Positions 1 to 35,732 of a stretch of 35,732 nucleotides of DNA are shown here, in pieces. The stretch spans positions 1-35,732 of the forward strand of contig JAZKYW010000147.1 of the NCBI GenBank assembly GCA_045612325.1. The letters run 5' to 3'. This stretch comes from Candidatus Limiplasma sp. GTDB taxonomy: Bacteria; Bacillota; Clostridia; Christensenellales; Aristaeellaceae. The position numbers and the translations under genes are program-made. The notes beneath the pieces are model-generated. The model was not told the origin of the DNA and made no database searches. It saw only the letters and a program-made list of their open reading frames with translations. Each line of letters starts with the position of its first letter. Within the stretch, counting starts at the first letter, position 1.

Positions 1-1212
1 GGATTCGATCCCTCTCAGATGGGCGGCATGCCCAACATGGGCAATATGCCTGACATGAGCAACCTGCCCGCAGGATTTGATCCTTCCAAAATGGGCGGCT
101 TCGGTCAGCAGCCTGCTGCAACGGAAGCCCCCGAGGCGACCACCGCGCCCGATGCCAATGCGGGCGCAAGTGTGACGGGAATGCCCGACATGAGCGGCAG
201 ACCCGACAGAGGCGACAGGCCCGAGGGTTTTGATCCTTCGCAGATGGGCGGTTTCGGCGGCTTTGGCGGCATGAACAGTTCGGACGTCAAGCTCCAGTAC
301 AGCGATGACGCCCCCGCAAGCTATCCCAACATTTTCAACAGCGCCAAAACGGAGATCACCGAAGCTGACAAGGCGCGGCTGATCGCGTCCCTCAAGGCAC
401 TTGGCGAAGGCGATACCTCCGTGGTGGATACCGATGCCGTGCTGCGCTACATGGCAGTTCACAATTTCCTATGCAACGATGACAGCTATACGGGCATGAT
501 GGTGCATAACTACTACCTCTATGAAGAGGATGGCGTGATGGCCATGATCCCGTGGGATTACAATCTTGCCTACGGCGGCTTTACGGGCGGCAACGCTACA
601 TCCACCGTTAACACGGGCATCGATTCGCTCGTCAGCATGGGCGGTTCGGGCGACCGTCCCATGGCTTCGTGGATCACGGCGAGCGAGGAATCGCTCAGTG
701 CCTATCATCAGATCTATCAGGAATTCATGGATACCATGTTTGCTTCCGGCTGGTTTGAACAGGAAATCGATCGCGTGACGGCTATGATCGCCCCCTATGT
801 GCAAAACGATCCCACTTCCTTCTGCACATATGAGGAGTTCCAAAATGCGGCGCAGATCCTCAGGAGCTTCTGCCTGAAGCGCGCCGAAAGCGTTACCAAT
901 CAGCTCAACGGTGATAACACCCGCGTGGATGCAGCCGAGCTTGACCTGTCTGCCATGGGCACCATGAACGGCATGGGCGGCTTTGGCGGCGGTGACCGCG
1001 GCGGCAATCCCTTCGGCGCAAGACGCGGCAAACAGGAGAAGCCTGCTGAGGAAAACGAAGGCGAGAAAAACAATTTCGCAATGCCGTTTGACAGAATGGG
1101 CGGCATGCAGTCTAAGACGAGCAGCCGCGAAAACGTGATTTTGCTGGCGGTATGCGTCGTGCTGCTTGCAGGTGCATGCGCTGCGGTCAAATACTATCCC
1201 AATAAACGTTAA
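1..1212 (+). CDS. CotH-family (spore-coat-kinase-like) protein, 5'-truncated at window edge, C-terminal TM anchor
   Basis: Frame 1 is open from nt 1 (GFDPSQMGG...), so the ATG at 19 is internal. CotH-type core MAVHNFLCNDDSYTGMMVHNYYLYEEDGVMAMIPWDYNLAYGGF. Three GFDPS(Q/K)MGG low-complexity repeats. Terminal hydrophobic helix VILLAVCVVLLAGACAAV followed by KYYPNKR. TAA at 1210-1212 followed by a hairpin. Confidence 0.7.
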   Translation, partial: GFDPSQMGGMPNMGNMPDMSNLPAGFDPSKMGGFGQQPAATEAPEATTAPDANAGASVTGMPDMSGRPDRGDRPEGFDPSQMGGFGGFGGMNSSDVKLQYSDDAPASYPNIFNSAKTEITEADKARLIASLKALGEGDTSVVDTDAVLRYMAVHNFLCNDDSYTGMMVHNYYLYEEDGVMAMIPWDYNLAYGGFTGGNATSTVNTGIDSLVSMGGSGDRPMASWITASEESLSAYHQIYQEFMDTMFASGWFEQEIDRVTAMIAPYVQNDPTSFCTYEEFQNAAQILRSFCLKRAESVTNQLNGDNTRVDAAELDLSAMGTMNGMGGFGGGDRGGNPFGARRGKQEKPAEENEGEKNNFAMPFDRMGGMQSKTSSRENVILLAVCVVLLAGACAAVKYYPNKR

Positions 1213-1220
1213 AATCAAAA

Positions 1221-1258
1221 ACAGGCATTCCGCAATTCGTGTGCGGAATGCCTGTTTT
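1221..1258. terminator. bidirectional intrinsic terminator between convergent genes
   Basis: Perfect 14-bp stem acaggcattccgca (1221-1234) / tgcggaatgcctgt (1242-1255), flanked by an A-run upstream and ttt downstream. Confidence 0.75.
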
Positions 1259-1266
1259 GCTTTGGT

Positions 1267-1980
1267 TCAAACAAACAGATTGTACAGCTTTTCAAACAGG
1301 GGCGAAAGCTGATAGATGATGGGTGCGTAGAGAATGGCGGGCAGAAAATCCGCAACCTTGATCTTGGTGATGCCCATCAGGTTGGTGCCGATCATGATGA
1401 TCAGTAGCGAGCCTGCGCAGGTCATTTCGTTGATGGCGCCGCTGCTCATCAGCGGGGCGATGAGACCTGCAAGCAGCACCAGTCCGCCCTGGATCACAAA
1501 CACGGAGCCTGCCGACAAAAGCACGCCCAGACCCAGCGTGGAAGCCAGCATCATGGAGGATACAAGGTCAAGCGTTGCTTTGGTGATCAGGATGGAGTTA
1601 TTACCCGTAAGGCCCGCCTGAATGGAGCCTGTTACCGTCATGGAGCCTACGCAAAACAGCAGCGTTGCCGATACGATGCCCTCCGCGATGGATACGCCCT
1701 TGCCGTTCTTTTTGAAACGGTTTTCCAAGCCGTTTGCCAAACGGTTGATGGCGCCGTCGATGTTGAGCAGCGTACCGGTGATGGTGCCCAGCACCACCGA
1801 TGCGATGAGGATCAGCGGGTTTTCACCGCTCAGGCTGCCTGAAATGCCGATGTACAGCGTGCATGCGCCAAGACCCGTCATGGCGGCCTTGCTTACTTTT
1901 TCGGGGATGCCTTTTTTAAACAGCAGGCCGATGGACGAACCCAGCAGCACTGTGATCACATTGATGATTACGCCTGTCAT
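1267..1980 (-). CDS. DUF554-family integral membrane protein (YdfK-like)
   Basis: 237 aa, polytopic and Gly/Ile/Leu-rich. N-terminus MTGVIINVITVLLGSSIGLLFKKGIPEK is typical of DUF554. AGGAGG lies 4 nt upstream of the ATG at 1980. Confidence 0.7.
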   Translation of the reverse strand: MTGVIINVITVLLGSSIGLLFKKGIPEKVSKAAMTGLGACTLYIGISGSLSGENPLILIASVVLGTITGTLLNIDGAINRLANGLENRFKKNGKGVSIAEGIVSATLLFCVGSMTVTGSIQAGLTGNNSILITKATLDLVSSMMLASTLGLGVLLSAGSVFVIQGGLVLLAGLIAPLMSSGAINEMTCAGSLLIIMIGTNLMGITKIKVADFLPAILYAPIIYQLSPLFEKLYNLFV

Positions 1981-2034
1981 GTTGCCTCCTGTCAGCGGTC
2001 GATGGCTGAACGGTTATAAGCGATAGCAGCTTTC

Positions 2035-2063
2035 ATATTAGGCGCAATCATGAGGGTTGTCAA
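2035..2063 (-). promoter_or_regulatory. SigA-type promoter for the DUF554 gene
   Basis: Minus strand reads TTGACA (2063-2058), a 17-nt spacer, then TAATAT (2040-2035). Confidence 0.5.
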
Positions 2064-2084
2064 CTTGTTTTTGGGCAAACAAAA

Positions 2085-2114
2085 AGTCCGCATCCCGCAA
2101 ACGGGATACGGACT
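2085..2114 (-). terminator. intrinsic terminator of the DAACS symporter gene
   Basis: 13-bp stem (2085-2097 / 2102-2114) with loop caaa. The single mismatch on the plus strand becomes a G-U pair in the minus-strand RNA, which is followed by UUUUUG. Confidence 0.7.
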
Positions 2115-2130
2115 TTGAAAAGGTGGAAAC

Positions 2131-3462
2131 TTAAGCGTTGTAAACGTCCTCGTTCAGCTTGCCTTCGCTCTTGGCAACGGCAACGGCGGCAACGGCGTCG
2201 CCCACGCAGTTGAGGCTGGTGACCAGCATCTCGATGGGGCGGTTGATGGCCAGGATAAGGGCGTAGCCCATCATGGCAGCTTCGCCGGTAAAGCCAACGC
2301 CGGAGAGGATGGTGAACAGTACAACAGCGCCTGCGCCGGGGGCGGCGGGGGTGCCAACGCTGGCGATGAGGGCCAGCACCATGATCACGATCAGGGAGCC
2401 GATGGATACATCGTAGCCGCCTACACCGGCAAGGAACAGGGTGGCGATCACCTGCATGATGGCGGTGCCGTCCATGTTGACGGTCATGCCCAGGGGCAGT
2501 ACGAAGGAAGCAACCTCGCGGTCAACGCCCAGATCGCTTACGTTGGTCTCGGTGTTCAGGGGCAGGGTGGCAGCGCTGGAACTTGTGGAGAAACCGAACA
2601 CAACGACCTTGAAGATCTTTCTGATGAAGGTGAAGGGATTGAGCTTGCAGGTGAAGGCGATGTACAGGGGGTAGCCGATGAACAGATACACCAGCAGCAG
2701 TACAACAGCCAGTACCACGTAAGCGGCAGCGGGCTTGAGGTAGTTGATGCCATAGGTGGCGAAGGTGCGGCTCAGCAGCATGAAAACAGCAACAGGGCCG
2801 AACTTGTTAACAATGAAGTTGAGGAACATGACCACAACCTCGCTCAGTTCCTTGCACAGCTTGTTGATGGTGCAGTTGGAATCATAGCCCAGCTTGTTGA
2901 GGCTGAGGCCGATGACGATGGCAAGGAAGATGAGGGAGAGCACGGCGTTGTTTACGCTGAAGGTAGCGCCGATGTTGCTGGGGATGATGTTGAGGATCAC
3001 ATTCAGGGGGTTGGCGCCGGTGGAACCGGTGCCGGCAGCAAGACCCACGATGGTGGTGTTGAACAGACCGGCGTTGTAGCAAACCAGACCGATGGTGCCG
3101 GCCATGACCAGAGCAACGGTGGTGGTCAGCAGAAACCAGAAGAAGGTCTTGGCGGAAACGCGGCCCAGGGTGGCAGCGTCACGGATGGTGCCAATGGCCA
3201 TAACGATAGAGGTGAATACCATGGGAACGATGACCAGCTGCAGGCTCTTTACAAACAGCTGACCGCAGATGTAGAACAGGCCGATGGCCTTTTCGTTGCC
3301 GCCGGCGGTGATGTCGGCAAACAGCAGGTTGTTGACGGTGGTCCAAACAGCGGAATCAGCGCCCAGCTTTTCACGCACGAGCATGAAACCCAGACCGACA
3401 ATGATACCGGCGAACATGGCAATGAGCATGTTTACTGCAAGACGCTTGCTCTTGTTCTTCAT
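2131..3462 (-). CDS. dicarboxylate/amino acid:cation symporter (DAACS family, GltP/SstT-like)
   Basis: 443 aa multi-TM protein. DAACS-like segments include VNMDGTAIMQVIATLFLA and ILAINRPIEMLVTSLNCVGDAV. Start moved to M26 of the track ORF (MKNKSKRLAV...) because GGAGGG lies 8 nt upstream of the ATG at 3462. Confidence 0.8.
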   Translation of the reverse strand: MKNKSKRLAVNMLIAMFAGIIVGLGFMLVREKLGADSAVWTTVNNLLFADITAGGNEKAIGLFYICGQLFVKSLQLVIVPMVFTSIVMAIGTIRDAATLGRVSAKTFFWFLLTTTVALVMAGTIGLVCYNAGLFNTTIVGLAAGTGSTGANPLNVILNIIPSNIGATFSVNNAVLSLIFLAIVIGLSLNKLGYDSNCTINKLCKELSEVVVMFLNFIVNKFGPVAVFMLLSRTFATYGINYLKPAAAYVVLAVVLLLVYLFIGYPLYIAFTCKLNPFTFIRKIFKVVVFGFSTSSSAATLPLNTETNVSDLGVDREVASFVLPLGMTVNMDGTAIMQVIATLFLAGVGGYDVSIGSLIVIMVLALIASVGTPAAPGAGAVVLFTILSGVGFTGEAAMMGYALILAINRPIEMLVTSLNCVGDAVAAVAVAKSEGKLNEDVYNA

Positions 3463-3625
3463 TAGAAATACCCTCCACATACTTGATGTTATGACCGGAT
3501 GGCCAAATCTTCGACATTTTAACAGAAGAACAATCAAAAAACAATAGGTGTCGGCAAAGTTTTTGAGGTATATTTTATATACAACACAACAGGTGTAAAT
3601 GCTGTTTCAGCTGTTCAAAAAAAGC

Positions 3626-3666
3626 CAAAACCCCGCCGATGCAAGGGAAGCATCGGCGGGGTTTTG
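3626..3666 (-). terminator. intrinsic terminator of the EamA gene
   Basis: 17-bp stem caaaaccccgccgatgc / gcatcggcggggttttg. The minus-strand RNA is followed by a U-rich tract (rc of aaaaaaagcc). Confidence 0.8.
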
Positions 3667-3673
3667 GAAAGGG

Positions 3674-4588
3674 TCATTCGCCCTCAATGATGGCAAGCAT
3701 CAGGATGCCGGTAATGATGATGGCGATAAAGGCGTACTGCTTTTTGGTCAGCTTTTCCTTCAGGAAAATGCGGGAAAGGAGGAGGGACACCACGCACACG
3801 GAGGAGATGATGGGGGCGGCGATGGCGCCGTTATCAGCCATGGCGTATACGTAGGTCAGCTGGCCGGCGGTCTCGCATACGGCAGCCAGCGCCTTGTCCT
3901 TCTGCTGGGTCAGCTTGCCGAAGGCAACGCCCTTCACCTTCATAAAGATGAACATGATCAGACCCACCAGCGCAAAGGTCAGCTCGTAGGATACGTTGGC
4001 TACCAGCTCGATATTCTCGGCGGTAACGTTGAGCAGGGGGCTGGTCTCCATCTCCAGGAAGTAGATATCCAGCACGCAGCCGAAGGCGTCGATGAAAGCA
4101 TACAGGAAGGGCATGCAGAAGGCGATGATGGCAAGCTTCTTGCCCAGACGCTCACGGCGCAGCTTTTCGCCGCTGTTTTCCAGATAGCCGATGCCCACAA
4201 CGCCCAACGCGATGATGGCAATAGCAATGCCTGCGGGCAGGGAGATGGCTTCACCAAGGAAAATCACGCACATCAGCGAGCACAGCGCGCCGGAGGTGTT
4301 TTCGATGGGGTCGGAGATGGATTCCTCGATAAAGCGCATACCGAAGAAGGAGAACGCCATCGACAGGATGTAGCAGGCAGATACAGGCAGATAGGCGATC
4401 AGGTTTTTGAAATCATAGCCGATATCGGCGGTCAGCAGGGTGTATACCGCGTGCAGACCCATCACAGCGCCAACCATGACGCAGATTTTCAGATGGCTGT
4501 ACTTTTCGCGCTCAACAGCACCCTTCTTGTAAAACAATTCGGCAAGACCCCACAGCAGGGTGGTCGCCAGGGTATAAATCAACCACAT
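3674..4588 (-). CDS. EamA/DMT-superfamily transporter
   Basis: 304 aa with about 10 predicted TM helices in a two-fold EamA-like layout. Start set at M88 of the track ORF (MWLIYTLATTLLWG...), with GGAGGA 6 nt upstream of the ATG at 4588. The upstream 87 codons run through a promoter and a tRNA. Confidence 0.75.
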   Translation of the reverse strand: MWLIYTLATTLLWGLAELFYKKGAVEREKYSHLKICVMVGAVMGLHAVYTLLTADIGYDFKNLIAYLPVSACYILSMAFSFFGMRFIEESISDPIENTSGALCSLMCVIFLGEAISLPAGIAIAIIALGVVGIGYLENSGEKLRRERLGKKLAIIAFCMPFLYAFIDAFGCVLDIYFLEMETSPLLNVTAENIELVANVSYELTFALVGLIMFIFMKVKGVAFGKLTQQKDKALAAVCETAGQLTYVYAMADNGAIAAPIISSVCVVSLLLSRIFLKEKLTKKQYAFIAIIITGILMLAIIEGE

Positions 4589-4735
4589 GTTCGTTTCCTC
4601 CGCTTTTGTTTGTTTTGATTGGTCTTTCGATGATGCCAACGTGCAAAACCGGTGTGCGAAGCAACGCATCTTCAGCTCAATTTGCGCAGACGGAGAGCTG
4701 CCGTATTGCTGACCGATGCCGTCGGACAGGGAACA

Positions 4736-4764
4736 ATTATAGCACCCTAACGCTGTGCTATCAA
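4736..4764 (-). promoter_or_regulatory. near-consensus SigA promoter for the EamA gene
   Basis: Minus strand reads TTGATA (4764-4759), 17 nt, then TATAAT (4741-4736). It leaves a roughly 140-nt 5' leader. Confidence 0.6.
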
Positions 4765-4794
4765 GCAAAAACAACTGTGTGCAGGCATAAAAAT

Positions 4795-4817
4795 GCCGCA
4801 AACATTGCGTTTGCGGC
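4795..4817 (-). terminator. terminator hairpin downstream of tRNA-Arg(CCT)
   Basis: Stem gccgcaaac / gtttgcggc (9 bp, 5-nt loop). The minus-strand RNA continues AUUUUUAUG. Confidence 0.6.
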
Positions 4818-4821
4818 TTGC

Positions 4822-4898
4822 TGGCACGCCCGGCGGGAGTCGAACCCACGGCCTACCGCTTAGGAGGCGGTCGCTCTATCCTACTGAGCTACGGGCGC
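4822..4898 (-). tRNA. tRNA-Arg (anticodon CCT, reads AGG), CCA encoded
   Basis: The reverse complement GCGCCCGTAGCTCAGTAGGATAGAGCGACCGCCTCCTAAGCGGTAGGCCGTGGGTTCGACTCCCGCCGGGCGTGCCA folds as a cloverleaf by hand: 7-bp acceptor, GCTC/GAGC D stem, ACCGC/GCGGT anticodon stem, loop CTCCTAA, TTCGACT T-loop. Confidence 0.9.
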
Positions 4899-4909
4899 AC
4901 AACATATTG

Positions 4910-4938
4910 ATTATAGCAAAAGGGCGGCCGTTTTGTAA
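4910..4938 (-). promoter_or_regulatory. SigA promoter of tRNA-Arg(CCT)
   Basis: Minus strand reads TTACAA (4938-4933), 17 nt, then TATAAT (4915-4910). The -10 box ends 11 nt before the tRNA 5' end. Confidence 0.6.
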
Positions 4939-5021
4939 AGCGTATATCGTTTTTTTCTTTGTCAAACGGGCGCGAAGAAAAGCAGTACAAAGCAAGAACT
5001 TATTGGATGAGGTGTACATGG

Positions 5022-5050
5022 TTGACTTTCGGGGTGCGGGAGGGTATCAT
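5022..5050 (+). promoter_or_regulatory. SigA promoter of the S9 peptidase gene
   Basis: TTGACT (5022-5027), 17 nt, then TATCAT (5045-5050). Confidence 0.5.
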
Positions 5051-5087
5051 CAAAGAACAGGACACTTTTGATATAAGGAGAATCACT

Positions 5088-7079
5088 ATGGAACAGCTTC
5101 AGTTGAAGGACTTTTTGGATTACAAATTTCTTTCCGCCGTGCAGTATGCGCCGGGCGGCAAAAAGGCAGCGTTTGTGGTTTCTGAGTGCAAGGAAGAGGA
5201 TAACGGCTATGAAAGCCGTCTCTACCTGTATGACGGCGCCATCCGCCAGCTGACCGACCTTGGCAAGGAGCGCGGCTTTGTCTGGCTGGATGACGAGCGC
5301 ATCATGTTCTCCGCCGTGCGCTCCGCCAAGGAGAAAAAGCGCGCCGAAGCCAAGGAAGCTTTTACTTCCTATTATGTACTGGATTTGCGCGGCGGCGAAG
5401 CCATGCCTTATTTCACCCTGCCCTTTGCTGCGCAGAGAATCGAAAAGCTGGATGATACGCATTTCATGGTGCTGGGCGGCATCGACGCCAATCAGCCCGA
5501 TTATTACCTCATGACCGAAGAGGAGCGCGGCAAGGTACACAAGGGCTATGCCGATGAAAAGGACTACGAAGTCTTTGATGAGATCCCCTTCTGGTTCAAC
5601 GGCGGCGGCGTGCGCAACAAGCGCCGTACCGCGCTGTTCCTGGTGGAAAAGGGCGAAACGCTGAATGTGAAGCGCATCACCGAGCCCTTCGCCATGGTGC
5701 ATGCCACTTGTGTTGTGGGGGATGAGATCCTCTTTGACATGGATACCTTTGAAGCCAAGCCTCACCGCGGCAGCTGCTGCGTGAAGGCCCTGAACTGGAA
5801 GACCGCCGAAGTGCGCGATGTGTTTGAGGGCAAGCTGGATCTGTCACAGCTGATCAACGTAGGCGGCAAGGTGTGGATGCTCGCTACCGAGGGCAAGCGC
5901 CATGGCATGAACGAGAACGACTGGATCTATACCCTCGACCCCGTCAGCGGCGCTGTGGAAGTGCTGCGTGAGGAAGACCACAGCCTCTACGGCAGCGTAG
6001 GCAGCGATTGCCGTTTCGGCGGCGGTCAGGCTCGTGTTGCCAAGGGCGGCAGCCTCTATAGCATCACCACCCGCGAGGGCAGCGCGCTCGTTTGCCGCAT
6101 CGATGCTGACGGCAGTCTTTCCTACGTGCTGGATAAGGAAGGCAGCGCGGACTGCATCACGCTGAATGAGAACGCTGACAAGGCGCTGCTCATCGGTTTG
6201 TACGATATGAAGCTGCAGGAGCTGTACAGCGTAGACCTTGCAAGCGGCGAAATGGAGCAGCTGACCCACTTCAACGATGCTGTGATCGCCGATAAGTACA
6301 TTGCTCAGCCCGAGTATATGACCGTGGAGAGCGAAGGCCTCACCATCGGCGGCTGGGTGCTCAAGCCCAAGGATTACGACCCCGAAAAGACCTATCCCGC
6401 CGTGCTGGATATCCACGGCGGCCCCAAGACCGTCTACGGCCCCGTTTTCTATCATGAGATGCAGCTGTGGGCCAATATGGGCTACTTCGTATTCTACTGC
6501 AACCCCAAGGGCAGCGACGGACGCGACAACAACTTCATGGATATCCGCGGTCACTACGGCGAGACCGATTTCAAGAACCTGATGGACTTCACCGATGCGG
6601 TGCTCGCGGCCTATCCGCAGATCGATGCAAAGCGCGTGTGTGAGACCGGCGGCAGCTACGGCGGCTTCATGACCAACTGGATCATCGGTCATACCGACCG
6701 CTTCTGCTGCACCGCCAGCCAGCGTTCCATCTCCAACTGGCTCAGCTTCTACGGCGTTGCCGATATCGGCTTCACCTTTGCCCGTGACCAGAACGACGCC
6801 GATCCCTTCGAGAGTCCCGAGAAGATGTGGAAGCAGTCCCCGCTCAAGTACGCGGGCAATGTAAAGACCCCCACGCTCTTCATCCACTCCGATGAGGACT
6901 ACCGCTGCCCGCTGGATCAGGGCCTGCAGATGTACACCGCGCTGGTCGACCGCGGCGTGCCTGCACGCATGTGCATGTTCCACGGCGAGAACCATGAGCT
7001 CAGCCGCTCCGGCAAGCCCAAGCACCGTGTGCGCCGTCTCACCGAGATCACTGACTGGTTTGAAAAGTACGCCAAATAA
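5088..7079 (+). CDS. S9-family serine peptidase (prolyl oligopeptidase / acylaminoacyl-peptidase type)
   Basis: 663 aa. Beta-propeller-like N-terminal half plus an alpha/beta-hydrolase C-terminal half with GGSYGG (nucleophile Ser), HSDEDYRCP (Asp) and HGENHEL (His). Start set at M44 of the track ORF (MEQLQLKDF...), with AAGGAG 7 nt upstream of the ATG at 5088. Confidence 0.85.
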   Translation: MEQLQLKDFLDYKFLSAVQYAPGGKKAAFVVSECKEEDNGYESRLYLYDGAIRQLTDLGKERGFVWLDDERIMFSAVRSAKEKKRAEAKEAFTSYYVLDLRGGEAMPYFTLPFAAQRIEKLDDTHFMVLGGIDANQPDYYLMTEEERGKVHKGYADEKDYEVFDEIPFWFNGGGVRNKRRTALFLVEKGETLNVKRITEPFAMVHATCVVGDEILFDMDTFEAKPHRGSCCVKALNWKTAEVRDVFEGKLDLSQLINVGGKVWMLATEGKRHGMNENDWIYTLDPVSGAVEVLREEDHSLYGSVGSDCRFGGGQARVAKGGSLYSITTREGSALVCRIDADGSLSYVLDKEGSADCITLNENADKALLIGLYDMKLQELYSVDLASGEMEQLTHFNDAVIADKYIAQPEYMTVESEGLTIGGWVLKPKDYDPEKTYPAVLDIHGGPKTVYGPVFYHEMQLWANMGYFVFYCNPKGSDGRDNNFMDIRGHYGETDFKNLMDFTDAVLAAYPQIDAKRVCETGGSYGGFMTNWIIGHTDRFCCTASQRSISNWLSFYGVADIGFTFARDQNDADPFESPEKMWKQSPLKYAGNVKTPTLFIHSDEDYRCPLDQGLQMYTALVDRGVPARMCMFHGENHELSRSGKPKHRVRRLTEITDWFEKYAK

Positions 7080-7083
7080 CCTT

Positions 7084-7123
7084 TTTGCCCGTCACAGCGG
7101 AGCGTTCTGCTGTGACGGGCAAA
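7084..7123 (+). repeat. perfect 15-bp inverted repeat (stem-loop) in the S9 peptidase / GH intergenic region
   Basis: tttgcccgtcacagc (7084-7098) and gctgtgacgggcaaa (7109-7123) with a 10-nt loop. No U-tract follows on either strand. Confidence 0.6.
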
Positions 7124-7160
7124 CGTCAATGCAGACCAACGGTCGAACAGGAGAATGACT

Positions 7161-8855
7161 ATGGAACTGAAGTATCAGGATCTTCTCATCACTGCGCAGG
7201 CAGATATAACAGCCGGAAAGCTGGACGACAACTGTCTGCGCATCGCGTGCACATGGCAGACGCAGGAGGCGCCCCAGCTGAAAATCAGCTGGCGCATGCC
7301 CATCGTGGACGTACACTTTTTGTGGCAACCGCGCTGCGGCAAGGACCGCAATCTGCCTGCACAGTGGGAGGACGGCTTTTTCAGCCGTGTATCCAGCGGC
7401 GCGCCCGTCGTATGCCTCTATGACCTGCACGGACAAAACCGCCTGACCTACGCCATTTCCGATGCGCTGAGCGAATGCAATCTGTATGTGGGCGTCAGCG
7501 AGGAAACAGCTGAGCTGATGTGCAGCATCACCGTTTCGCTGGAGGGTCACAACGGCGCGTATGAGGTCATCCTGCGCCGCGATGCATCCGACCGCCGCTA
7601 CGAGCAGGCGCTGGCGGACGTTTCCCGCTGGTGGGAGACCTTCTATCCGCCCATGAACGTGCCGGATATCGCCCGTGAGCCCCTGTACTCCACATGGTAC
7701 AGCTACCATCAGCAGACGATCGCCAACGAACTGGAAGCCGAGTGTGAACAGGCGGTACAGGACGGCTTTGGCTGCGTCATCGTGGATGACGGCTGGCAGA
7801 CGCAGGATATGCAGCGCGGCTACGCCTACTGCGGCGACTGGGAGCCTCTCAAAATTCCTGATATGAAGGAGCACGTAGCGCGTGTGCATGCCCTTGGCAT
7901 GAAGTACATGTTGTGGTACAGCGTGCCGTTTGTGGGCAAGCACGCCAAGATGTACAAACATTTCGAGGGCAAGTATCTCAATTTCCACGAGGAGCGCGGC
8001 ACCGCTACGCTGGACCCCCGCTATCCCGACGTGCGGGAATACCTGATCGGCATTTATGAAAAAGCCATGCGCGAGTGGGATCTGGACGGGTTCAAGCTGG
8101 ACTTTATCGACTCCTTCAGCGCAACGCGCATCGCGCCGCCCTATCAGGATGGCATGGATTGCCGCACGGTGGAGGAAGGTGTTGTAAAGCTGATGACGGG
8201 TGTGAAAGATACGCTGCAAAAACTGAAGCCCGATGTGCTCATCGAGTTCCGTCAATCCTACATCGGCCCCGCTATGCGCCTCTACGGCAACATGTTCCGC
8301 GTGGGCGACTGCCCCGATGACCTCATCAGCAACCGTGTCGGCATGGTCAGCCTGCGCCTGCTGATGGGGGAGAGCGCCGTGCATTCCGACATGCTGATGT
8401 GGCATCCCGAAGAACGCGTGGAAAATGCCGCCGTGCAGATTCAGAACATCCTGTTTGCCGTGCCGCAGATTTCCGTGCGTCTGGCAGAAGTGCCGCAGGA
8501 ACATCGCCGCATGCTTCGCTTCTGGATGCAATTCATGCACGAACACCGCAAGCTGCTGGCTGCGCCCATCCGCGCTGACCTGCCGCAGATGCTCTATCCC
8601 ATCATCCGCACAAGGCTGGAGGATGAAGCCGCCATCGCCGTATACGCTCCCGGGCAGGCGGTTGAACTGGATGACGCCAATACCACCTACCTCGTCAACG
8701 CTGCCGACAAGCAGGGCGTGATCGTTCGTTCTGCCGATGCCCGCAAGGCGGAGGTGTACGATTGCTGCGGTGAATGGCTGCAGCGCTGCGACCTCTCCGC
8801 GGGGCTTGCCATGCTGGATATCCCCCTTGGCGGCTATGCGAAAATCACCAAGTAA
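7161..8855 (+). CDS. alpha-galactosidase-like glycoside hydrolase (clan GH-D, GH36/GH27-type), paralog 1
   Basis: Canonical VIVDDGWQ substrate-binding motif, FKLDFID (nucleophile K-x-D motif) and FRVGDCPDD (R-x-x-D acid/base region). The second ATG (7161) is preferred because AGGAG at 7149-7153 is only 1 nt from the ATG at 7155. Confidence 0.75.
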   Translation: MELKYQDLLITAQADITAGKLDDNCLRIACTWQTQEAPQLKISWRMPIVDVHFLWQPRCGKDRNLPAQWEDGFFSRVSSGAPVVCLYDLHGQNRLTYAISDALSECNLYVGVSEETAELMCSITVSLEGHNGAYEVILRRDASDRRYEQALADVSRWWETFYPPMNVPDIAREPLYSTWYSYHQQTIANELEAECEQAVQDGFGCVIVDDGWQTQDMQRGYAYCGDWEPLKIPDMKEHVARVHALGMKYMLWYSVPFVGKHAKMYKHFEGKYLNFHEERGTATLDPRYPDVREYLIGIYEKAMREWDLDGFKLDFIDSFSATRIAPPYQDGMDCRTVEEGVVKLMTGVKDTLQKLKPDVLIEFRQSYIGPAMRLYGNMFRVGDCPDDLISNRVGMVSLRLLMGESAVHSDMLMWHPEERVENAAVQIQNILFAVPQISVRLAEVPQEHRRMLRFWMQFMHEHRKLLAAPIRADLPQMLYPIIRTRLEDEAAIAVYAPGQAVELDDANTTYLVNAADKQGVIVRSADARKAEVYDCCGEWLQRCDLSAGLAMLDIPLGGYAKITK

Positions 8856-8862
8856 ATGCAAA

Positions 8863-8897
8863 CAGCAGCCTTCCAAGCAGGAGGGCTGCTGCTTTTT
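8863..8897 (+). terminator. intrinsic terminator of GH paralog 1
   Basis: 12-bp stem (8863-8874 / 8880-8891, one G-U pair), loop aagca, then TTTTT. Confidence 0.75.
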
Positions 8898-8951
8898 CTG
8901 ACCGTCCGACAGCCTGCGTCGGCATTCGACCATCCCCGCGCCCGCCGCCCC

Positions 8952-8980
8952 TTGACAAGCTTTGCCATACGAAGTACAAT
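8952..8980 (+). promoter_or_regulatory. consensus SigA promoter of tRNA-Arg(CCG)
   Basis: TTGACA (8952-8957), 17 nt, then TACAAT (8975-8980). The tRNA begins 12 nt downstream. Confidence 0.7.
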
Positions 8981-8991
8981 ATTTTGTGCGC

Positions 8992-9068
8992 GCGCCCGTA
9001 GCTCAGTTGGATAGAGCGTCAGACTCCGACTCTGAAGGCCATGCGTTCGAATCGCACCGGGCGTACCA
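8992..9068 (+). tRNA. tRNA-Arg (anticodon CCG, reads CGG), CCA encoded
   Basis: GCGCCCGTAGCTCAGTTGGATAGAGCGTCAGACTCCGACTCTGAAGGCCATGCGTTCGAATCGCACCGGGCGTACCA folds as a cloverleaf with anticodon stem TCAGA/TCTGA and loop CTCCGAC. Confidence 0.9.
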
Positions 9069-9072
9069 TAGC

Positions 9073-9108
9073 ATCCTGCAACCTGTACGGTTGTAGGATT
9101 TTTCTTTT
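9073..9108 (+). terminator. intrinsic terminator of tRNA-Arg(CCG)
   Basis: 11-bp stem atcctgcaacc / ggttgtaggat (one G-U pair), loop tgtac, then TTTTCTTTT. Confidence 0.75.
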
Positions 9109-9195
9109 GTTTTACCAGGTTGAACATCCTTTTTTTACCCCCAAAATCCCCTTCGGAAACGCGCAAAAAAACGGTAAATTATTTTGATAATTCTA

Positions 9196-9223
9196 TTGAT
9201 TTTGGGTTGGAAAAGAGTATAAT
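9196..9223 (+). promoter_or_regulatory. SigA promoter of the ArsB/NhaD-type permease gene
   Basis: TTGATT (9196-9201), 16 nt, then TATAAT (9218-9223). It leaves a roughly 115-nt leader. Confidence 0.5.
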
Positions 9224-9344
9224 GGGGAACGGTTTTTTGCCCGGCTTGCGCCAGGGAAAAAGCCAAAGATACCATAGAAACACTCAACGGCATGCAGCTT
9301 AGGCAGCATGCCCGATTCTTTGCCAAAAAGAGGGGAATAACATC

Positions 9345-10526
9345 ATGCTTGGACAGCCGCGCGTACGACGTTTGCCTTTGCTGAATCTCGGTTTCCTGTA
9401 TGCACTGAAAAGGGCGCTGATGAAGCTGGTTGCCTTTTTCAACGCCAACGTGGTGATGACCGTTGCGCTGTGTGCCGCTCTTGCAACCAGCATCGTGGTG
9501 CCTGTAGACGCGCAGTATCTGGGCTACTTTGATGTAAAGACGCTGTCCTGCCTGTTCTGCGTGCTGGCGGTAGTGTGCGCGCTGAAGAATATTCAGTTCT
9601 TCTACATTCTGGCAGGCCGAATCGTTCGCCTGTTCCGCAATGCGCGCATGAGCGTGCTGGCGCTGGTGTACATCACCTTTATCGGCTCCATGCTCATCGC
9701 CAACGACATGGCGCTGCTGACCTTTCTGCCTCTGGGCTATTTTGTACTGTCCTCCACCAAGAAGGAAAAGTACATGGCTGTTACCTTCATCCTGCAGAAC
9801 ATCGCGGCCAATCTGGGCGGCATGCTGACCCCCTTTGGTAATCCGCAGAATCTGTATCTGTATACCAAGTTCGGCATTCCTACGAACGAATTTATGCAGA
9901 TCATGTTCCTGCCCTTCACCGTGGCCATCCTGCTGATCACTGCCTGCTGCCTGATCTTCGTCAAGGCGGAGCCGCTGGAAGTGAAGGATGAAGAGGTCAA
10001 ACTGCCCGTCAAGCGCACGATCGTGTATCTTATGCTGTTCGCGCTGTCCATCGCCATTGTGTTCCGCGGCATTCCCTACTGGATCGGTCTGGTGGTGATC
10101 CCCATCGCGCTGTTCTTTATGGATCAGAAGGCGCTGAAGGATGTCGATTACCCCCTGCTGCTGACTTTCGTTTTCTTCTTCGTTTTCGCGGGTAACATGG
10201 CCCGTATCGAGCCTGTGCGTGCGCTGTTCTCTTCTCTGATGGAGCGCAGCACGCTGCTGTTCAGCGTTCTGTCCTGTCAGGTGATCAGCAATGTACCCTC
10301 CGCCATCCTGCTCAGCCAGTTCACGGGCAATTATGCCGAACTGCTGGTAGGCGTGAACATTGGCGGCGCAGGCACGCTGATCGCTTCTCTGGCCAGCCTG
10401 ATCACCTTCCGCCAGTACACCAACCACAACCCCGGCAAGACCGGTCACTATGTAAAGCTCTTCTCCGCCTTCAATTTCAGTTTCCTGTTTTTGCTGACGG
10501 GCATGATGATGCTTGTGGGAATCTAA
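9345..10526 (+). CDS. ArsB/NhaD-superfamily anion permease (YbiR-like)
   Basis: Polytopic membrane protein with GGMLTPFGNPQNLYLY (GxPQN signature) and a second half-repeat GVNIGGAGTLIASLASL. GAGGGG lies 9 nt upstream of the ATG at 9345. The alternative start at 9420 (MKLVAFFNANVV...) matches the usual family N-terminus but has a weak RBS. Confidence 0.7.
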   Translation: MLGQPRVRRLPLLNLGFLYALKRALMKLVAFFNANVVMTVALCAALATSIVVPVDAQYLGYFDVKTLSCLFCVLAVVCALKNIQFFYILAGRIVRLFRNARMSVLALVYITFIGSMLIANDMALLTFLPLGYFVLSSTKKEKYMAVTFILQNIAANLGGMLTPFGNPQNLYLYTKFGIPTNEFMQIMFLPFTVAILLITACCLIFVKAEPLEVKDEEVKLPVKRTIVYLMLFALSIAIVFRGIPYWIGLVVIPIALFFMDQKALKDVDYPLLLTFVFFFVFAGNMARIEPVRALFSSLMERSTLLFSVLSCQVISNVPSAILLSQFTGNYAELLVGVNIGGAGTLIASLASLITFRQYTNHNPGKTGHYVKLFSAFNFSFLFLLTGMMMLVGI

Positions 10527-10536
10527 CCATTGCAAA

Positions 10537-10569
10537 ACGGCGCTCGGTTAAAAACCGAATGCCGTTTTT
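10537..10569 (+). terminator. intrinsic terminator of the permease gene
   Basis: 11-bp stem acggcgctcgg / ccgaatgccgt (one mismatch, one G-U pair) followed by TTTTT. Confidence 0.5.
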
Positions 10570-10626
10570 GTTTGCAACGAGCACCTTGTTGTGCTATCAT
10601 GAAGAAAACCTTCATGAAAGGTGAAG

Positions 10627-10809
10627 ATGCTGCGTATGGAACCCAGGGATTATACTGTTATTCGAATCGAAGGCGAGTATGCCTATCTTCGTGCCGATGA
10701 CGCACCGACAGACGAACCGCTTTTCATTGCCATGGCACTGCTTCCCCCGGAGGTCGACATTGGCACCAGACTGCATTGCGAAATGTTCTGTTATACGGTC
10801 ATCGAGTAA
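10627..10809 (+). CDS. small DUF3006-like protein
   Basis: About 60 aa. The pattern YTVIRIEGEYAYLRADD...LPPEVDIGTRL resembles DUF3006 (xIDRFEGxxAVLE...LPxxAKEGD). A TTGCAA-17-TATCAT promoter lies at 10572-10600. The start is ambiguous (GTG 10621, ATG 10627, ATG 10636). Confidence 0.45.
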   Translation: MLRMEPRDYTVIRIEGEYAYLRADDAPTDEPLFIAMALLPPEVDIGTRLHCEMFCYTVIE

Positions 10810-10815
10810 GAGAAA

Positions 10816-10849
10816 GACTCCCCCGGAATCTTGCGGGGGAGTCTTTTTT
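10816..10849. terminator. bidirectional intrinsic terminator
   Basis: 10-bp stem gactcccccg / cgggggagtc, with an A-rich tract upstream and TTTTTT downstream. It overlaps the stop codon of the convergent GH gene. Confidence 0.75.
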
Positions 10850-12683
10850 ATGCCTGCCAATCCCACAGGTTGGCGGGTTCGGTTTTCAGCGGCTGCTTCG
10901 AGGCGAAGAACAGCACGCTGCTTTGGGCGGGTACTGATACGTAGCTTGTTTCGCGGACGGATGTGTTTTCGCTGTGAAGCCTGCGCAGGTACCATTCGTC
11001 ATCGCCGAGGATATGCGTCCAGTCGCAGGGGATGACCATGTCGCGGGCAGTGGGGTTAAAGAAAAAGGCCAGTTTGCCCTGCTGCGCATCCGCGGTCAGG
11101 ATGATATCATCCCGCTTGTCCTGCCAATAGGGGAAACGGTTGCGCACGAAGCCCCGGGGGCGGATGAGGCGCAGCAGCGCCTGACGCTCGGCGGACAGTT
11201 CATGCACGGGGTCGGAGGTGGTGACCACGCCGCCCGACAGCGCCTGCAGCAGGGCAAGCGCCTCGACCTGAGGCGGCTTGAGATGAGTGTGGAAGTCGCG
11301 CAGCAGCACGGCGTCGGGGTCGTTCTGCCAGTAGATGTTGTTGAAATACTGGTCTGCGCATACTTCGCGAATCATATTGACAGGGCCGAAGTTGGTCTCT
11401 GACCACTGCGCGCCCACATCGCCTGCAATGCGCATCATATCCACGCAGCCGACGGCAGGCATGAAGGGGGAGATGCAGCCAAGCCACAGGCTTTCTTCGC
11501 CGATGACCTCGCGTACCTTAACCAAAAACTCGCGGAAATACTCGTAGGACGTTTTGCCCGGGGTGTGGCGCTGTACCGTGGAGGAATCCTGTACGCCCCA
11601 GGATAAAAAGTCGGTCTTGTATAGCGTATAGCCCCAGCTGCGCAGCGTACGGAAAACGTTGAGGATATACGCCATCGCATCGGGATGGCTGGTATCCAGC
11701 ACATAGTAGTCGCTGTCGCGATAGCCCCAGGGTTTGGGTTCGTTATAATGCCGCCAGCAGGTCACATAGCTGCCGTCATTGTAGCGAAGCATCCAATCGG
11801 GATGTTCGCGGAACAGCCGGGAGCAATCGCCTACCATGTACGGGCCTACCCAAATGCCGGGCTGAAACCCTGCTGCAGTGATCAGCTGCGCTGCTTTTTC
11901 AAGCCCGCCCGGGTAGCGCGGATGGGGCTGGAGCCAGTCGCCGCAGGAGGGGAAGTAGCCTGCATCGATCTGGATATGGCTGAAAGGCGCAAGCTCGCGG
12001 CAGCGGGCAAAGCCGTCCAGATATTCCCCCAGTATTTCCAGATCGATATTGTGATACAGATAGTACCACGAACACCAGTGGAAAGCAGGGCTTTTTGGCG
12101 TGCGCGCACCCATGGTGCGGGCGATTTGCCTTGCACAGTCAGTCAGCAAATCGGAGATGTCGCTGCCTGCGGTGAAAAACAAATCGGGCAGGGCAACATC
12201 ATCCGCGCCTGTACCTTCAAGACTGACGAAGGAAGAAAGCTTTCCTTTTTCCGTTTGATAGTGAACGCGGTATCGGGCGTTATCCTTTGCGTACACGGCA
12301 CAGCAGCCCTGTTCATTGGTCAAACCGACCAGTGTGTTGGAAAGCACGTCTTCATCTGCCTCAACAAAGCCCGACGGCCCGCCGATGCCATGCCCCTGCC
12401 GAAACAGGCGTACGCAGCCTTTCATTTGGGCATTTGCAAAGGGGGAAATATCGTGCGCACCGCCCAAACCGATGGCGCGGCAGCTGACCGTAATGCCGCG
12501 GGCATCTTCTGCAGCACGCAGAATAAGCTTGCCGCCTGCAAGGGTGAAAACGGCTTCGTTTGCTGTAACTTCACAGAAAACAGGCCGCAGCGGCACGCCG
12601 TCAACAGCCGGGTACGCGCCAAGCAGCGAAATTTGTCCAAGGGTTATATCAAGACTGCCGTCCGGGTAAAACTGAAACGACAT
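10848..12683 (-). CDS. alpha-galactosidase-like glycoside hydrolase (clan GH-D), paralog 2, with a degenerate DDGW motif
   Basis: 611 aa. HWCSWYYLYHNID, IQIDAGYF (in place of DDGW), YKTDFL (nucleophile motif), MRIAGDVG (R-x-x-x-D) and YWQNDPDAVLL. GGGAGGA lies 7 nt upstream of the ATG at 12683. Confidence 0.7.
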   Translation of the reverse strand: MSFQFYPDGSLDITLGQISLLGAYPAVDGVPLRPVFCEVTANEAVFTLAGGKLILRAAEDARGITVSCRAIGLGGAHDISPFANAQMKGCVRLFRQGHGIGGPSGFVEADEDVLSNTLVGLTNEQGCCAVYAKDNARYRVHYQTEKGKLSSFVSLEGTGADDVALPDLFFTAGSDISDLLTDCARQIARTMGARTPKSPAFHWCSWYYLYHNIDLEILGEYLDGFARCRELAPFSHIQIDAGYFPSCGDWLQPHPRYPGGLEKAAQLITAAGFQPGIWVGPYMVGDCSRLFREHPDWMLRYNDGSYVTCWRHYNEPKPWGYRDSDYYVLDTSHPDAMAYILNVFRTLRSWGYTLYKTDFLSWGVQDSSTVQRHTPGKTSYEYFREFLVKVREVIGEESLWLGCISPFMPAVGCVDMMRIAGDVGAQWSETNFGPVNMIREVCADQYFNNIYWQNDPDAVLLRDFHTHLKPPQVEALALLQALSGGVVTTSDPVHELSAERQALLRLIRPRGFVRNRFPYWQDKRDDIILTADAQQGKLAFFFNPTARDMVIPCDWTHILGDDEWYLRRLHSENTSVRETSYVSVPAQSSVLFFASKQPLKTEPANLWDWQA

Positions 12684-12775
12684 GGATTTTTCCTCCCGCA
12701 GGGTTTTGTCTATTTTATCACAGATGACGACGTTTGCGAATAAGGTGATTTGCTGAAATGCATTTTCATTTTATA

Positions 12776-12804
12776 TTGACACCGTCTTGCATGAAGCCTA
12801 TAAT
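12776..12804 (+). promoter_or_regulatory. consensus SigA promoter of the PHP gene
   Basis: TTGACA (12776-12781), 17 nt, then TATAAT (12799-12804). Confidence 0.65.
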
Positions 12805-12872
12805 TCAAATCAGGAAACATTCGCGGAGCGCATATGACCGTTGGTTGTGCGTGGAAAAGGAGAATATGACCC

Positions 12873-14297
12873 ATGATGCAGTTCAAACCCAACAAGAATC
12901 TGGAAAGCTATGATGTTTATCCCAAGGTGTTTGCCATTGGTAAGACCGCGACCATTCATATCCGTCAGCTGGGCAGCAAGACGGGCCGCAATGTGGACGG
13001 TCGTCTGCCTGAGTTCATCCCCGGGCAGGAGTATAAGCTGATGATCGCCTCTCTGGAAGGCGGCAGGGATATTGAATGGCCCATCAGCGCCGACATGCCC
13101 GTGCAGCCCATCGTTTGCGATGAGAACGGCAATTTCACTTTCGAGCACACCTTCACGGCGGAGGGTCAGTACTTCCTGCGCTTTATGGATGCGGAGGACA
13201 GGCGCATCAACCAGTTCCCCGTTTTCTGCGTAGGCGAGGACCTTGTGGGCCGTTATCCCTTCCGCGGCGACCTGCACCTGCACAGCTGCCGTTCCGACGG
13301 CCGTCAAGAGCCTGAGATCGTTTGCGCCAACTATCGCCGTCATGGCTATGACTTCCTGGCCATCACCGACCATGAGCGTTACTTCCCCTCTCTGGATGCG
13401 CTGCGCTTCTACAAGGATGTGCCGATCGAACTGAACATCCTGCCCGGTGAGGAAGTGCATCCTCAGCCCGTGGACGGCATGCGCGAGCCTGTGCACATCG
13501 TCAACTTTGGCGGCGAGTATAGCGTAAACGCCATGGTGGAAGGCCTTGCCACCAACTCCCGCGGCAAGGATCCCTCCGTGCGCAGCCTGTACGGCGAGTG
13601 CCCGCCCGTGATGACCAAGGAAGAATACGATGCGCTGATGAAGAAGCTCATCGCCGAAAGCGACGTGCCCGAAGGCATCGAGCCCTTCCCCGCCGTGTGC
13701 TGCAAGTGGGTCTTTGATGAGATCCATAAGGCAAACGGTCTGGGCATTTTCTGCCATCCCCGCTGGATCTCCAACATGGTAAACGTGCCCGAGCGCTTTA
13801 CCGATTACCTGATGGATACCAAGCCCTTTGACGCCTTCGAAGTGCTCGGCGGCGAACTGTACTACGAGCAGAACGGCTTCCAGGCGCTGCGCTATTATGA
13901 GGACCGCGCCAAGGGCCGCAACTATCCCGTGGTAGGCAGCACCGACAGCCATAACTCCTATGAATCCTACGAAGAGGCGCTGATTTGCTCCACCATCGTT
14001 TTCGCTCCCGAAAACGAGCGCAAGACCCTCATTCAGGCCATCAAGGATTATTACTCCATCGCGGTGGATACCATCAGCGAGGAGTTCCGCCTTGTGGGCG
14101 ATTACCGCCTGGGCCGCTATGCGTGCTTCCTGCTCAAGGAATACTTCCCCCTGCACGATGAACTGTGCATCGAAGAAGGCCGCCTGATGAAGCAGTATGC
14201 CACCGGCACCCCCGAGGAAAAGGCAGACGCCCTGCGCGTGCTGGAAGTGCTCTGCGGCCGCGTGCAGAAGCAGCGCGAAAAGTATTTCTGCTTCTGA
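12873..14297 (+). CDS. PHP-domain metallohydrolase (CehA/McbA-like) with an N-terminal ~120-aa extra domain
   Basis: RGDLHLHSCRSDGRQEPEIVCANYRRHGYDFLAITDHERY is the PHP H-x-H...D-H signature. There are later His motifs as well (FCHPRW, GSTDSHN). GGAG lies 10 nt upstream of the ATG. Confidence 0.75.
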   Translation: MMQFKPNKNLESYDVYPKVFAIGKTATIHIRQLGSKTGRNVDGRLPEFIPGQEYKLMIASLEGGRDIEWPISADMPVQPIVCDENGNFTFEHTFTAEGQYFLRFMDAEDRRINQFPVFCVGEDLVGRYPFRGDLHLHSCRSDGRQEPEIVCANYRRHGYDFLAITDHERYFPSLDALRFYKDVPIELNILPGEEVHPQPVDGMREPVHIVNFGGEYSVNAMVEGLATNSRGKDPSVRSLYGECPPVMTKEEYDALMKKLIAESDVPEGIEPFPAVCCKWVFDEIHKANGLGIFCHPRWISNMVNVPERFTDYLMDTKPFDAFEVLGGELYYEQNGFQALRYYEDRAKGRNYPVVGSTDSHNSYESYEEALICSTIVFAPENERKTLIQAIKDYYSIAVDTISEEFRLVGDYRLGRYACFLLKEYFPLHDELCIEEGRLMKQYATGTPEEKADALRVLEVLCGRVQKQREKYFCF

Positions 14298-14317
14298 TGA
14301 TTTTCAAAATCAAAGCC

Positions 14318-14351
14318 CCCGCGTGTCCCTGTTGGGATGCGCGGGTTTTTT
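14318..14351 (+). terminator. intrinsic terminator of the PHP gene
   Basis: 12-bp stem cccgcgtgtccc / gggatgcgcggg (two G-U pairs), loop tgtt, then TTTTTT. Confidence 0.8.
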
Positions 14352-14424
14352 GTGTTTTTGTATTGCGCTTTGGGCGTTGGTCGGGTACACTACAGATAAC
14401 TGAGAACCTGACGGAGGGTTTGCC

Positions 14425-16437
14425 ATGTACGAACAATTGAACATCCAATGTGAATATTTGACGGATACGCCCGCGTGCAAAGAATTTCGCTTCACGCTGC
14501 ATAACCCCACGCACGAAGAGATTTGGCTGGAAGAGTTTGAGCTTTTTGGCACCGATGATTTGACAACGCTTGATATTTCCAAGGAGGACTGCCGTGTATT
14601 CCGCACGGGCCGTCACAAAAACGATATGCCTTCCGTGGCGCAGCTTGGTAGAATGGACGATGCTTTGCAGGATGCGCTGGGCGGCATGACGGAATCGGGC
14701 GACAGGGCCGAAAGCAGCGGAAAGCGTCTGCTCATCAGCGACCATCTGACCGTACTTGGCAGCGGCGAAAAGTGGTGCATGCTTGCCTTCATGACGGGCG
14801 ATGAGCAGATGTTCGCAACGGAGATCATCCTTTCGGAAACAGGCGAATTTGTGTCGCTCTCCAGCCATGTGCAGTTTCACCGCTACATCCGTGCGGGAGA
14901 AACGCTCACGACCGAAACGCTGCGCATTGAGCAGACGGCAGACCCCGAAAAGAGCATCCGCGCGTTTGCCAAAGCAAAGGCCAAGCCCCGTCCCTCGCTG
15001 ACGGAAGGGCCGCCTTCCGTGTTCTGCACATGGTATTATTACGGCCTGACCGTCACCGAAGAGGATGTGATGGTCAATCTGGAGCGGATGAGCAAACAGA
15101 AATTGCCCTTTGATGTGTTCCAAATCGACGAGGGCTGGGAAATCGCGCTGGGACATTGGGAACAGAACGAGAAATTCCCCACGCCCATGAAGGAGATTGC
15201 CTACCGCATCCGTGAGGCAGGCTACCGCCCCGGTATCTGGACCAGTCCCTTTGTGGCTAAGGAGACCTCTCCCGTGATGCTTGAGCATCCCGAGTGGATC
15301 CTGCGCGACCGCGAAGGCAATCCCTGCATCTTCCCCATGAACGATACCACGCATTATGTGCTGGATATCACCCATCCCGGTACCTTGCCGTATCTGACCG
15401 AGCTTTACCGCCACCTCACCTTTGATTGGGGCTATACCTACCACAAGCTGGATTTCACCCGCGCGCCCATGATCTACGAGGATGCGGATTTCCACAACAA
15501 GTACATCACCCCCGCGAAAGCGTACCGCGAGGCGGTCGCAGCCATCCGCAAGGGTATGGGGGAGGATGCATATTTCCTGATGTGCGGCGGCCTGTATGAC
15601 CCGCTCATCGGTATGGTGGATGCGCAGCGCAGCGGCTCGGATGTGCTGTCCATGTGGTCGTCCACGGTCAACAAGGGCGGCAAGACCGCGCCGTATACCA
15701 TCAAGCAGAGCCTGCTGCGCTACTACATGAATGAATGGTGGCACAACGACCCCGATGCGCTGATGATCCGCCGAAATGATCAAATGGAGCGCGGCCTGCG
15801 CCTGACTTACGGTTTGCTCAACGAGGATGAGGTGCGCACGGTGGTTGCCAATCAGCTGATCGGCGGCGGCATCGTCTGTTCCACCGAGCCGCTGGACAAG
15901 ATCGATGCGGACCGCCTTGCGCGTCTGCGCCACCTGCTGCCGCCCATGCGCACGCAAGTGCAGCCGCTTGCCATGATGGATTCGGGCCGCTTCCCCGATC
16001 AGGTGCGTGTGACCTTTGATGGAGATGACCGCGTGCTGGTCGCGCTGATCAACTGGTCGGATGACGAAAGCATCCCCGCCTGCATCAAACTGGACGCGCA
16101 AACGCTCGGCGCAGCCTATGCGCAGGAGGCGCGATATGTGGTCAGCAGCTTCTTTGACGGCGACTGGCAGGCAAATATAGCGGCTGATGAAAATGTTGCC
16201 TTGGGTCAAATCGCGCCTCACAGCACCGCGATGCTGAAAATCGAGCGTCAGGCGGATAAGCCCATTGTTGCGGCGTCCGATGCGCACTTCAGCATGGGCC
16301 TTGAACTGGATGACCTTCGCATGGAGGATGGCGCAGCTTTCGCCAGGCGCCAGCCCTCCTGCTGGGACGCGCGTTACACGGTGCTTGACCCCGTAACGGG
16401 CCAAACCGCGGAGCTTATCTTTGCGGCAGAAGAATAA
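14425..16437 (+). CDS. alpha-galactosidase-like glycoside hydrolase (clan GH-D), paralog 3
   Basis: 670 aa. VFCTWYYYGL, FQIDEGWE, HKLDFT (nucleophile motif), QRSGSDV (R-x-x-x-D) and WHNDPDALMI. It is collinear with paralog 2 motif by motif. GGAGGG lies 6 nt upstream. Confidence 0.75.
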   Translation: MYEQLNIQCEYLTDTPACKEFRFTLHNPTHEEIWLEEFELFGTDDLTTLDISKEDCRVFRTGRHKNDMPSVAQLGRMDDALQDALGGMTESGDRAESSGKRLLISDHLTVLGSGEKWCMLAFMTGDEQMFATEIILSETGEFVSLSSHVQFHRYIRAGETLTTETLRIEQTADPEKSIRAFAKAKAKPRPSLTEGPPSVFCTWYYYGLTVTEEDVMVNLERMSKQKLPFDVFQIDEGWEIALGHWEQNEKFPTPMKEIAYRIREAGYRPGIWTSPFVAKETSPVMLEHPEWILRDREGNPCIFPMNDTTHYVLDITHPGTLPYLTELYRHLTFDWGYTYHKLDFTRAPMIYEDADFHNKYITPAKAYREAVAAIRKGMGEDAYFLMCGGLYDPLIGMVDAQRSGSDVLSMWSSTVNKGGKTAPYTIKQSLLRYYMNEWWHNDPDALMIRRNDQMERGLRLTYGLLNEDEVRTVVANQLIGGGIVCSTEPLDKIDADRLARLRHLLPPMRTQVQPLAMMDSGRFPDQVRVTFDGDDRVLVALINWSDDESIPACIKLDAQTLGAAYAQEARYVVSSFFDGDWQANIAADENVALGQIAPHSTAMLKIERQADKPIVAASDAHFSMGLELDDLRMEDGAAFARRQPSCWDARYTVLDPVTGQTAELIFAAEE

Positions 16438-16445
16438 GAAACATC

Positions 16446-16481
16446 AAAAAGGATCGCCCTGCCAACGGGGCGATCCTTTTT
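16446..16481. terminator. bidirectional intrinsic terminator
   Basis: Stem ggatcgccc (16451-16459) / gggcgatcc (16468-16476), flanked by A5 and T5. It overlaps the stop of the convergent dipeptidase gene. Confidence 0.75.
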
Positions 16482-17895
16482 ATTTGCGGCTGAAAAAACG
16501 GTCCAGCCTGAGAAGAGCGACAGCATATACCTTGGAAGCCAGTATCAGATCCTCAATGCAGACAGCTTCATCCGCCGCATGCGGGCCGCCCAAAGCATTG
16601 GGGAAAGGCTTGCCGAGCGTGCCTGCCCCGAAGGGGATGGAGCGCGGGAAGATGCGCGAGTAAGTACCGCCGCCGCAAACATACGGCTGAGGCCTTCGGG
16701 ACAGCAGTTCGCGGCAGGTTTCAAGCAGCAGGGCGATTTCGGGCTGCTTGGGGTCATCGCATCGCGGAGGGTCAATGCAAACATTTTCAAGACGAAGACC
16801 AAGCTGCTCGCAGCGTTTTGTGAGCCTGTTCAGCAGGATGCCCGACTGCTGGGTAACGGCGAAGCGTATGTTCAGATGTACTTTCAATAGGCCGCTCTGC
16901 AGGGAAAGCAGCGTGGGCACGCAGGTGGTGCGGCCTGAAAGCGTATCTGCATAGCTGATATGCAGGCCTGTTCCGTCGTCATCGGCAAGTGCCTTCAGCA
17001 AAACGCTCAGGGCCTGCTTCTCGGCAGCATCGAGCGTGCCGCTGTTCGTCAGGCACTGAAGCAGCAGCCTGACGGCGTTTGAGCCTGCCGCAGGCGCGGC
17101 GCAATGCGCAGCCTTACCATGGGCGTGCAGGGCGAATGCATCGCCATCCTGTTCCAAGGTGAGGTGGGGGAAGGACGCACACATCCCGGTCAGCTTTTGT
17201 GGGTCTGCAAGCTGCAGCACAGCCAGCGCATGGGCGGGGACGGTGTTGGGCGCATCGCCGCCTTCCAGTTTGAGCAGATTGCCCCTTGGCAGGGGCATGA
17301 CCAAATCCGCCGTCAGGATGCCCTTTTCGCCGATGCCTACTGCCCACGCGCCATCGCAATTCAGCGTGAAGCGTGGCGGCTCGTGCGCGGCAAGGTAGTG
17401 GCGGATATCCCGCATTTCGCGTTCTTCATCGCAGCCTGCAATCAAACGGATATTCGAAGCGGTATCAATGCCCAGCTCCTGCATGCAGCGCAGCGTGTAT
17501 AAAGCCATCAGCAGCGGGCCTTTGTTGTCAGCTGCACCGCGCCCGATGACCCAGCCGTATTTCTCGGTTGCGTCAAACGGCGGATACTTCCAGCCTGTGT
17601 CTTCCGGCACCACGTCCAGATGCCCCAGAATGCCCAGCTCGTTTTGGCTGCTGAAACCGCGTTTGATGATGCTTAGGGTATAGCCTTCATCACGTTCAAT
17701 TTCAAAGCCGAAGCGCTGCGCGATTTGGGCAAAGCCTTCCAGCACTTCGTGGCATCCGCTTCCCATAGGATAGCCGCCTTCGCCGTATTCCGTTACGGAG
17801 CGGATGCTGATGAGCGAAACGAGGTCGCGCACAAATTCATCCCTGTGAGCGCGCATCCAGCGCTCTGCTTTGGCGGCGATTCGTGTGTCGCTCAT
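16480..17895 (-). CDS. M20-family dipeptidase (PepV/Sapep-like)
   Basis: 471 aa. ILGHLDVVPEDTGWKYPPFDATEKYGWVIGRGAADNKGPLL is the M20 metal-binding signature. AAGGGAGG lies upstream of the ATG at 17895. The track ORF's additional 400 N-terminal codons are antisense to the C11 gene. Confidence 0.85.
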   Translation of the reverse strand: MSDTRIAAKAERWMRAHRDEFVRDLVSLISIRSVTEYGEGGYPMGSGCHEVLEGFAQIAQRFGFEIERDEGYTLSIIKRGFSSQNELGILGHLDVVPEDTGWKYPPFDATEKYGWVIGRGAADNKGPLLMALYTLRCMQELGIDTASNIRLIAGCDEEREMRDIRHYLAAHEPPRFTLNCDGAWAVGIGEKGILTADLVMPLPRGNLLKLEGGDAPNTVPAHALAVLQLADPQKLTGMCASFPHLTLEQDGDAFALHAHGKAAHCAAPAAGSNAVRLLLQCLTNSGTLDAAEKQALSVLLKALADDDGTGLHISYADTLSGRTTCVPTLLSLQSGLLKVHLNIRFAVTQQSGILLNRLTKRCEQLGLRLENVCIDPPRCDDPKQPEIALLLETCRELLSRRPQPYVCGGGTYSRIFPRSIPFGAGTLGKPFPNALGGPHAADEAVCIEDLILASKVYAVALLRLDRFFSRK

Positions 17896-17973
17896 CGGTC
17901 GGCCTCCCTTCATACGATTTGATGGTAGTATAAATGACAGCTGTTTGTTTGGCAAGGGCGGTTTGTAGCGCGC

Positions 17974-18003
17974 TTGACATGCGCACAATCTGCAAACTAT
18001 AAT
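17974..18003 (+). promoter_or_regulatory. SigA promoter of the C11 peptidase gene
   Basis: TTGACA (17974-17979), 18 nt, then TATAAT (17998-18003). Confidence 0.6.
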
Positions 18004-18036
18004 GAATTCAGAGAAACCCTTTGCGGAGGAAAGATC

Positions 18037-21000
18037 ATGAAACGCCTGTTGGCTATGATTTTGATATTGTTCAGTCTGATTTTGCAGGCGGCAGTATGTG
18101 AAAGTGAAACCGCGCTGACCCTGATGGTATATCTTTGCGGCAGCAATCTGGAAACCGAAGCGGGCGCAGCGAGCGCCGACCTTGCGGAGATGATGACGTA
18201 TGTTCCGCGGGACGGCAGCATGCGCATTCTTGTAATGCCATCCGGCTCCAAGGAATGGCGCACGGATATCAGCACCGATGAAACAGCCATTTATGAACTG
18301 AGCAACGATGGGCTTGAGCAGCTTTGTACTCTGCCTGCACAGAGCATGGGAGAGCCGTCCGCGCTGACGGCTTTGCTGGATTACGGCTACACGCACGCGC
18401 CCGCACAGCGTTATGCGCTGGTGATGTGGGACCATGGAGCAGGCCCCAACATGGGCCTTTGCTTTGACGAACGATACACCACCGAAAACGGTATGGACGG
18501 CCTGACTTTGACCGAACTTTCCGCTGCGCTTGCCGCCAGTCCCGCCGCGCAAACCAATCTTTCGTGGATCGGTTTTGACGCGTGCCTGATGGCATCGGTG
18601 GAGACGGCCTGCGTTGTCGCCCCCTATGCGGATTACATGATCGCCTCGCAGGAGACTGAGCCTGCAACCGGATGGAACTATGCGTTTCTCACACAGGCGG
18701 CGGAGGATGTATCGGGCGCTGAAACGGGCCGCAGAGTGATCGATGCGTATTTTGAGTCCCTTGCCGATTCCATGGCTTCGGTTACATTGTCCTGCATTGA
18801 TTTGCGCAATCTGTCCGCCGTCAGCACGGCGATGGATGAATTGTTCAACGGTCTGCATCTGGATTTGAATGAGCAAAGCTATCCCGATTTTGCCGATTGC
18901 CGCGTCAACGCCAAAACGCTTGGTTATGCCACCAGCTATGAGTATGACCTCATCGACCTTGTCGACCTGCTGCAGCTGTATCAGGAGGAGGGTGTTGCGG
19001 ATTGCTCGGCATTGCTTTCGCAGCTTGAAAGCACCATCGTGGAAAGCCGCAGCAACATGCCCTTCATCAACGGGCTCAGTATCTATTATCCTCATTACGG
19101 CGCAGAGCAGGAGGGCGAGCTTTCGCCTTCTGTCGGCTACGAAGCGTTTATCGCGGATATGTCCGCCATCCGTCTAGGTGAGCCGCTGACCGACTGGAGC
19201 CAGCGTTATCAGCCCACGGCTGCGCTGGAGGACGGCATTACGCAGGTGAGCATGGCGCTGACGGCTGAGCAGGCCCAAAGTCTTGATACCGCCACGCTGT
19301 ACATCATCAAAAAGATGTCAGGAAAAGATTATCAGCCGGTATACAGAACCAACGAGGTCACGCTGACGGACGAGCACATGCTGACCGCCACCTATAAAGA
19401 ACAGGCGCTGTTTATTGTGAACGCACAGGGCGAAGCTGTTTCCGATGCGCTGCCTTACTCGCTTCAGGGCGATGCGGTGGTGCTCAACGCTATGCTCCAA
19501 CGCAGCGGCGATATTCTTGAAGACGATTGGTACGCGTTTGCTGACCTTTACTTCCGTCAGGATGAACAGGGAAAGTATCGTTTGAGCGAAGTGCGCGAAA
19601 GAACCGACGACCCTATGCTGCAGGGTAAGGCGACCCTTCGTCTGGAGGATTACGAAACGATCAGCATCATGCAGGGCAGTGTAACGCCTGTTTTTGCGGA
19701 GGATGGCAGTCTGCTGCCGCCTGCACAGTGGCCCAGAGGCGACATGTCCTACGGCTGGTGGTTTGACATGGCCGATTTTCCCGGCTGGAGCGTTGATTTT
19801 CTTTCCCGGCAGGATGGGCGTGAGCGTTATGCCCTGCTGCAGATGACCGATACACAGAATCAGGTGATCGTAAGCGAGATGGTAGCCATCCCCAATCCCT
19901 GCATCACCGATATCCCCGTGCAGCAGCAAACGCTGGTGGATAATGATACGTGCTGCATCCGTTTCATCGCCGCGAGTGAGGTGCAGGGAGCAGACCCGGC
20001 GCTGAGGCTTTTGTTCACTTCCGAAAACAAAGATGCGCAAAGCATTGATGTGAGCACACGGACGGTACAGCTGGATCAAACCATCGTTTCACATTTTTCA
20101 CCGATGGCATCCGCTGTTGAAGCAGGGGCAACAGAAACCTTTGAAGTGGAAATCCGGAAAGAAACACTGGAAGAAATGGGCGTTCAATCCGTAGAAAAAG
20201 TACGGCTGGGTTTAGCCGTCAATCGCGGATATACTGAGCCGATTTTTGAGCAGGACGTAGAGTTCACCCTCGCTGCCGACTTGAGCGTTCTGGCACCCGA
20301 GCCTGTGCAGCACGTTATTCAGGCGACGGCTGAGTGGGATGGGCTTTCCTTTGAAATCTTTGATCTTTCTGTCGATGAGGACGAATATGTTATCGGCCAG
20401 ATGCGTATCCGCAATCTCACCGACGCGACCGTGGTCATGGATACAAGCACCTTTTATCTGAATGAATTGGAGTTGTCCGGTTATCTGACCGGCCGGATTG
20501 GTACACTGACCTTCCCTGCCGGAACGACCTATCACACGGGATTCAGAATCAATACGAAAGCATATCTTAACGAGAACGCGCGGCCCGAAAGCGGGCATTG
20601 CCTGCTGCAGGCGATGGGAATGACGCAGCTGAATACGCTTGCCATGAACGTATATCATGACAGCTGGAATGAACAGTCACGTGTGACATTCACGCTTTCA
20701 CAGCCCATGGCGCTGCCTGTGGAAGAAAATCTCAAACGGGTGGATAAATGGCATGTGCTGTACAGTAAAGATGGCGTGACGGTTTATCTGGCGGACTGCA
20801 CCTGGGAGCCTGACAGCGAATATCAGGCCCAGTACCGCAACATCAATTTGCTGATTGACAACACAACGGATGCGGATGTGGATATTCAAATTCCAATGCG
20901 TTCGGAAAACTTTACACCTTATATGACCGTCAACGGACAGCAGGTGCGATATGCAGGTACGCCGGTAGGAAAAGCCAACAGCAAATGCATGGAGAAAATC

Positions 21001-21189
21001 TGGTATACTGTTGAGGATGCGAACGACGCCATCCAAACGGTGGCTATGGCGCTGCACATTACCGATGCAAACGGCAGGGATGACGTGGTGGCAGTGAACA
21101 TAGAAGCGCTCAGCGAAGCCCGCACGGAGGATGAATACCGTGTGCTGGATGCGGAAATGATGGATGTCGATGTTGCTGTGGCTGATTGA
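18037..21189 (+). CDS. secreted clostripain-family (C11) cysteine peptidase with a ~680-aa C-terminal extension
   Basis: Signal peptide MKRLLAMILILFSLILQAAV. C11 hallmarks are LMVYLCGSNLE, VMWDHGAGP (catalytic His-Gly) and IGFDACLMAS (catalytic Cys). GGAGGA lies 7 nt upstream of the ATG at 18037. Confidence 0.8.
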   Translation: MKRLLAMILILFSLILQAAVCESETALTLMVYLCGSNLETEAGAASADLAEMMTYVPRDGSMRILVMPSGSKEWRTDISTDETAIYELSNDGLEQLCTLPAQSMGEPSALTALLDYGYTHAPAQRYALVMWDHGAGPNMGLCFDERYTTENGMDGLTLTELSAALAASPAAQTNLSWIGFDACLMASVETACVVAPYADYMIASQETEPATGWNYAFLTQAAEDVSGAETGRRVIDAYFESLADSMASVTLSCIDLRNLSAVSTAMDELFNGLHLDLNEQSYPDFADCRVNAKTLGYATSYEYDLIDLVDLLQLYQEEGVADCSALLSQLESTIVESRSNMPFINGLSIYYPHYGAEQEGELSPSVGYEAFIADMSAIRLGEPLTDWSQRYQPTAALEDGITQVSMALTAEQAQSLDTATLYIIKKMSGKDYQPVYRTNEVTLTDEHMLTATYKEQALFIVNAQGEAVSDALPYSLQGDAVVLNAMLQRSGDILEDDWYAFADLYFRQDEQGKYRLSEVRERTDDPMLQGKATLRLEDYETISIMQGSVTPVFAEDGSLLPPAQWPRGDMSYGWWFDMADFPGWSVDFLSRQDGRERYALLQMTDTQNQVIVSEMVAIPNPCITDIPVQQQTLVDNDTCCIRFIAASEVQGADPALRLLFTSENKDAQSIDVSTRTVQLDQTIVSHFSPMASAVEAGATETFEVEIRKETLEEMGVQSVEKVRLGLAVNRGYTEPIFEQDVEFTLAADLSVLAPEPVQHVIQATAEWDGLSFEIFDLSVDEDEYVIGQMRIRNLTDATVVMDTSTFYLNELELSGYLTGRIGTLTFPAGTTYHTGFRINTKAYLNENARPESGHCLLQAMGMTQLNTLAMNVYHDSWNEQSRVTFTLSQPMALPVEENLKRVDKWHVLYSKDGVTVYLADCTWEPDSEYQAQYRNINLLIDNTTDADVDIQIPMRSENFTPYMTVNGQQVRYAGTPVGKANSKCMEKIWYTVEDANDAIQTVAMALHITDANGRDDVVAVNIEALSEARTEDEYRVLDAEMMDVDVAVAD

Positions 21190-21229
21190 TCGTGACACGA
21201 ATTGTGTACCGTAAGTGGAGGGGATTATC

Positions 21230-22150
21230 TTGAATATCCTGCATATGAAATACGCTGTAGAGGTGGCGAAGGCGGGGTCGCTGAACAAGGCGGCGCAGAC
21301 GCTGCTCATCGCGCAGCCTAACCTGAGCCGTTCCATCAGGGAACTGGAGGCAGACCTGGGCATCGTGATTTTCGACCGCTCTGCCAAAGGCATGATGCTT
21401 ACCCCGGAAGGACAGGAGTTTGTGGGCTATGCCCGCAGCATCCTCAGGCAGATCGATCAGGTGGAAAACATGTATAAGGATACCTCTGCAGCCAAACAGA
21501 GGTTTTCCATCTCGGTGCCGCGCGCTTGCTATATCTCCGAAGCGTTCGCACAGTTTTCGCGTACGCTGACGGATGAGGCTGCGGAGGTGTTTTATAAGGA
21601 GACCAACTCGCAGCGCACCATCCGTAACCTGCTGGAGCATGATTTCAGGCTGGGCATCATCCGCTATGCAGAGAACTACGACAAGTACTTCGGCACCATG
21701 CTGGAGGAAAAGGAACTGACAGGCGAGATGATCTGTGAATTTACCTATCGCCTGATCATGAGCCGCCAGCATCCTTTGGCAGCGAAGGAAGAGATCACCT
21801 TTGCCGACCTGCGCCCCTTTATCGAGATCGCCCATGCCGACCCGTACGTACCCTCGCTGCCGCTTTCCAAGGTGGTCAAGGAGGAACTGCCCGATAACAT
21901 CGACCGCAGAATTTTCATCTACGAACGCGCCAGCCAGTTTGACCTGCTGAGCGAAAATCCGCAAACGTTTATGTGGGTATCGCCCGTGCCCGAAAAGCTG
22001 CTGGAGCGCTACGGGCTTGTGCAGCGCAAGTGCATAGAAAACCACAAGGTCTACCGCGATGTGCTGATTTATCGCAAAGGATATAAGCTGACCGCGCTGG
22101 ACAACGCTTTTATCACGGAGTTGTGTATGGCAAAGCGAAAATATCTGTAA
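21230..22150 (+). CDS. LysR-family transcriptional regulator
   Basis: N-terminal wHTH (L)NILHMKYAVEVAKAGSLNKAAQTLLIAQPNLSRSIRELEADLGIVIFDR. TTG start at 21230, 6 nt after GGAGGGG (alternative ATG at 21245). It begins 40 nt after the C11 stop with no terminator in between. Confidence 0.85.
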   Translation: MNILHMKYAVEVAKAGSLNKAAQTLLIAQPNLSRSIRELEADLGIVIFDRSAKGMMLTPEGQEFVGYARSILRQIDQVENMYKDTSAAKQRFSISVPRACYISEAFAQFSRTLTDEAAEVFYKETNSQRTIRNLLEHDFRLGIIRYAENYDKYFGTMLEEKELTGEMICEFTYRLIMSRQHPLAAKEEITFADLRPFIEIAHADPYVPSLPLSKVVKEELPDNIDRRIFIYERASQFDLLSENPQTFMWVSPVPEKLLERYGLVQRKCIENHKVYRDVLIYRKGYKLTALDNAFITELCMAKRKYL

Positions 22151-22175
22151 GGCAGGGTAAAACCTGCCTTTTTTG
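22149..22175 (+). terminator. intrinsic terminator of the LysR gene
   Basis: Stem aaggcagg / cctgcctt, loop gtaaaa, then TTTTGT. Confidence 0.7.
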
Positions 22176-22238
22176 TCTGTTAAATGCCCTTTTCCTCCGT
22201 ATATCAAAAATGATCATACCCCTATAACAATTTTAGAA

Positions 22239-22267
22239 TTGCCAAAACGGGATTCTGTTGTTAAAAT
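22239..22267 (+). promoter_or_regulatory. SigA promoter of the kinase / HydS operon
   Basis: TTGCCA (22239-22244), 17 nt, then TAAAAT (22262-22267). Confidence 0.55.
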
Positions 22268-22275
22268 CTTAACGA
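22258..22275. promoter_or_regulatory. putative Rex (NADH/NAD+-sensing repressor) operator overlapping the -10 box
   Basis: TTGTTAA-aatc-TTAACGA matches the clostridial Rex consensus TTGTTAA-N4-TTAACAA at 13 of 14 specified positions. Confidence 0.45.
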
Positions 22276-22323
22276 GGCAGTAATGTACAGGGGTGTACTC
22301 TGCCTGCAGGGAGGAATGCTGCT

Positions 22324-23073
22324 TTGATGATGGACCGTATCATTGCCGTGCGCAATCAAAAAACCATTTACCGCGACGGCAGCAAGTGCATCAAAGTTTT
22401 CAATGAGGATTATTCCAAAGCGGATATTTTGAGCGAAGCGCTCCATCAGGCGTGCGCGGAGCAGACGGGTCTGCACGTGCCGCGTATTCTGGAAGTGACC
22501 ACCATGGATGGCAAGTGGGCAATCGTTTCCGAATACATAAAAGGAAAAACTTTGTCGCAAAAGATGCAGGAAACTCCCCAAGAAATCGAGAAATATTTCA
22601 CAATGTATGTGGATCTTCAGCTGAAGGTGCATGCCCAAAAATGTCCGCTGCTGCCTAAGCTCAGCGACAAGCTGAACCGCAACATCAGCCTGATGGAAAC
22701 AGACGAAGCCCTGCGCTGCGAGCTGAAAAACCGTCTGGCTGCCATGCCCGAGCACACCCGGCTGTGCCACGGCGATTTTAACCCCTCCAACATCATCATT
22801 GCCGAAAACGGAGCACCTTACATTCTGGATTGGTCGCATGCCGCGCAGGGAGACCCCGCTGCCGATGCCGCCTGTGCGTATCTGCTGTTTTGCCTCAATG
22901 GCGACAGTGAAGGCGCACAGCGGTATCTGGAGCTTTTCTGCCGAAAGAGCGGCACGAGCAAAGCGAGTGTGCAGGGTTGGATGCCCATTGTGGCTGCCGC
23001 CCGTTCCGTCAAGGGAAACGCCGGCGAGCGGGATGTTCTGCTCAGTTGGCTCAATGCTGTTGATTGCCATTAA
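22324..23073 (+). CDS. APH/choline-kinase-fold phosphotransferase (kinase-like)
   Basis: 249 aa. Beta-3 Lys in SKCIKVF, catalytic loop LCHGDFNPSNIII and ILDWSHA (DxS in place of DFG). GGGAGGA lies 8 nt upstream of the TTG at 22324 (ATG alternatives at 22327 and 22330). Confidence 0.7.
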   Translation: MMMDRIIAVRNQKTIYRDGSKCIKVFNEDYSKADILSEALHQACAEQTGLHVPRILEVTTMDGKWAIVSEYIKGKTLSQKMQETPQEIEKYFTMYVDLQLKVHAQKCPLLPKLSDKLNRNISLMETDEALRCELKNRLAAMPEHTRLCHGDFNPSNIIIAENGAPYILDWSHAAQGDPAADAACAYLLFCLNGDSEGAQRYLELFCRKSGTSKASVQGWMPIVAAARSVKGNAGERDVLLSWLNAVDCH

Positions 23074-23107
23074 TCCCCCCCGTATTTACAAAAAGGAGAT
23101 CATCGCA

Positions 23108-23347
23108 ATGAAAATTACCATCTGCATCGGTTCCAGCTGCCACCTCAAGGGCTCCCGCCAGATCGTTGAAGAGCTTCAGCGCCTGGTGAAGGAAAACAAC
23201 CTGAATGACAAGGTGGAACTGGCCGGCCAGTTCTGCATGGGCAACTGCCAGAACGGCGTTTGCGTTACCGTAGACGGCGAAGCCTTCTCCCTTACCCCCG
23301 AAACCACCCGCGCATTCTTTGAGAAGGACATTCTGCCCCGTCTGTAA
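23108..23347 (+). CDS. thioredoxin-like [2Fe-2S] ferredoxin (HfsA/NuoE-like small subunit)
   Basis: 79 aa, MKITICIGSSCHLKGS...QFCMGNCQNG, giving C6-x4-C11 ... C44-x3-C48. AGGAG lies 10 nt upstream of the ATG at 23108. Confidence 0.7.
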   Translation: MKITICIGSSCHLKGSRQIVEELQRLVKENNLNDKVELAGQFCMGNCQNGVCVTVDGEAFSLTPETTRAFFEKDILPRL

Positions 23348-23422
23348 TTTCTGAATTCAAAAGCAAAGGGCTGGCGCACAAACGCGTCAGCCCTGCAGTG
23401 CTGTTCACGGGAGGAACGCCAC

Positions 23423-25099
23423 ATGCAGGAAATACTCAACCTGAACAAAAACAACTGTACCGACTGTTATAAGTGTATCCGCGACTGCTCTGTCAAGGCC
23501 ATCACCTTTGCCAAGGATACGGCCGAGATCGTGCATGAGGATTGCATCCTCTGCGGCCGCTGCTATGTTACCTGCCCGCAGAAGGCCAAGCAGGTGCGTG
23601 ATGATATCACCCGCATCAAGGCAGCTATCCTCAGCAGCCGCCGCGTGGTGGTCAGCCTTGCGCCCTCCTTTATTGCCAACTTCCGCATCCGTTCGCTGGA
23701 AGTGATCACCGAAGCCCTGCAGAAGCTGGGCTTTGATGAGGTGCAGGAAACCGCCATCGGCGCTCAGCTGGTCAGTGAGGAATACGAAAAGATCATGCGC
23801 GAGGAAAAGCTGCCGGTCATTATTTCCAGCTGCTGTCCCTCGATCAACATGCTCATCAAAAAGTATTATCCCACCATGCTTCCTTATCTGGCGAAGGTGC
23901 TCACCCCCATGGAAGCGCACTGCAAGCTGATCAAGCAGGAGCAGCCCGATGCATTCACCGTGTTCATCGGCCCCTGCATCGCCAAAAAGAAGGAAGGCGA
24001 CGACAGCCCCTACGTGGATGCCGTGCTCACCTATGACGAGCTGGCTGACTGGTTCCACAAGGAAGAGATCAAGCTGCCCTACGAGCATGTAGACCCCGCG
24101 AGCGAAGGCGCGCTGGCCCGTCTGTATCCCGCTACCGGCGGCGTGCTGAAGGCTACCGCCAAGGTGGGCGGCTACCGCCGCATCGCCATCGACGGCGTGG
24201 ATAACTGCCGCAGCGTATTTGACGAGATCGAGAAGAGCTTCTTCAACAAGGTGTTCATTGAGATGCGCGCCTGCGAAGGCAGCTGCGGCAACGGCCCCTG
24301 CATCCGCGACCACGCCGAGCGCCGCCTCAAGGGCGCCATGCGTGTTGATACCTTTGCCGGCAGCGGTGAAACGCCCTATGTGGTGCCCAACAAGCCCGAC
24401 ATTCAGGCCACCTACGGCTTCGAAGGCGGCAACAAGGTCAAGTTTGGCAGCGACGCCATCCGCGACATGCTCTACAAGATGGGCAAGACCAGCCCCGAGA
24501 AGGAGCTCAACTGCGGCTCCTGCGGCTATCCCACCTGCCGCGACAAGGCCATCGCCATTCTGGAAGGCAAGGCCAAGATCGAGATGTGTCTGCCCTTCCT
24601 GAAGGAAAAGGCCGAAAGCTTCTCCGATACCATTATTTACAACACGCCCACCGCCATCCTCGTAATGGACGAGGACCTGGTCGTTCAGCAGATCAACCCG
24701 TCGGCTATCAAGATGTTCAAGCTGAAGGACGCCAACGAGATCCTGCATGAGCATGTGGTCAAGATCCTCAATCCCGCCAATTACCAGATGATCGTCAATG
24801 CCGCGCTGCACACCCAGCATCACAGGTACCGTCTGGAGGAGTATGGCGTGCACGTGGACGAGACCATCCTCTACGACCGTCAGTATCACGTAGTCATTAC
24901 GCTTATGCGCGATGTGACCGAGCACGAAAAGCTGCGTCAGCAGGGTGCGGAACTGCGCCAGCAGACCGCCGAAGTCACCAACAAGGTGATCGACAAGCAG
25001 ATGCGCATCGTGCAGGAGATCGCTTCTCTGCTGGGTGAAACCACCGCCGAAACCCAGATCGCTCTTACCAAACTGAAGGATGCGATGGCCCATGAGTGA
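23423..25099 (+). CDS. hydS: sensory (group C, HydS/HfsB-type) [FeFe]-hydrogenase with C-terminal PAS domain
   Basis: Two ferredoxin motifs (CTDCYKCIRDC, CILCGRCYVTCP). H-cluster motifs SSCCPS, GPCIAKKKE and EMRACEGSCGNG. An extra C364-x2-C367-x4-C372-x16-C389 motif. A PAS-like segment spans about residues 400-500, followed by a coiled-coil tail. GGGAGGA lies 6 nt upstream. Confidence 0.85.
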   Translation: MQEILNLNKNNCTDCYKCIRDCSVKAITFAKDTAEIVHEDCILCGRCYVTCPQKAKQVRDDITRIKAAILSSRRVVVSLAPSFIANFRIRSLEVITEALQKLGFDEVQETAIGAQLVSEEYEKIMREEKLPVIISSCCPSINMLIKKYYPTMLPYLAKVLTPMEAHCKLIKQEQPDAFTVFIGPCIAKKKEGDDSPYVDAVLTYDELADWFHKEEIKLPYEHVDPASEGALARLYPATGGVLKATAKVGGYRRIAIDGVDNCRSVFDEIEKSFFNKVFIEMRACEGSCGNGPCIRDHAERRLKGAMRVDTFAGSGETPYVVPNKPDIQATYGFEGGNKVKFGSDAIRDMLYKMGKTSPEKELNCGSCGYPTCRDKAIAILEGKAKIEMCLPFLKEKAESFSDTIIYNTPTAILVMDEDLVVQQINPSAIKMFKLKDANEILHEHVVKILNPANYQMIVNAALHTQHHRYRLEEYGVHVDETILYDRQYHVVITLMRDVTEHEKLRQQGAELRQQTAEVTNKVIDKQMRIVQEIASLLGETTAETQIALTKLKDAMAHE

Positions 25100-26264
25100 C
25101 CTTTGGATCGAAACAGGCTGGCTCAGCCTGAACCATGTGGGGGAGACGCTTTGCGGCGACAAGGTCGAGGTTTTCGGCGGCGGCGATGAAGACCTGACGC
25201 TGGTTTTGGCGGACGGCCTTGGCAGCGGCGTAAAAGCAAACATCCTGTCCACTCTTACCTCCAAGATCCTGTGTACCATGATCTCCGGCGGTATTCCGCT
25301 GGAGGACTGCGTAGCCACCATTGCAAGCACCCTGCCTGTTTGCAGCGTGCGTCAGGTGGCGTATTCCACCTTTACCATCCTGCAGATCAAAAACAACGAA
25401 ACTGCTCACATCATCCAGTTCGACAATCCTGCCACGATTGTTCTGCGCAAGGGCGAGGTGTTCGATTATCCCCGCACCACGCGCAGCATCGCCGGCAAGA
25501 CCATCTGGGAAAGCTCCTTCCCCATTGAAGAGGATGACGTGTTCATCGCCATGAGCGACGGCGCGGAGTGGGCAGGCGTTGGCATGACCATGAACTTTGG
25601 CTGGACGCGTGATTCCATCGCCGAGTTTGCCATGGCCAACCACATGCCCGATGACAGCGCCAAAGCGACTGCCGGTCTCATCATTGACGAGTGCAACCGC
25701 CTCTACGGCGGCCGCCCGGGTGATGATACCACCATTGCCGTTGCGCATGTACGTCCCCGCCACAGCGTCAACCTCATGGTCGGCCCGCCCGAAAACAAGG
25801 AAGACGACGAGCGCGTGATGGAACTGTTCTTCGGCAAGGCAGGCAGCAGGATCGTTTGCGGCGGTACCACCAGCAATGTGGTCTCCCGCTATCTGGACCA
25901 GCCCATCGTTGCCTCTCTGGATTACTGGGACCCCGAAGTGCCGCCCATCTGCACCATCAAGGGTGTAGACCTGACCACCGAAGGCGTGATCACGCTTTCC
26001 AAGGTGCTTACCTATGCCGAGGACTTCCTCGACCAGGCAAAGCTGGCCCCTGTGTGGACCACCAAAAAAGACGGCGCAAGCCTCATCGCCCGCGAACTGT
26101 TTGAAAACGCGACGGATATTCATTTCTTCGTGGGCCGCGCCATCAACCCGGCGCACCAGAACCCCAATCTGCCCATCAACTTTGCCATCAAGCAGCAGCT
26201 GATCACCAATCTTGCAAAATGTCTTGAAAAAATGGGCAAGCACATCCGTCTTTCCTACTTCTGA
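25092..26264 (+). CDS. PP2C/SpoIIE-family serine phosphatase (HfsC-like) with an extra C-terminal domain
   Basis: CGDKVEVF, LADGLGSGVKA, AMSDGAEW and GDDTTIAV are SpoIIE/PP2C metal-binding motifs. The ATG at 25092 overlaps the hydS stop (ATGAGTGA). An alternative ATG lies at 25080. Confidence 0.85.
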   Translation: MSDLWIETGWLSLNHVGETLCGDKVEVFGGGDEDLTLVLADGLGSGVKANILSTLTSKILCTMISGGIPLEDCVATIASTLPVCSVRQVAYSTFTILQIKNNETAHIIQFDNPATIVLRKGEVFDYPRTTRSIAGKTIWESSFPIEEDDVFIAMSDGAEWAGVGMTMNFGWTRDSIAEFAMANHMPDDSAKATAGLIIDECNRLYGGRPGDDTTIAVAHVRPRHSVNLMVGPPENKEDDERVMELFFGKAGSRIVCGGTTSNVVSRYLDQPIVASLDYWDPEVPPICTIKGVDLTTEGVITLSKVLTYAEDFLDQAKLAPVWTTKKDGASLIARELFENATDIHFFVGRAINPAHQNPNLPINFAIKQQLITNLAKCLEKMGKHIRLSYF

Positions 26265-26289
26265 TGCCGTTGAGGAGGCCTTTTACATC

Positions 26290-27717
26290 ATGAAACTCTT
26301 CGATACCTACGTACAGAAACTGAAATACAAGGTGCTCCGCGAGGTCGCACGTCACGATTATGAAGGACGTTTGCAGGACAGCTATCTAGACATCCCCAAG
26401 CAGATCTCTCCCGGCCCCAAGAGCGCCCTGCGCTGCTGCATCTACAAGGAGCGCGCCATTACTGCCGAGCGCGTCAAGATGGCGATGGGCGGTCACAAGG
26501 AAAATCCCAATGTGATCGAAGTCATTGATATCGCCTGCGATGAATGCCCTGTCAGCGGCTACCGCGTAGGCCCCGACTGCCGCGGCTGTATCGCTCACCG
26601 CTGCGCCAGCGTCTGCCCCCGCGGCGCCATCAGCTTTGACGAGAATCACCATGCGCACATCGACCCCGACAAGTGCATCAACTGCGGCAAGTGCGCCGGC
26701 GTCTGCCCCTACAGCGCTATCCAGAACCACACCCGCCCCTGCGAGCGCGCCTGTAAGGTCAAGGCCATTTCTCAGGGTGAGAACCATGTAGCCAAGATCG
26801 ATGACAGCAAGTGCATCTCCTGCGGCGCCTGTGTGTATCAGTGTCCCTTCGGCGCCATTCAGGACAAGAGCTTCCTGCTGGATGCCATCCGTCTGATCCG
26901 CGAAAGCGAAAACAACAAGAAGTACCGCGTGTATGCCGTGGTCGCACCTTCCATCTCCAGCCAGTTTGTGCATGTGAAGGTTGGTCAGGTCATCACCGCG
27001 CTGAAGCATCTGGGCTTCTTCACCGTGATCGAGGCTGCTCTGGGCGCTGACATGGTCGCCTACAAGGAAGCCCGTGAGCTTGCCGAAAAGGGCTTCCTCA
27101 CCTCCAGCTGCTGCCCCGGCTTCGTCGCCTATATCGAAAAGACCTTCCCCGCGCTCAAGCAGCATATCAGCCACAACTATTCTCCCATGGCTGAGCTGGG
27201 CCGCTACATCAAGGAGACCGACCCCACCGCCAAGGTCATCTTCATTGGACCCTGCACCGCCAAGAAGGCGGAGGCTCAGCGTGAGAATGTGAAGGAGCAT
27301 GTGGATTGCGTGCTGACCTTTGAAGAACTGCAGGCCTGGATCGACAGCCGTGACCTTGACCTCGCTTCCCTCGAGGTGGGCGTGCTGGATAACGCCAGCT
27401 ACTTCGGCCGCATCTTTGCCCGCTCCGGCGGTCTGAGCGACAGCGTTGTGCAGGCCCTGAAGGAGCAGAACATCGATTTCATCGTCAACCCCGTGGTGTG
27501 CGATGGCATCGAGGAATGCCGCCTTGCCCTGCTCAAGAAGCAGAAGAACCTGCTCAAGGAAAACTTCATCGAAGGCATGGCCTGCAGCGGCGGCTGTATC
27601 GGCGGCGCAGGCTGCCTGACCCACGGCCCCAAGGACAAGGGCGAAGTGGACAAGTACGGCCACGAAGCCTACGAAAAGACCATCGGCGATGCCCTGGCCC
27701 TGTGGAATCAAAAGTAA
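26290..27717 (+). CDS. [FeFe]-hydrogenase, group B type (HfsD-like), catalytic
   Basis: 475 aa. The N-terminal MKLFDTYVQKLKYKVLREVARHDYEG region is followed by several CxxCxxCxxxCP clusters. H-cluster motifs are TSSCCPGF, GPCTAKKAEA and EGMACSGGCIGGAGC. Start set at M27 of the track ORF, with GAGGAGG 11 nt upstream. Confidence 0.85.
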   Translation: MKLFDTYVQKLKYKVLREVARHDYEGRLQDSYLDIPKQISPGPKSALRCCIYKERAITAERVKMAMGGHKENPNVIEVIDIACDECPVSGYRVGPDCRGCIAHRCASVCPRGAISFDENHHAHIDPDKCINCGKCAGVCPYSAIQNHTRPCERACKVKAISQGENHVAKIDDSKCISCGACVYQCPFGAIQDKSFLLDAIRLIRESENNKKYRVYAVVAPSISSQFVHVKVGQVITALKHLGFFTVIEAALGADMVAYKEARELAEKGFLTSSCCPGFVAYIEKTFPALKQHISHNYSPMAELGRYIKETDPTAKVIFIGPCTAKKAEAQRENVKEHVDCVLTFEELQAWIDSRDLDLASLEVGVLDNASYFGRIFARSGGLSDSVVQALKEQNIDFIVNPVVCDGIEECRLALLKKQKNLLKENFIEGMACSGGCIGGAGCLTHGPKDKGEVDKYGHEAYEKTIGDALALWNQK

Positions 27718-27730
27718 AAGTTAATAAAAA

Positions 27731-27765
27731 ACATCCCCGCCAAAAGAGTGGCGGGGATGTTTTTA
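27731..27765. terminator. bidirectional intrinsic terminator (end of hydrogenase operon / end of XRE gene)
   Basis: 11-bp stem acatccccgcc / ggcggggatgt, with A-run 27726-27730 and TTTTT 27761-27765. Confidence 0.8.
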
Positions 27766-27782
27766 TGTGCCGAAAACAAGGG

Positions 27783-27998
27783 TTATTTATTCATGGATTT
27801 TTGGGAAGTGCGCCCTGTCAAAAAATCCAAGGAAACGTGATAGAAATCAGCAAGCTTCAAAAGATGCTCAAGAGGGATGGTTTGAAAACCTCGTTCGTAA
27901 CGGCTGTATACAGTTTGTTGGATGCCTAAAAGTTCGGCAACTTGAGCCTGCGTTAAATCGGAGTCTTCGCGCATATCTCGTATCCGCTGGAAATACAT
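27783..27998 (-). CDS. XRE-family (Cro/CI-type) HTH transcriptional regulator
   Basis: 71 aa, MYFQRIRDMREDSDLTQAQVAELLGIQQTVYSRYERGFQTIPLEHLLKLADFYHVSLDFLTGRT. AAGGAG lies 10 nt upstream of the ATG at 27998. The GTGs at 28004 and 28007 are too close to the RBS. Confidence 0.85.
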   Translation of the reverse strand: MYFQRIRDMREDSDLTQAQVAELLGIQQTVYSRYERGFQTIPLEHLLKLADFYHVSLDFLTGRTSQKSMNK

Positions 27999-28020
27999 GC
28001 GCACCACACTCCTTCTTATT

Positions 28021-28034
28021 ACTTAAAAGTACTA
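28021..28034. repeat. operator-like box 1 (ACTTAAAAGTACTA)
   Basis: Perfect 14-nt direct repeat of 28077-28090. It contains the palindrome ACTT-AA-AAGT and the AGTACT palindrome, and abuts the -35 box. Confidence 0.6.
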
Positions 28035-28064
28035 TTGACAGTATTGCACGAAATACAGTAAACT
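28035..28064 (+). promoter_or_regulatory. SigA promoter of the zinc-ribbon protein gene
   Basis: TTGACA (28035-28040), 18 nt, then TAAACT (28059-28064). Confidence 0.5.
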
Positions 28065-28076
28065 TGTTTTAAAAGA

Positions 28077-28090
28077 ACTTAAAAGTACTA
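28077..28090. repeat. operator-like box 2 (ACTTAAAAGTACTA)
   Basis: Identical to box 1, 56 bp downstream. It lies between the -10 box and the AGGAGG RBS (28091-28096). Confidence 0.6.
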
Positions 28091-28103
28091 AGGAGGAAGC
28101 TAT

Positions 28104-29114
28104 ATGCAAGCAATGGTTTGTGAACTTTGCAACAGCAACGATATTGTTAAGTCTGACGGTGTTTATGTTTGTCAGCATTGTGGTACAAAATATACTGTTG
28201 AAGAGGCAAAAAAGCTGATAGGAACGGTGAAAATCGATAAATCGGAAGAAACTGAAAAATATTTAACTCTTGCAAGAAGAGCAAGAGACGAAGAGAATAT
28301 TGAAAATGCGATAAAATATTATGATATGGTATTGCGAGACAATCCCGATAACTGGGAAGCATCGTTTTATCAAGTATATTTCCAGGCGATGAACTGTAAA
28401 ATTGCAGGGATTTCAAATGCAGCTACCTCTGTGACGAATACGATAAAACCAACCTTCAAATTGATTAAAGAACATGTGGCAAATGACGAACAACAAAAAG
28501 CTGTAATTGAAGTGATGATGAGGGCGATATCTCTTGCTACGATGCTTGCTAATGCTGCAAATAATCATTATTCAAAACATTCTACTGTCAATACAGCACG
28601 TGAAGAATTAAATAATCGTCTGTTTTGTGCTGGAAGCATTTACTTGGAAATCGAAAATGGACTGAAGGAATTCTTTCCGGATGAAGAAAGAATTTTAACT
28701 TTGCATCAACAAACATGCAATAGTTATTTTAGTAGTACTAATGGGAGCTGCTTAAATTCAGATTTTCGGACTAAATTAATCAATAGATTGGTTAATGAAA
28801 TACATCAAAAAGATCCGACTTATACGGCACCAACGGTCCAAAGTGGAGGTTGCTACGTTGCCACTTGTGTATACGGCTCCTACGATTGCCCACAAGTGTG
28901 GGTACTGCGCCGCTTCCGAGATTATACGCTTGGTTCTACGTGGTATGGTCGTATGTTTGTTTCGGGTTACTATGCGGTAAGTCCGACAATTGTTCGACTT
29001 TTTGGTGAGCAGGAAAGATTCAAAACGTTTTGGAAACACCGACTTGACAAATTAGTGAATAGGTTGCAGGAGAAAGGTGTATCGGACAAACCTTACCTGG
29101 ACAGAGAGTGGTAA
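28104..29114 (+). CDS. hypothetical protein: N-terminal zinc ribbon + helical/TPR-like middle + Cys-rich C-terminal domain (CFI-box-like)
   Basis: 336 aa, 30-43% GC. C6-x2-C9...C23-x2-C26 ribbon. TPR-like segment YLTLARRARDEENIENAIKYYDMVLRDNPDNWEA. C-terminal GGCYVATCVYGSYDCPQVWVLRRFRDYTLGSTWYGRMFVSGYYAVSPTIVRLFG. AGGAGG lies 7 nt upstream. Confidence 0.8.
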   Translation: MQAMVCELCNSNDIVKSDGVYVCQHCGTKYTVEEAKKLIGTVKIDKSEETEKYLTLARRARDEENIENAIKYYDMVLRDNPDNWEASFYQVYFQAMNCKIAGISNAATSVTNTIKPTFKLIKEHVANDEQQKAVIEVMMRAISLATMLANAANNHYSKHSTVNTAREELNNRLFCAGSIYLEIENGLKEFFPDEERILTLHQQTCNSYFSSTNGSCLNSDFRTKLINRLVNEIHQKDPTYTAPTVQSGGCYVATCVYGSYDCPQVWVLRRFRDYTLGSTWYGRMFVSGYYAVSPTIVRLFGEQERFKTFWKHRLDKLVNRLQEKGVSDKPYLDREW

Positions 29115-29141
29115 ATCTTCGAAAAATCTTCTGTTTGACTA

Positions 29142-29170
29142 TTGCCATTTTGCAGCGAAACGGGTAAAAT
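29142..29170 (+). promoter_or_regulatory. SigA promoter of the proS T-box leader
   Basis: TTGCCA (29142-29147), 17 nt, then TAAAAT (29165-29170). Confidence 0.55.
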
Positions 29171-29176
29171 AAACTA

Positions 29177-29412
29177 GTACGCAGAAGGAGAATCCTCCCG
29201 CAAGCCATCCTCCAGAAAGCATGTTCACGGCTGCAAGACATGCGCTTGGCAAAAGGAGCGTCCCAACTCCCGAGTACGCAGGGGAAAGCTGAAACCCTGC
29301 CGGCCGCTCCCGTTACCGAGCACGCAAGGACGCCGTTTTCGGCGTTGAAGCAAGGTGGTACCGCGAAGAAGTTCAAGCTTCGCCCCTGCATTGAAGGGGC
29401 GAAGCTTTTTTT
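29177..29412 (+). promoter_or_regulatory. T-box riboswitch leader (proline-specific, proS)
   Basis: Conserved T-box sequence AAGGTGGTACCGCG at 29352-29365. A 13-bp terminator aagcttcgcccct / aggggcgaagctt (29375-29407) plus T7. Hand-folded Stem I has GGAG (29187-29190) pairing with CTCC (29267-29270) and places CCC-A (29262-29265) in the specifier loop. It lies directly upstream of proS. Confidence 0.8.
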
Positions 29413-29443
29413 CATCTTCTACACTGCAAAAGGAGAGAAAACC

Positions 29444-31171
29444 ATGAAGCTCAAGAATCTCGTATCCAAGCGTTATAAGGAAACGCCCGCCGACTGCCAA
29501 ATCGCCAGCCAGGCGCTCATGATGCGCGGCGGCTACATCAAGCCCGTCGGCAACGGCATCTTCACCCTGTTCCCCGCTACCAAGCGCATCACCAGCAAGA
29601 TCGAAAAGATCATCCGCGAAGAGATGAACCGCATTGACGGTCAGGAGCTGCTGTTCCCCGTTGTTATGCCCGCCACCATGTGGCAGGAGAGCGGCCGTTT
29701 TGAAGCCATCGGCTCCGAACTGCTGCGCTTCAAGGATCGTTCCGGCGCTGATATGGTGCTGGGCATGACCCACGAAGAAGCCTCCGTACACTTTGTACGC
29801 GACGTTGCTGACAGCTACACCCAGTATCCCTTCATGGTTTACCAGATCCAGACCAAGTTCCGCGATGAACCCCGCTGCCGCGGCGGTCTGATCCGTGTAC
29901 GCGAGTTCACCATGAAGGATGCTTACTCCTTCCACACCTCCCAGGAGGATCTGGAGCGTTACTACCAGATCTGCTATGACGCTTACAACCGCATCTTTGC
30001 CCGCGCCGGCGTGCCCGAGGTCGTGGCTGTTGCCAGCGACAGCGGCATGATGGGCGGCAAGGTCTCTCACGAGTACATGCTGCTGACCGCCGTTGGTGAG
30101 GATACCATCGTGCTGTGTCACGACTGCGACTACCGCGCCAACATGGAAGCCGCTCCCTGCATCGTGAACAACGAGGCAGGCGAGGTTGCCGAGCTGACCA
30201 AGGTAGCTACCCCCAATGTCAAGACCATCGAGGATCTGTGCGCCTTCCTGAACGTACGCGCCGATGCTACCTGCAAGGCCGTTGTCTATCAGGAGAACCT
30301 GACCGATAAGTATGTTGTCGCCTTCCTGCGCGGCGATCTGGACCTGAACGAGACCAAGCTGCGCAACCACATCAAGGCTGAGATCCATGCTGCCGAACTC
30401 ACCGAGGAAAGCCCCCTGTGCGCCGGCTTTATCGGCCCCGTAGGCATCAGCAAGGACGTGCGCGTAGTATTTGACGCTTCCCTCAAGGGCATCAACGCTC
30501 TGGTTTGCGGCGCCAACGAGACCGACGCTCACATGACCGGCCTCAACATCGCCCGCGATATCGGCGAGGTTGAGTATGTTGACGTTGCCAAGGCCTATGA
30601 CGGAGGCATCTGCCCCGTTTGCGGCAAGCCCAGCGTGTACACCTCCCGCGGCATCGAGGTGGGCAACATCTTCCAGCTGGGCACCAAGTACACCGAGAGC
30701 ATGGGCATGACCTATGTTGGTCAGGACGGCAGCCTCAAGAACCCCATCATGGGCTGCTACGGCATCGGCGTAGGCCGTCTGGCCGCTTCCGTCTGCGAAG
30801 CTCACCGCGATGATTACGGCCCCATCTGGCCCATCTCCATCGCTCCCTGGCATGTACACCTGTGCAGCATGCGCCCCGATAACGAGGAAGTGGCTGCCAT
30901 GTCCCAGAAGATCTATGACGAACTGTCTGCCAAGGGCATCGAAGTCATCTGGGATGACCGTCCCGTCAGCGCCGGCGTTATGTTTGCCGATGCCGACCTC
31001 ATCGGCGTGCCCGTGCGCATGATCGTTAGCCCCAAGGGCCTCAAGGGCGGCACCATCGAAGTGTCCACCCGCGACAAGAGCCTGCAGGAGCGCAAGCCTA
31101 TCGAAGAAGCCGTCGATTTCGTTTACAACTACGTTGTGGATGAACTGGCCAAGCTGGAGTGCCGCCTGTAA
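29444..31171 (+). CDS. proS: prolyl-tRNA synthetase (bacterial type with INS editing domain)
   Basis: 575 aa. MKLKNLVSKRYKETPADCQIASQALMMRGGYIKPVGNGIFTLFP. Class II motifs FRDEPRCRGGLIRVREFTMKDAYSF and GCYGIGVGRL. Start set at M69 of the track ORF, with AAGGAG upstream of the ATG at 29444. Confidence 0.95.
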   Translation: MKLKNLVSKRYKETPADCQIASQALMMRGGYIKPVGNGIFTLFPATKRITSKIEKIIREEMNRIDGQELLFPVVMPATMWQESGRFEAIGSELLRFKDRSGADMVLGMTHEEASVHFVRDVADSYTQYPFMVYQIQTKFRDEPRCRGGLIRVREFTMKDAYSFHTSQEDLERYYQICYDAYNRIFARAGVPEVVAVASDSGMMGGKVSHEYMLLTAVGEDTIVLCHDCDYRANMEAAPCIVNNEAGEVAELTKVATPNVKTIEDLCAFLNVRADATCKAVVYQENLTDKYVVAFLRGDLDLNETKLRNHIKAEIHAAELTEESPLCAGFIGPVGISKDVRVVFDASLKGINALVCGANETDAHMTGLNIARDIGEVEYVDVAKAYDGGICPVCGKPSVYTSRGIEVGNIFQLGTKYTESMGMTYVGQDGSLKNPIMGCYGIGVGRLAASVCEAHRDDYGPIWPISIAPWHVHLCSMRPDNEEVAAMSQKIYDELSAKGIEVIWDDRPVSAGVMFADADLIGVPVRMIVSPKGLKGGTIEVSTRDKSLQERKPIEEAVDFVYNYVVDELAKLECRL

Positions 31172-31183
31172 AAAGCAAATAAA

Positions 31184-31224
31184 AATCCCCTGCGCTTGAG
31201 AAATCATGCGTAGGGGATTTTTTT
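31184..31224. terminator. bidirectional intrinsic terminator (proS / APH-like gene)
   Basis: 11-bp stem aatcccctgcg / cgtaggggatt (one G-U pair) followed by TTTTTT. The outer arms gcaaataaaa / ttttatttgc extend the inverted repeat and give a U-rich tail on the minus strand. Confidence 0.75.
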
Positions 31225-31229
31225 GCGTT

Positions 31230-32075
31230 TTATTTGCAATGGGTACGAAACACATTCATGATATGGGATTGATAAGACGGGTCGTCTGCGCCGATTTGAT
31301 AAAAATGCGCATAGATCAATACCATGTAGTATTGAACATACTTCCAATTGCAAGCGTTTGCTGAGTGATATCCCTTTAAAAACAAAGCGATTTCTTCGTC
31401 TGTTTTTAGAAATGTTTGTCCGGGTCTGACGATCAGAGCCCACGCGATATCGAACTCCCTATTGCCTATACCTGATAATTCAAAATCCAGTATGGCGGAT
31501 ATGCGTTCTTTCTGCCAGAGAATATTTGCATAATGAAAATCGCCATGGCAAAAGCATTTGCTGATTGATTGTGGGCGATTTTCTGTCAAAAAATCATGGA
31601 CGAAACACAGATGGTATTTCTTAAAGTATTGTCGGTTAGGAATGTGAAAGAATTTTCGGTCTTTTACATCGGTAAAATCTCCATGAATGCTGTGTAGTTG
31701 GGCAAGGGTTTTGCCGTATTCATGAAGATAATGGAGGGAGGATGCGTTGGAGTCAGAGGCAAGGATGATTGACAGCCGTTCACCGTGTTTGGCAGCTGTC
31801 ACTAAAAAGCTGTGTTCCTGTTCGTCAAATTCAAGGATATCGGGCGCAAGGGGATGATGCAGTTGTGTGATCGCGGAAAATTCATTAGCCAAGTCGGCAC
31901 CCGATTGACGAGCAACCTTGATATATGCTTCTGTTTCTGCACCTTTGAAAAGCCCTTTTACGTGAAATACATCGTTACCCGCATGGGGATAACCAAGAAT
32001 ATCCGTAAGCTTGAAAAATCGCAAAGGAAGCTTCCAAGGGTCGATTGTATCTCTCCATTTTTGAGGATGTTTCAT
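31230..32075 (-). CDS. aminoglycoside-phosphotransferase (APH)-family kinase, low-GC
   Basis: 281 aa. Beta-3 Lys in AYIKVAR, catalytic loop CFCHGDFHYANILW and LDFELSG (DFG equivalent). AGGAGG lies 5 nt upstream of the ATG at 32075. Hand-counted lines give 38-42% GC. Confidence 0.75.
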   Translation of the reverse strand: MKHPQKWRDTIDPWKLPLRFFKLTDILGYPHAGNDVFHVKGLFKGAETEAYIKVARQSGADLANEFSAITQLHHPLAPDILEFDEQEHSFLVTAAKHGERLSIILASDSNASSLHYLHEYGKTLAQLHSIHGDFTDVKDRKFFHIPNRQYFKKYHLCFVHDFLTENRPQSISKCFCHGDFHYANILWQKERISAILDFELSGIGNREFDIAWALIVRPGQTFLKTDEEIALFLKGYHSANACNWKYVQYYMVLIYAHFYQIGADDPSYQSHIMNVFRTHCK

Positions 32076-32106
32076 TTTTCCTCCTAAAAGGTAAAAAGGA
32101 AGCAAA

Positions 32107-32132
32107 CTCACAACGGGTATACGAGTTGTGAG
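32107..32132 (-). terminator. terminator hairpin of the AEC permease operon
   Basis: 8-bp stem ctcacaac / gttgtgag. The minus-strand RNA continues UUUGCUUCCUUUUU. Confidence 0.5.
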
Positions 32133-32156
32133 ATTGCCAAATGTTACAGTACAGTT

Positions 32157-33077
32157 TTAAATACCCAGCACAGCCGTAGCCACCACGATGAACAGGGGCA
32201 TCATGATGATGGAAACAGAGGTGCACAGCGCAACGATTTTGCAGGCATAAGGGTAGTCGCCTCCGTGCATTTGTGCGTAGACCGCAACGTTGGAGCCGAC
32301 CGCCGTGGAGGAGGAGATGAGCACCGCCATGCGGATGGTGTTGTCGATGGGGAAGAGGCTGAATACCAGCACGGTGATGAGGGGCATCAGCCAAAGGCGA
32401 ACAACGCTCAGCAGGTACAGTTTGGGCGTGGTGATGAGCGTGGTGATCTTGGTCTGTGCCAGATAAACGCCGAGGATGAGCATGGCAAGCGGGCCGTTGA
32501 GGTCTGCGATGCCCTTCATGGCGCCCGAGATAACGCCGGGCAGTTTGGTGCCCAGGCCTGTGACGAACAGCACAAAACCAATCAGCGTGGACAGGATAAA
32601 GGGGTTGGTTTTGAACAGCTTGAAAGACAGCTTTGCCTGCTGCCCGCCGATGACTTTTTCGCCCCACTGCCACTGCAGAATGTTGACGAATACCAGCATG
32701 CCGCAGAGGAAGAACACAGCCTCCTCACCAAGCGCGGCGGTGACCAGCGGTATGCCGATAAAGCCTGCGTTGGAAAAGGCGACGGCAAAGCGGTCGATGG
32801 CATTCTTGCGGAAGATGAGCTTGGAAACGTTGGTGGAAATGAGCAGCGCGACTGCGGAAAGCACAAAGCTCTGGGCCAGCATCCACAGCTTTTCAACGCT
32901 GAATTCCACGCAGAAAGCGCGGATGACCACCACGGGGATGATGAGCCACATGAGCAGCGTAGCCAGCGTTTTGGAGCCGTCCAGCGTCATTTTGCCGCAT
33001 TTGAACAAACACCAGCCAATGCCCATGTAAGTGGCCATGGTCAGCGTCTGTTTAAGGATGATAAGAGCCATATCCAT
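32157..33077 (-). CDS. AEC-family (auxin efflux carrier / malate-permease-like) transporter
   Basis: 306 aa with about 10 TM helices. MDMALIILKQTLTMATYMGIGWCLFKCGKMTLDGSKTLATLLMWLIIP is a typical AEC N-terminus. GGGAGG lies 10 nt upstream. Confidence 0.75.
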   Translation of the reverse strand: MDMALIILKQTLTMATYMGIGWCLFKCGKMTLDGSKTLATLLMWLIIPVVVIRAFCVEFSVEKLWMLAQSFVLSAVALLISTNVSKLIFRKNAIDRFAVAFSNAGFIGIPLVTAALGEEAVFFLCGMLVFVNILQWQWGEKVIGGQQAKLSFKLFKTNPFILSTLIGFVLFVTGLGTKLPGVISGAMKGIADLNGPLAMLILGVYLAQTKITTLITTPKLYLLSVVRLWLMPLITVLVFSLFPIDNTIRMAVLISSSTAVGSNVAVYAQMHGGDYPYACKIVALCTSVSIIMMPLFIVVATAVLGI

Positions 33078-33096
33078 GAATGATAAGCCTCCCTGA

Positions 33097-34188
33097 TTAC
33101 TCGTAGATGCGCGCCGGACGGGCGGTCAGGCGGCAGAGGATCTCGTTTTTGTTGCAGCCTGCCAGCTGTGCGGCTTCGGCTGCGGAGAGGGTGTTGGCGG
33201 TGCCGTCGCCATAGATGGTTACTTCGTCGCCTTCCTCAACGCCGGGTACGTCCGTCACATCCGCCACACACTGGTCCATGCACATAATGCCCACCAGCGG
33301 ACATTTGCAGCCGCGGATGGTCACATAGCCCTTGCCGCCCAGCGCACGGGGATAGCCATCCGCATAGCCGAAGGGCAACGTGGCGATCACGGAGGGGCGC
33401 TCGGCTACCCAGTCAAGGTCGTAGCCAACGCCATCGCCCGCGCTGATGTGCCTGATACGGGCGATGCGCGTGTGCATGCTCATTACGGGCTTGACGGTGA
33501 TGGCGTCGCTTTCAAAGCCCTTCATACCGTAGAGGATGGCGCCGGGGCGAATCATATCCAGACGGAAATCGGGATAATCCACGGCGCTGATGCTGTCGGC
33601 AATGTGGCGGTAACGGAAGGTGTGCCCTTCTGCTTCAAGGGCGTTTACAAGGCTCAGAAAGCGTTTCAGCTGTATCTCGTCGGAAGGACGGTCCTTGAGC
33701 GCAAGGTGGCTGTAAATGCCTTCTGCGTGCAGATACGGGGTGCGCAGGATGGCGCGCAGCTCGTCAAGGTCGTCCGTGCCGAGACGATTGAAACCGCTTT
33801 CCACTTTGAGATGCACGATGGCTTCGGTGTTCAGCTTTTGGGCGGCAATGCTCAACAGCTGTGCCTGATGCTTGGAAAAGATGGTCAGCGTGATGTTGTT
33901 TTGTACAGCGGTCTCCAACAGCCTGTCGGGCGTGTAGCCAAGCACAAACAGCGGCGCGTCGGGAAAGGCATCGCGCAGGGGCAGCGCTTCCTCGATGCGG
34001 GCAACTGCCAGATAACTTGCGCCGTGAGCAAGCAGCGTGGGGACGATGCCCTCCGCGCCGTGCCCGTAGCCGTTGCCCTTGATGACAGCCATGACGGCAG
34101 TGTTTTTGCCCACAAGCTCACGCAGGGCATCCATGTTTTGAGCAAGCTTTTTCAGCGAAACGCGAATGGTGGTATCGCCGATGATCAT
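33097..34188 (-). CDS. alr: alanine racemase
   Basis: 363 aa. PLP-lysine motif AVIKGNGYGHG and PFGYADGYPR (catalytic Tyr region). The ATG at 34188 overlaps the upstream stop (ATGA), with GGAGGA 6 nt upstream. The track ORF start (34212) is inside the upstream gene. Confidence 0.85.
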   Translation of the reverse strand: MIIGDTTIRVSLKKLAQNMDALRELVGKNTAVMAVIKGNGYGHGAEGIVPTLLAHGASYLAVARIEEALPLRDAFPDAPLFVLGYTPDRLLETAVQNNITLTIFSKHQAQLLSIAAQKLNTEAIVHLKVESGFNRLGTDDLDELRAILRTPYLHAEGIYSHLALKDRPSDEIQLKRFLSLVNALEAEGHTFRYRHIADSISAVDYPDFRLDMIRPGAILYGMKGFESDAITVKPVMSMHTRIARIRHISAGDGVGYDLDWVAERPSVIATLPFGYADGYPRALGGKGYVTIRGCKCPLVGIMCMDQCVADVTDVPGVEEGDEVTIYGDGTANTLSAAEAAQLAGCNKNEILCRLTARPARIYE

Positions 34189-35357
34189 TTTTGTTCCTCC
34201 GCAAGGTTCCATACAGCGGCGCTGAACAAAGCAAGACCCGTGACCATGCAGCCTTCATCGGGCGCGAAGAACTCGCTGTGCAGCATCTGCGGGGGCTGAC
34301 CGGGCGCAGTGGTACCGATGTTGAAATAGCAGCCCCTGGCGGCGTTGGAGAAGTAGGCAAAATCGTCCGCGCCCATGCTGGGGGTCTCGTAGACGTGTAC
34401 CTTATCCGCGCCGAGAATGCGGCGGGCTTCTTCCATCACGGCATAGGTGAGGGGCGCGTCATTGGTCAGCGCGGGGAAGTCATCCGTCAGTTCGACATCT
34501 GCTTCCGCGCCGCAGGCGATGGCGGTGTTTTCCACCACGCGGCGGATCTGCTCCTTGGCTTTGACGGCGGTATCCATATCCAGAACGCGCACCGTGCCCT
34601 GCAAAGTGACTTCGCCGGGGATGATGTTGCGCTTGGTGCCGCCGTGAATGGCACCGATGGTGACGATGATGGGCGTGGTGGGGGCAACGCCGCGGCTGCT
34701 GATCATCTGCAGGGCGGTGATGATATGCGCGGCGGCAACGATGGGGTCAACGCCCTGCTCGGGATGCGCGCCGTGGCAGCCTACGCCGCGCACGGTGATA
34801 TCCAGATTGATGACCGCGGCGTTCATTTTGCCGGGCAGGAAGCCCACAGAGCCAACAGGCAGCGTGGGGTCTACGTGCAGGGCCAGTACCTTATCCACCA
34901 CAGGATCAAGCATGCATCCGCCGTTTACCATGATCTCCGCGCCGCCGACGGTTTCCTCGGCGGGCTGGAAAAACAGCTTGACCATGCAGGGCAGTTCATC
35001 CTCCATGGATTTGAACAGCTGAGCAGCGCCCAAAAGCACCGCGGTGTGGATGTCATGGCCGCAGGCGTGCATCACGCCGGGCACTTCGGAGGCGTAAGGC
35101 AGCCCCGTTGCCTCGGTCACGGGCAGCGCGTCGATATCGCCGCGGATGCCGACAGCGCGTTCGCCCTTGCCGATCATGGCGCAGACGCCGCCGTATTCAT
35201 AGGTGATGTAGGGGATAGCCAGCGCATCCAGACGGGAACGGATGAGGGCGAGGGTGTTGTGCTCCTCGCCCGACAGTTCCGGATGCAGATGCAGTTCGCG
35301 GCGCAGGGCGACCATATCGGGAAATACGCTGCGCGCCAAAGCAAGATGATCCTTCAT
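34185..35357 (-). CDS. M20D-family amidohydrolase (N-acyl-L-amino-acid amidohydrolase / hippurate-hydrolase type)
   Basis: 390 aa. LRRELHLHPELSGEEHNT, MHACGHDIHTAVLLGAA and FQPAEE are M20D signatures. Confidence 0.85.
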   Translation of the reverse strand: MKDHLALARSVFPDMVALRRELHLHPELSGEEHNTLALIRSRLDALAIPYITYEYGGVCAMIGKGERAVGIRGDIDALPVTEATGLPYASEVPGVMHACGHDIHTAVLLGAAQLFKSMEDELPCMVKLFFQPAEETVGGAEIMVNGGCMLDPVVDKVLALHVDPTLPVGSVGFLPGKMNAAVINLDITVRGVGCHGAHPEQGVDPIVAAAHIITALQMISSRGVAPTTPIIVTIGAIHGGTKRNIIPGEVTLQGTVRVLDMDTAVKAKEQIRRVVENTAIACGAEADVELTDDFPALTNDAPLTYAVMEEARRILGADKVHVYETPSMGADDFAYFSNAARGCYFNIGTTAPGQPPQMLHSEFFAPDEGCMVTGLALFSAAVWNLAEEQK

Positions 35358-35363
35358 ATGCTG

Positions 35364-35732
35364 TTAATCCTCGCGTTTGCCGTTGATGAACACGGCCTTG
35401 GTCTTGGTAAGGTAGTGGAAGGGGTGACCGGTGTAAACAACGATGTCCGCATCCTTGCCAACGGCGATGGAGCCGATGCGCTCGTCCACGCCCGCAGCCT
35501 TGGCGGCGTTGATGGTGATGGAGCGGAAAGCAGCGTCCTCGTCAAGGCCTTCGCGCACGGTGATGGAGGCCAGATGGGGCAAAAGCCACAGCGCTACAAC
35601 ATCATGGTCGGTACACAGAGCAAACTCAACGCCCGCGGCATTGAGAGCCGCGCCGATGGCCAGCGTGCCGCCCGTGGTTTCGGGCTTGCCGGAGGGGCCG
35701 ATGCAGGGGCCTACGATGGGAATGATACCCGC
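35364..35732 (-). CDS. metal-dependent amidohydrolase-superfamily protein, 5'-truncated at window edge
   Basis: The frame is open to nt 35732 (AGIIPIVGPCIGPSGKPETTGG...LCTDHDVV...). The C-terminal IGSIAVGKDADIVVYTGHPF...INGKRED is typical of amidohydrolase_1/3 enzymes. Its stop lies 6 nt before the M20D start. Confidence 0.65.
   Translation of the reverse strand, partial: AGIIPIVGPCIGPSGKPETTGGTLAIGAALNAAGVEFALCTDHDVVALWLLPHLASITVREGLDEDAAFRSITINAAKAAGVDERIGSIAVGKDADIVVYTGHPFHYLTKTKAVFINGKRED

Follow-up and report, generated by a model that had tools for sequence, protein, structure and literature searches.

The described cluster closest to the one reported here lies on pRUMAL01 of Ruminococcus albus 7 and runs LysR-Rex-AdhE-phosphotransferase-Fdx-Fdx-HydS-SpoIIE-HydA2 (Zheng et al. 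2014; Greening et al. 2019, PMC6776011). When R. albus grows together with an H2 consumer, expression of the eight-gene cluster is 111-fold lower, and a signal passing from HydS to a neighbouring Ser/Thr kinase was already proposed in the statement of Zheng et al. 2014 that is quoted in PMC5707799. C. thermocellum has Rex, AdhE, an "aminoglycoside phosphotransferase" (Cthe_0424), Cthe_0425, the HydS-like Cthe_0426, the SpoIIE protein Cthe_0427 and hydrogenase genes, and Cthe_0422-0432 are co-regulated as one block (PMC3848806). The hfsABCD operon of Thermoanaerobacterium saccharolyticum encodes a HydS homologue with a PAS domain (HfsB), a Ser phosphatase (HfsC) and a HydA2-like ferredoxin-linked hydrogenase (HfsD), together with HfsA, which is described as aligning poorly with known proteins. 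Deletion of hfsB in Thermoanaerobacterium alters adhE expression and raises, rather than lowers, hydrogenase activity.

We analysed a stretch of 35,732 nucleotides from Candidatus Limiplasma sp. (the window). It carries a new example of this already described H2-/redox-controlled hydrogenase cluster, the small kinase gene included, since the R. albus and C. thermocellum clusters have been described with that gene. According to the list of open reading frames (ORFs), five co-directional genes (22324-27717) lie in a row: 34 nt and 75 nt separate the first three, the third and fourth overlap by 8 nt, and 25 nt precede the fifth. The features are as follows:

21215-22150, + strand: LysR-type transcriptional regulator (Pfam HTH_1, 63.5 bits)
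22149-22170, + strand: terminator-like hairpin between the LysR gene and the operon (8-pair stem, then a T run)
22202-22215, no strand assigned: dyad with the consensus TATC-N6-GATA, here TATCAAAAATGATC; candidate site for LysR binding
22239-22267, + strand: promoter-like site, sigma-70-type (TTGCCA, 17 nt, TG-TAAAAT; 10/12 matches, extended -10)
22258-22275, no strand assigned: Rex operator TTGTTAAAATCTTAACGA, overlapping the -10 element (one mismatch to TTGTTAANNNNTTAACAA)
22324-23073, + strand: APH/choline-kinase-fold phosphotransferase, 249 aa (Pfam APH, 64.6 bits; cut-off 23.2)
23108-23347, + strand: thioredoxin-like [2Fe-2S] ferredoxin, Fdx1 type, 79 aa (Pfam 2Fe-2S_thioredx, 34.5 bits)
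23423-25099, + strand: HydS, group C (M2f architecture) putative H2-sensing [FeFe] hydrogenase
25092-26264, + strand: PP2C/SpoIIE-family phosphatase (Pfam SpoIIE, 46.6 bits)
26290-27717, + strand: group B monomeric [FeFe] hydrogenase (NCBIfam TIGR04105, 562.6 bits; cut-off 450)
27727-27764, no strand assigned: bidirectional intrinsic terminator closing the operon (perfect hairpin, 16-pair stem, A/T runs on both sides)

After re-reading of the ORF coordinates, the operon and its junctions stand as an earlier, sequence-only reading had given them, and so do its one promoter, Rex box and closing terminator; inside the operon no terminator-like site was found on the + strand. A Pfam/NCBIfam profile search of all five proteins recovered the named domains, and the TIGR04105 score confirms the group B assignment of the last gene. 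The same reading had reported no hydE/F/G, and indeed no maturase-like gene of this kind is present among the larger ORFs scanned in the window.

The window cluster is a gene-for-gene orthologue of that of R. albus 7, and the earlier description of it as an unexplained unit is therefore not retained. Shared genes have the same order and orientation, and all six window genes are 48-69% identical to their counterparts: 64% for the LysR heading the R. albus cluster, 58% for the kinase (WP_013483408, likewise 249 aa), 63% for Fdx1 (against 47% for Fdx2), 48% for HydS, 56% for SpoIIE and 69% for HydA2, the orthologue of the window hydrogenase. The 8-nt HydS/PP2C overlap and the dyad 3' of the LysR gene are also common to both. 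The window differs in having neither rex nor adhE between LysR and kinase, and a single ferredoxin (Cys6, Cys11, Cys43 and Cys47 invariant) where R. albus has two; the Fdx2 paralogue that it lacks belongs to a pair of copies found in 45/47 kinase-anchored loci.

Compared by the annotation in PMC3848806 only, C. thermocellum (Cthe_0422-0430) has the order Rex-AdhE-APH-small protein-HydS-SpoIIE, but its downstream hydrogenase is annotated as an NADH dehydrogenase 24-kDa subunit plus an Fe-only hydrogenase instead of the monomeric group B enzyme. In T. saccharolyticum, HfsB and HfsC correspond to HydS and the phosphatase; HfsD resembles the last gene of the operon (compared by description) and HfsA may correspond to the ferredoxin, whereas no kinase gene is described for the hfs operon. 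Overall, the earlier assignment to the hfs / R. albus hydS type, Rex box included, is supported. The kinase as an unusual feature of this locus is not, and an exclusive pairing of it with PP2C is weakened.

The LysR gene, overlooked so far, is a conserved part of the operon's neighbourhood: it is present in 46 of the 53 kinase-anchored loci with enough upstream sequence. The sequence-only reading had seen no regulator nearby. This holds for the classes it listed (STAS/anti-sigma antagonist, response regulator, sigma factor), but the point is weakened because a conserved LysR lies immediately upstream, with a binding-site-like dyad. The dyad precedes the inferred start of transcription by about 65 nt. 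It recurs in 40/46 distinct intergenic regions 3' of the LysR gene, at a fixed spacing of 55-56 nt upstream of the Rex box (56 nt in the window), and may be where LysR binds. The Rex box claimed earlier proves to be the only match in the window (0.02 expected by chance) and is kept at the same place in orthologous promoters. The promoter that carries it directly precedes the kinase gene.

HydS consists of an N-terminal 4Fe-4S domain, the H-domain, a C-terminal Cx2Cx4Cx16C cluster (residues 364-389, read from the translation) and a PAS domain (Pfam: Fe_hyd_lg_C 172 bits, FeS (PF04060) 45 bits, PAS 24.7 bits). The first three are shared with TmHydS of Thermotoga maritima (group C, M2f) and TamHydS of Thermoanaerobacter mathranii (group D, M2e), the PAS domain with TmHydS. 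Alignment to CpI shows that all four H-cluster cysteines are intact, and the equivalents of C300, C355, C499 and C503 are invariant in 67 HydS orthologues. Both methionines framing the 2Fe site (M353, M497) are replaced, as they are in the low-activity TmHydS: M353 by Gly in 67/67 (also in TmHydS and TamHydS) and M497 by Ser in 66/67 (as in TmHydS), the window HydS having Arg at the latter position. The S319-equivalent position is Ala in 67/67. In contrast to TmHydS and TamHydS, which have Ala at position 299, the window HydS keeps the proton-relay C299, as well as E279 and E282; across the clade C299 is kept in 66/67, E279 in 63/67 and E282 as 54 E plus 9 D.

The start of PP2C overlaps the HydS stop by 8 nt, and this overlap is kept in 115/129 loci. 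Its phosphatase domain (residues 1-225; D23, D41, D156, D211 and D212 invariant) has SpoIIE and RsbX as Foldseek matches and is followed by a conserved alpha/beta C-terminal domain (~229-390) that has no sequence match in Pfam or PDB. A SpoIIE/RsbX-type phosphatase domain and a kinase gene in the operon recall partner-switching modules (SpoIIE-SpoIIAA-SpoIIAB; RsbU/RsbX-RsbV-RsbW), but here the kinase is an APH-fold protein, an unassigned C-terminal domain is attached to the phosphatase, and neither a STAS-domain substrate nor a HATPase_c anti-sigma kinase was found in the window or related loci. With HoxBC-HoxJ-HoxA of Ralstonia eutropha the unit would share its logic, in which a PAS-type element couples a low-activity hydrogenase to phosphorylation controlling hydrogenase genes; the proteins, however, are unrelated, with a histidine kinase and response regulator there and a Ser/Thr-type kinase and PP2C here.

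The APH fold of the kinase-like gene is well supported: the AlphaFold model (pLDDT 85.5) has APH(3') enzymes as best Foldseek matches (E ~6e-10, TM ~0.6), the HGDFNPSN loop occupies residues 149-156, and K24, D151, N156 and D169 are invariant among orthologues. The enzyme had been taken as an unusual feature of the locus. It is encoded, however, in at least 583 species representatives, and given its R. albus orthologue and C. thermocellum Cthe_0424 at the equivalent place, it is a known, conserved cluster member. Synteny was counted separately on kinase-anchored (species-representative) and PP2C-anchored loci. The kinase gene is directly upstream of Fdx-HydS-PP2C in 47/56 informative loci (9/56 have no HydS/PP2C downstream), but it adjoins adhE more consistently (adhE immediately upstream in 54/57). 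Conversely, PP2C-anchored loci contain the kinase in 29/48 and lack it in 19/48; it is absent from Monoglobus and from the closest relatives of the window (PP2C 92% identical), which have Fdx-HydS-PP2C-hydrogenase with neither kinase nor LysR. The proposed partnership thus stands as synteny in most loci, whereas its exclusivity is weakened, because the kinase tracks adhE more closely and each occurs without the other. The link is not obligate.

We consider the locus, with a probability of roughly 0.6, the window's form of a "high-H2 / reduced-state" fermentation module that is conserved among clostridia, is known above all from R. albus 7 and C. thermocellum, and includes HydS-PP2C-kinase signalling. 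The single promoter, which has a LysR-type site upstream and its -10 element overlapped by the Rex operator, would drive the operon, so that expression is expected to depend on the LysR activator and to be derepressed at higher NADH/NAD+. The ferredoxin-dependent group B hydrogenase would dispose of electrons as H2. HydS, the small [2Fe-2S] ferredoxin subunit and the translationally coupled PP2C may form a sensor unit in which H2 is bound or turned over at the intact H-cluster, and the C-terminal cluster and PAS region of HydS could then alter the activity of bound PP2C. The APH-fold enzyme, presumably acting as a protein kinase, is the most likely opponent of PP2C. Between them, the two would determine how far a target is phosphorylated, for which the LysR activator, HydS/PP2C themselves and AdhE are candidates, and so tune expression or activity of the hydrogenase and alcohol branch to the H2 level. 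Besides the non-obligate kinase-PP2C link and the adhE adjacency, three points count against this reading: in biochemical work on a group D HydS, H2 did not reduce the C-terminal cluster; no phospho-acceptor protein (e.g. with a STAS domain) is encoded near the operon; and in fold the kinase most resembles enzymes acting on small molecules, APH(3') and choline kinase.

Less probably, the functional partner of the kinase is AdhE, with the alcohol branch, and not PP2C: the enzyme would phosphorylate AdhE or act on something that AdhE needs, and membership of both units in one Rex/LysR regulon would alone explain its place next to the HydS module. The window gene would then be left over from an adhE-kinase pair whose adhE was lost or relocated. 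Besides the adhE adjacency, this fits three LysR-AdhE-kinase units without HydS/PP2C, the pair of adhE and a 40%-identical full-length homologue in Collinsella aerofaciens (another phylum) without any hydrogenase genes, the alignment of the window promoter with promoters driving adhE in relatives, and the post-transcriptional control of AdhE activity suspected in PMC5707799. Nonetheless, the kinase also persists with the HydS module alone, since it is kept without adhE in the window, in two further loci and in a divergent clade with Rex-kinase-Fdx-HydS (seven loci).

That the APH-fold enzyme phosphorylates a small molecule (e.g. a cofactor precursor or a LysR-effector metabolite), PP2C having another, unlinked kinase, seems unlikely. 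Its best structural matches do include choline kinase, methylthioribose kinase and capreomycin phosphotransferase next to APH(3'), choline kinase 4r77 is the best PDB sequence match, and thiamine kinase TIGR02721 matches weakly (E 8e-10); its homologues are always free-standing (~250 aa) without a fused protein-interaction domain, and PP2C modules without kinase are common. Scores against named small-molecule kinase families are, however, all far under their cut-offs, and its conserved neighbours include neither a transporter nor a pathway gene for any candidate substrate. Weak RIO/Bud32 protein-kinase matches are also seen, and some APH-fold relatives (e.g. CotS/YtaA) are annotated as protein-associated.

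It is quite improbable that Fdx, HydS and PP2C are subunits or maturation/regulatory parts of a multi-subunit Hfs hydrogenase in which HydS is catalytic and no sensor. PMC13277313 raises HfsABC as a possible functional hydrogenase without HfsD, the group A proton-path residues are those kept in the HydS clade, and in five Fdx-HydS-PP2C loci no downstream group B hydrogenase was detected. But the S319 position is Ala throughout, both methionines are replaced as in the low-activity TmHydS, the PAS domain and the coupled PP2C are components of signalling, and loss of hfsB raised hydrogenase activity instead of lowering it. Finally, despite the Pfam APH match and APH(3') resistance enzymes as closest structures, an aminoglycoside or macrolide resistance gene present by chance is hardly credible: the protein reaches 41.5 bits with the NCBIfam APH(3') equivalog (cut-off 205) and <20 bits with macrolide phosphotransferase models, hundreds of species have the gene at the same position in a redox cluster, and the C. 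thermocellum gene is co-regulated with rex and hydrogenase genes.

An ORF check recovers the five genes where the sequence-only reading had placed them, and the junctions between them (34 nt, 75 nt, an 8-nt overlap and 25 nt, in order) are all four as it had described. Its family assignments are each upheld by searches against Pfam and NCBIfam. Likewise, prediction bears out both the promoter-like site in front of the kinase-like gene and the absence of a terminator-like site on the + strand within the operon. The features are the following:

22202-22215: TATC-N6-GATA dyad, intergenic, 3' of the LysR gene
22239-22267, + strand: promoter-like site (predicted), upstream of the kinase-like gene
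22258-22275: Rex box TTGTTAAAATCTTAACGA, overlapping the -10 element
22324-23073, + strand: kinase-like gene, APH-fold (Pfam APH, 64.6 bits against a gathering cut-off of 23.2)
23108-23347, + strand: ferredoxin of 79 aa (thioredoxin-like 2Fe-2S, 34.5 bits)
23423-25099, + strand: HydS (Fe_hyd_lg_C 172 bits, FeS (PF04060) 45 bits, PAS 24.7 bits)
25092-26264, + strand: PP2C (Pfam SpoIIE, 46.6 bits against a cut-off of 25)
26290-27717, + strand: group B-type monomeric [FeFe] hydrogenase (NCBIfam TIGR04105, 562.6 bits against a cut-off of 450)
27727-27764: perfect bidirectional hairpin closing the operon (predicted terminator)

The TIGR04105 match of the last gene is near full length (model positions 1-461 of 462). 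An Rfam scan yielded no RNA element in the operon, its sole matches being two tRNAs.

A tblastn search of plasmid records matched the Ruminococcus albus 7 megaplasmid pRUMAL01, where the annotated order is LysR, Rex, AdhE, a 'phosphotransferase' (249 aa), two (2Fe-2S) ferredoxins, a HydS-type hydrogenase, a SpoIIE phosphatase and a 478-aa hydrogenase. Over their full length the proteins of the window are 64% (LysR), 58% (kinase), 48% (HydS), 56% (PP2C) and 69% (hydrogenase, HydA2) identical to those of R. albus 7, and the window ferredoxin is 63% identical to Fdx1, one of the two ferredoxin paralogues. Expression of the eight-gene R. albus cluster falls 111-fold in growth with an H2 consumer (PMC6776011). 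In C. thermocellum the genes Cthe_0422-0430 are regulated as one block, with the order Rex, AdhE, 'aminoglycoside phosphotransferase' (Cthe_0424), hypothetical protein, Fe-S protein, SpoIIE and hydrogenase genes (PMC3848806). Because both clusters carry a kinase-like member, this gene is a standing part of a known cluster and not the peculiarity of the operon for which it had been taken; studies devoted to it are not apparent in the literature. Tsac_0415, the adhE neighbour in T. saccharolyticum, was considered as the kinase and ruled out (transcription is divergent, the function unknown and the occurrence confined to that genus).

As in R. albus-type hydS-hydA2 and hfs-type clusters, the window has a small Fe-S protein gene upstream of hydS, a HydS with all four H-cluster cysteine ligands, and a PP2C/SpoIIE gene directly 3' of hydS, followed by a ferredoxin-type [FeFe] hydrogenase. 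It differs from the R. albus type by the lack of rex and adhE (tblastn with R. albus Rex and AdhE returned nothing in the window), a trait in common with a minority of relatives such as the related loci L061 and L075. Also absent is the Fdx2 paralogue, which is present in 45 of 47 kinase-anchored loci; the window ferredoxin is of the Fdx1 type, and no strict correlation was found between ferredoxin type (Fdx1 or Fdx2) and presence of the kinase. The operon is a further example of the known cluster, without rex and adhE and with one ferredoxin, as in a minority of relatives.

The promoter region is conserved as well. The Rex box that had been claimed stands up to scrutiny: it is the single match in the window, has one mismatch to the Rex operator TTGTTAANNNNTTAACAA (0.02 matches expected by chance) and is kept in the promoters of orthologous clusters when their sequences are compared. 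By this predicted operator the promoter would fit a member of the Rex regulon; as tblastn with R. albus Rex finds no rex gene in the window, Rex must be encoded elsewhere. LysR-type promoters usually have their recognition site about 65 nt upstream of the start. The centre of the dyad lies ~65 nt upstream of the inferred transcription start, and on account of this position the dyad is a candidate LysR recognition site. The post-LysR intergenic region of the window aligns with the regions preceding adhE or rex in relatives: among 46 distinct post-LysR intergenic regions the dyad occurs in 40 and the Rex box in 27, and the spacing from dyad to Rex box start is 55-56 nt in every region with both. 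This layout (intergenic regions of loci L004-L171, dozens of species) is independent of whether the first gene is rex, adhE or the kinase. The sequence-only reading was literally right that STAS, response-regulator and sigma-factor genes are absent nearby, but it overlooked the conserved LysR gene, whose product is the obvious candidate to act as the transcriptional output.

In the PP2C protein the metal-binding residues D23, D41, D156, D211 and D212 are shared by all 25 homologues compared, and the fold resembles that of SpoIIE and RsbX, both of which Foldseek retrieves. Residues ~229-390 (25776-26264) make up a conserved alpha/beta domain at the C-terminus, in which the motifs GGTT and NPAHQNP do not vary. 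Pfam gives no match to this domain up to E = 10 and the PDB sequences none that is meaningful, while Foldseek with the full-length model gives PP2C-domain matches only; the domain could be a HydS-docking or ligand-binding part. The 8-nt overlap of the HydS and PP2C genes is kept in 115 of 129 loci and is the tightest link of the system. Unlike a partner-switching module (PP2C, STAS and HATPase kinase), the operon has no STAS substrate or anti-sigma-type kinase among its annotated or Pfam-scanned neighbours, be it in the window or in the related loci L001-L008.

In the mechanism that we propose, the operon would be activated by LysR and repressed by Rex. Its products would be a ferredoxin-dependent group B hydrogenase and an H2 sensor (HydS plus ferredoxin) controlling a bound PP2C, with the APH-fold kinase as the probable opposing activity on a phosphoprotein target. 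If the 249-aa APH-fold enzyme is indeed a protein kinase, it would form with the HydS-coupled PP2C a new H2-responsive phospho-switch that operates without STAS or response regulator and has the LysR activator or AdhE as its target; we put the probability of this reading at roughly 0.2. Such a switch would be the output step that has so far been missing from signalling by [FeFe] sensory hydrogenases. Gene content, orthology, synteny counts, intact active sites and promoter elements are shown by the data; H2 sensing, complex formation, protein-kinase activity and the target belong to the proposal. Pairing the kinase with the PP2C is reasonable, but a similar route, in which HydS senses H2 and signals to an adjacent Ser/Thr kinase, had already been proposed for the R. 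albus cluster (Zheng et al. 2014, as quoted in a passage of PMC5707799), and co-occurrence is only partly in favour.

The alignment search for kinase orthologs matched at least 583 species-representative genomes, of which the best 80 were fetched. Among kinase-anchored loci with at least 5.5 kb of downstream sequence, Fdx-HydS-PP2C directly follows the kinase gene in 47 of 56 and is absent in the remaining 9; adhE is the immediate upstream gene in 54 of the 57 loci with at least 3 kb upstream, and LysR and rex are found in 46 and 26 of 53, respectively. One HydS-less locus has NfnAB-like and radical-SAM genes downstream, the others unrelated genes. In the former (L016, 10797-14983, 3' of the kinase) the NfnAB-like genes match DHODB Fe-S and Fer4_20/Pyr_redox_2, and the radical-SAM/BATS product may be a maturase of the HydE/HydG type; here the kinase neighbourhood is redox-related even without HydS. 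Seen from the PP2C, the 48 metagenome loci that extend far enough upstream divide into 29 with the kinase and 19 without, and the kinase is absent from the Monoglobus cluster as well. The closest relatives, L089 and L090 (PP2C 92% identical), have Fdx-HydS-PP2C-hydrogenase without a nearby kinase or LysR, in another neighbourhood after an HpcH/HpaI aldolase gene. The best match of the window kinase in the whole protein collection is 72% identical, and the LysR-kinase and hfs-like segments seem to have different histories in the lineage of the window.

A kinase that serves AdhE is a possibility to be reckoned with, though still a tentative one. The adjacency in 54 of 57 loci speaks for it, as does Collinsella aerofaciens (Actinomycetota; L173, 3228-6729), where adhE is followed by a full-length kinase homologue (40% identical) and no HydS, PP2C or hydrogenase gene lies near the pair, which points to a functional adhE-kinase link across phyla. 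The kinase is kept without adhE in the window, in L061, in L075 and in a more divergent clade ordered Rex-kinase-Fdx-HydS. Given these joined and separate loci (kinase without HydS, HydS without kinase, kinase without adhE), two modules can be distinguished, LysR-(Rex)-AdhE-kinase and Fdx-HydS-PP2C-hydrogenase, usually joined yet separable and with the kinase at the seam.

The kinase itself is catalytically intact by its residues: K24, H149-G-D151-x4-N156 (the HGDFNPSN loop) and D169 are invariant among the orthologues, and by gathering score, HxDxxxxN loop, Mg-binding Asp and ATP-binding Lys the protein belongs to Pfam PF01636 (APH/choline-kinase fold). It falls outside the Hanks-type Ser/Thr kinases (Pfam Pkinase 16.6 bits against 31.7, the match being confined to the catalytic loop). 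Its AlphaFold model (pLDDT 85.5) best matches APH(3') enzymes (E ~6e-10, TM ~0.6), followed by choline-kinase-family proteins, methylthioribose kinase and YtaA, and choline kinase is its best PDB sequence match. These fold neighbours favour a small-molecule kinase, which we nevertheless regard as an unlikely role. The family comprises 255 clusters at 50% identity (E up to 1e-30), and in the best 150 of these almost all members are free-standing proteins of ~250 aa; the substrate is not readable from sequence. Homologues of 30-35% identity (Bacillus, Niallia, Rhizobium) were dropped as a functional clue, their contexts being unrelated.

The HydS protein has the architecture of the group C (M2f) putative sensory family as defined in PMC8163306: N-terminal 4Fe-4S (Pfam Fer4), Fe_hyd_lg_C, FeS (PF04060) and PAS. 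The C-terminal Cx2Cx4Cx16C motif reads C364-x2-C367-x4-C372-x16-C389 in the translation. In an alignment to the reference hydrogenase CpI, the equivalents of C300, C355, C499 and C503, the four H-cluster ligands, are invariant in 67 orthologues, window included. As in TmHydS of Thermotoga maritima, Gly stands in place of M353 (67/67) and Ser in place of M497 (66/67). The proton-relay C299 is kept in 66 of 67 sequences and E279 in 63, with E282 being Glu in 54 and Asp in 9; the position of S319 is Ala in all 67 (S319 lies opposite Ala157), and full retention of the group A proton path in this clade was therefore rejected. TmHydS and TamHydS (Thermoanaerobacter mathranii) have Ala at position 299. 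Loss of group A proton-transfer residues (C299 to Ala, among others) is reported for TmHydS, but the window HydS retains C299, E279 and E282, and only the S319 position is Ala; such a loss is a property of characterised group C examples and not part of the formal definition. The active site differs between the physiological model (R. albus-type HydS, compared in the window and among loci L001-L172) and the biochemical one (TmHydS, TamHydS). Retention of C299, together with a suggestion in PMC13277313, favours a non-sensory role in which Fdx, HydS and PP2C belong to a multi-subunit hydrogenase; we consider this improbable and infer that HydS senses H2.

Two residues set the window HydS apart from the other orthologues. 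It alone among the 67 has Arg at the M497 position (residue 282, 24266-24268), beside the 2Fe subsite, and Gly instead of Val/Ile/Met at residue 289 (24287-24289), seven residues on. Each is one base change away from the 88%-identical relative L089, and they could mark a functional variant, a sensor on its way to decay, or an error in the assembly.

That the kinase gene confers resistance is very unlikely; the protein reaches 41.5 bits, below the equivalog cut-off of 205 of the APH(3') resistance model (NCBIfam NF033068). A second APH-family gene in the window (31230-32111, - strand, 293 aa), convergent with the prolyl-tRNA synthetase gene proS (29240-31171), was rejected as a relative as it shares only the catalytic loop, and its Collinsella-like position beside proS is a coincidence. 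At 19-1212 the window also encodes a CotH kinase-family protein (Pfam CotH, 96 bits), a member of an atypical protein-kinase family unrelated to the operon.

The cluster controls how Clostridia of the gut, the rumen and biofuel production divide their output among H2, acetate and ethanol. How the H2 signal travels from [FeFe] 'sensory' hydrogenases is an existing question (according to a 2026 study the interaction partners are still to be identified), which the operon sharpens without opening a new one. It names components for testing: a conserved, catalytically intact kinase, a translationally coupled PP2C with its C-terminal domain, and a LysR activator. The comparative data add that the kinase is tied to adhE at least as strongly as to the sensor, and that the R. 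albus-type HydS clade, unlike TmHydS, retains the proton-relay cysteine. Since C. thermocellum and other genetically tractable hosts carry the same genes, these hypotheses are directly testable.

Right after the operon terminator, the stretch 27783-29114 is low in GC (37% against ~55% elsewhere). It encodes an Xre-type HTH protein (27783-28007, - strand) and a zinc-ribbon/TPR protein with a CFI-box-CTERM domain (28104-29114), and looks like a small acquired insert.

Follow-up and report, generated by a model that had tools for sequence, protein, structure and literature searches.

A low-GC islet at a synteny breakpoint pairs a CFI-box protein gene with a divergent XRE-type regulator gene in Candidatus Limiplasma sp.

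We analyzed a 35,732-nt stretch of DNA from Candidatus Limiplasma sp. (GenBank assembly GCA_045612325.1, contig JAZKYW010000147.1; referred to here as the window), in which a short islet at positions 27766 to 29141 separates a hydrogenase cluster from proS. The islet holds only two real genes, which are divergent: a 71-aa XRE/Cro-C1-type helix-turn-helix (HTH) gene at 27783 to 27998 on the minus strand and a 336-aa gene at 28104 to 29114 on the plus strand. Its GC content is 38.7%, compared to 56.1% in the rest of the window (standard deviation of 4.2% in 500-bp windows; z = -4.1), and it is the lowest-GC stretch of 1,376 bp anywhere in the window. In 200-bp windows, the GC fraction was 0.315 to 0.485 across 27700 to 29199 and 0.52 to 0.65 in the flanks. 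GC3 was 0.33 in the 336-aa gene and 0.43 in the XRE gene, compared to 0.72 to 0.79 for hydA, proS, spoIIE, alr, and M20, so the difference resides in codon choice, beyond amino acid content alone. The windowed GC and GC3 values thus bear out the low-GC island described in the initial annotation of this DNA.

The left edge of the islet is marked by a perfect 16-bp G+C-rich hairpin (27727 to 27764; 16 pairs, 8 GC, 100% complementary) that is preceded by an A run and followed by a T run. The hairpin starts 10 nt past the hydA stop (27717), the XRE stop lies at 27783, and the hairpin is a possible bidirectional terminator serving both genes. On the right, just outside the islet, lie a promoter-like site and a T-box leader of proS (29142 to 29390, plus strand). 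The predicted promoter consists of TTGCCA at 29142 and TAAAAT at 29170, and the leader (29173 to 29390; 55.6 bits, E = 5.7e-11, under the gathering score of 93) has its terminator hairpin at 29375 to 29407. The placement of the island between a hydA terminator and the proS promoter, as first proposed, agrees with these features. Neither of the two genes encodes a recombinase or integrase, as the initial annotation had stated. In our search for flanking direct or inverted repeats and att sites, the longest edge-to-edge repeat was 7 nt, which is the chance expectation.

Next to hydA, the islet was absent from 23 sister-species contigs and 57 more distant contigs. In the 23 contigs with hydA relatives (82 to 85% identical), synteny with the window was kept over 22300 to 27700 and lost exactly at the hydA stop. 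Next to proS, the islet was absent from relatives with 94 to 97% identical ProS, where Y_phosphatase3 or adhE lies upstream of proS instead, and DNA homology with three sets of proS-side relatives begins at 29142 to 29165. We found no direct hydA-proS junction, i.e., no empty site, in the closest hydA or ProS relatives; since the closest relatives differ at either flank, the result is absence at both flanks with no empty site. None of the joints listed in contigs of four gut metagenomes skipped the islet, and looking up the exact HydA sequence returned no record. Because the islet is absent beside both hydA and proS in the nearest relatives, we conclude that this segment of foreign composition was horizontally acquired; it lies where synteny breaks off between the hydrogenase cluster and proS. 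The horizontal origin claimed at the outset is also borne out by the family of the 336-aa protein, which crosses phyla and is usually AT-richer than its hosts.

At least three strains carry the islet, including L001 and L002. Compared to these two, the 336-aa gene has 27 synonymous and 3 nonsynonymous differences (dN/dS of 0.027) and is therefore kept under strong purifying selection. The dS values against the same strains were 0.04 to 0.14 in the islet and 0.21 to 0.39 in the flanks. The islet was found in DNA metagenomes only, and none of the RNA runs contained it.

The 336-aa gene encodes a soluble, all-helical protein of a zinc-ribbon/TPR-like/CFI-box family, as judged from its sequence and an AlphaFold2 model (pLDDT of 90; all-helical past the zinc ribbon). 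Residues 1 to 30 (28104 to 28193, plus strand) form a C4 zinc ribbon with two short strands in the model; its cysteines C6, C9, C23, and C26 are invariant in 91 homologues, and its matches to Pfam zinc-ribbon families are weak and below the cutoffs. Residues 47 to 96 (28242 to 28391) form TPR-like helical hairpins (model helices at 47 to 62, 66 to 79, and 84 to 96) with the conserved motifs ARRA, N65, YY72-73, P81, and WEA84-86; the TPR_16 match of the protein had an E value of 0.0016 and 19.3 bits, compared to a gathering score of 32.7. A variable helical body with few conserved columns follows at residues 100 to 236 (28401 to 28811; pLDDT of 90 to 98). Residues 250 to 318 (28851 to 29057), which read CYVATCVYGSYDCPQVWVLRRFRD...YYAVSP..., match the NCBIfam model CFI-box-CTERM (NF041770) from position 1 to 69 of 69 (1.6e-19; 69.4 bits, cutoff 40). 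This C-terminal domain begins with C250-Y-V-A-T, ends 18 residues before the stop codon, and is followed by an amphipathic helix to residue 323. Its invariant residues in the 91 homologues are C250, A253, T254, Y257, G258, LRR268-270, R272, D273, YY289-290, and P294. The "Cys-rich domain" of the initial annotation does exist, but it is this cataloged CFI-box-CTERM domain, with only two conserved cysteines.

We detected no transmembrane segment in the protein and no catalytic or enzymatic domain in Pfam or NCBIfam. A sequence search of the PDB gave no match, and Foldseek searches of the PDB and BFVD returned only generic TPR/solenoid proteins (TM scores of at most 0.26 by query length and 0.37 by target length). 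No characterized homologue was found by sequence or fold, and no published paper on the "CFI-box" was found.

The divergent gene encodes a DNA-binding domain alone, without a sensor domain. Residues 9 to 63 match Pfam HTH_3 (PF01381; 1.9e-15, 57.1 bits, cutoff 23), and the protein also matches the PHROG 8 transcriptional regulator (2.2e-19). The ATG at 27998 (71 aa) is the more likely predicted start than the GTG at 28007 (74 aa), because AAGGAG lies 10 nt upstream of it and the same call is made in L001; the 71-aa gene call is identical in L001 and L002. The shared control region (28008 to 28103) contains a predicted promoter for the 336-aa gene, with TTGACA at 28035 to 28040, an 18-nt spacer, and TAAACT at 28059 to 28064 (10 of 12 consensus positions), and a ribosome binding site, AGGAGG, at about 28091 to 28096. 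Two perfect 14-nt copies of ACTTAAAAGTACTA bracket this promoter: one abuts the -35 element (28021 to 28034) and the other lies between the -10 element and the ribosome binding site (28077 to 28090). A third, imperfect copy is found at 28069 to 28079. Both 14-nt boxes are invariant in L001 and L002, in which two other intergenic positions have changed. These boxes are candidate operators of the XRE protein. The divergent arrangement around a common control region, part of the first description of the locus, was confirmed, and the region is now seen to hold these repeated operator-like boxes. No consensus match to a promoter for the XRE gene itself was present in the control region. We considered an extended -10 element, TGCAATACT (minus strand, 28048 to 28040), for this role; its sequence is altered in L001 and L002, and we therefore do not rely on it.

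The family of the 336-aa protein comprises 3,418 clusters (50% identity, E ≤ 1e-30) in public data. Its members come from Clostridia, Bacteroidales, and other phyla, and the gut and rumen bacteria that carry them represent at least four phyla. Cultured carriers include Oribacterium sp. KHPX15, Pseudoflavonifractor sp. 60, Phocaeicola dorei, and the host of the Clostridioides difficile phage-plasmid pCD1602_4. Members usually have a lower GC content than their host genome. In 9 of 72 species-level loci (approximately 12%), a divergent HTH_3 gene is found no more than 400 bp upstream, where about 0.2 to 0.4 such loci would be expected by chance. The XRE partners are heterogeneous (10 to 47% identical), and other XRE-linked loci have their own, differing repeated boxes around strong promoters. 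Among the three closest homologues with contigs read (56 to 63%; P0002, P0003, and P0016), none had a directly adjacent divergent XRE gene. Given the small share of loci with the pair, the heterogeneous XRE partners, and these three homologues, the initial proposal of an undescribed two-gene system was too strong.

The commonest partner is a Band_7_1 SPFH gene, which precedes the family gene in the same orientation in 18 of about 80 species loci (approximately 22%), in both Clostridia and Bacteroidales; L034 (4139 to 7041) and L016 (273 to 2827) are examples of such operon-type loci. This more frequent partner was not visible to the initial, sequence-only annotation. A gene for a multipass membrane protein sits between the SPFH gene and the family gene in 13 of the 18 loci, and the gap to the family gene was -3 to 34 bp in 12 loci of this type. 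At approximately two-thirds of the family loci, both SPFH and XRE neighbors are lacking, and SPFH-linked and XRE-linked copies intermingle when ordered by similarity to the window protein. The window itself encodes neither Band_7_1 SPFH nor the partner membrane protein (tblastn E > 1), so the SPFH link of the islet copy is one of orthology alone. Some family genes neighbor TIR genes, and we considered an N-terminal module common to the 336-aa protein and these TIR proteins. Only the zinc ribbon aligned, and weakly, with an E value of 2e-4 in one pair and nothing in another, and we therefore make no shared-module claim.

We tentatively read this horizontally acquired islet as a mobile accessory gene under repressor control whose product is a membrane-proximal scaffold. 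The 71-aa XRE protein would bind the repeated boxes at the divergent promoter and thereby repress the 336-aa gene, and probably its own gene too, until a cue relieves repression. Such a repressor is suggested by the HTH_3 match, by the boxes bracketing the promoter and their retention in the other strains, and by the 9 divergent HTH_3 loci among 72. The 336-aa product may be a nonenzymatic soluble scaffold or adaptor at the inner face of the membrane; this part of the model draws on the all-helical prediction, the lack of a catalytic domain and of a transmembrane segment, and the SPFH operons of orthologues. In about one-fifth of species, the orthologue closes a tight operon, after Band_7_1 SPFH and mostly also a small multipass membrane protein. 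The window copy is a solo one behind a putative private repressor; should it have an SPFH or membrane partner, the gene for that partner would lie elsewhere in the genome. The output could be either envelope-stress protection or a phage-triggered membrane response.

The pair could instead be a self-contained anti-phage, abortive-infection, or toxin-like module, in which the XRE protein silences a harmful 336-aa effector until infection or stress and the effector perhaps acts on the membrane via its CFI-box and amphipathic tail. We consider this rather unlikely. The family is spread patchily across phyla with a GC content below that of the host in most genomes, the islet occupies a synteny breakpoint with a tight promoter-operator layout, and the middle of the protein is variable between conserved ends, all as expected of such a module. 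The protein, however, is free of transmembrane segments and has neither a nuclease, NADase, kinase, or pore-forming domain nor an effector domain of another kind. It had no significant match in PADLOC (PADLOC-DB 2.0; the best was CorA-like, E = 0.005, 14 bits), no match in PHROGs, and no toxin family match in Pfam, NCBIfam, or PADLOC. The SPFH partner, the membrane partner, and most TIR neighbors of homologues also lacked a significant PADLOC match, and the SPFH partner lacked a PHROGs match. A minority of family loci adjoin known or candidate defense genes (MADS, SspH, LeoA/BC, PDC candidates, HEPN, or TIR), but strong defense-model matches make up only about 5% of the immediate neighbors of family genes. 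A full-length homologue on a Clostridioides difficile phage-plasmid adjoins an open reading frame (ORF) with the P-loop-like motif GQNGSGKT, and plasmid CFI-box proteins lie close to Lar, ssb, and nuclease genes. The defense-gene neighborhoods and those of the plasmid CFI-box proteins suit a conflict role no less than a stress role. Against the module stand the small share of loci that have the pair (only about 12%), the unrelated XRE proteins in them, and the closest homologues read, at which no divergent XRE gene is directly adjacent. Among the papers listed for SPFH proteins together with anti-phage defense, the terms appear in passing only. Nothing shows a defense or toxin role for the islet, although one is possible; the defense, abortive-infection, or toxin-like cargo initially suggested found no backing in PADLOC, PHROGs, or toxin-family matches, in a catalytic domain, or in a structural homologue.

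It is more improbable still that the two genes have no functional tie and remain from the regulatory end of an integrative element, with an XRE protein that controls only its own gene or distant ones and a 336-aa gene that is expressed independently as cargo. The heterogeneity of the XRE partners and their absence from most family loci would suit this, as would two loci (L003 and L180) in which the homologue comes after two other small genes, one of them HTH-like, and an integrase, resolvase, or reverse transcriptase gene lies close by. However, the 14-nt boxes flank the core promoter of the 336-aa gene and not just the XRE start, XRE genes in the divergent position exceed the background expectation more than 20-fold, and both genes are foreign in composition, low in dS, and intact in three strains. 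A type II toxin-antitoxin pair with the XRE protein as the antitoxin is very improbable. The XRE protein does match MqsA, HipB, PezA, and Y4mF models through its generic HTH, but every antitoxin match is weak and falls under the curated cutoffs; the 336-aa protein belongs to no toxin family and is far larger than typical toxins, and the XRE gene is missing from most family loci. Because the gene order is divergent, with starts 105 bp apart and no cotranscription, this reading is close to refuted.

The scaffold model can be set against several known systems. The C-terminal 69 residues of the 336-aa protein match the whole CFI-box-CTERM model, and the motif C-[FY]-[IV]-A-T...YGS...LR.[FY]RD...YY..SP is common to it and to Burkholderia, Acinetobacter, and Vibrio plasmid proteins. 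An apparent fusion of PD-(D/E)XK and CFI-box on a Vibrio plasmid was rejected as an artifact of an incomplete gene table; the CFI-box belongs to an ORF of its own (138 aa), which overlaps the nuclease gene at its start. Other CFI-box proteins have heads consisting of a cold-shock domain plus zinc ribbon, TPR only, or a short N terminus, whereas in the head of the 336-aa protein a zinc ribbon is joined to TPR-like hairpins and to a variable helical body of 140 residues.

The orthologue operons have the same cast of three as the Bacillus subtilis PspA-SamGHI (YdjGHI) system: their Band_7_1 SPFH protein (which often bears a C-terminal zinc ribbon), small membrane protein, and zinc-ribbon protein parallel SamI, SamH, and SamG, respectively (PMC8581546; bioRxiv 10.64898/2026.02.06.704340). 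Homology is limited to the SPFH component. YdjG combines two zinc ribbons with a YpeB/NTF2-like domain and a transmembrane segment, and YdjH carries a TPM domain (PMC11237479). The 336-aa protein, in contrast, has one zinc ribbon and is all-helical and soluble, without a transmembrane segment, and homology to YdjG/SamG was ruled out on architecture. The membrane partners scanned contained no Pfam domain and hence, unlike YdjH, no TPM domain. Furthermore, pspA was not among the common neighbors of family genes, and the window copy has no SPFH neighbor.

The regulatory half of the islet resembles Cro/CI and C-protein modules (phage immunity regions, restriction-modification controllers, and CapH of CBASS), in which a minimal HTH_3 protein is likewise divergent from its presumed target and repeated operator boxes overlap promoters, as the candidate boxes do here. 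The top PADLOC matches of the XRE protein were capH and controller proteins, a similarity that reflects the generic HTH, and no CapP protease, restriction enzyme, methylase, or phage lytic gene is present with it. The islet boxes are direct repeats of a nonpalindromic 14-mer, whereas classical Cro/CI-type operators are inverted half-sites. In ClgR-PspA (PMC11237479), a small Cro-like HTH regulator is encoded beside a membrane-associated nonenzymatic effector, as we propose here. This is an analogy only; the PspA/ESCRT-III fold is absent from the islet.

The layout of the islet is ordinary, a small repressor gene divergent from its cargo in an AT-rich islet; the cargo family is unusual. It is conceivable, if doubtful, that the zinc-ribbon/TPR-like/CFI-box family, Band_7_1 SPFH, and the small multipass membrane protein together make up an undescribed three-component membrane system. 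Such a system may be widespread among anaerobes of the gut and rumen, move horizontally, and act as an SPFH-gated abortive-infection or membrane-repair device. If so, the CFI-box would serve as a novel domain for docking to membranes or partners, and XRE-controlled solo copies like that of the islet would be the minimal mobile form of the system. The family thus offers two testable leads, the recurrent operon with SPFH and a membrane protein and the solo copies behind a simple repressor-operator switch, which could be derepressed on demand. A role in membrane stress or phage defense would give a function to thousands of hypothetical proteins annotated as "TFIIB-type zinc finger."

The islet between hydA and proS had been proposed as a low-GC island, and windowed composition bears this out. 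In 200-bp windows, GC content falls from 0.62 (27500 to 27699) to 0.315 to 0.485 (27700 to 29199) and returns to 0.595 at 29200. Positions 27766 to 29141 have 38.7% GC against 56.1% in the rest of the window (standard deviation of 4.2% in 500-bp windows; z = -4.1), the most AT-rich 1,376-bp stretch anywhere in the window. The contrast with the flanks resides in codon choice: GC3 is 0.33 in the 336-aa gene and 0.43 in the XRE gene versus 0.72 to 0.79 in hydA, proS, spoIIE, alr, and the M20 peptidase gene. Only two open reading frames in the islet have homologues or domains, the XRE gene (27783 to 28007, minus strand) and the 336-aa gene (28104 to 29114, plus strand); the others are overlapping shadows. 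At the left edge, a hairpin (27727 to 27764) with a perfect 16-bp stem, an A run 5' and a T run 3', lies 10 nt past the hydA stop and 19 nt past the XRE stop and could serve as a terminator for both genes. The right edge has a promoter-like site (TTGCCA at 29142, TAAAAT at 29170) upstream of a proS T-box leader (29173 to 29390), whose terminator hairpin spans 29375 to 29407. The leader matches the full Rfam RF00230 model at 55.6 bits (E = 5.7e-11), short of the gathering score of 93. Since leader and hairpin precede proS, the long reading frame at 29240 to 31171 is an over-extension, and ProS starts at 29444. DNA homology to three groups of relatives begins at 29142, 29154, and 29165, so the initial annotation placed the right end (29141) with single-base accuracy. 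No repeat common to the two edges exceeds 7 nt (the chance expectation from shuffles), the islet contains no recombinase, and it did not classify as a prophage or ICE insertion. Two tRNA genes in the window (4825 to 4898, minus strand; 8992 to 9065, plus strand; Rfam RF00005, 67 and 62 bits) are distant from the islet and have no visible connection to it.

The islet occupies the same position in two conspecific metagenome contigs (L001 and L002). Judging by the names on its ProS homologues (Aristaeellaceae, 90% identity; Candidatus Ventricola, 86%), the organism belongs with uncultured gut and rumen Clostridia. In 23 contigs of the closest other species (HydA 82 to 85% identical), synteny with window positions 22300 to 27700 is kept, with no match to the window downstream of hydA, and 57 more distant hydA loci have neither the XRE nor the 336-aa gene. 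In relatives whose ProS is 97%, 96%, and 94% identical, proS is preceded by a Y_phosphatase3 gene or adhE and in no case by hydA, XRE, or the 336-aa gene; the right flank (proS, APH, Mem_trans, alr, and M20) is common to the window and the 97% relative. The islet thus coincides exactly with a synteny breakpoint and is absent at both flanks in every available relative, which favors acquisition over ancient residence in all relatives. The data contain no empty hydA-proS junction. The islet is real and acquired.

Compared with L001/L002, the 336-aa gene of the window has 27 synonymous and 3 nonsynonymous differences (dN/dS of 0.027), and it is therefore functional. Across 27718 to 29443, the islet is 97 to 98.7% identical between the window and these contigs and 100% between L001 and L002, versus 88 to 95% for the flanking genes. 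Its dS is two- to threefold lower (0.04 to 0.14 versus 0.21 to 0.39 in spoIIE, hydA, and proS), so the islet is younger than its surroundings or was exchanged more recently. These values suggest that it recently spread or was exchanged within the species.

The surroundings have features of their own. The left flank (23423 to 27717) is a three-gene cluster, conserved in the sister species, of a HydS-like homologue of [FeFe]-hydrogenase that carries an additional Fe-S domain (23423 to 25099), a SpoIIE-type PP2C phosphatase (25080 to 26264), and HydA (26290 to 27717); it looks like a hydrogen-sensing regulatory unit. In one sister-species contig (L101), a different low-GC insertion (7690 to 8433) directly follows the hydA terminator and is missing from L092 and L100. 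Its 247-aa product, with a hydrophobic N terminus and an SH3_3 domain, is probably secreted. Small AT-rich genes seem to have landed repeatedly at the hydA 3' end. On the other side, an APH phosphotransferase-family gene (31230 to 32111, minus strand) is a second low-GC gene (GC of 0.42, GC3 of 0.405). In contrast to the islet, this gene also occurs in the nearest proS relative (L165, 7826 to 8683), where the proS-APH block (window 29165 to 32075) has ~82% DNA identity; an extra esterase gene there (8760 to 9515) is missing from the window between 32075 and 32157.

The XRE protein is a bare HTH_3 domain (57.1 bits; cutoff of 23) that matches the PHROG 8 transcriptional regulator (2.2e-19). Against specific families (RstR, MqsA, HipB, capH, and controller proteins), it scored below the cutoff or showed generic HTH similarity only. 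The likelier start is the ATG at 27998, given an AAGGAG 10 nt upstream and the identical gene call in L001. The 96-bp spacer holds a predicted plus-strand promoter for the 336-aa gene (TTGACA at 28035, 18 nt, TAAACT at 28059 to 28064; 10/12 match) and its ribosome-binding site (AGGAGG). One perfect copy of a 14-nt box, ACTTAAAAGTACTA, abuts the -35 element (28021 to 28034), a second lies between the -10 element and the ribosome-binding site (28077 to 28090), and an imperfect third copy (10/11 match) occupies 28069 to 28079. Both perfect boxes are identical in L001 and L002, where two other spacer positions differ. Four family loci with a divergent XRE gene (L004, L008, L017, and L062) each have repeated boxes of unrelated sequence around TTGACA...TATAAT promoters. 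From the boxes here and at these other loci, it is reasonable to infer that XRE represses the 336-aa gene. No promoter for the XRE gene was found. The regulatory layout of the islet is ordinary.

In an alignment of 91 homologues, the invariant positions of the 336-aa protein fall in three clusters: a C4 zinc ribbon (C6, C9, C23, and C26), TPR-like hairpins (ARRA 57 to 60, N65, YY 72 to 73, P81, and WEA 84 to 86), and the last 90 residues; residues 100 to 236 are variable. Residues 250 to 318 belong to NCBIfam NF041770 (CFI-box-CTERM; whole model, 69.4 bits, cutoff of 40). A confident AlphaFold2 model (pLDDT of 90.2) has two short strands followed by 13 helices, the last strongly amphipathic. 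There is no transmembrane segment (maximum Kyte-Doolittle 19-residue mean of 1.4), no catalytic domain in Pfam or NCBIfam, no PHROGs match, and no match in a PDB sequence search. Foldseek returned only generic TPR or solenoid proteins (TM of <0.4 under either normalization).

This cargo represents a very large, uncharacterized, mobile family. A profile search of 1.84 billion representatives gave 3,418 clusters at an E value of ≤1e-30 (nearly all 330 to 360 aa with the same architecture), 10,620 at 1e-10, and 27,963 at 1e-3. One-genome-per-species data place it in at least 591 species, including Clostridia (e.g., Oscillospiraceae, Acutalibacteraceae, and Lachnospiraceae), Bacteroidales (e.g., Prevotella, Phocaeicola, and Dysgonomonas), Niabella, one actinobacterium, and one Anaerolineaceae member, with 35 to 45% identity across phyla. 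Over 75 loci, the family gene averages 38.8% GC and a GC3 of 0.36 regardless of host GC (25 to 63%); its GC deficit relative to the flanks exceeds 5 points in 49 loci and 10 points in 29. The unannotated Clostridioides difficile phage-plasmid pCD1602_4 (L179, 2345 to 3400) encodes a full-length member of 351 aa with zinc ribbon, TPR-like region, and CFI-box; ~600 bp downstream is a 462-aa reading frame with a P-loop-like motif (GQNGSGKT). No mention of the CFI-box was found in the literature. Plasmids carry it in three further forms: fused to a cold-shock domain and zinc ribbon beside a Lar anti-restriction gene (Burkholderia), joined to a TPR-like region (a 5-kb Acinetobacter plasmid), and as a 138-aa protein whose reading frame overlaps the start of the gene for a membrane-anchored PD-(D/E)XK nuclease (Vibrio). 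As none has a transmembrane segment after it, the CFI-box is a cytoplasmic C-terminal module that moves between proteins on mobile DNA.

Clustering all reading frames within 3 kb of the family gene (about 80 species loci) revealed three recurrent upstream partners: a Band_7_1 SPFH protein, a multipass membrane protein, and a divergent small HTH_3 gene. The SPFH gene, with a GYF_2 or double-zinc-ribbon tail, lies upstream on the same strand in 18 loci; the membrane protein gene (two families, 9 and 4 loci) sits between it and the family gene. Spacing of -3 to 34 bp, seen in 12 loci, indicates tight operons in Clostridia and Bacteroidales alike. Among the Pfam domains of the two genes upstream, HTH_3 was counted 12 times, Band_7_1 11, GYF_2 7, HEPN 4, and SHOCT 3. 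No downstream partner is conserved: the ETF genes there are a matter of lineage synteny, and TIR_2 was counted four times. In SPFH-type operons, large TIR_2 proteins adjoin the family gene downstream (L010, 6102 to 7922; L064, 7035 to 9485; L075, 6928 to 8610); they have an N-terminal zinc ribbon and TPR repeats, one with DUF6273 and one with a weak PADLOC match (candidate PDC-S66). In a third context, two conserved small same-strand genes (74 to 77 aa and a 61-aa HTH-like protein, MAxRVTPxEIVEM...) precede the family gene (L003, 5568 to 5986, member P0027, 54% identical; L180, 3553 to 3968, member P0002, 63%), near an integrase and resolvase in L003 and a reverse transcriptase in L180.

The initial annotation suspected a defense or toxin-like module. 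The family does resemble conflict-system cargo, being mobile and patchy with a variable core and sometimes found in defense neighborhoods; ~5% of immediate neighbors strongly match defense models (MADS mad2/mad3 in three loci, SspH, LeoA/BC, and PDC candidates). However, the 336-aa protein has no effector domain and no significant PADLOC match, and pairing with XRE is not obligate: the three closest homologues among the contigs examined (P0002, P0003, and P0016; 56 to 63%) have no directly adjacent divergent XRE gene, and XRE partners elsewhere are heterogeneous (10 to 47% identical). We consider such a module rather unlikely. That two cargo genes were paired incidentally is distinctly improbable. 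Both the box positions and the >20-fold enrichment of divergent XRE genes speak against it: in an iterated search, an HTH_3 gene lay ≤400 bp upstream in 9 of 72 loci versus ~0.2 to 0.4 expected (from 23 HTH reading frames in 834 kb). A toxin-antitoxin pair, contradicted by gene order, is hardly credible. Tests for membership in type II toxin-antitoxin pairs, PADLOC systems, and SamGHI were all negative.

We tentatively favor a mobile accessory gene silenced by its own XRE repressor. That the islet was acquired and is kept under selection is demonstrated here. The repressor would keep the gene silent through the 14-nt boxes, and orthologue neighborhoods suggest that the product may act as a nonenzymatic scaffold near the membrane with SPFH-type and membrane partners, although neither an SPFH gene nor a gene for the membrane partner is present in the window. 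The nearest functional analogue of the SPFH-type loci is SamGHI (YdjGHI) of Bacillus subtilis, in which a zinc-ribbon protein and an integral membrane protein bring a zinc-finger-bearing Band_7_1 SPFH protein to the membrane, and this SPFH protein then recruits PspA (PMC8581546; bioRxiv 10.64898/2026.02.06.704340). YdjG combines two zinc ribbons with an NTF2-like domain and a transmembrane segment, whereas YdjH has a TPM domain (PMC11237479); both are different proteins from those at the family loci, so the likeness is one of cast, without common descent. The link of this family to SPFH proteins is new and testable.
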